This document shows, piece by piece, positions 1-27,384 of a stretch of 27,384 nt of DNA. Under the pieces are notes generated by a model. It worked only from the letters and a program-made list of their open reading frames with translations. It was not told the origin of the DNA and ran no database searches. The position numbers were made by a program, and so were the translations under genes. The stretch covers positions 1 through 27,384 of the forward strand of contig JALTLO010000015.1 of assembly GCA_027001995.1 (NCBI GenBank). Reading direction: 5' to 3'. The DNA comes from Planctomycetota bacterium. GTDB taxonomy: Bacteria > Planctomycetota > GCA-002687715 > DRQF01. Positions within the stretch are counted from its first letter, which is position 1, and each line of letters starts with the position of its first letter.

Positions 1-2467
1 CCCCAGAACACTCGAAGAGAGGTTCTAAGAATTGGCTACCTTTGAGGTCGAGCTTCACCGTTTCTCGATCGGGTTTCGGAAGGTCCAAGAAGAAGGCGTA
101 GTTGTCCACTTCATCGGCACGAATCGGCGGTTGGGGAGCCATGTTGATGGCCTTCATCTTCGGATTAGCGCGGTCTTTGGCCGGGCAAACGGCTACGCAG
201 AGAGCACAGCCGGTGCAATCTTCTGGGGCCACTTGCAAACTGTAGGAAACGCCATCCTCAGCTCCCTTCATGGCAGTCGACTTAAAAGTTGGTGGCGCCC
301 CCACCAATGACTCTTCAGAATAAAAGGCCGGACGAATCGCCGCGTGAGGACACATGGCAGCACATTTATTACATTGAATACAAACGGAAGGGTCCCAAAC
401 AGGAATCTCGGAAGCCAAGTTTCGTTTTTCCCAACGGCTCGACCCCACTGGCCATGTGCCGTCGTGAGGAAAAGCGCTCACGGGCAAGCGATCACCCTCG
501 CCAGCAATGATCGTTGCTGTGACTTGATGCAAGAACTCAGGGGCCTCCTTTGGAAAACCACCCCATCTCTTGGTCAGGCTCGTTGCTGTTTCTGGTACAG
601 CCACTTGGTGGAGTTGAGCCAAGGCTACATCGATCGCTTTGTTGTTTCGGCGAACAATCTCAGGACCTCGTTTACCGTAGGACTTCTCCACTGCTCCCTT
701 AATCTCTTCGATGGCAGCATCGGTCGCCATGAAATGAGTCAACTCGAAAAAGCAAACCTGCATGATCGTATTGATGCGTTTGCCAAGACCCGCTTCATCT
801 GCGATTGCCTGGGCATCGATAGTGAAAAGGCGAATGTCTTTTTCGAGAATCCCATCTTGAACTTCCCTGGGCAATTCATCCCAAACTTTCTCTGGACTGT
901 AGGGGGCATTCAGCAGAAGAGTCGCACCGACTTTCGCTTTGGCAACCACATCGTATTGCCGCAGTAGGCCAAACAAATGGCAGCCAACGAAATCAGCTTC
1001 TTCGACTTTGTAGGGTGCCCGAATCTTAGCAGGTGCAAAGCGCAAATTTGAGATTGTCACGGCGCCAGACTTTTTCGAGTCATATTCGAAATAGGCTTGG
1101 GACTGCAAATCCGTCGATGAACCGATGATCTTGATCGAATTCTTATTGGCACCCACGGTACCATCAGAACCGAGACCAAGAACAACGGCGCTTTCACACC
1201 CGGGAATGGCCACTTTGAAACTCTCGTCATAGTCCAAGCTCAAGTGGGTGACATCATCCACAATCCCCACGGTAAAATGCTGCTTGGGTGTTTCTTCCAG
1301 GAGATTGTCGAACACGCCCTTGACCATCGCTGGAGTAAATTCCTTTGAAGAAAGGCCGAAACGACCGCCGGTGACTAAGGGAATCTCTTCTGATGAACGC
1401 TGCCCCCCGTTCTTAAGCTCAGCAAAAGCCGAGACAACATCAAGATAGAGCGGCTCCCCAAGAGCTCCAGGTTCTTTGGTTCGATCCAAGACCGCCAACT
1501 GCTTGCAAGACCGCGGAACAGCATGGTGAAAATGCGCCAGCGGAAATGGTCGATAGAGCCTGACGTTCACAACCCCAACTTTTTCGCCAGCGTCAACCAT
1601 CTGCTCAACAACGGTGGCGGCAGTTTCCGCTCCCGATCCCATGACCACAATGACACGCTCAGCCTGAGGATGGCCGGTGTAGTCCACCAGGCCATAAGAA
1701 CGGCCAGTCAGTTTCTCGAAACGCTTAAATTCTTCTTCGACGATCTCCGGACAAATATCATAGTAGCTGTTGCATGCTTCTCGAGATTGAAAGAAGACAT
1801 CAGGGTTCTGAGCCGTTCCGCGGATCACGGGATGATCAGGCGATAATGACCTGGAACGATGGGCATCGATCATCTCTTGGGAGTACATGTCCAAGAGTTG
1901 TTCGTCGGAGATCATATCGATCGTGGCAATTTCATGAGACGTCCGAAAGCCATCGAAGAAATGAAGAAAGGGAATACGCGACCGCAAAGTCGCCGCTTGA
2001 GCGACACAGGCAAAATCATGGGCTTCTTGCACATTCGAAGAGCACAAAAGTGCGACACCCGTCGAACGACATGCCATGACGTCTGAGTGGTCGCCAAAAA
2101 TCGACAAGGCATGGGTTGCAATGCTCCGTGCAGCCACGTGAATGCAACAAGCATTCAGTTCACCAGCCAACTTAAAGAGAGTGGGAACCATCAAGAGCAG
2201 GCCTTGGGAAGCCGTGAACGTTGTGGTCAATGCCCCGGTTTGAAGGGCTCCATGAACAGCTCCCGCGGCCCCACCCTCCGACTGCATCTCGGCGATCTGT
2301 GGCGTGTTGCCCCAAATATTCTCCATGCCTTTGACCGCCCACTCATCGGCATGTTCCCCCATGGGAGACGCCGGAGTAATCGGATAAATGGCAATAACCT
2401 CGTTGCTACGAAATGCAACGGAAGCTACAGCCTCGTTTGCATCCAAAGTTCTCGATTCAGAAGGCAT
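1..2467 (-). CDS. por: pyruvate:ferredoxin (flavodoxin) oxidoreductase, single-chain homodimeric type; N-terminal ~820 aa only, C-terminal TPP domain runs off the window at position 1
   Basis: The minus-strand frame from ATG at 2465-2467 (AAGGAG 8 nt upstream) reads MPSESRTLDANEAVASVAFRSNEVIAIYPITPASPMGEHADEW... and continues without a stop to the window edge. Near the edge it contains two ferredoxin-type motifs, CIQCNKCAAMCP and CTGCALCVAVCP, followed by LEPLFECSG. These are hallmark PFOR/NifJ blocks (domain V 2x[4Fe-4S], then the start of the TPP domain). It is absent from the ORF track because it has no in-window stop, and several short plus-strand track ORFs overlap it. Confidence 0.9.
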   Translation of the reverse strand, partial: MPSESRTLDANEAVASVAFRSNEVIAIYPITPASPMGEHADEWAVKGMENIWGNTPQIAEMQSEGGAAGAVHGALQTGALTTTFTASQGLLLMVPTLFKLAGELNACCIHVAARSIATHALSIFGDHSDVMACRSTGVALLCSSNVQEAHDFACVAQAATLRSRIPFLHFFDGFRTSHEIATIDMISDEQLLDMYSQEMIDAHRSRSLSPDHPVIRGTAQNPDVFFQSREACNSYYDICPEIVEEEFKRFEKLTGRSYGLVDYTGHPQAERVIVVMGSGAETAATVVEQMVDAGEKVGVVNVRLYRPFPLAHFHHAVPRSCKQLAVLDRTKEPGALGEPLYLDVVSAFAELKNGGQRSSEEIPLVTGGRFGLSSKEFTPAMVKGVFDNLLEETPKQHFTVGIVDDVTHLSLDYDESFKVAIPGCESAVVLGLGSDGTVGANKNSIKIIGSSTDLQSQAYFEYDSKKSGAVTISNLRFAPAKIRAPYKVEEADFVGCHLFGLLRQYDVVAKAKVGATLLLNAPYSPEKVWDELPREVQDGILEKDIRLFTIDAQAIADEAGLGKRINTIMQVCFFELTHFMATDAAIEEIKGAVEKSYGKRGPEIVRRNNKAIDVALAQLHQVAVPETATSLTKRWGGFPKEAPEFLHQVTATIIAGEGDRLPVSAFPHDGTWPVGSSRWEKRNLASEIPVWDPSVCIQCNKCAAMCPHAAIRPAFYSEESLVGAPPTFKSTAMKGAEDGVSYSLQVAPEDCTGCALCVAVCPAKDRANPKMKAINMAPQPPIRADEVDNYAFFLDLPKPDRETVKLDLKGSQFLEPLFECSG

Positions 2468-2820
2468 GACCCTACTCCTTTAGAAAGATCCCATAACCAG
2501 GAAGCATCAAGCCCCACTCAATCCGGATCTCTAGATGGGAGGGCAATCGCAAACCCTGTTCCTTTTCCCAAACCCAAGGGTGGGAAAAGAGCCTCAAGTG
2601 GTGAGACTAACGATCGTGCCGAAGAATCGGCATTCAACAGCCATTGGAGGATTGACATGCCCCTGGTAGTACAGAGGAAAACCCCACACATCCAAAGAGT
2701 TCCCGGGGGATTCTTCTCACCCCCTCCGCCCCTCAATTCGGATGCCGCTCCTGGGGGCCCCGAGGTCATGAATGATTCGGGTTAGCCCCCGTCTCCGGCT
2801 CCCCAAGCAAATCTGAAGAA

Positions 2821-2847
2821 AGCCCAGCGTCCGAAGAACGCTGGGCT
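2821..2847 (-). terminator. putative intrinsic terminator for the 797-aa secreted-protein gene
   Basis: A 10-bp perfect inverted repeat, agcccagcgt (2821-2830) and acgctgggct (2838-2847), with a 7-nt loop. On the minus strand it is followed by a moderately T-rich stretch (ttcttcagattt), about 100 nt downstream of the stop at 2949. The T-run is imperfect, so confidence is moderate. Confidence 0.45.
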
Positions 2848-2948
2848 TGGTCTCAGATGAAGTAAGATCACTGACTCGCCCTTCATGGGGCAGATCAGTC
2901 AAACCGCCTTGTTAACAGGGCTGTCGGCGAACTCCGGCAAAATCAAGA

Positions 2949-5342
2949 TCAAGGACAACCGATGGTCATGATCAAACCATTGCCAAAGAAGTCAGGCAAG
3001 GGAGCAAATGGACCGGGAATACCTTGAGGGGCGCACACCCGAGATTGAAAGACCACTGTAAACCCATCAACTCCCGGTGGAACAACCGTGGGTGTGGTGT
3101 AAGTGAACCCGCCGTTGGCATCGGTTGGCATGATGGTGACGATGCCCAGGTTGGTACTGGGATTCAAAACGTCGATGTAGAAATTGCAACCAGCGTAGGG
3201 AACTTTCGGAAACACGCCAAAGCTATAGTAAATCCAACCAAGGGAGTTCGGTGCATTGCTGCTGAAGGTGAAAGTGATTGGGTCACCAGGAATCAGGAGA
3301 GTCGCATCGACCACAGGATCATTGATTGGGTCATAACCACAAGGTAAGGAGATCTTTGTGGCTTCCTCACCGACACAAATGACACAAACACCGAAGTCAA
3401 CGGTTTCGTCAACGTCTCCCGCGGCCAAAGTGACTGCAACGAAGTTCGTTTGCGGATCGACGTCACTGTCGATGGTGTCATCATTTCCAACATTCGGCAG
3501 AGTTGCAAAGTAAGAAACCTCATTGTAGGCGAAAGAGACAAAGTAGTCTCCAGGGATGATATGAGTGAATCGATACTTGCCGTCCGCCCCAGTCATTTTG
3601 GAATCAACAACTTGACCATCGGACTGACGGATCAAGGAAACAGTTACATGCTGTTTGCCCCCTTCACCCTGATCGAGAATGCCGTCGCAATTTTCGTCAA
3701 CAAAGACGCAATCACCAAGTTCGGCAAGGGCGCTATCCTCACCATCGCAAACAAGGACACTCACTCGGTTGATCTCTGCACCGTCACCGCCAGAAGAATC
3801 ATCAACAAGAGTCACGGTATTGAAGAGTAGTTGGCCTTCAGAGTAACCAGGAATAATGATGTCCAAGTCAATGTCATTGTCGCCGCAATAGACTGTTGGC
3901 AACTGAAAAGCACTCCCCACCGCGACCAACCCTGCTTCGGTCATGGCAAGAGTTGTGGCAGCGCTGGCCGGTTCGAGAAGCACGGTGTAGCAATCAGAAA
4001 CGCCAAACTCGTCAATCTTGAGATCGGCTGTATCGTCCCCGGAGTTGTTAAACGCGACACCAAAACTCAACTTCACTTCGCCACCATCCCCCATGGAGAG
4101 ATAAGTCGATGCCGTATCACCCAAGATGTTCCCCTGGGCCAGACCATTGCCATTCGGATTGTTACCAACGGTGAAAGAATCCACAGTTGTGGCGAAGGTC
4201 TCGACGCAGTTTGTGGAAGGAGTGCAAACAAGAGCGCAAATCTGCTCGATTTCAGCACCGTTTCCGCTTGACCCATCATCCAAGATCAGGACTTTGAGGA
4301 ATTGCAACTCACCCTCAGCATAACCCGGAACGAGGTTGTCCAAATCCAGGTCCAAGTCACCGCAGAATGTCATGTTGAACTCATAGAACCCGTTGTTCTC
4401 TGACATGCCCGCAGCCAACAACTTTGAGGCTGTTGCCGCATCAGCCGGGAACAAGCAAACATAGTAGCAGTCATTGCTGTTCCATTCGCGAACACAAATG
4501 TCCGCACCAGAATCTCCCGAAGTGGTGAAGTTGGCGCCAAACTCAACCAGGACATTGCCCGATCGTCCTAAGGAAAAGCGCGTATTGGGCGTATCACCCA
4601 GAACGTCAGTGGGATCATCGTTCGAACTATCCTGATTCGACCCATCATTGTGACCCAAGACACTTTGAGCCCAAATGAGTTCACAACCGATGCTGGGTGT
4701 TGGCGGCACGTTGTTGCAGATGAGGGCGCAGATTTGCTCAATCTCAGCGCCATCGCCGCTAGATCCGTCGTCCAAGATCAAGACATTGCTGAATTCAAGT
4801 TCGCCAGCATTGTAGCCGGGAACCAAGCTGTCGAGGTCGAGGTCATAGTCACCACAAAAGGTCATATTAAATTCGTAGTAGCCGTTATTGCCAGCGGTCA
4901 TGCCAGCAGCAAGGAGCTTCTGTGCTGTGGCGCTGTTCGCGGGAAACAAGCAAATATAGTAACAATCATTTTCATTGAGCTCCCGCACACAAATGTCCGG
5001 AGCGGAATCGCCACTGGTGGTAAAGTTGGCGCCAAAATCAACGGCTACGTTTCCCCATTTACCCAAAGAAAAATAGGTACTCGGAGTATCGTTCAAGACA
5101 TCCGCTGGATTGTCATGGTTGCTGTCTTGATTCGAGCCATCATTGTGCCCCAAGACATTTTGGGCCCAAACGGTTTGGCACGTTTGGGCATAGCTACTCA
5201 CGGTCATGGCCATAAGAAGAAGGAATGCTGGTAATACTAGCCGAAAGAAAGCGGGGCTGTGATTAAGATCGTTCTTAGTCATAAAACTCTCTGCACGTTT
5301 TGATTTAAATGTTGTTTGGTTCGTTGCCGAAATCATGCCCAT
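2949..5342 (-). CDS. large secreted Cys/Asp-rich repeat protein (putative surface or adhesin-like protein): three ~160-aa repeats plus an SdrD-B-like domain plus a C-terminal domain
   Basis: The 797-aa ORF has a signal-peptide-like N-terminus, MTKNDLNHSPAFFRLVLPAFLLLMAMTVSSYA|QT. An alternative start is the internal ATG at 5282, which gives exactly this N-terminus. Three internal repeats (CQTVWAQ..., CELIWAQ..., CVETFATT...) share motifs: LGDTP.T.FSLG, FG.NF.TSGDS, DICVRE, DCYY.CLFPA, AAG, YEFNMTFCGD.D.DLD, PGY..GEL.F and DDGSSG.GAEIEQICAL.C. A following segment, HVTVSLIRQSDGQVVDSKMTGADGKYRFTHIIPGDYFVSF...DDTIDSDVD, resembles SdrD B-like / Cna-B-type domains. Confidence 0.85.
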   Translation of the reverse strand: MGMISATNQTTFKSKRAESFMTKNDLNHSPAFFRLVLPAFLLLMAMTVSSYAQTCQTVWAQNVLGHNDGSNQDSNHDNPADVLNDTPSTYFSLGKWGNVAVDFGANFTTSGDSAPDICVRELNENDCYYICLFPANSATAQKLLAAGMTAGNNGYYEFNMTFCGDYDLDLDSLVPGYNAGELEFSNVLILDDGSSGDGAEIEQICALICNNVPPTPSIGCELIWAQSVLGHNDGSNQDSSNDDPTDVLGDTPNTRFSLGRSGNVLVEFGANFTTSGDSGADICVREWNSNDCYYVCLFPADAATASKLLAAGMSENNGFYEFNMTFCGDLDLDLDNLVPGYAEGELQFLKVLILDDGSSGNGAEIEQICALVCTPSTNCVETFATTVDSFTVGNNPNGNGLAQGNILGDTASTYLSMGDGGEVKLSFGVAFNNSGDDTADLKIDEFGVSDCYTVLLEPASAATTLAMTEAGLVAVGSAFQLPTVYCGDNDIDLDIIIPGYSEGQLLFNTVTLVDDSSGGDGAEINRVSVLVCDGEDSALAELGDCVFVDENCDGILDQGEGGKQHVTVSLIRQSDGQVVDSKMTGADGKYRFTHIIPGDYFVSFAYNEVSYFATLPNVGNDDTIDSDVDPQTNFVAVTLAAGDVDETVDFGVCVICVGEEATKISLPCGYDPINDPVVDATLLIPGDPITFTFSSNAPNSLGWIYYSFGVFPKVPYAGCNFYIDVLNPSTNLGIVTIMPTDANGGFTYTTPTVVPPGVDGFTVVFQSRVCAPQGIPGPFAPLPDFFGNGLIMTIGCP
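3759..5180 (-). repeat. intragenic tandem repeat, 3 units of ~450-500 bp each, encoding the triplicated ~160-aa Cys/Asp-rich module
   Basis: Protein repeats at about aa 55-219, 220-378 and 379-528 map to about 4686-5180, 4209-4685 and 3759-4208. Units 1 and 2 are ~75% identical at protein level and clearly related but diverged at DNA level. Unit 3 is more divergent. Confidence 0.8.
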
Positions 5343-5366
5343 GAAATACAGAATGGCCCCCGCGAT

Positions 5367-5391
5367 ATATACTTAAAAGTATATTTTTTTA
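5367..5391. promoter_or_regulatory. AT-rich 18-bp perfect palindrome plus a T7 run in a divergent promoter region
   Basis: atatactt-aa-aagtatat at 5367-5384 is perfectly self-complementary and is followed by ttttttt at 5385-5391. It lies ~25-85 bp upstream of the two candidate starts (5342/5282) of the minus-strand secreted-protein gene, in the 325-bp divergent gap before the plus-strand Rieske gene. It could be an operator or a promoter element. The stem is AT-only, so it is a weak terminator candidate. Confidence 0.35.
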
Positions 5392-5667
5392 TTATGAGAT
5401 CTGCATTCTTTCCAAAGAGCCAAGACTTGATCCTCAAGATACCCCACTAACTTTTTCATTAGAAACAACTTATGTCGTTCAGAAGTACCAGGACCAGCAA
5501 CCAAGAAGCGGAGTATGATCCTGGCCTCATCGGAGGGAACTCATCCACTTTAGCCCGAACGGTTCAACACCAGACGGACGAGAGTTCCTGAATGGCTCGG
5601 GACAAGGACATCACTGGTCCATCATTCAACTGGGACACCTTTTTTTGCCACCCTCAAGTTAAGACAT

Positions 5668-6030
5668 ATGGTTATTCTTATGAGCGAAGAAACGACAAAC
5701 CAGCCAACGGCCCATTGGGTTGATGTGGCTTCCCTCGATGCCCTGAAAAAGGGCTCTCTTACGGGCATTGCCAAGAACGACATCCAGCTACTCTTGATCC
5801 GCCAAGACGACGGTACTTGTTCCGCCGTGGAGAACAAATGTCCACATGAGGGTTATCCTCTTTCGGGTGGTGACCTCAAGGGCGACAAGCTCACCTGCTG
5901 CTGGCACAATTGGAAATTCCATGTCCGTGATGGCAGTTGTATTTTGGGAGGCGAAGGAGTGCGCTCATTCCCAACACGCACCGTCGCCAATCGGCTTGAA
6001 GTTGATATTTCCGACCCAGCACCCGAAACC
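5668..6030 (+). other. Rieske [2Fe-2S] domain (NirD-like) portion of the 586-aa protein
   Basis: CPH (Cys-Pro-His) and CCWH (Cys-x-Trp-His) boxes ~20 residues apart. Domain limits are approximate. Confidence 0.6.
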
Positions 6031-7428
6031 CTTTATCCCACTTTGTTGACGAGCTTTGAAGAAGGACTCTTCAAACACGAAAACGGCAGGGCCGCTCGAG
6101 ACGGCATACGCTTGTTGGAGTTGGGTTTTCCTCCTGCGGAACTGCTGGCGAAAATTGCCCACTACGATGCCTTGCACGCAGAGTATGGCAGCACCCACGC
6201 TCTCCCCGTGAGCGCAGATTGTTTGCGATGGCTACCCAACTTGCAGGGTGCCAAGGCCATGTTCGCCATCGTCTGCGCCATCGATATGTGCGGAGAAGCC
6301 AACCGGCGTATGCCGCCCCGCTGTCGTCCTGCCCCCAAACCCCATGGCACATTGACAACCATTCGAGCCTTGGCTGAATCGGAGGAAGCGGCAGAAGCAG
6401 AGGCCCTTCTCTTGGGAGCCTTCGATGCAGGCGTCGAAAGAAAAGAAATCGAGCGTTGGCTTAGAGTCATCATCTCCGATCATTTCACAGGATTCGGCCA
6501 TCCCCTCATTTACTTGCTAAAGGCAGAGGAATTGCTCGATGAAGTTGACGAGTCTTGGGCCCGGGACATCTACGGCAGCCTGCTCTATCGCTACATATTG
6601 GCAACCCGAGAAGACACCTTGCCCTATATGACCCACTATCGTGAGCACATGGACGCCTTCGAACCTCAGTTGCAAACCTTCTTTGATCGACAAGATGAAA
6701 AGGTCCCTTTCGATGGCGAAGCCTTCGTCGAGGTCATCCTCTACGAACAGCCCAACACAGCCTGCTTGGCTTTAAGAAATGCCCTTCAGTTAGGAGTCTG
6801 CGTTGAGAAGATCAGCATGGCATTGGCGACAGCTGGTGCTACCCGCATGCTGCGATTCGACCCACAAGTAGAGAAAAACCCTGAGTTGGCTGAAAACTGG
6901 GTCTGGGTCACCCATCGTTTGACTCAAGCATGTGCAGTTCACCAAATGGTGAAGAAGCATCCAAGTTCAGACTCTCTACGTTTCCTTCTCCATGGAGTGG
7001 CTTTCACCAACAGTGGCAAGAAGATGGACATCGATGTGGAATCCCGCCACCCGATTCAAACAGTGCCAGGAACTGCCGACGACTTGCTAACCGCCATACT
7101 GGCACAAGACCCTGACCGAGCACAGGGCATTGCCAGCTATCTGATGGAAAACAGGGAACGGTTCGTCGAGTTCAAGAATCTTCTCCATGCCTTGTGCCTC
7201 CAGGACCATTTCACCCGCCCCATCGTGGTAGCCCATGTCATCAAAACGACAGCTGCTGCCATCGAGATGTATGAAGAATTTGAAGGTCATTTTGGCCAAT
7301 GCGTTGGGCTCTTGGCTGTGGTTCGTTTCTTGGCCTTAGGGATTCAAGAGCGAAGTGTCCGTGACATGGTGGGAACATCGATTGCCTGGGTCGTCGACGG
7401 CAAAATCCCGAAAAAGCTAACCCAGTGA
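5668..7428 (+). CDS. Rieske [2Fe-2S] domain protein (NirD-like Rieske_2 N-terminal domain) fused to a ~470-aa all-alpha domain of unknown function
   Basis: The N-terminus contains CPHEGYPLSGG....LTCCWHNWKFHVRDG, the CxH...CxxH Rieske ligand pattern in NirD-type spacing. The remaining ~470 aa has no motif I can assign. The alternative ATG 12 nt downstream (MSEETT) is equally possible. A T8 run sits 20 nt upstream. Confidence 0.8.
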   Translation: MVILMSEETTNQPTAHWVDVASLDALKKGSLTGIAKNDIQLLLIRQDDGTCSAVENKCPHEGYPLSGGDLKGDKLTCCWHNWKFHVRDGSCILGGEGVRSFPTRTVANRLEVDISDPAPETLYPTLLTSFEEGLFKHENGRAARDGIRLLELGFPPAELLAKIAHYDALHAEYGSTHALPVSADCLRWLPNLQGAKAMFAIVCAIDMCGEANRRMPPRCRPAPKPHGTLTTIRALAESEEAAEAEALLLGAFDAGVERKEIERWLRVIISDHFTGFGHPLIYLLKAEELLDEVDESWARDIYGSLLYRYILATREDTLPYMTHYREHMDAFEPQLQTFFDRQDEKVPFDGEAFVEVILYEQPNTACLALRNALQLGVCVEKISMALATAGATRMLRFDPQVEKNPELAENWVWVTHRLTQACAVHQMVKKHPSSDSLRFLLHGVAFTNSGKKMDIDVESRHPIQTVPGTADDLLTAILAQDPDRAQGIASYLMENRERFVEFKNLLHALCLQDHFTRPIVVAHVIKTTAAAIEMYEEFEGHFGQCVGLLAVVRFLALGIQERSVRDMVGTSIAWVVDGKIPKKLTQ

Positions 7429-7438
7429 CCACGAGCCC

Positions 7439-8116
7439 TCACCCAGAAAAATTCAAATCGGTAAAGACGAAACCATCGCGCTCCTCCGTCTTACCCACGA
7501 CCACGTCGATGGGCCGGGAAAACATCGGACCTGCGCTTACGAATGTGTGAAACTCACCATTCTCACCGCAAGGATCTACCCCTTCGGGAAGATCTTGCAA
7601 AAAACTGTGATCAAACCTACGTCCAGCGAATTCCCTTGGCATCACTCTTGGATCCAAACAGGTCACATGGGCAACCACACCTCGATCAATCATCTCTCGA
7701 CTGAGAACGTCTGTGGGTTCTTGCCATAGAGGAAACAAGGGGCGCAAGGCCGTGTTTTCCAGACGATCCTCGCGATATTTGCGAATATCATCTAAGAAGA
7801 GATCGCCAAAAGCCACGTCCGTCACCCCCTTGGCCCGGGCTTTGACAAGAACGTCGGCCATGATCGTCTCATAGGCGTGGTTGCTACAGGGCCAAGGAAG
7901 ATCAACAACCCAAAGACGGAGCCCCGCAACTTCAGCCTGGGCCTCCAAGAGTTTTCTTCGGACTGCGTGCATAGCGACCCGATCAAATTCTTGATTCACG
8001 GTTGTGAGCAGACCAACAACCTCAACATCGGAGCGCTGCCCAAGCTTGAGCAAGGTCCATGCACTGTCTTTGCCCGAACTCCAAGATAGGAGGACGTTCT
8101 TCTTCGCTTCATTCAT
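7439..8116 (-). CDS. PP-loop ATP pyrophosphatase, MJ0570/Dph6 (diphthamide-synthase-like) family
   Basis: MNEAKKNVLLSWSSGKDSAWTL carries the SGGxDS-type PP-loop, and CGENGEFHTFV is typical of the family. The track ORF begins at a TTG at 8194. The ATG at 8116 is preceded by AAGGGAG and places the PP-loop at the N-terminus, so I prefer it. Confidence 0.8.
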   Translation of the reverse strand: MNEAKKNVLLSWSSGKDSAWTLLKLGQRSDVEVVGLLTTVNQEFDRVAMHAVRRKLLEAQAEVAGLRLWVVDLPWPCSNHAYETIMADVLVKARAKGVTDVAFGDLFLDDIRKYREDRLENTALRPLFPLWQEPTDVLSREMIDRGVVAHVTCLDPRVMPREFAGRRFDHSFLQDLPEGVDPCGENGEFHTFVSAGPMFSRPIDVVVGKTEERDGFVFTDLNFSG

Positions 8117-8267
8117 GAAAATAGCTCCCTTGTTGAGGCAACAGGATAAGGAAAGAAAAGGCCTATTCAAATCGAATTGAAGAACGAATCGCAAACAGGC
8201 CTTGAAGCCAACACGGGAAGTCCGGATTTTGATCAGGAAGAAACTTGCACATCAATGAAAGACTGTC

Positions 8268-9641
<1,374 letters not shown>

Positions 9642-9674
9642 ATAAGGTCCATGAGCCGGAACCGGTTGTGAAAA

Positions 9675-9694
9675 CCCCCTGTTGCCTTAGGGGG
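9675..9694 (+). terminator. weak candidate terminator hairpin after the lyase gene
   Basis: ccccct-gttgcctt-aggggg is a 6-bp GC stem. It is preceded by aaaa but not followed by an immediate T-run; a tttcttttg stretch lies ~15 nt downstream. Confidence is low. Confidence 0.25.
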
Positions 9695-9955
9695 GAGTCC
9701 AACCATTTCTTTTGCTCCACCCTCCAATAGGGCAAACGCCTACCAGGAAAGGCAATTTTCCCGGGTAGATTGAGAAGCAATTCCCATCTTTTTTGACTTT
9801 CCCTGTAATTCCTTGAAAGACAATCTATAAGACGGCGGCTGCGTTCAGTGCCGGGAGGTTGCCAATCAGAAGTTGAAGGTAAACGGTCAATCTCCCGCCG
9901 AGTTCCGCAGTGGAACAAAGAACGGATTTTGGTCTCTGTGGTTGGGGAATCACAC

Positions 9956-11527
9956 ATGAGCGTATTCGTCACTTTGATGACGGGGTTGATCATATCGATC
10001 AGCTCCGGCAGCGGTGGGACTATTGATAATCCAATTCCGCGTTTCAGCGACGGTGGACAGGTCAAACTGGCCTCCTTTGACCTTCCAAACGGTGAAGGCC
10101 TAGTTCTCTTCAATCCCAGTGATAGCTATCACGATGATCCTGGTGGCACGTTCAACTTTCGTAAAATCGAAACAACAACGAACGCTGTGCCCTACCATGG
10201 TTCTATCATGGGGGCCACGAATCTCATTCTGATTCCGGATGACCCAACCCACTACCGGACCTCATCACTCTACCCATTCACGTCTCATGTCCTCCTGGGG
10301 GGCGAGATGCTCGTGATCTACAAGAATTCTGCGGCACTCAACAAGCCCTCAGCAGCAAAGATTGCCGCTGTAAAGAATATCATCCACCAAACGAGCGCCT
10401 TGGGGCAAATTCAGTCGAATCCCCGCCTCAAACACTTCATCAAGATTCTTGCTGATTCCGGTTCTCCGGCGAATGCACCTCAAGGTGAAGACTGGGATAT
10501 GGGCTGGACTCTTCGCAATTGGGTTCAAACCGCTGGCGGAGCCCCGCGGAAAGGTTGGTTCAATTCGCTCTGCCCCCGTGGCAGCGGCGGTTTAGACAAC
10601 TGGCATTACAACCGCCTCCTCTATTTGGCCCTCAACTTCATCGAGAATCCCACCAATGAGAATTGGGAATTTGGACTCAGACAAGCCATAGCTCACGCGA
10701 CTTTAGGTCGTGAGTGGACAGGGCTTCGTAAGGGCATGGCCAAGTACGAAAAGGGTGATGTTTTCTTGGGCGACCAACAACCCGGGGATTGGGCCAAACA
10801 GTGGTCGCCTGGTTTGGTCGTCTGGGCCTTACTATCAGACAATTACATCCTCAACAAAGCCATCGCAACCACGAAGCAAATGCATATGAATGTCAACCCA
10901 ATCTTGGTTTGGCAAGGCTATTGGGGGGCCCGCTTGGCTGCTCGATACTTAGAAGAGCTCCTGATCTATTACTTGATCTCCGGCGATCCAGTCCTCCTGG
11001 GAAAAGCCCAGACCATGATCACTCATATCGAGAATCTCATCGGTCCTCAGGGCTGGTGGCCCAACTTGGGAAATGGCGGTGCGGCAGAGGAGTCACCCTG
11101 GATGCAAGCCCAGCTCGTCACCGCTATCTATCGCTGGTATGAACGAATTCCATCCTTGGAAGCGGCCACAGGGTTCACCCGCACCGAGCTGGACAACGTG
11201 GGTGCTGCTATTATGCAAGATGGTTCTGAGCTGAGGAATGGCAAGCGTGCATTGCGCTATCGCATGGGGACCACGATTGTCCCCGCGCCCTCCATGCACT
11301 TAACCTCCTTCGCGGTCCCTATGCTCCGCTATATGTCGGCCCACAATCCTCAGTACAAGCCTCTACGAAATGAAGTGACCAACTTCGTCATGGACTGGGC
11401 CGGATCCCAGTTCTCGGACATCCCCACGGGGAGTCCTCCACCCCTGCCAACCATTGGTTATCGCTTCCCCCCCCAAGGCTTCGGTTGGTCGAAGTCCATG
11501 CTCTTTTATCTGGAAGCCCTTCGTTAA
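9956..11527 (+). CDS. hypothetical secreted or membrane-anchored protein, Trp-rich, possibly an alpha/alpha-toroid enzyme-like fold
   Basis: The track ORF starts at a GTG at 9848. The ATG at 9956 gives MSVFVTLMTGLIISISSGSGG, a hydrophobic signal or anchor. The body is rich in W, Y and G motifs (GWWPNLGNGG, WEFGLRQA, VWQGYWGARLAARYLEEL). I recognise no defined family. Confidence 0.65.
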   Translation: MSVFVTLMTGLIISISSGSGGTIDNPIPRFSDGGQVKLASFDLPNGEGLVLFNPSDSYHDDPGGTFNFRKIETTTNAVPYHGSIMGATNLILIPDDPTHYRTSSLYPFTSHVLLGGEMLVIYKNSAALNKPSAAKIAAVKNIIHQTSALGQIQSNPRLKHFIKILADSGSPANAPQGEDWDMGWTLRNWVQTAGGAPRKGWFNSLCPRGSGGLDNWHYNRLLYLALNFIENPTNENWEFGLRQAIAHATLGREWTGLRKGMAKYEKGDVFLGDQQPGDWAKQWSPGLVVWALLSDNYILNKAIATTKQMHMNVNPILVWQGYWGARLAARYLEELLIYYLISGDPVLLGKAQTMITHIENLIGPQGWWPNLGNGGAAEESPWMQAQLVTAIYRWYERIPSLEAATGFTRTELDNVGAAIMQDGSELRNGKRALRYRMGTTIVPAPSMHLTSFAVPMLRYMSAHNPQYKPLRNEVTNFVMDWAGSQFSDIPTGSPPPLPTIGYRFPPQGFGWSKSMLFYLEALR

Positions 11528-11650
11528 CCCCCATGCTGAGTGGCCTTGAGGCTCCCCGTCGACAATCTCATGAATTGGGCGGGTAGTGCCTTCTCAACGC
11601 CCACAAATCCTCTATGATTTGCCTATTCAGCTATCATGTAGAGGATTATC

Positions 11651-13183
11651 ATGCTTCTCAATCGTTCTTGCGCCATTCTACTTATCCTCCTTCTATCCAA
11701 CTCCATCCAAGCTCAAGATTGGGTCCGCTTGCAAAACGGCAAGAGGATCAAAGGTGAAATCATCGTCCAAAATGAATTCTCCATCGAGATTATTGACGAA
11801 CTGGGTGAGCGCTATGAGATTCAAATCGAGGAGTACAAAAAGCTTAAGAAAGGCAAGAAACTCGCCAAGGTTTGGCGTAAGAAACTGGCCGAGTTGAATA
11901 AAGACGATAGCGACGCCATTTTTCTTGTAGCACGGGAGGCCTTTCAAAATAAGAAGACCCGCAAAGACGGAAAACGCCTTCTTCGGCGGGTCCTTTCTGT
12001 GGACGAAAACCACCCCGAGGCCCGCAAGCTCTTGGGGCATTTCAAAGTTGGAGACACTTGGTATCTCAACAAGAAAAAAGCTCAGAAATCCTTGGATGCT
12101 CACTTCGCCGCATTGGGGTTTGTACGCCACGAAAAAGGCTGGATCGATCCTGAAAAACTCGAAGATCTCAAGTCAAACATTAAGAACTGGATGATCGTCG
12201 AAGGTCAATGGCGCAACCGTGACATCGTCATGAAAGAACGGGGCTACATGAAGTTCCGCCAAGAATGGATCGCCCCTGATCTTGCTGGTTACGCCCAGCA
12301 CGCCACTCAGATCGAAGACAAAGGGGGAATCCAACTGGAGGGATCCCAAGTGGGTACCGTCGTTGTTCTCCACTGCGAAGGCAAAGAAAGAGCAGAGGCA
12401 CTGGCCACTGCCCTCTACAAAGCCCGCCTTTGGTTCGCCAAGACAATGAAAGATTCAGCCAGCGCCAAGTCGCCTCTCCAAGTAGAGATCGTGGTAAACC
12501 TCCGATCGCAGATGCATCAGATCATTGAACGATGTGGCGTTTTCTATGGCTTAGTCATTCCCCGAGAAATGCGCCGCACTTTCTCGGGCCTTTCTCACAG
12601 TAACTTTCTTGGAGGTGTCCATTCATTGGAAGCCAACATCCCAGGCGGGTTGCCCCCTGGCGCCATGCAACCACCAGGGGACTTTGCTGATCAAGGCTTG
12701 TCCCATGGTATGGTCAATGCCGCCACATCAAGGAAAGCCTACAAATTGTGGAAGAACACACGGAGCCGATTACCCTACTTCATCAGCAACGCCATGGGAG
12801 TTCATGGAGAGATCGCCGCCTTCGGAACGACCATTGTTCTCGTTTCTGTGGAAGACAGGGACTATGGCCGCAGCAACGAAAATGAATTCCATGGGAGTCG
12901 CGGTCTCAACCTCGAACAGATCAAAGAGGGCCTCAAGAAAACCTTACAAACTCGTACCATGAGCCTGCGCTCTCTCTTCTTTATGACGGGGAGTCAAATG
13001 GATCAAGAAATGGGACTATTCGGAGTCGTCTTTCTCGATTTCTTGTTGCAAGAGCAACATGAGATTTTCCTCAAGTTCTTGGCCGATGATGATACGAGCA
13101 TGACTCTCGACAAACGGTTCAAGAAGCACTTTGGAGTTGAATTCGAAAAAATGGACAAGACTTTCCGCACTTGGCTCAACTAG
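11651..13183 (+). CDS. hypothetical secreted protein with a Lys-rich N-terminal region
   Basis: It has a signal peptide, MLLNRSCAILLILLLSNSIQA|QD, and a GAGGA RBS 8 nt upstream. It is 510 aa with a highly charged, K-rich N-terminal third. I recognise no family. Confidence 0.7.
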   Translation: MLLNRSCAILLILLLSNSIQAQDWVRLQNGKRIKGEIIVQNEFSIEIIDELGERYEIQIEEYKKLKKGKKLAKVWRKKLAELNKDDSDAIFLVAREAFQNKKTRKDGKRLLRRVLSVDENHPEARKLLGHFKVGDTWYLNKKKAQKSLDAHFAALGFVRHEKGWIDPEKLEDLKSNIKNWMIVEGQWRNRDIVMKERGYMKFRQEWIAPDLAGYAQHATQIEDKGGIQLEGSQVGTVVVLHCEGKERAEALATALYKARLWFAKTMKDSASAKSPLQVEIVVNLRSQMHQIIERCGVFYGLVIPREMRRTFSGLSHSNFLGGVHSLEANIPGGLPPGAMQPPGDFADQGLSHGMVNAATSRKAYKLWKNTRSRLPYFISNAMGVHGEIAAFGTTIVLVSVEDRDYGRSNENEFHGSRGLNLEQIKEGLKKTLQTRTMSLRSLFFMTGSQMDQEMGLFGVVFLDFLLQEQHEIFLKFLADDDTSMTLDKRFKKHFGVEFEKMDKTFRTWLN

Positions 13184-13343
13184 CTTACGCCCCTCTCTCG
13201 AGGAAAACTCCTTGGCCTGGCTGAGCCGCCGATGCTTTCCATGATGACCGAATCCTGATAGAATGCCAGCGCTGTGAACAACGGCTTCGATTGTCTCTTT
13301 CACGTCAAAACCCATCCATTGCCTGAAGATCTGGAGTTGTCCT

Positions 13344-13682
13344 ATGTCTAAATCATCGAAAATCGTGAGTGGTCTCGGAATGCTATTGCTTGTTTGTCTC
13401 TTAGGCGCCGCAGTAAATTCTAAGACAAGTCTTCAAACCGAGACTAAGACAACGAGCCCCCTGGAGAAATTTGGTGTGAGCGTAGGCTCGCGCATTGTCA
13501 TTATTGATGACATGAGGCTTGCGGGATACCCAACAGATTCCCAATACCAAATAAGAGAGATCGATGGATGGCATGTTCTTTGCCACCAATCTAGCAAGAG
13601 AAAAGTCGCGGGTGTGAATCGTTTCGTCTTCAATTTGAACGAGATGTCATTCCAAATCGTGCGCCAGACAAAAGCCAAATAA
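13344..13682 (+). CDS. small secreted protein or lipoprotein, function unknown
   Basis: It is 112 aa with an N-terminal hydrophobic segment, GLGMLLLVCLLGAA (possible lipobox LLVC), and a GGAG RBS. A terminator follows. Confidence 0.55.
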   Translation: MSKSSKIVSGLGMLLLVCLLGAAVNSKTSLQTETKTTSPLEKFGVSVGSRIVIIDDMRLAGYPTDSQYQIREIDGWHVLCHQSSKRKVAGVNRFVFNLNEMSFQIVRQTKAK

Positions 13683-13709
13683 GTTCGAACATTTGATTCG
13701 AAACATCTG

Positions 13710-13750
13710 AATCTCAGACGGTCTCAAACCCGGCCTGAGATTCTTTTTTT
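13710..13750 (+). terminator. intrinsic terminator after the 112-aa gene
   Basis: aatctcag ... ctgagatt forms an 8-bp stem with a long loop and is immediately followed by cttttttt at 13743-13750. Confidence 0.55.
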
Positions 13751-13821
13751 GGCTCCCATGAAGAGTCTATCTCGCCCCTCAATCAAGAAATCGTACCCCT
13801 AAAACTCCCCTTGGGGTCTCA

Positions 13822-13848
13822 GTGACAAGAAAATCATTTTCTTGTCAC
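13822..13848. promoter_or_regulatory. 27-bp perfect palindrome, a candidate operator or RNA hairpin upstream of the SPFH gene pair
   Basis: gtgacaagaaaat-c-attttcttgtcac has 13-bp arms that are exactly self-complementary. It lies 165 bp upstream of the 14012 start and downstream of the preceding terminator, and no T-run follows it. Confidence 0.4.
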
Positions 13849-14011
13849 TATTGAGAGATTTCCCGATTTGGCGGTCAACTCCCAGAAAAAATCCCCCTAT
13901 CTTTGCACAATAGATGGCAATTGCCTTCGAAGTGATATCGACAGAATTCCTAGGATCGAAGAAGATAGGGATTCCCCAACAATTCATTCCTCGAGTTAGA
14001 AGGAAAAACTC

Positions 14012-15628
14012 ATGGATTATCAACCTCCTCAGCCACCCAATACGCCACCGCGTCGGCGCGCTCAGAGGCCGAGCCAAAGGCCACCCATCACGATCAAACA
14101 ACTCAAAGGTCCGCTAACCGTCGCATCGGTTTTCATCCTCATGGCATCAGCATGGTTCTTCTACTCCAATTGCCGCATTGATGTCCCCAGTCGACACATC
14201 GCCATCTTGATTAAGAAAACCGGCAAAGACCTGACGAACGACATGGAGATCGCACCTTCAGAAGAATACAAAGGGGTGCAAAAGATCAAACTGAGCGAAG
14301 GCCGCCATTTCTACAACCCATTTGTGTGGGATTGGGAAATCGTTCCCATGATCGAAGTCGCTGCCAACAAGCTTGGAGTCAAGGTTCGAAAGACCGGTGA
14401 CGATTTGGGTTATGGTGAAATCATCGCTTGGCAGGAAAACCAAAAAGGCATCGTACCCGATGTTCTGCGACCGGGCCGCTACCCCATCAACTCCTACGCT
14501 GAAACTGTCGAATTCCATGATCCCGTTTCAGTCCCTGCTGGTTTCAAAGGTGTTGTCACCCTCTTGGCAGCACCGATCCCTGAAGACCCGAACGTCCTCA
14601 TGGTGAAACCAGGTTTCCGCGGCGTTCAAAAAGAAACACTCGACGCCGGTCGTTACTACATTAACCCCTATGTCAAGCGCATCGATTTGGTCGACTGCCG
14701 CAGCCAAAGATTCAACTTGGCAAAAAACAAAGACATGGGATTCCCTTCAAAAGATGGCTTCTGGGTGAGTTTGGATGGGATCATTGAATTTCGCGTGAAA
14801 CCCGAACGGGCATCAGAAGTTTTTGTGACTTACAACGATGTCAGCAACGACGACGCCATCAAAGAAGAGATCATCTCAAAGATCATCCTGCCAAACGCCC
14901 GTAGCTTTTGTCGCATCCAAGGTTCCAACAAATCTGGTAGAGATTTCATCAGCGGTGACACCAGAATCCAATTCCAGAAAGATTTTCAGGATGCCATGCG
15001 GATGGAATGTGAACCATTGGGCATTGAGATCATTCAAGCCCTCATCACCCAAATCAATCCGCCCCAAGCGATTGCTGGTCCGGTCCGAAATCGAGAAGTC
15101 GCAAGACAAAAACTCAATCAATATAACCAGCAGATTCGTCAGCAAGCTTCAGAAATGAACTTAGCCGTAGAGCAAGAGCTGGTTAAGCGGGGCCAAGCAC
15201 TTGTGCGGGCCGATCAAGCCGTTGTCACCATGACTGTTCAAGCTCGAAGAATGCAAGAAGTTGCCATCACAAAGGCCAACGAGAATCTCTCTGTGGCTGG
15301 CTATAAACTCGATGCAGCGAAGGACGAGGCTGCTGCCACCATCGCTCGGGGTAAGGCCAAGGCTGACGTTCTACGTTTTGACAACGAAGCAGAGGCAGCT
15401 GGTTGGTCCGAAGCCGTTCAAGCTTTTGGCGGCAACGGCGATGAATATGCCCGCTACATTCTCTTTCAAGCCTTAGCGCCGGGATATCACAAGATTATGG
15501 CCAATACAGCCAATAGTCCCCTGATGGACATTTTCGGTAGTTTCAAGAAAGAGAATTCCCCCTTCCCCACCCCCATCAAATCGGCAAGAAAAGTAGTCCC
15601 TGCAAGTTCAGAGGAGGAAGGAAAATGA
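14012..15628 (+). CDS. flotillin-like SPFH/band-7 membrane protein, paralog A
   Basis: A Pro/Arg-rich N-terminus is followed by a TM helix (VASVFILMASAWFFY). Three N-terminal beta-module repeats each end in G(R/.)(H/Y)(F/Y).(N/C)P(F/Y/I) (GRHFYNPF, GRYPINSY, GRYYINPY). The SPFH core reads DGFWVSLDGIIEFRV ... GIEIIQALITQINPPQAIAGPV. A coiled-coil with a flotillin-type Ala/Glu-rich tract, AAKDEAAATIARGKAKADVLRFDNEAEAAG, follows. A strong RBS, gaaggaaaaactcATG, precedes the start. Confidence 0.9.
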   Translation: MDYQPPQPPNTPPRRRAQRPSQRPPITIKQLKGPLTVASVFILMASAWFFYSNCRIDVPSRHIAILIKKTGKDLTNDMEIAPSEEYKGVQKIKLSEGRHFYNPFVWDWEIVPMIEVAANKLGVKVRKTGDDLGYGEIIAWQENQKGIVPDVLRPGRYPINSYAETVEFHDPVSVPAGFKGVVTLLAAPIPEDPNVLMVKPGFRGVQKETLDAGRYYINPYVKRIDLVDCRSQRFNLAKNKDMGFPSKDGFWVSLDGIIEFRVKPERASEVFVTYNDVSNDDAIKEEIISKIILPNARSFCRIQGSNKSGRDFISGDTRIQFQKDFQDAMRMECEPLGIEIIQALITQINPPQAIAGPVRNREVARQKLNQYNQQIRQQASEMNLAVEQELVKRGQALVRADQAVVTMTVQARRMQEVAITKANENLSVAGYKLDAAKDEAAATIARGKAKADVLRFDNEAEAAGWSEAVQAFGGNGDEYARYILFQALAPGYHKIMANTANSPLMDIFGSFKKENSPFPTPIKSARKVVPASSEEEGK

Positions 15629-17214
15629 AAATCAACAAAACAGTAATCCCCCTTGTTCTTCTTGGGGCCGTCGGCTTTGTCCTTACTTTTCACTGGACGA
15701 TCAACCGCACCTACGTCGAGCGTGGCCAAAGTCTCATGTTGCGCTACAAAGGGCCACTTCTCTTCGGCAAGAGACAGACCGCCCGTGTGGGCCATTACGC
15801 CGAGGAAGGAGAAATTGGAGTTTTGAGGGAACTGCGAGGGCCGGGGCGTCATTTCTATTGTCCCATTTGGTGGGAAGTGAAAATCGTAGACGACATCGTC
15901 ATACGCCCTGGAGAAGTGGCAGTCGTTCGTTCTTCCTTGGGAGAAGACCTACCCAAAGGCCAATACCTTGTCGACGGCGACTTGGGTGAAACTCAATTCA
16001 AGGGTGTCATGAGAACCGTTTTTGGACCAGGTCGATACCGCGTCAATCCCTATGCCTACGAGTTTAACATTGTTCAACGAGCGACCAAGAGACTGGGTGG
16101 TCAAATCAAATACAGTGGATGGGTCGAGATCCCCACGGGATACGTAGGTGTCGTCACCAACCTGGCAGACAATTTGATCACCGGTGCCAAAAAAGGCATT
16201 CAAGATAAGGTCTTGCCTCCTGGTATTTACCCCATCAATGGTAAAGAGCAAGAAGTTGACATCATTGAGATCGGTTTCCGAGAAGCAACTGTTGGGGTTG
16301 AAAAGAAAAGAAGTCGAGACGGCTCGTTGATTCTCGACAAAAGTGGAGAGCCCCAAATCAAGGACACCAGCAAGGGGATCCACTTCCCATCCAACGATGG
16401 TTTCCAGATTCACATGGATTTCACCGCTATCTGGGGCATCATGCCAAGCGCAGCACCCAAAATCATCAAGACATTCGGAAACATCCAGGCTGTGGAAGAC
16501 AAAGTTGTTCTGCCGCAGATTGAAAGCATTTGTCGTAACAATGGATCGAGGTATTCAGCCGTGGAACTCTTGGTTGGTGAAGACCGGCAAAAGTTCCAAG
16601 CACAAACGACAGACGCTTTTCGAACGGTCTTGAACCTCAAAGATATCTCTCTTCAATACGGTTTGGTGCGACACATCTACATTCCAGTCCAAGTTCGCGA
16701 ACCGATCCAGAACGCTTTTATCGCTGATGAACTTAAGCTCACTCGGGACCAAGAACAACTAACGGCGAAAGTTGAAGGAAAGCTCAGGGAAGCCGAAAAG
16801 AAAGTAGAATTGGAGTCAGAGAAAGTTCGCGCCGAAACGGACAAGGAAGTCGCCGAGGCCATGGCCAAAGGGGCAAAGGTCGTGGGCGAAACTGCGGCGG
16901 AAACCGAAAAACTCGTGGCCAAAATTGACCGCCAAGTAGCAGAATTAGAGGCTCAAGCCACAGTTGTTCGGGGCCATGCGGGAGCTGAGTCCGAGAAACT
17001 GCAGCAGCAGGCCAAGGCGAGCAAGTTCACTTTGGCGGTGAAGGCGTTTGGTTCTGGTTCGGCCTACACACGTTGGGTTTTTGCATCCGGGTTGCCTGAA
17101 GATATTACGCTTCAACTACTCTATGCTGGAGAAGGCACTCTATGGACCGATCTCAAGGGCTTCACGGAGACTATGTTAGGAAAGCAAATGACAGAGAAGC
17201 GTCGCCGACCTTAG
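15625..17214 (+). CDS. flotillin-like SPFH/band-7 membrane protein, paralog B, translationally coupled to paralog A
   Basis: The ATGA overlap with the upstream stop (15625-15628) and a GAGGAGGAAGG RBS indicate coupling. It has the same architecture: a TM helix (IPLVLLGAVGFVLTF), GPGRHFYCPIWWEVKIV, GPGRYRVNPY and PPGIYPING modules, an SPFH core, and a long E/K/A-rich coiled-coil, EKVRAETDKEVAEAMAKGAKVVGETAAETEKLVAKIDRQVAELEAQA. Confidence 0.9.
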   Translation: MKINKTVIPLVLLGAVGFVLTFHWTINRTYVERGQSLMLRYKGPLLFGKRQTARVGHYAEEGEIGVLRELRGPGRHFYCPIWWEVKIVDDIVIRPGEVAVVRSSLGEDLPKGQYLVDGDLGETQFKGVMRTVFGPGRYRVNPYAYEFNIVQRATKRLGGQIKYSGWVEIPTGYVGVVTNLADNLITGAKKGIQDKVLPPGIYPINGKEQEVDIIEIGFREATVGVEKKRSRDGSLILDKSGEPQIKDTSKGIHFPSNDGFQIHMDFTAIWGIMPSAAPKIIKTFGNIQAVEDKVVLPQIESICRNNGSRYSAVELLVGEDRQKFQAQTTDAFRTVLNLKDISLQYGLVRHIYIPVQVREPIQNAFIADELKLTRDQEQLTAKVEGKLREAEKKVELESEKVRAETDKEVAEAMAKGAKVVGETAAETEKLVAKIDRQVAELEAQATVVRGHAGAESEKLQQQAKASKFTLAVKAFGSGSAYTRWVFASGLPEDITLQLLYAGEGTLWTDLKGFTETMLGKQMTEKRRRP

Positions 17215-17319
17215 ACAAGACTCATTCATGAGACGCGGGTTCAGACGCAGAGTAGGTCCCCGCGGCCTCCAGGACATAGATAGTGGGGAGTTTTTCCCCA
17301 AACTCGGCCTGCCATAGAT

Positions 17320-17358
17320 GCGCCAAGATGCTCACCGGCACCTTGGCGCTTTTTCTTT
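17320..17358 (+). terminator. intrinsic terminator for the SPFH gene pair
   Basis: gcgccaag (17320-17327) and cttggcgc (17342-17349) form an 8-bp GC-rich stem with a 14-nt loop, followed by tttttcttt (17350-17358). It lies in the convergent gap before the minus-strand aminotransferase stop at 17390. Confidence 0.5.
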
Positions 17359-17389
17359 CGCAACGGCCTCAGGGTTCTGTGACTGCGAA

Positions 17390-18574
17390 CTAAAGGAGAG
17401 CACTGGCACTCGCTTCTGCCTGCACCACGTCCACATCATGACCCAATACACAAAGAGCATCTCCGATGGCACGGACGGTCTTAATCAGATCATCTGGGCG
17501 ATGAAGCACATTCCCCATGTGGCCCACACGAAAGTATTCGCTTCTGCACATCGGATGAAGTCCCCCAGCAACAACGACCCCATTTTTGGCAACTTCCCCC
17601 ATCAGGCGACCGTCAATTCTTTGAGGGAACTTGATAGCACTGAGGAGGTTCGAAGTGCATCCCTCATCCTTCGGGAGCAGCGTCAAACCCATGGTTGACC
17701 AAGCTGCACGCATGGCCTTGGCTGACCTTTCATGGAGTTCAAAAACGCCTTCCATTTGACTTCCGTCTGCCAAGAGAGCACATAGAGAAACGTCCAGAGC
17801 AGCGACCAAACTCGTAGCAGGAGTTGCGAAGTAGCTGGGTTTCCCCTCCTCGTATGCCTTCATGATTGGCAACCAAGTATGCCAATCCAAGGACATGGGA
17901 GGGCTATGCTTAAGAGCATTCCGGGCTTCCAAGGCCCTTGCGCTCGCCACCAGAAGAGCCAGGCCAGGTGGCAAACCGATCGCTTTTTGAGAAGCGGTCA
18001 AATAGACATCTGCCCCCCAAGCCGCCATTTTGAAACGCTCACCAGCAGTGGCGCAGACACCATCAAAAACACTCAAGACACCATGGTCTTGGGCCAGTTG
18101 ACAAAGCCCTTTGGCATCAACGCGCACACCCGTTGAAGTATCAACGTGAGTGGCGGCCAAAACTTTGAAAGTTTGAGCAGCGAGAACGTCAGCGACTTTT
18201 TTCAACTCAGGAGCGTCGAAATACCCCTGACTCCCGTCGGCCCCAGGCACTTCGACGACATGGGCCCCTCGACGCCGGAACATCTCGGCGAAGCGATCCG
18301 AGAAGTATCCTGTGTTAACAACCAACACAGCTTCCCCTGGTTCCACCAAATTGAACACGGTCATGTCCATCGCCGTGGTTCCTGAGCCCGCAACGATAAA
18401 AGGTTGGCTGTCCTGCCCTGCTAACCAAACGGCCCGCATGCAATCGAGAGACCGTCCCATGGCTTGAATAAAATCAGGGGCTACGTGGCTTGCGGGGTGC
18501 TTCGCAGCCGCCGCCACCACGGCCCGTGATACTTCGATCGGACCAGGGATCATCAACAAGGGACGATTCGACAT
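17390..18574 (-). CDS. class V (AGXT/SGAT-family) PLP-dependent aminotransferase
   Basis: LLMIPGPIEVSRAV is the class V N-terminal motif. TASQKAIGLPPGL carries the PLP-Lys in an SQK context like alanine-glyoxylate / serine-pyruvate aminotransferases. The track start at 18586 is a GTG. The ATG at 18574 (MSNRPLLMIPGP) is preferred but uncertain. Confidence 0.85.
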   Translation of the reverse strand: MSNRPLLMIPGPIEVSRAVVAAAAKHPASHVAPDFIQAMGRSLDCMRAVWLAGQDSQPFIVAGSGTTAMDMTVFNLVEPGEAVLVVNTGYFSDRFAEMFRRRGAHVVEVPGADGSQGYFDAPELKKVADVLAAQTFKVLAATHVDTSTGVRVDAKGLCQLAQDHGVLSVFDGVCATAGERFKMAAWGADVYLTASQKAIGLPPGLALLVASARALEARNALKHSPPMSLDWHTWLPIMKAYEEGKPSYFATPATSLVAALDVSLCALLADGSQMEGVFELHERSAKAMRAAWSTMGLTLLPKDEGCTSNLLSAIKFPQRIDGRLMGEVAKNGVVVAGGLHPMCRSEYFRVGHMGNVLHRPDDLIKTVRAIGDALCVLGHDVDVVQAEASASALL

Positions 18575-18685
18575 GACATATCTCACAGTTTCTTGACTTC
18601 AGGGTCAGATCCTACTATTTGACCCACGGCGAACAACTTTCAATCCATGAATTGACCGACGGCCAAAATATGACTCCACTGCACC

Positions 18686-20728
18686 TTACGCCTCTTCCAA
18701 TGCCGCTCTCAACTTGTGGATCGAGCGAACAAGTTCTGAAAACAGCGATCCAGTCAAGGCTTGCTCCTTGTCACAAAGAGCCATGCTGGGGTCGGGATGG
18801 ACTTCAACAATAATGCCATCAGCCCCCACCGCTGCAGCAGCCAGGGCCAAGGGTGTCACTAAGTCCCGGCGCCCAGCAGCATGGGAAGGGTCAACAATAA
18901 CAGGCAAGTGAGTCCTTGACCGTAATACGGGTATGGCCGAGACGTCCAAAGTATTGCGCGTGGCGGTTTCGAAGGTACGAATGCCTCGTTCACACAAGAC
19001 AACCTGATTATTGCCACCTGCCATGATATATTCCGCTGCGTCCAAGAGGTCGCCAACTGTGGCACTCATCCCTCTTTTTAGCAGGACCGGTCGGTGGCAT
19101 TGCCCCAGTTCTTTCAATAGTTCAAAGTTCTGCATGTTGCGGGCACCAACTTGAAGCATAGAAGCACTGGCAGCGACCCGTTCAACAGCATCTGGGGTGA
19201 GCACCTCAGTCACCACGGGAAGATCCATTTGATCTCCGGCTTCACGCAAGAAATCTAGGCCCGCGTACCCCAAACCCTGGAAGGAATAGACGCTTGATCG
19301 CGGCTTGAATGCGCCGCCCCGAAGAATCGCAGCTCCTCTCTCCTTTACTAAGCTCGCCGCAGCAAAGATCTGCTCCCGGCTCTCTACTGCACAGGGACCA
19401 GCGATAAAAGTGAAACCACCCCCACCGATGGTCACATCCCCTACGGTGACGGTTGAACGCTCACCATCGCCGCGGCCTTTGGCCAATGGCGGGCCAGGTA
19501 ATGTCTCACCCATCTCGATTCTATGGGACTCATCCCTATCTCTGCCTTTGTCCTTCAACACCACCGGAATAGATGGGACGTCCCTAGTCCGGGAAGGATA
19601 GGACCCCAAGATTCGAAACTGATTGCAATGGGGACGTGCGGCAGCGATGGCATCAGCGACGCGGCTGTCGTTTTGATGGCCTTCAACATCAACTAAAAAC
19701 ACGTATTCCCAGGGTGAATCAGGCTCGGGACGACTCTCGATGCGGCAAAGATTGACTTCAGACTTGGCGAAACAACTCAAAGCACGAAAAAGAGCCCCAG
19801 GCCGATGAGCCGCATGAAGAATCAAACTCGTCTTACTTGGTAAAGAGGCGTCAGACGTTTCCTGGGTGGTCGCCAGGAGAACGAACCGGGTCATATTATT
19901 GCGCGAATCGGAGAGCTCATCTTGAAGGATCTTAAGACCATAGAACTCAGCAGCTTCTGGTGGACAAAGAACCCCCACTCCAGACTCTTGCGTCTTGGCT
20001 AATTCGGCGGCGGCCCCCGCCGTGTCCGAACGAGGTTGTGCCACAACCCCACTCAAACCATGGAGAAACCGCGTACTCTGAGCCAAGGCCGCCGGATGAG
20101 AGCGCACCTCTTTGATGTCGCTCAGGCGACTATGGGGCAAAGACGCCAAGACATGCTCAACCTGCCAAGTCTCTTCGCCAACGATACAAACTCGCCGTTG
20201 AGTCAAGATTCTATTGACTTCGGGGATTCCACCTATGACCGTGTTCTCTACGGGAAGAAACCCATAGTCGATGGAGCCATGTTCCAAGGAATGAACCACA
20301 GCATCAAAACTCTCATGAGCTACCGTTTCAAATGGGCATGCTCGGACGTCGAACATTTTTCTCGCCCCAAGGTCGCTGTTGCAGAAGGAGGCTCCCTGGA
20401 ATCCAACACGGACAATGGATGGCTCGATACATTGCTTTTCTCTTGACGTAGCGGCTTCCTGGCTGCGTCTGGAGTATTGCAATATCTCCCGCAGGACCCG
20501 GCCCACAAAATGGGAAGAGAGTCCTGCTGCATCGGCTTCCCCACGCCAAGATTCCAACAAACGTGCTTCTCGCGAGGGGTCCCAAATCGGTGAGCCGTCC
20601 TCCGCTTTTATCTCGCCAACTCGCCGGACAGCGTCCATCCTCTTGGCCAACAATTGGACAAAGGAACGATCAAGCTCTTCGATATCAGCTCTGATTTCCT
20701 TCAATCTTGATTTTGGACTTTCGGTCAT
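18686..20728 (-). CDS. trifunctional fusion: chorismate mutase (AroQ) - prephenate dehydratase with ACT domain (PheA) - DAHP synthase (class I-beta / KDO8PS-like core)
   Basis: The N-terminus, [34 protein letters not shown], is an AroQ chorismate mutase helix. The middle, [14 protein letters not shown]...[13 protein letters not shown]...TRFVLLA...[35 protein letters not shown], is the PDT catalytic domain plus the ACT regulatory domain. The C-terminal ~265 aa, [21 protein letters not shown]...[18 protein letters not shown]...[15 protein letters not shown]...[12 protein letters not shown], is a DAHP/KDO8P synthase I-beta core. A GAGGA RBS precedes the start. Confidence 0.9.
18689..19471 (-). 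other. DAHP synthase I-beta catalytic core, about aa 420-680
   Basis: [22 protein letters not shown] and [10 protein letters not shown] motifs. It has no separate N-terminal ferredoxin-like regulatory domain; the CM/PDT/ACT region occupies that position. Confidence 0.6.
19559..20431 (-). other. prephenate dehydratase catalytic plus ACT domain, about aa 100-390
   Basis: PDT blocks and ACT-like C-terminal segment ([32 protein letters not shown] ... VFLVDVEGH). Limits are approximate. Confidence 0.6.
20444..20728 (-). other. chorismate mutase (AroQ) domain of the trifunctional protein, about aa 1-95
   Basis: Helical CM_2-type sequence, [51 protein letters not shown]. Limits are approximate. 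Confidence 0.6.
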
Positions 20729-20782
20729 GATTCATCCTCAAACTGGGCATCCGGCAAAGCTGCTGTCATTTCAGGCAGACAC

Positions 20783-20853
20783 AAAAAAACCCATCCGGTT
20801 GGGGATGGGTTTGTCTGGTTTCGGGCCACGGTCTATGACTAACCAGACAAACC
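20783..20853 (-). terminator. leader structure on the minus-strand transcript: a 13-bp stem-loop immediately followed by a canonical intrinsic terminator (8-bp GC stem plus U7), ending ~55 nt upstream of the CM-PDT-DAHPS start
   Basis: Minus-strand RNA reads GGUUUGUCUGGUU-(20-nt loop)-AACCAGACAAACC CAUCC CCAACC GGAUGGG UUUUUUU. In plus coordinates the terminator hairpin is 20789-20810 and the run 20783-20789. It sits 160 nt downstream of the class I aminotransferase stop (20971) and ~55 nt upstream of the ATG at 20728, so it may be a terminator for the upstream gene, an attenuator for the downstream gene, or both. Confidence 0.5.
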
Positions 20854-20970
20854 TCCACCGCTCAACTCAATAAATCGAGCGCTGGCAAATGGCAACAGGT
20901 TATTTCTTTGCTTGGTCATGCTCAGATGGTGTGAGATTCCCCTTGCCAATGCAAAGAGAATCTAGAAAAA

Positions 20971-22131
20971 CTATTTTCCTGCCATAAATGACTGGAGCCG
21001 CCCCATAGCTTCCTGGAGGCGTTCGTCTGCAAGGCCGCAAGATAGGCGCAAGAACCCAGGAGTACCGAAGGCCGAACCCGGAACAACCTTCAAACCCTCT
21101 TTCTGCAACAAGACAGAAGCGAGAGCACGATCATCAACGACGTCGTTCTGCTCCAACCACCCTTGAACTTGAGGAAAGACATAAAACGCGGCTTCTGGTT
21201 TTCTCAATTCGACACCACCTACCTGGCATAAGGCTTCCCCCACCAATTCCGCACGCCTGCCATAACGACGGCGTTGCTCAAGGACCCACGATTGATCCAT
21301 GCTCAATGCGCAAAGGCCAGCATATTGGGCGGGCATACATGGGTGTGTCGTCGTGGCTTGGGCAAGTTTGGCGAGGGAGTCGATCAACTTCGAAGGCCCC
21401 ACCGCGCAACCAAGGCGAATCCCCGTCATCGAATATGACTTAGAAAAGCTCTCAATGATGATGGTCTGTTCTTTAATTTCTGGAGCAACTTGCAGAAGCC
21501 GTGGAATCTCATCTGCAAATGCCAGCCCGACATAAACCTGATCTGACAAGACCCAAAGGTCATTCTCTTGAGCCAACTGAGCCAAAGCCGTCAAAATCGA
21601 CTCCGGATAAACCAAGCTGGTGGGATTGGAGGGACTATTGATGATGATCGCCTTGGTCCTGGCACTAAAGAGCGAATTGAGAACCTCCAAATTGGGCAAG
21701 AGGTCATCATCAGCCGGGCACACCACCGCTTTCGCCCCACACCACTCCACTTGTTGAATAAATGTAGGCCAATAGGGAGCAAAGACGATCACTTCATCCC
21801 CCGGACTCAATAGACTTCTCAAGGTGTCCATCAAAGCGGGTTTCCCCCCCGCTGTTACTATGACGTTCTCAGAAGAAAAGGAGACTCCGTTTTGCTCCCC
21901 CACAACCTGTGCCAAACTTTCTCGAAGCTGGGGTATCCCCTGAGCCGGCCCATAGCGCAGATGACCGTCCTCAATGGCTTGAGAAAACGCCTTCAGAATG
22001 GGCGCAGCGGGTAATTCCTCGGGTTCACCAACCGCCAAATTGATGGGGTCAGGATGGTCCGTCGCTGCTGCCGCTGCCCCCATGGTGGCAGAAGCAGGAA
22101 TCGACAGAGATAATGCATTCAATTCTGGCAT
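20971..22131 (-). CDS. class I/II PLP aminotransferase (aspartate / aromatic-amino-acid aminotransferase family)
   Basis: SFSKSYSMTGIRLG is the fold-type I aminotransferase Lys motif, as in AspB/TyrB/HisC relatives. The protein is ~386 aa. The track start at 22134 is a TTG; the ATG at 22131 with a GAGGGG RBS is preferred. Confidence 0.85.
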   Translation of the reverse strand: MPELNALSLSIPASATMGAAAAATDHPDPINLAVGEPEELPAAPILKAFSQAIEDGHLRYGPAQGIPQLRESLAQVVGEQNGVSFSSENVIVTAGGKPALMDTLRSLLSPGDEVIVFAPYWPTFIQQVEWCGAKAVVCPADDDLLPNLEVLNSLFSARTKAIIINSPSNPTSLVYPESILTALAQLAQENDLWVLSDQVYVGLAFADEIPRLLQVAPEIKEQTIIIESFSKSYSMTGIRLGCAVGPSKLIDSLAKLAQATTTHPCMPAQYAGLCALSMDQSWVLEQRRRYGRRAELVGEALCQVGGVELRKPEAAFYVFPQVQGWLEQNDVVDDRALASVLLQKEGLKVVPGSAFGTPGFLRLSCGLADERLQEAMGRLQSFMAGK

Positions 22132-22257
22132 CAAAAGCCCCTCAAGAAATTCAAAATGCCCAAGAACGATTGAGCTAATCGAAACTCAGGGACATAGTAT
22201 AAGAAGAAGTCCAAAGTTGGTGAATACTTTGAAATCAGGAAACGGTCTCAGTCAACT

Positions 22258-23310
22258 ATGAGTTCATGGAAATTTGAAACCAGCAGCTCCACCAATTGTT
22301 GCATCTTGGTCACCCCTGGCCAAGCCAGGAACCTCACTGCGGTTTTAGCCCCACAAGACTATGACGGCGTTTTCTTGGTCCATGATGTTGCGATGAGAGA
22401 AATCGCCACAGAAATCGACGATCAACTGAACTGCAGCCTGGTTCATGAGTTGGTTCCCGGGGAGTCAGAAAAGACCTTGGTCACGGTGGGCGAAGTCGCT
22501 GCTCTACTCTTGGCCGCTGGAGCAACTCGCAAATCTCTCATCATCGGCTTAGGAGGCGGCGTCACCTGCGATCTGGTGGCCTTCTTGGCCTCTATCTACC
22601 AACGTGGAATTGCTTGTGCTCTCCTTCCCACCACCATGTTGGCCATGGTAGATGCCTCCGTGGGAGGAAAAAACGGTGTCGACCTCGGTGTCGTCAAAAA
22701 CATGCTCGGCACCATTCGCCAACCCCACCTCATCGTTATTGACCCGAATTTCATCGAGACTTTGCCCGATGAGGAGCTCCGCGATGGGCTGGTCGAAGTG
22801 ATCAAAAAAGCAGCCATCTTGGACAGGAAGATATTTGCTCAGCTCCGAAAATCCGTGGAGGACCTTCGAAACCGAGCCCCAAAGGCCCTCGAATTCACCA
22901 TCAAAGCTGCCATCGAAATGAAATTGGCCGTTGTTCAGAAGGACGAGAGAGAAAGTGGTGTCAGAAAACTGCTCAACTTTGGTCATACGGTTGGCCATGC
23001 CATCGAGTCTCTGTCGGCGTTTTCGATCAGCCACGGTGCCGCTGTCGCCTTGGGTATGAGAATCGAACTTCTCATGGGGCCCACCCCTTTGCCTGCCCTC
23101 CTCCGCTTGCTCAAAGATCTCCATGTGAATCTCGATCTGCCAAGCCAACTCCTGGATCCGGTTGCGCTTTGGAAGGTGATGCTCAAAGACAAGAAGAACC
23201 AGAACAACCAAGTCCACATGGCCGTACCAACCGCTCTTGGATCTGGAGCCCTTCTGTCAATCGAAGAAAACGACTTGGCTCGGGCTGTTAGCGACCTCAA
23301 GGGAGAAACG
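22258..23310 (+). other. 3-dehydroquinate synthase domain (approximate limits)
   Basis: DHQS glycine-rich NAD-binding motif and the metal-binding His blocks (FGHTVGHAIE). Confidence 0.6.
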
Positions 23311-25071
23311 AAGGTATTACGCCCGCTCCTGGGCCCCTTCGACTTAAGCCTCAAACTCCCAGGATCCAAATCTGTTGCCAACCGAGCCATTGTTTTGGCC
23401 GCTCTTTCGATGAGACAAACTCGTATCAGAAACGCCACACCCTGTGAAGATGTCCTGGCATTGGTGAATGGCTTGAGAGCCCTCGGCTTCGATGTGCAAT
23501 GGGTGGACAAGGAATCCGGTTGTTTGGTGATTCAAGGAGGAATTCCCCAAAGTCTTTCTCAGCCAGATCCTGTCACCATCAACTGCGGAAACGCCGGCAC
23601 TGCCCTCAGATTCCTCACGTCGATAGCAGCGTTAGTCCCCGGTCAATGGATCTTGACGGGCAACAAGCACATGCAGAAACGGCCAATCAAACCGCTGGTT
23701 GATGCCTGGGAAAAATTGGGAATCCAAATGTCAGCTCCCAGCGGATGCCCCCCCATCACCATCACCGGCGGTAGGCCAGTAAGCAATCAAGTGGCACTCG
23801 ACGCCAGCATCAGCAGTCAGTTTCTTTCTTCACTCCTCTTAGTAGCTTCCCAAGTCGAAGATGGTCTTCAAATTACTTTGAACAAAGAGCCATCATCCAA
23901 TTCTTACGTCGACATTACCAAGAAGGTCATGGCGCAATTCGGCCAAGAAGTGAACGATCAAGGATTGAAGTTTCATGTGGTCGACTCGCGCCCCAAGCAC
24001 AACTTGGAATTCGAGGTGGAAGGTTGCTGGAGTTCCGCCGGTTTCTTTTTCGCTTTAGCCGACCTCGTTGAGGGTCGCTTTAGGGGGGAGAATCTTAGTG
24101 ACGATTCCCCTCAAGGCGATCGCCTTGTGCCAAGTGTGATCGAGTCGATGAAAACGACCGACCCAATGACCCTCGATGTTTCTCAGATGCCCGATCAATT
24201 GATGAACTTAGCCGTACTGGCGGCAAGAAGATCGGCTCCCACTCATTTCATCGGCGCGAAGAATCTCCGTTTCAAAGAATGTGATCGACTTGCAATCACT
24301 TGTCGCGAACTCAAACGCGCGGGCATCGACGCTCAAGAACACGAAGACGGGATCGATGTCTTAGGCATCATCGACTCCCCCAAGACAATCTGCTTCCACC
24401 CAGAAGACGACCATCGTTTGGCTATGGCATTCACCGCCATAGGCCTGATGCGTTCAGGCTGCACCATGAAACAACCCCACTGCGTCGCTAAGAGTTTCCC
24501 TCGATTCTTCGACATCATCGACGACATCTTTGCTGTCCGCCGCCCCTTGGTTCTTATCGGAATGCCGGCCTCCGGCAAATCAACTTTGGCCGCAAGACTC
24601 AGTACGACTTTAACCCTCCCATGGCAAGACAGTGATGACGTCTTCAAAGATCGACACGGCGATATTTGCACCTTCGTCCTATCTCATGGCTGGAATCGTT
24701 TCCGCGCCTTAGAACAAGAGATATGCCAAGAGCTTCTGGAAACAGAAGGCATCATCGCATTGGGAGGAGGCGCTTTGGAGTGCCCACAGACCGCCCTTCT
24801 CTGCCGAGAGAAAGCCTTCGTCATTTGGCTCAACGAAGACCTCAGAACAATTCGCAATCGTTTGGAACAGCCCAGCAATACCCGTCCGCCGCTCACATCC
24901 AAGAGCCCAGCGGATGAGATTCAGTTCTTGGACCAAAAACGAAGACCCGTGTTCGAAAAAGTGAATCACCTCAAGGTCCCAGGAGGTTTGTCGTCAATAG
25001 ACCAAGAAAAACACGTTCTCCTGATGCTTGAGAAGAGATTCCAATGGCCTCGGACCTCAGCCGCCAAATGA
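22258..25071 (+). CDS. trifunctional fusion: 3-dehydroquinate synthase (AroB) - EPSP synthase (AroA) - shikimate kinase (AroK), in the same domain order as the first three domains of eukaryotic AROM
   Basis: aa ~1-350 is DHQS-like: GLGGGVTCDLVAFLA, DASVGGKNG, NFGHTVGHAIE. aa ~352-760 is EPSPS-like: LKLPGSKSVANRAIVLAAL near its N-terminus, NCGNAGTALRFL, and HRLAMAFTAIGL near its C-terminus. aa ~761-937 is shikimate kinase-like: LVLIGMPASGKSTLA Walker A, then LGGGA. Confidence 0.9.
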   Translation: MSSWKFETSSSTNCCILVTPGQARNLTAVLAPQDYDGVFLVHDVAMREIATEIDDQLNCSLVHELVPGESEKTLVTVGEVAALLLAAGATRKSLIIGLGGGVTCDLVAFLASIYQRGIACALLPTTMLAMVDASVGGKNGVDLGVVKNMLGTIRQPHLIVIDPNFIETLPDEELRDGLVEVIKKAAILDRKIFAQLRKSVEDLRNRAPKALEFTIKAAIEMKLAVVQKDERESGVRKLLNFGHTVGHAIESLSAFSISHGAAVALGMRIELLMGPTPLPALLRLLKDLHVNLDLPSQLLDPVALWKVMLKDKKNQNNQVHMAVPTALGSGALLSIEENDLARAVSDLKGETKVLRPLLGPFDLSLKLPGSKSVANRAIVLAALSMRQTRIRNATPCEDVLALVNGLRALGFDVQWVDKESGCLVIQGGIPQSLSQPDPVTINCGNAGTALRFLTSIAALVPGQWILTGNKHMQKRPIKPLVDAWEKLGIQMSAPSGCPPITITGGRPVSNQVALDASISSQFLSSLLLVASQVEDGLQITLNKEPSSNSYVDITKKVMAQFGQEVNDQGLKFHVVDSRPKHNLEFEVEGCWSSAGFFFALADLVEGRFRGENLSDDSPQGDRLVPSVIESMKTTDPMTLDVSQMPDQLMNLAVLAARRSAPTHFIGAKNLRFKECDRLAITCRELKRAGIDAQEHEDGIDVLGIIDSPKTICFHPEDDHRLAMAFTAIGLMRSGCTMKQPHCVAKSFPRFFDIIDDIFAVRRPLVLIGMPASGKSTLAARLSTTLTLPWQDSDDVFKDRHGDICTFVLSHGWNRFRALEQEICQELLETEGIIALGGGALECPQTALLCREKAFVIWLNEDLRTIRNRLEQPSNTRPPLTSKSPADEIQFLDQKRRPVFEKVNHLKVPGGLSSIDQEKHVLLMLEKRFQWPRTSAAK
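23311..24540 (+). other. EPSP synthase (3-phosphoshikimate 1-carboxyvinyltransferase) domain (approximate limits)
   Basis: LPGSKS.ANR motif plus C-terminal DHRLAMAF-type block. Confidence 0.6.
24541..25068 (+). other. shikimate kinase domain (approximate limits)
   Basis: GMPASGKST P-loop about 15 aa after the EPSPS C-terminal block. The ~175-aa size fits AroK. Confidence 0.6.
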
Positions 25072-25145
25072 ATTGGGGTGAGAATCGCCCACCGAAGAGA
25101 TGAAGGAGTCGGGTCACTCCTTCCCTAAGGACAAAGAGAAACCAA

Positions 25146-25763
25146 CTAAGAACTTGCTGCTAACAGCAGCGCTTTTTTGAGTTTGAATTTGAAAGCATTC
25201 AAGTCTTCTTGTTCAAGATCATGACAACCATGCAGTCGCAAGTAAGCATGGACAGCCAACCCCGTCGGCAAGAAAATCGCTTTCTTCCAGGCCTTCTGTG
25301 CCAAGCCGCGAAAAACGGTTTTCTCAATGAGGCTATTGGTGCCAAACGTCTGAACGAGCACAGCCCCTTTGTCGCCGAGCAGCCCCTTAGGCGAGCCCCC
25401 TTCGTCCTGGGCAATGGCAATTCCTTCTACCAAAATACGATCGACCCAGCCCTTCAAGATTGCTGGCATGCTAAACCACCAAACAGGATGAAGAAAAACG
25501 ATGATATCCGCCCACTGAACATCTTCAGCATAGCTATGTGCCAAAGGATCATCGGACTTTCTGGGCGCCCCCGCGACCATCTCGTCTTTTCCGAGCCGCA
25601 AGACAGGATCAAACCCATCTTCCAAGAGATCGTGAAGACGACAAAGAAAGCCAGCCTGCGCTAATTCATCGCAGACAAAATCCCGCAACTCACAACCTAA
25701 GCCCGTCCTTCGCCCATGACCGAAGACGACAAGGAAACGTTTTTTCCTCTCTTCGACCACCAT
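25146..25763 (-). CDS. flavodoxin-fold NAD(P)H dehydrogenase (quinone)-like protein (Flavodoxin_2 / NQO1-MdaB-KefG-like)
   Basis: LVVFGHGRR at the N-terminus and IIVFLHPVWWFSMPAILKGWVDRIL are typical of the FMN-dependent NAD(P)H:quinone oxidoreductase family. A GAGGG RBS precedes the start. Confidence 0.75.
   Translation of the reverse strand: MVVEERKKRFLVVFGHGRRTGLGCELRDFVCDELAQAGFLCRLHDLLEDGFDPVLRLGKDEMVAGAPRKSDDPLAHSYAEDVQWADIIVFLHPVWWFSMPAILKGWVDRILVEGIAIAQDEGGSPKGLLGDKGAVLVQTFGTNSLIEKTVFRGLAQKAWKKAIFLPTGLAVHAYLRLHGCHDLEQEDLNAFKFKLKKALLLAASS
25156..25178 (+). terminator. candidate plus-strand terminator for the AroB-AroA-AroK gene, lying inside the 3' coding end of the convergent minus-strand gene
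   Basis: gctgct-aac-agcagc is a 6-bp stem with a 3-nt loop, followed by gctttttt (T6 at 25173-25178). On the minus strand the same bases encode KALLLAASS* of the flavodoxin-fold protein. The hairpin is short, so confidence is low. Confidence 0.35.
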
Positions 25764-25829
25764 AAGGAACCCTCGTGAACGGCTAAGATCTTCTCAAGCG
25801 TAGAGAGAGTAGCTCTCGCCGTCAGCCAC

Positions 25830-26495
25830 TTACACAGCCTTCGGAAAAAGAATGTTGTTCTCAAGGTGAATATGCTGGTGCAAGGAATCCTCCAATGCTT
25901 CCAGCCCTTTCCACAGAGCTCGCCATGTATTGCAAGCCTCCGCTGGAACCTGGAAATCATCAGTCAGCACACGCACACGACGAAGAGCTTCTCCTGCGGC
26001 ACTGTGCTCAGATTCAAGGATATCTACTGGTAGGCGGATTTTCTCTTTGTCGCCTTTAAGAATCAAAGGAAAGAGATCTTCTTCTTCCTTCACCAAGTGC
26101 TGTTCAAGTTCCGTTGCTAACCACTCCACGACCTTGTGCAGTTCAGCCAAACGTTCCGGATCTTTTTCGCCGTGAACTGAATGAACTTTCGCTGCCATTT
26201 GCAGAAGGCGAGGCAATTCTTCCTTCAAGGGCACATGGTAGACCGTGAGAATATGATCAATGAGTTCAGCGGGTTTGGCGTCATCCCAGCGTTGAGCGTT
26301 CGCGGGTGAATCGGCTAACTCACGTTCGATTTCGCTGACAACAAGCTCAACATCAACGCCTTCTTTCTTGCACGCTTCTGCCAAAGGGATGCCCCCTCCA
26401 CAGCAGTAATCGATACCTCGACGATGAAAAACGCGGGTGGCGAGGGGGTATTGGGCGGCGATTTCGCCGACAGCGTGGGTTGCGTCAAAACTCAT
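25830..26495 (-). CDS. ytfE: iron-sulfur cluster repair di-iron protein (RIC/YtfE/ScdA family)
   Basis: The N-terminal ScdA_N domain, VGEIAAQYPLATRVFHRRGIDYCCGGG (cf. E. coli YtfE ...FRKYDMDYCCGG), is followed by a hemerythrin-like domain with ESEHSAAGE, ACNTWRALW and HIHLENNILFPKA, which align block-by-block with YtfE. A GGAGAAGGAG RBS precedes the start. Confidence 0.85.
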   Translation of the reverse strand: MSFDATHAVGEIAAQYPLATRVFHRRGIDYCCGGGIPLAEACKKEGVDVELVVSEIERELADSPANAQRWDDAKPAELIDHILTVYHVPLKEELPRLLQMAAKVHSVHGEKDPERLAELHKVVEWLATELEQHLVKEEEDLFPLILKGDKEKIRLPVDILESEHSAAGEALRRVRVLTDDFQVPAEACNTWRALWKGLEALEDSLHQHIHLENNILFPKAV

Positions 26496-26592
26496 GAAAA
26501 CTCCTTCTCCTGTCTGATCACAGGATTAAGCAAGGGCTTGGGTGTCGTGTTCGATTGTAAGAACACCTGGGCCCCAACCCAATTCGATCAGG

Positions 26593-27384
26593 TTATGTCT
26601 TCTTCTTGGGCATGGGTTCATTTCGACGCCCACGAGTCTGTTTTACCCTGACTTTCTTGGAAGTGTCGTGAGAATTTCGAGACAGAGCTCTTAAGAATGC
26701 CACAAGCGCACCCTTGTCAGCTCTGGAAAGATCCAACGGCTTTATTCGCGGGTCCTGGTTGGGGTCATTCGGATCGCAGCCGATATTGTAGTACTGCACC
26801 ACATCGTGGAGGCTCATCACGCTGCCGTCGTGCATGTAAGGAGCGGTTTGGGTCAAACCACGCAATGTTGGTGTCTTGAAGGCTCTGGCGTCCTTTTCCT
26901 TCTTTGTGATGACGAAACGCCCCAAGTCCGGGACATCTTGCCCCCAAGACACGCCGGTATTGTGAAAAGATTCGTCAGAAAAATTCGAGCCGGAATGACA
27001 TTGCCAACATTGGCCTCGACTCTCGAAAATCCATAATCCACGTTTTTCGAGCGTGCTCAAGGCACTGGAATCTCCGGCATGGAAACGGTCCACAGGGGAG
27101 TCCGCCAAGACCAAAGAACTGACGAATGCAGCCAAGGCCTTGGCCAAGTTGCCCTTCGTAACCCCAGAAGACCCGGACTTATTTGTCCCAAAAGCCGCCA
27201 GGAAGTGCTTGAGATAGATCTTGCCCTTTCTCAAGTCCTGCAGAACTTCGGTCAAAGGATGACCCAGTTCAAGAGGATTCTCAATGGGCATCAAAACCTG
27301 TTCTTCTAGGGTTTTCGCCCGTCCATCCCAAAAATAAGGCCCTCCGAATCCCCGATTGAAGACCGTCGGCGAGTTGCGAATACC
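26593..27384 (-). CDS. di-haem cytochrome c peroxidase (CcpA/MauG family); C-terminal ~260 aa only, N-terminal haem domain lies beyond the window end
   Basis: The open frame continues to the window edge: GIRNSPTVFNRGFGGPYFWDGRAKTLEEQVLMPIENPLELGHP. This matches the CCP inter-domain block (NSPTV.N...FWDGRA..LEEQ...PI.NP.EM). Then come the second haem site CWQCH and the conserved FKTPTLRGLTQTAPYMHDGS. The track's MMPIENP start at 27294 is a TTG inside the true gene. Confidence 0.85.
   Translation of the reverse strand, partial: GIRNSPTVFNRGFGGPYFWDGRAKTLEEQVLMPIENPLELGHPLTEVLQDLRKGKIYLKHFLAAFGTNKSGSSGVTKGNLAKALAAFVSSLVLADSPVDRFHAGDSSALSTLEKRGLWIFESRGQCWQCHSGSNFSDESFHNTGVSWGQDVPDLGRFVITKKEKDARAFKTPTLRGLTQTAPYMHDGSVMSLHDVVQYYNIGCDPNDPNQDPRIKPLDLSRADKGALVAFLRALSRNSHDTSKKVRVKQTRGRRNEPMPKKKT

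Follow-up and report, generated by a model that had tools for sequence, protein, structure and literature searches.

A conserved planctomycete gene pair encoding SPFH proteins with three tandem SPFH1-like modules

Introduction

It is only recently that the vault and the SPFH cages (HflK/C, prohibitin, erlin, flotillin, stomatin) have come to be seen as members of a single structural family. Two adjacent band-7 genes, here called A and B, were described in an earlier note, made from sequence alone, as flotillin-like paralogs with a triplicated N-terminal beta-module. They lie in a contig of a Planctomycetota bacterium (GenBank assembly GCA_027001995.1, JALTLO010000015.1, positions 1 to 27,384 of the forward strand; this whole stretch of 27,384 nucleotides is referred to as the window). 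The locus raises the question of which kind of SPFH system the pair encodes, and what three copies of a module that is single in ordinary SPFH proteins would contribute to it.

Results and Discussion

The locus and its transcription signals

The two reading frames lie exactly where they had been placed, and the ATGA junction between them is present at 15625–15628, with GAGGAGG as a Shine-Dalgarno-like run ahead of the B start (Table 1). Translational coupling through this junction holds for this genome but not as a trait of the family: most orthologous pairs stand apart, at approximate A–B gaps that range from small overlaps to ∼450 nt (most pairs ∼0–450 nt). The products are indeed paralogous (BLASTP, 27 % identity over 434 aa, E 9e-37). 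The earlier note had them share a terminator, but a search of the 175 nt after B gave no intrinsic one (z −0.58, no U-run), and the next gene is convergent. A good terminator was found upstream of the pair instead, consisting of a 9-bp GC-containing hairpin (GAAUCUCAG...CUGAGAUUC) followed by U7; it delimits the SPFH operon on its 5′ side. A and B are probably an operon of just these two genes, conserved in Planctomycetota.

Table 1. Features of the A/B locus; positions are those of the window, residues those of the respective protein.
Feature	Positions	Strand	Basis and remarks
Intrinsic terminator of upstream small ORF (13344–13682)	13709..13750	+	hairpin and U7, folding z-score −2.29
Shine-Dalgarno-like AAGGA for gene A	14000..14004	+	7 nt ahead of ATG, read from sequence
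Gene A	14012..15628	+	ORF, 538 aa; Band_7 E 1.7e-27; 1780 homologs
A transmembrane helix, residues 33–51	14108..14164	+	hydropathy maximum in 26/26 orthologs; model helix 28–54
A module 1, residues 54–113, GRHFYNPF	14171..14350	+	hhalign; five strands, E55–58 to E106–112; no Pfam match
A module 2, residues 114–171, GRYPINSY	14351..14524	+	hhalign; five strands; no Pfam match
A module 3, residues 172–229, GRYYINPY	14525..14698	+	canonical SPFH1 of Band_7; hhalign 98.2 % to B module 3
A SPFH2 alpha/beta core, residues 230–351	14699..15064	+	invariant DCRSQRF and MGFPSKDGF motifs
A long helix, residues 352–471, CC1/CC2 equivalent	15065..15424	+	DSSP helix 352–471
A C-terminal region, residues 472–538	15425..15625	+	helix 476–496, conserved ADSPLMxIF motif, disordered tail
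A/B coupling junction	15611..15628	+	GAGGAGG (15611–15617, inside the end of A), then ATGA, B start over A stop
Gene B	15625..17214	+	ORF, 529 aa; Band_7 E 1.5e-18; 1593 homologs; architecture as in A
B transmembrane helix, residues 8–26	15646..15702	+	hydropathy kept in 26/26 orthologs
B module 1, residues 28–90, GRHFYCPI, degenerate	15706..15894	+	hhalign; single-module HMM recovers 60–89
B module 2, residues 91–152, GRYRVNPY	15895..16080	+	hhalign 98.6 % to A module 2, 95.7 % to B module 3
B module 3, residues 164–216, GIYPINGK	16114..16272	+	Band_7 from residue 168; hhalign 98.2 % to A module 3
B-specific insertion, ∼34 aa, between module 3 and SPFH2 core	16273..16374	+	gap in A (BLASTP alignment)
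B SPFH2 core, residues 251–361	16375..16707	+	Band_7; hhalign A core vs B core 99.2 %
B coiled-coil region, residues 362–470	16708..17034	+	aligned to A helix (BLASTP); by sequence only
B C-terminal region with conserved LLYAGEGTLWTDL motif	17035..17211	+	invariant columns Y500 to D509

Conservation of the pair

Gene A is followed by gene B on the same strand at 80 of 83 loci; the other three are cut by contig ends, so that the order is kept at every one of the 80 complete loci. Nearly all loci are labelled Planctomycetota and are deeply diverged. The orthologs of each paralog are ∼55–85 % conserved among themselves. By analogy with HflK/C, such strict pairing fits an obligate hetero-oligomer. 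Separate homo-oligomeric rings with related, independent roles, in which case co-transcription would merely reflect tandem duplication, are unlikely. Homo-oligomeric SPFH cages do exist (stomatin and QmcA; PMC12624060), and A and B share just 27 % identity; against this stand the co-occurrence and fixed order at 80 of 80 informative loci, the conservation of each paralog among its own orthologs, the translational coupling in this genome and the differentiated C-termini. The conserved C-termini differ between the paralogs, the LLYAGEGTLWTDL motif of B having no counterpart in A, and in published heteromeric SPFH cages the C-terminal conformations alternate (PMC12624060).

As had been observed for the adjacent genes, there is no NfeD or FtsH partner: neither gene occurs in the window, and neither is a conserved neighbour in 77 loci. 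The same holds for hflX in the window and near the pair. A conserved third gene was not found, no neighbour family being common to more than 7 of the 77 loci, nor was any client, protease or other partner gene linked to the pair, and no PADLOC defence-system model matched.

Assignment within the SPFH superfamily

Pfam Band_7 (PF01145) was matched well over its cutoff of 23.6 bits by both proteins (A, residues 202–378, 97.1 bits; B, residues 168–382, 67.9 bits). With this domain and its alpha/beta fold followed by a long helix, A and B belong to the SPFH/Band 7 superfamily. The suggestion of a distinct subfamily is strengthened by the finding that no NCBIfam model matches and that the best match among solved SPFH proteins is prohibitin (E 0.004). 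Searches of the PDB with phmmer and hmmsearch (A, B, and family, three-module and single-module profiles) returned marginal matches to prohibitin, QmcA and HflC and none to the major vault protein (MVP). Matches of the single-module profile to designed PPR proteins, which arise through a "KGIVPDV" stretch, were discarded as spurious.

The flotillin-like label could not be upheld. Flotillin-like (FloT/YqiK-type) scaffold paralogs would agree with the length of ∼530 aa, with the long Ala/Glu/Lys-rich helix after the SPFH domain and with the label "YqiK" on some JGI relatives that carry extra modules. This assignment is nevertheless very unlikely: Pfam Flot (PF15975) is unmatched at E up to 1, the added length comes partly from two beta-modules and not solely from a flotillin-type helix, and NfeD is absent from the window and from the conserved neighbours of 77 loci, whereas prokaryotic flotillins (SPFH2) are described in the 2009 SPFH survey as coming with an NfeD partner gene (PMC2636767).

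The pair could also represent planctomycete HflK/HflC, that is, diverged orthologs that cage and regulate FtsH and whose extra modules are a lineage-specific decoration. Adjacent paralogs with a single N-terminal TM helix and their bulk predicted outside would suit this, as would the JGI label "regulator of protease activity HflC" on homologs; moreover, Table 1 of the same survey has SPFH3 (HflK/C) absent from its three planctomycete genomes (PMC2636767), which makes a functional substitute plausible. Orthology is unlikely, however. The NCBIfam hflC equivalog (TIGR01932) scored 10.3 bits against a cutoff of 134.4 and hflK (TIGR01933) was not listed; the best PDB sequence match was to prohibitin, and that to HflC was limited to the B coiled coil (E 0.05); ftsH and hflX are neither in the window nor conserved nearby, which still permits an association in trans.

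The threefold beta-module

The six module motifs quoted in the earlier note were located at residues 97, 155 and 213 of A and 74, 136 and 200 of B. The modules (∼58 aa) were compared with each other by hhalign on sub-alignments of orthologs, with module versus core and module versus coiled-coil comparisons as controls. Within A, 98.2 % was obtained for modules 1 and 2 (P 5e-14), 96.1 % for 1 and 3 and 96.8 % for 2 and 3; within B, modules 2 and 3 gave 95.7 %. Module 1 of B is degenerate (84 % to A module 1, just 42 % to B module 2), and all controls stayed below 3 %. Apart from this weaker module, the triplication has statistical backing at 96–98 %. Position-matched modules of A and B are mutual best partners (module 2, 98.6 %, P 8e-16; module 3, 98.2 %, P 5e-14), and the triplication is therefore older than the A/B gene duplication. 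Self-BLASTP of A and of B gave the diagonal only, because the modules are too diverged (17–38 % identity) and profile–profile comparison is needed; a trace of the internal repeat is seen in an out-of-register second BLASTP HSP between A126–235 and B50–158 (E 4e-5).

That a module single in ordinary SPFH proteins is triplicated here was borne out: module 3 aligns to the Band_7 profile and is homologous to the two modules before it. The Band_7 match in A begins at residue 202 (profile position 7), and residues 201–233 align to profile positions 6–44. Judged by these alignments, module 3 is SPFH1, the N-terminal subdomain of Band_7; the other two are additional copies of it and gave no Pfam match when run in isolation. 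The triplication had also been held responsible for the length of ∼530 aa; it accounts for just part of it, because the two extra modules add ∼116 aa. A further difference between the paralogs is the B-specific insertion, in which D238, G241 and E242 are invariant among B orthologs.

Predicted fold and likeness to the vault

The AlphaFold2 model of full-length A (pLDDT 83.5 overall, >90 over residues 30–350) has the order TM anchor, three SPFH1-like modules, SPFH2 core, long helix and C-terminal tail. The modules are modelled as three successive five-stranded beta-domains with pLDDT >90, and the three-module fragment alone gave pLDDT 92.2 and pTM 0.79; the inter-domain arrangement is therefore confident. 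The long helix is rich in Ala (21 %) and Gln (11 %) and has a kink at 401–405 (pLDDT <50), which may be the CC1/CC2 boundary; in the corresponding region of B, Ala (17 %), Glu (17 %) and Lys (13 %) prevail.

In a Foldseek search with the repeat region, MVP entries occupied ranks 1–13 and aligned over ∼185 columns, and canonical SPFH proteins followed, aligned over ∼75 columns, which corresponds to one module; the E-values were just 0.02–0.17. Pfam Vault and MVP_shoulder matched neither A, B nor the isolated modules, and the three-module and single-module HMM profiles found no MVP chain in the PDB at E ≤10. In the predicted models the vault resemblance is at the level of fold only. The likeness of the stacked modules to the MVP repeat domains had not been picked up in the earlier note.

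One might also see in A and B bacterial MVP homologs from which a closed, soluble particle resembling the vault is assembled: the domain order is the same (tandem repeats, SPFH-like shoulder, long helix), and among fold matches of the repeat region MVP comes first. Even so, such an identity is most improbable for A and B, which carry a conserved N-terminal TM helix at the site where MVP halves dimerise, have three repeats and not nine, and show neither a Vault or MVP_shoulder match nor HMM-level similarity; reported true bacterial MVPs (Myxococcales, Cytophagales, Oscillatoriales) are >50 % identical to eukaryotic MVP (bioRxiv 10.1101/872010).

Membrane anchor and proposed assembly

The N-terminal TM segment claimed for each protein was recovered as a single hydrophobic segment in 26 of 26 orthologs of each, and as a helix in the A model; in both proteins it is a hydrophobic 19-mer (mean Kyte–Doolittle 2.2–2.3) N-terminal to the SPFH domain, through which membrane association is predicted. 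The tail ahead of it in A is Arg/Lys-rich, with a net charge of +3 on the N side versus +0.65 over the next 15 residues. The B family mean is +2.9 versus +0.5 after the TM segment, while the B protein of the window itself (+3 versus +2) gives an ambiguous signal. By the positive-inside rule only, this charge bias favours single-pass proteins that are N-in, with their bulk outside and thus facing the periplasm.

By analogy, the pair probably assembles as a hetero-oligomeric cage of the HflK/C kind that faces the periplasm and has a raised wall resembling that of the vault. A and B would most likely alternate in a large ring, as in HflK/C, PHB1/2, erlin1/2 and flotillin1/2. This ring would rise as a domed cage from the periplasmic side of the cytoplasmic membrane, enclosing a membrane patch and client proteins, and the two extra SPFH1 domains of each subunit would stack end to end, as in the MVP barrel, and raise the cage wall. 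A subunit number derived from a published regression of CC1 length on subunit count (y = 0.1782x + 10.22) was rejected as too uncertain: ∼19 if CC1 stops at the 401–405 kink, ∼32 if the whole 120-residue helix is used. No other SPFH pair is as well conserved in this phylum, which seems to lack HflK/C, and A/B is therefore a candidate for a role in membrane-protein quality control; any client or protease-regulating function is putative.

Relatives with other module numbers

Relatives outside Planctomycetota (Geomonas, cyanobacteria) carry 4 to 15 modules and match the three-module profile at E down to 1e-85. The Geomonas relative has ∼830 aa and 7 modules; the cyanobacterial ones have 1.6–1.8 kaa, 10–15 modules and a C-terminal vWA domain. 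In 8 of 9 relatives scanned, the last module is followed immediately by Band_7. Some multi-module relatives carry vWA and adjoin Peptidase_C14, TPR or VMAP-type genes, and Band7-like scaffolds have been noted in such conflict-system contexts (Kaur et al. 2020, PMC7159879). The variation in module number among relatives from other phyla, from 3 up to 15, had gone unnoticed in the earlier note.

It is possible, and proposed here tentatively, that the pair and its 4–15-module relatives constitute a widespread, undescribed bacterial class of membrane-anchored SPFH cages, in which the count of tandem SPFH1 domains determines how tall the wall is. In such a series the vault of eukaryotes and archaea, with nine SPFH1-like repeats and lacking an anchor, would stand at the far end as a detached and closed form; the "vault-specific" MVP domains would stem from bacterial SPFH1 duplications, and the three-repeat heteromeric form of planctomycetes would provide tall cages in their unusually large periplasm. 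The graded series of 3 to 15 repeats makes both the origin of the vault barrel and the tuning of cage height by repeat number testable.

Comparison with known systems

A/B resembles HflK/HflC in its adjacent paralogous genes, single N-terminal TM helix, predicted periplasmic bulk and order of SPFH1, SPFH2, coiled coil and differentiated C-termini; HflK/HflC has one SPFH1 domain, whereas A and B have three SPFH1-like domains. Prohibitin PHB1/PHB2 shares a "...RGVQ..GTH..iP...DCRS" stretch across module 3 and core and is a heteromeric pair, as proposed for A/B, but is eukaryotic and mitochondrial, has ∼270–300 aa and one SPFH1, and its sequence match is marginal (E 0.004).

Among the planctomycete proteins treated by Hinderhofer et al. 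2009 (PMC2636767), SPFH11a and b, found in one planctomycete, are always adjacent in one operon, and Rhodopirellula baltica has a second adjacent SPFH pair in the same operon, which is unclassified (NP_868533/NP_868534). A/B, compared with SPFH11a/b by published description and not with the NP_867633/NP_867632 sequences, shares the adjacency in one operon; the coiled-coil-type region of B speaks against membership, since SPFH11b is described as lacking a coiled coil. The passages on SPFH11a/b and the R. baltica pair mention no internal repeats.

The multi-module relatives share the module with A/B and, in most, an N-terminal hydrophobic segment; unlike the A/B pair, they are single genes in the two loci examined. 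MVP has in common with A/B tandem beta-domains of ∼55–60 aa, an SPFH-fold domain and a long helix in the same order. It differs in its nine repeats and its soluble, closed, two-half particle, whereas A/B has three modules, a predicted TM anchor and two paralogous subunits, is bacterial and has no detectable sequence similarity to MVP. Already in print are the homology of MVP R1–R9 to SPFH1, with the shoulder as SPFH2 (PMC12915596), a Herpetosiphon band-7 protein that "folds as MVP" (PMC3762200) and Asgard MVP homologs with five repeats (PMC12962969). With its TM anchor, heteromeric gene pair and short vault-like stack, A/B would therefore be an intermediate, apparently a bacterial form not described before that stands between the vault and ordinary SPFH membrane cages.

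Sequence analysis of the gene pair

The two adjacent SPFH genes, A and B, were found exactly where the earlier note had placed them. The stop codon of A and the start codon of B run together in an overlapping ATGA (15625–15628), as described there, and a GAGGAGG run lies 8–14 nt upstream of this junction. The proteins were aligned by BLASTP with 27 % identity over 434 residues (E 9e-37) and are, by sequence, paralogues. Band_7 was the sole Pfam domain in both, far over threshold (A residues 202–378, B residues 168–382), in agreement with the earlier assignment; A and B belong to the SPFH superfamily.

The terminator that the pair was thought to share was not recovered: none is detectable 3′ of B, which is followed by a convergent gene, and the strong, clean intrinsic terminator that was found sits upstream of the operon and closes the 112-aa ORF. 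For the three upstream ORFs, neither Pfam nor PADLOC gave a match; the products of 510 and 112 aa open with hydrophobic segments that resemble signal peptides. The window holds no NfeD or FtsH gene; the note had remarked on their absence next to the pair. It also contains an aromatic amino-acid cluster of unusual gene fusions, of which the 937-aa protein is a partial AROM-like fusion.

Coordinates of genes, signals and protein segments (nucleotide positions refer to the window unless a locus, L, of a relative in another genome is named)
Feature	Position	Strand	Remarks
Upstream ORF	9848–11527	+	559 aa
Upstream ORF	11651–13183	+	510 aa
Upstream ORF	13344–13682	+	112 aa
Intrinsic terminator	13709–13750		upstream of operon
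Gene A	14012–15628	+	538 aa
Gene B	15625–17214	+	529 aa
B-only insertion, ~34 aa	16273–16374		B residues ~217–250, between module 3 and SPFH2 core
Aminotransferase gene	17390–18586	-	flanks fusions
Fusion gene	18686–20728	-	680 aa; chorismate mutase, prephenate dehydratase, ACT, DAHP synthase
Aminotransferase gene	20971–22134	-	flanks fusions
Fusion gene	22258–25071	+	937 aa; dehydroquinate synthase, EPSP synthase, shikimate kinase
A TM helix	residues 28–54		AlphaFold2
A beta-domains			AlphaFold2; three consecutive, five-stranded each
A alpha/beta core	residues 232–349		AlphaFold2
A long helix	residues 352–471		AlphaFold2; low-confidence kink at 401–405
A C-terminal part			AlphaFold2; short, helical
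P0276 cluster protein gene	L084 6001–8514		830 aa, seven modules; 192-member cluster, Geomonas and relatives
P0241 gene	L085 8001–13382

Profile comparison of the modules

The six motifs quoted earlier as marks of a triplicated module are all present, at A residues 97, 155 and 213, with a spacing of exactly 58, and at B residues 74, 136 and 200. A second, out-of-register BLASTP alignment (A126–235 with B50–158, E 4e-5) is a hallmark of internal repetition. Because self-BLASTP was blind to the repeat, detecting none in A or B, the modules (~58-aa beta-domains, A1–A3 and B1–B3), SPFH core and coiled coil were excised from 26-ortholog alignments of each paralogue and compared by using hhalign. 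Probabilities were 96–98 % among the A modules (P 5e-14 to 3e-9), 95.7 % for B2–B3, 98.6 % for A2–B2 and 98.2 % for A3–B3; all controls (module against core or coiled coil) stayed below 3 %. The three-fold repeat is thus borne out, with B1 as a degenerate copy (84 % to A1, 42 % to B2). The best partners across A and B were modules at matching positions, so the triplication is older than the A/B duplication. A residues 201–233 align to Band_7 profile positions 6–44; this identifies module 3 with the N-terminal portion of Band_7, so modules 1 and 2, over which no Pfam model was found, are extra copies of the subdomain named SPFH1 in the structural literature.

Structure prediction

An AlphaFold2 model of A, built from a 137-sequence alignment, was confident (pLDDT 83.5 overall, >90 at residues 30–350), as was one of the three-module fragment alone (residues 52–234; pLDDT 92.2, pTM 0.79). 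Foldseek ranks 1–13 were entries for major vault protein (MVP), with ~185 columns aligned (E 0.02–0.17, TM 0.43–0.49); canonical SPFH proteins followed with ~75 columns.

Homologues and genomic context

More than 1500 homologues per paralogue (~55–85 % identity) come from Planctomycetaceae, Pirellulales, Phycisphaerae and similar groups and are named, where at all, only “SPFH domain-containing”, “band 7” or “HflC-like”. One genome per species was scanned, giving 219 relatives; 80 loci were kept, almost all labelled Planctomycetota. The gene pair is conserved: in 80 of the 83 loci B comes after A, with both on one strand, and contig ends truncate the remaining three. Intergenic gaps range approximately from small overlaps to 450 nt, which makes the ATGA coupling a local feature. 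Flanking genes vary between genomes, and each family that emerged from clustering of all flanking ORFs occurred in at most 7 of 77 loci.

Both the window and “Planctomycetes bacterium syqfu” (L001, 1–621) have a DAHP synthase gene within ~10 kb of the pair, which was not seen in L002; this proximity probably reflects synteny left over between related genomes and not a functional link. Some MAG contigs with a typical planctomycete A–B pair (L018, L021, L070, L026, L062) are titled “Candidatus Kuenenia” or, seemingly through a mistake in binning or taxonomy, “uncultured Chitinophaga”.

Relatives with additional modules

A three-module profile searched against 1.84 billion representative proteins gave 1187 matches at E ≤ 0.001 and 162 at E ≤ 1e-30. 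Modules were counted with a single-module HMM: most often there were three (95 of the best 150, a good many being fragments), and 4, 5, 6, 7, 8, 9, 10, 12 and 15 were also found. One three-module representative came from Lentisphaerota. Near the N-terminus, a strongly hydrophobic segment is present in most of the proteins that carry additional modules, and Band_7 directly follows the last module in eight of the nine Pfam-scanned proteins with 5–15 modules.

Geomonas SPFH proteins of ~830 aa carry seven modules (WP_246014735.1, WP_224962355.1); at L084 the SPFH gene is single and is followed by a gene for a TPR protein of 1042 aa and by a Peptidase_C14 gene. The giant relatives P0241, P0260 and P0280 (1.6–1.8 kaa) have 10–15 tandem SPFH1-like modules. 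P0280 is Symploca NET58509.1 (1802 aa), named “VWA domain-containing protein”, and a Pfam scan of the other two giants found Band_7 and a C-terminal vWA domain in both. The P0241 locus also holds vWA, Peptidase_C14, HTH_VMAP-M9, PP2C and kinase genes. Both many-module loci examined have single genes beside Peptidase_C14, TPR, vWA and VMAP-type genes, and “Band7-like” scaffolding domains have been noted in such vWA/VMAP “conflict system” contexts (Kaur et al. 2020, PMC7159879).

Membrane topology and assembly

The default role of the SPFH superfamily is to cage membrane proteins, possibly among them proteases. One N-terminal hydrophobic segment is conserved in each of the A and B families, and the net charge is positive on its N-terminal side (about +3 vs. 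+0.5), which suggests an N-in topology with the bulk periplasmic, as for HflK/C. The conserved C-termini differ (ADSPLMxIF in A, LLYAGEGTLWTDL in B), and heteromeric SPFH cages are known to use alternating C-terminal conformations (PMC12624060). Together with strict pairing and fixed gene order, this points to an alternating hetero-oligomeric ring like those of HflK/C, PHB1/2, erlin1/2 and flotillin1/2. With two extra SPFH1 domains stacked in every subunit of such a ring, the wall that separates the SPFH2 ring from the membrane would become longer and the cage taller, much as repeats build the vault barrel.

In the B-only insertion, which A lacks, D238, G241 and E242 (“...D..GEP”) are invariant in 26 orthologues. 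Cys229 (14696–14698, in DCRSQRF) and Cys300 (14909–14911) are invariant among A orthologues, and Cys79 and Cys303 nearly so among B orthologues; these cysteines might form disulfides if the proteins are periplasmic.

Comparison with known families

HflK/C, flotillin and MVP were each rejected as identities on at least one tested defining feature, and no NCBIfam model was found for A or B (hflC reached 10 bits, with a cutoff of 134). The “flotillin-type” label is dropped, and the suggestion of a distinct SPFH subfamily is supported. A 2009 survey (PMC2636767) gives HflK/C as missing from its three planctomycete genomes. For Rhodopirellula baltica it lists SPFH11a/b and a second, unclassified pair of neighbouring SPFH genes, either of which may correspond to A/B. 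In the open-access full-text literature, no description was found of SPFH proteins that are membrane-anchored, paired and built with three repeats, or of the series of repeat numbers.

MVP repeats R1–R9 are SPFH1 homologues and its shoulder is SPFH2 (PMC12915596), a band-7 protein of Herpetosiphon “folds as MVP” (PMC3762200), and Asgard MVP homologues have five repeats (PMC12962969). No HMM search linked the modules to MVP sequences; the likeness of the modelled A modules to MVP is one of fold and architecture only. The architecture of A and B is well supported, and the vault-like repeat stack, whose copy number varies across bacteria and which the earlier note had missed, is of more interest than the features claimed there.

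Follow-up and report, generated by a model that had tools for sequence, protein, structure and literature searches.

How a bacterial gene came to encode three shikimate pathway enzymes in the very order in which they open AROM, the pentafunctional polypeptide of fungi and protists, and whether the two share an ancestry, are the questions raised by this locus. The gene lies on a Planctomycetota contig, within the 27,384-nucleotide stretch of DNA that was analysed as a whole and is referred to here as the window. AROM begins, from its N to its C terminus, with 3-dehydroquinate (DHQ) synthase (DHQS), EPSP synthase (EPSPS) and shikimate kinase (SK) (PMC6851490). A first-pass annotation, made from the sequence alone, had recognised the same three enzymes in the bacterial protein and had taken them to bear on the origin of AROM and on substrate channelling. 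The gene and its parts occupy the following positions:

22258..25071, plus strand: complete trifunctional gene aroB·aroA·aroK, stop codon included (open reading frame, domain calls and orthologues)
22309..23271, plus strand: DHQS domain, pathway step 2, residues 18-338 (NCBIfam aroB, residues 18-338; Pfam, residues 65-314)
23284..23343, plus strand: AroB-to-AroA junction, residues ~343-362 (alignment with orthologues and junction analysis)
23347..24516, plus strand: class I EPSPS domain, step 6, residues 364-753 (Pfam, E 6e-80; TIGR01356)
24544..25068, plus strand: SK domain, step 5, residues ~763-937 (Pfam SKI, residues 771-912)

The gene is a single unbroken open reading frame (ORF) of 937 amino acids, with an ATG start, zero internal stops and an even GC content (0.515-0.527). 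Pfam domain calling recovered all three enzymes, as DHQ_synthase (residues 65-175, E 9e-38) with DHQS_C (177-314, E 6e-33), EPSP_synthase (364-753, E 6e-80) and SKI (771-912, E 3e-27), the ORF ending at 25071 about 25 residues past the SK domain. These coordinates agree with the arrangement that had been claimed, namely that of the first three AROM domains, which is non-sequential with respect to the pathway (steps 2, 6 and 5). AroB joins AroA at residues ~345-350 and AroA joins AroK at ~758-763, matching the junctions previously placed near positions 23300 and 24540. At the first of them the AroB C terminus (...ARAVSD) runs straight into LKGETKVLRPLLGPFDLSLKL and then into the PGSKS motif, and the ~20 residues N-terminal of PGSKS align with the N terminus of stand-alone AroA·K proteins; the fusion point unites the C terminus of AroB with the N terminus of A·K. 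The linker between EPSPS and SK measures about 5 residues or fewer.

Orthologues that are only 48-52% identical retain the catalytic motifs of each of the three enzymes. In the DHQS domain, which matches PF01761 and PF24621, the NAD, Zn and substrate motifs (GGGxxxD at 99, D132..K138, E180, N240/H243/H247, H259 and DKK at 311) are retained in all three divergent orthologues; its top PDB match is the DHQS of V. cholerae (175 bits), and it aligns with DHQS structures at a TMt of 0.80-0.88 (Foldseek). The protein scores 313 bits with the NCBIfam aroA model TIGR01356 (cut-off 287), and the EPSPS residues equivalent to E. coli K22, R27, G96, R124, S169-Q171, D313, K340/E341/R344, H385/R386 and K411 are invariant in the orthologues. 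The top PDB matches of this domain are class I enzymes (5xwb, 3nvs and 1g6s), whereas the class II enzyme CP4 scores far lower (84 bits), and its TMt to closed EPSPS structures is 0.85-0.89 (Foldseek). Every element of the SK motif set tested (Walker A, the shikimate-binding DxD, the Arg plus GGG, and the LID arginines) is present in the PF01202 domain, as G768-S775, D791/D793, R816, GGG 836-838, R876 and R895, and its top PDB matches are bacterial SKs (53-58 bits). The SK domain stays below every individual SK equivalog cut-off of NCBIfam, which is common for divergent domains. Judged by its residues, the protein would be a functional trifunctional enzyme of the shikimate pathway.

The genes adjoining the fusion also belong, in part, to aromatic amino acid biosynthesis:

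18686..20728, minus strand: four-domain fusion of chorismate mutase, prephenate dehydratase, ACT and type Ibeta DAHP synthase (CM-PDT-ACT-DAHPS), 680 aa (Pfam)
20971..22134, minus strand: class I/II aminotransferase, divergent from the fusion (Pfam Aminotran_1_2, E 2e-63)
22135..22257, no strand: divergent intergenic region of 123 bp that separates the fusion gene from the aminotransferase gene and presumably holds their promoters
25146..25763, minus strand: Flavodoxin_2 / FMN-reductase-like gene, convergent with the fusion (Pfam)

CM-PDT-ACT-DAHPS (NCBIfam NF006421, 415 bits; PDB 5j6f, 319 bits, and 1rzm, 310 bits) covers step 1 of the pathway together with the phenylalanine branch, and adjoins the triple fusion in loci L001 and L002 and unfused aroB and aroA·K in L012. 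The aminotransferase, probably an aromatic or aspartate aminotransferase of the same cluster, is syntenic in L001 and L002, and long aro operons likewise end in an aminotransferase. Of the loci compared, L001/L002, L004 and L011 alone have a homologue of the Flavodoxin_2 gene directly downstream; all triple-fusion lineages keep the gene in this position, and its functional link to the fusion is uncertain. The conserved gene order as a whole reads two Band_7 genes, AT5, CM-PDT-ACT-DAHPS, AT, B·A·K, Flavodoxin_2 and CCP. In the 123-bp intergenic region, matches to promoter consensus sequences were no commoner than in shuffled sequence, scans for promoter and terminator consensus sequences remaining at background level, and a search for regulatory RNAs or leaders gave zero Rfam matches in the window, this region included. 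Type I DHQase, shikimate dehydrogenase (SDH) and chorismate synthase were sought in the window by phmmer, and type II DHQase among its remaining ORFs by Pfam scans, and none was found, which bears out the earlier remark that AroD and AroE are missing from the window. With aroD, aroE and aroC encoded elsewhere, the fusion, the divergent CM-PDT-ACT-DAHPS and the aminotransferase would together lead to chorismate and phenylalanine.

The same architecture recurs in distinct organisms and samples, as expected of the genuine fusion that had been proposed and not of three genes merged by error. A survey of relatives recovered at least five distinct B·A·K sequences, from different samples and with conserved neighbours. 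The 937-aa protein itself is identical on three contigs (the window and two other assemblies); P0446, on a separate contig, is 92.5% identical to it; P0002, found in a JGI metagenome and in an independent SRA assembly, is 52% identical; and the P0003 cluster, which includes P0448, is 48% identical. In L001, L002 and L004 the B, A and K matches all fall on one ORF each. The spacing of the PGSKS motif is equal in all fusion orthologues, which points to a single fusion event. The architecture is nevertheless rare, with one ~940-aa cluster (at 50% identity) among 1.84 billion representatives. Locus L011, cut off by a contig end, is a possible fourth fusion lineage. Other candidates were discarded: tblastn matches spanning residues ~5-930 in ~25 GTDB genomes had suggested many more triple fusions, but the aroB and aroA·K frames differ there; P0340 (926 aa) and P0333 (971 aa) group with AROM and appear to be fragments of eukaryotic origin; and the 'Terriglobus' AROM P0047 lies on a contig that is a eukaryotic contaminant.

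Neighbour-joining trees were built for each domain, with sequences sampled from searches seeded with the fusion protein. In all three the fusion nests among Planctomycetota AroB or AroA·K sequences, and AROM falls outside the smallest clade around the fusions in 200 of 200 bootstraps for AroA, 200 of 200 for AroB and 189 of 200 for AroK. The AroB clade uniting Planctomycetota, 'Peribacteria' and the fusion is supported at 99%, whereas bootstrap values are low (21-68%) at the inner nodes by which the fusion clade is placed inside the radiation of Planctomycetota. Mean distances of the fusion are 0.96-1.20 to Planctomycetota versus 1.40-1.84 to AROM. The top matches of the AroB domain are stand-alone Planctomycetota AroB proteins, and the best 120 matches of the EPSPS domain are all AroA·AroK proteins of ~580 aa, those with a name coming nearly all from Planctomycetota. 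These AroA·AroK proteins (P0145 of strain Pla163, P0078 and P0089, for instance) are 40-50% identical to the fusion over EPSPS and SK, share the order A then K and the tight linker between them, and enclose the fusion in the trees; unlike it, they have no N-terminal DHQS, which is encoded by a separate, overlapping upstream gene. They constitute the direct parent family of the fusion. The statement that bacteria usually encode these enzymes as separate genes or fused in pairs holds, with the qualification that Planctomycetota very commonly have the AroA·AroK pair, so that the step to three domains is a small one.

The unfused state, a common arrangement in Planctomycetota, is found in ~35 genomes, in which aroB is followed by aroA·K as a separate, overlapping gene; the stop of aroB and the start of aroA·K overlap as ATGA or GTGA in 8 of the 11 unfused relatives, and locus L012 (gene map <cm·pdt·G< B A·K C) is the unfused counterpart of the window. 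Ancestrally, aroB would have stood directly upstream of an already fused aroA·aroK with such an overlap. Because the stop of one gene overlaps the start of the other, one frameshift would suffice: a frameshift or stop loss at the overlap, in the ancestor of a small clade, would have brought aroA·K in frame with aroB and yielded one essentially linker-free polypeptide. The fusion is a young, lineage-specific join of aroB to aroA·K, although the preference for a derived over an early-branching fusion is in part an argument from parsimony and from the sharing of the ATGA overlap.

The fusion shares with AROM (Aro1), as represented by the structures from Chaetomium thermophilum (6HQV) and Candida albicans (7U5S), the DHQS-EPSPS-SK order, very short linkers and the fold of each domain, and DHQS is the likely dimerisation module in both, the fusion presumably dimerising in the same manner. 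It differs in stopping after SK, with three of the five AROM domains and with DHQase and SDH missing from the whole window, and in having a bacterial origin of its own, from the aroB and aroA·K pair, with domains that are not allied to those of AROM either in the bootstrapped trees or in PDB bit scores. The AlphaFold2 (AF2) monomer model is confident (pLDDT 94.9, pTM 0.90), including the junction (pLDDT 91-95). Domain by domain the model superposes on the corresponding enzymes, whereas the full-length chain fails to superpose on AROM (TMq 0.42): against 6HQV and 7U5S Foldseek gave a TMq of 0.41-0.43 and an rmsd of 26-29 Å. EPSPS is mobile in AROM, and the inter-domain packing of the fusion is predicted to differ.

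Several other readings of these data were weighed. An indel or a lost stop in one contig might have merged two or three neighbouring genes, given that a one-base error would mimic a fusion where the aroB and aroA·K genes of relatives overlap by 4 nt in different frames, and that gene callers could be misled by several high-GC loci in which the reading frame of A·K runs through aroB without a stop (937-945 aa from stop to stop). The recurrence of the single ORF in P0446, in both independent assemblies of P0002 and in P0003/P0448, the N-terminal 350 residues that are truly AroB and in frame in the fusion proteins, and a junction of conserved length that is confidently modelled reduce the probability of such an artefact to almost nothing. 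It might also be that at least one domain is catalytically dead or repurposed, as documented for one AROM, the Aro1 of Candida albicans, whose DHQase domain is inactive (PMC9074039), or that the AroB-like domain acts as a sugar-phosphate cyclase in a secondary-metabolite pathway. Indeed, the score with the aroB model TIGR01357 is just below its cut-off (296.7 against 305 bits, NCBIfam), and the model of an AroB-related cyclase, TIGR04425, also matches, with 205 bits for a cut-off of 400. However, the motif residues of DHQS, EPSPS and SK are all kept across divergent orthologues, DHQS enzymes in the PDB outscore the EEVS and DOIS cyclases (140-175 versus 105-111 bits), the adjoining genes belong to primary aromatic amino acid metabolism, and members of the same AroB clade are encoded in complete aro operons of sister genomes; we regard loss or change of function as very unlikely.

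The relation to AROM was examined in the same way. The gene could descend from AROM, by transfer from a eukaryote and loss of DHQase and SDH, or could be the direct ancestor of the N-terminal half of AROM, and the identical domain order, the top Foldseek match by E-value (AROM) and the annotation of P0002 as a 'pentafunctional AROM polypeptide' by both JGI and NCBI would all accord with this. Eukaryotic AROMs also rank next after Planctomycetota in full-length searches (30-37% identity over 85-95% of the query), but this rank is high because the scores of three domains add up, and the affinity was ruled out by single-domain searches. Domain by domain, bacterial enzymes outscore AROM in the PDB (175-197 bits for gammaproteobacteria versus 148-150 for EPSPS, and 53-58 versus 22-25 for SK), Planctomycetota supply hundreds of much closer AroB and AroA·K proteins, the bootstrapped trees of the three domains never place AROM next to the fusion, the global TM to AROM equals one domain alone at best, and unfused intermediates are present in the same phylum. 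Common descent of the two fusions is therefore extremely improbable, and the suggestion that the gene bears on the origin of AROM was not upheld. Finally, the triple fusion could be ancestral in this part of Planctomycetota, with aroB and aroA·K arising by fission, and, with the low values at the nodes that place the fusion clade exactly, early branching would agree with the trees taken alone. The unfused ATGA/GTGA state, however, is common to two large sister groups, the Planctomycetota-labelled and the 'Peribacteria'-labelled genomes (~35 loci), the fused state is confined to one narrow cluster, and repeated splits that each remade a 4-nt overlap are far less parsimonious than one fusion, which makes fission hardly probable. 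The best explanation, to which we assign a probability of roughly 85%, is that of a genuine trifunctional enzyme of an uncultured Planctomycetota lineage, formed by the join of aroB to aroA·K and convergent with AROM. The likeness to the first three AROM domains is convergent, and stems from a shared gene order rather than from shared descent of the fusion.

For an enzyme formed in this way, the likely benefits would be a fixed 1:1:1 stoichiometry, co-expression, co-folding and, for shikimate-3-phosphate, the closeness of the SK site to the EPSPS site. No true channelling would be expected: the argument for it is weak because steps 2, 6 and 5 are not consecutive and because AROM itself, according to the passage of PMC9074039 that cites Veraszto 2020, does not raise throughput over that of its isolated domains.

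Other bacterial fusions join subsets of the same enzymes. AroB·AroA proteins of ~720-830 aa (for example P0012 in L007 and P0027 in L008), which probably belong to Bacteroidota, likewise have the DHQS-EPSPS order and derive from adjacent genes, but they have no kinase domain, aroK being a separate downstream gene in L007, and they fall in different sequence clades from the window protein, which indicates an independent fusion event. AroK·AroB proteins of the PRK13951/PRK14021 type (P0042-P0077) unite two of the same three enzymes, but in the reverse order, without EPSPS and in different clades; the window protein matches these two models weakly (202 and 176 bits, for cut-offs of 560 and 565; NCBIfam). 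AroD·AroE proteins (DHQase-SDH), known from plants, Planctomycetes and some archaea, reflect the same tendency of shikimate genes to fuse, but cover steps 3 and 4 and are absent from the window; they are present in 198 Planctomycetes assemblies (PMC11237513). Fusions along the AROM order, namely A·K, B·A, D·E and B·A·K, were thus encountered repeatedly. In ~20 bacterial genomes aroD·aroE directly follows aroA·K in an operon of aroB, aroA·aroK and aroD·aroE with overlapping stops and starts, collinear with AROM, and B-A(-K) adjacency is also seen in Bacteroidota-like and Bdellovibrionales-labelled loci. These AROM-collinear operons are more interesting than the fusion itself. They allow the conjecture, which we consider unlikely, that the AROM order (DHQS-EPSPS-SK-DHQase-SDH, steps 2-6-5-3-4) is a frozen bacterial operon order, AROM having been built by stop-codon loss from an operon acquired by an early eukaryote; the triple fusion would then resemble an intermediate without being the actual ancestor.

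A literature search returned nothing on a natural bacterial DHQS-EPSPS-SK fusion, and to our knowledge this architecture has so far been undescribed in bacteria. It provides a clean and datable case of the stepwise growth of a multi-enzyme polypeptide from a translationally coupled operon, first A with K and then B with A·K, in which the fused and unfused states exist side by side within one phylum. A database entry is corrected as well: the orthologue MFT7618354.1 carries the erroneous label 'pentafunctional AROM polypeptide'. The fusion also calls for caution in the study of AROM, given that the same domain order can arise convergently. Conversely, the AROM-collinear bacterial operons make the question of why that order exists testable by comparative genomics, and the fusion would be a convenient, half-size bacterial comparator for AROM with respect to the kinetic benefit of fusing enzymes.

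The gene at 22258-25071 is one uninterrupted ORF encoding 3-dehydroquinate synthase (DHQS), EPSP synthase (EPSPS) and shikimate kinase (SK) in that order, as the first-pass annotation had proposed from sequence alone, and the Pfam boundaries agree with its estimates of the domain junctions. The features of the window considered here are the following:

8268-9641, + strand: tryptophanase/tyrosine phenol-lyase family gene (NCBIfam NF009709, 676 bits)
14012-17214, + strand: tandem pair of SPFH/Band_7 paralogues (538 and 529 aa), positionally conserved in L001, a locus of another triple-fusion lineage
18686-20728, - strand: CM-PDT-ACT-DAHPS four-domain fusion, 680 aa (chorismate mutase, prephenate dehydratase, ACT, type Ibeta DAHP synthase)
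22258-25071, + strand: aroB·aroA·aroK fusion gene, 937 aa, ATG start; Pfam matches DHQ_synthase + DHQS_C (aa 65-314), EPSP_synthase (aa 364-753) and SKI (aa 771-912)
25146-25763, - strand: Flavodoxin_2/NAD(P)H-FMN-reductase-like gene, convergent with and just downstream of the fusion gene

Pfam E-values of the fusion domains were about 1e-27 to 1e-80; the protein scored above the NCBIfam equivalog cut-off for aroA (313 bits, cut-off 287) and just below that for aroB (296.7 bits, cut-off 305). Homology and domain searches found no gene for DHQase, shikimate dehydrogenase (SDH) or chorismate synthase within the window, which bears out the earlier statement that AroD and AroE are absent from it.

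The possibility that adjacent genes had been merged by a sequencing error, raised in the first-pass annotation, is excluded, because the architecture recurs, and synteny and the catalytic motifs of all three enzymes are conserved among orthologues only 48-52% identical. An identical protein occurs on two more contigs from other assemblies (ENA ERZ23495147 scaffold_2646 and NCBI GCA_015485455.1), and the same single chain in four further distinct sequences: P0446 (92.5% identical), P0002 (52%; a JGI metagenome and an independent SRA assembly), and P0003 and P0448 (both 48%). Around them the gene order is that of the window, from a Band_7 gene pair and a class V aminotransferase through CM-PDT-ACT-DAHPS and an aminotransferase to the fusion, Flavodoxin_2 and cytochrome c peroxidase (CCP). 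The window protein and P0003, only 48% identical, belong to two organisms of one metagenome (ERZ23495147, sample SAMN12239307; loci L092 and L004), so that the triple-fusion clade is diverse within a single habitat.

The architecture is rare. Searched exhaustively with HMMER, 1.84 billion cluster representatives yielded a single one of ~940 aa (P0003); the other matches were AroA·AroK proteins of ~580 aa, AroB·AroA proteins of ~720-830 aa and proteins of AROM length (1200-1800 aa). Among GTDB species representatives, the sole possible carrier is the Planctomycetota MAG Dive96_bin3.79 (L011), which may carry the fusion: its sequence, 52% identical and sharing the downstream Flavodoxin_2-ScdA-CCP synteny, ends at residue 387 with the contig.

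Single-domain queries were used to remove the bias of summing scores over three domains. The best 120 matches of the EPSPS domain were all two-domain AroA·AroK proteins (40-50% identity), the named ones nearly all from Planctomycetota, and the DHQS domain best matched stand-alone Planctomycetota AroB (42-47%). Among solved structures, every domain scored higher against bacterial enzymes than against AROM:

EPSPS domain: bacterial enzymes 175-197 bits, AROM 148-150 bits
DHQS domain: bacterial enzymes 162-175 bits, AROM 152-158 bits
SK domain: bacterial enzymes 53-58 bits, AROM 22-25 bits

In neighbour-joining trees of each domain (200 bootstraps each), the smallest clade around the fusions contained only Planctomycetota-type sequences, and AROM was absent from it in 200/200 (AroA), 200/200 (AroB) and 189/200 (AroK) replicates. 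The AroB clade joining Planctomycetota, 'Peribacteria'-labelled and fusion sequences had 99% support, and the fusions were monophyletic in 191 of the 200 AroB replicates. The suggestion that this gene bears on the evolutionary origin of AROM is not supported; the sequence comparisons point instead to convergence with AROM and an obvious simple origin. An AlphaFold2 monomer model built from a 133-sequence alignment (pLDDT 94.9, pTM 0.90) placed AROM first by E-value in a Foldseek search of the PDB, because three domains align in series. Single domains reached TMt values of 0.85-0.89 to EPSPS and 0.80-0.88 to DHQS. The predicted inter-domain packing appears to differ from that of AROM, since the global TM was only 0.41-0.43, the value obtained from the lone EPSPS domain, with an rmsd of 26-29 A; as a model, it fits an independent origin.

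The probable origin was traced by mapping the ORFs of about 50 related loci, and three arrangements emerged. About 20 MAGs (L003, L005, L014-L020, L022, L023, L025, L027-L029, L031, L035-L037 and L057, around positions 7000-17000 in each) carry a complete operon of overlapping genes, DAHPS-aroB-aroA·K-aroD·E-aroC-CM-PDH-PDT-aminotransferase, whose B-A-K-D-E stretch is collinear with AROM. The majority are labelled Candidatus Peribacteria or Peregrinibacteria, and in EPSPS and DHQS they group with Planctomycetota; to our knowledge, candidate-phyla-radiation bacteria usually lack full aromatic amino-acid pathways, so that such a pathway would be unexpected if these MAGs truly belonged there. Other Planctomycetota have aroB-aroA·K-aroC or aroA·K-aroC. 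In L012, an unfused relative, the divergent CM-PDT-ACT-DAHPS gene adjoins separate aroB and aroA·K genes, which is the arrangement of the window before fusion. The aroB stop and aroA·K start overlap as ATGA or GTGA in 8 of the 11 unfused loci examined. Within the fusions, AroB ends in '...ARAVS' and is followed at once by ~20 residues corresponding to the N-terminus of stand-alone AroA·K, and the PGSKS motif lies at an equal distance in all orthologues; a single frameshift in a single ancestor would thus suffice to join aroB to aroA·K. In four high-GC Planctomycetota loci (L034 7154-9964, L038 7985-10795, L039 7976-10810, L042 1510-4320), the A·K frame extends upstream through aroB for ~350 codons without a stop, aroB itself being read in another frame, and the resulting stop-to-stop ORFs of 937-945 aa mimic the triple-fusion length and could be mis-called as such.

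A second, independent route, by point mutation of a stop codon, led to the Bacteroidota-type B-A fusion. Six Bacteroidota-labelled loci have aroB and aroA in one frame, separated by a lone TGA, TAA or TAG (L046 1153-1161; L047 8883-8891; L049 8913-8921; L051 4073-4081; L052 and L056 8901-8909); the aroA ATG follows 0-3 codons past the stop in four, and no nearby aroA ATG was seen in L052 and L056. True AroB·AroA fusions (720-830 aa, ~36 clusters; e.g. L007 1796-4195 and L008 69-2408) group with these loci. An AROM assigned to 'MAG: Terriglobus roseus' (L091; GCA_015069745.1, JADCRX010000016.1, 1710-6566) is not taken to be bacterial: the gene has an intron-like split and adjoins a gene with a eukaryotic EAF domain, and the bin is almost certainly contaminated with eukaryotic DNA. 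Another protein, P0063 (JGI 3300072015, 939 aa), has DHQS, SK, DHQase and SDH domains without EPSPS, resembling an AROM missing a different part, and the AroB tree groups its DHQS with that of a eukaryotic AROM.

The fusion gene lies among primary aromatic amino-acid genes and its three catalytic domains are intact; the protein would catalyse steps 2, 5 and 6 of chorismate synthesis. The neighbouring CM-PDT-ACT-DAHPS gene, which places the first common step and the Phe branch on one chain, also occurs at L001 (6669-8702), in L012 and at the start of L007, its position being kept beside both fused and unfused aroB/aroA·K. Whereas the regulatory domain of Bacillus and Geobacillus DAHPS is CM only, here DAHPS bears a whole P-protein, suggesting built-in feedback control. 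Every triple-fusion lineage has the convergent Flavodoxin_2 gene just downstream of the fusion (L001 13423-14028; L004 3449-4069; L011 3386-3988), and it is missing from all of the other ~50 loci. Because chorismate synthase requires reduced FMN, a functional link between the two is conceivable, although the position may simply be inherited synteny. The tryptophanase/tyrosine phenol-lyase family gene, some 9 kb away from the biosynthetic genes, encodes an enzyme that degrades aromatic amino acids; the SPFH/Band_7 pair shows no obvious connection with the aro genes. The fusion would dimerise through DHQS, an obligate dimer (PMC6851490), and its advantage would be that the three enzymes are made in fixed stoichiometry and, perhaps, that the SK and EPSPS sites lie close together. 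No channelling would be gained between non-consecutive steps; in the passage of PMC9074039 citing Veraszto 2020, AROM shows no throughput gain over its isolated domains.

In function the fusion would resemble the AROM N-terminal half, but it does not qualify as an AROM: only three of the five domains are present, and none of them shows phylogenetic affinity to AROM; the packing in the monomer model also appears different. The orthologue MFT7618354.1 is mislabelled in the database as 'pentafunctional AROM polypeptide'. The fusion belongs to the Planctomycetota AroA·AroK family, with DHQS as an added part. An aroD-aroE fusion of Planctomycetes is documented (PMC11237513), and our literature searches for AroA·AroK or AroB·AroA·AroK fusions found no description; the protein is a real, rare and, as far as we found, undescribed variant of the multifunctional shikimate enzymes. 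Since some bacterial operons run collinear with AROM (B, A·K, D·E), and fusions along that order have arisen repeatedly, an inheritance of the AROM order from a bacterial operon is possible, if of low probability.
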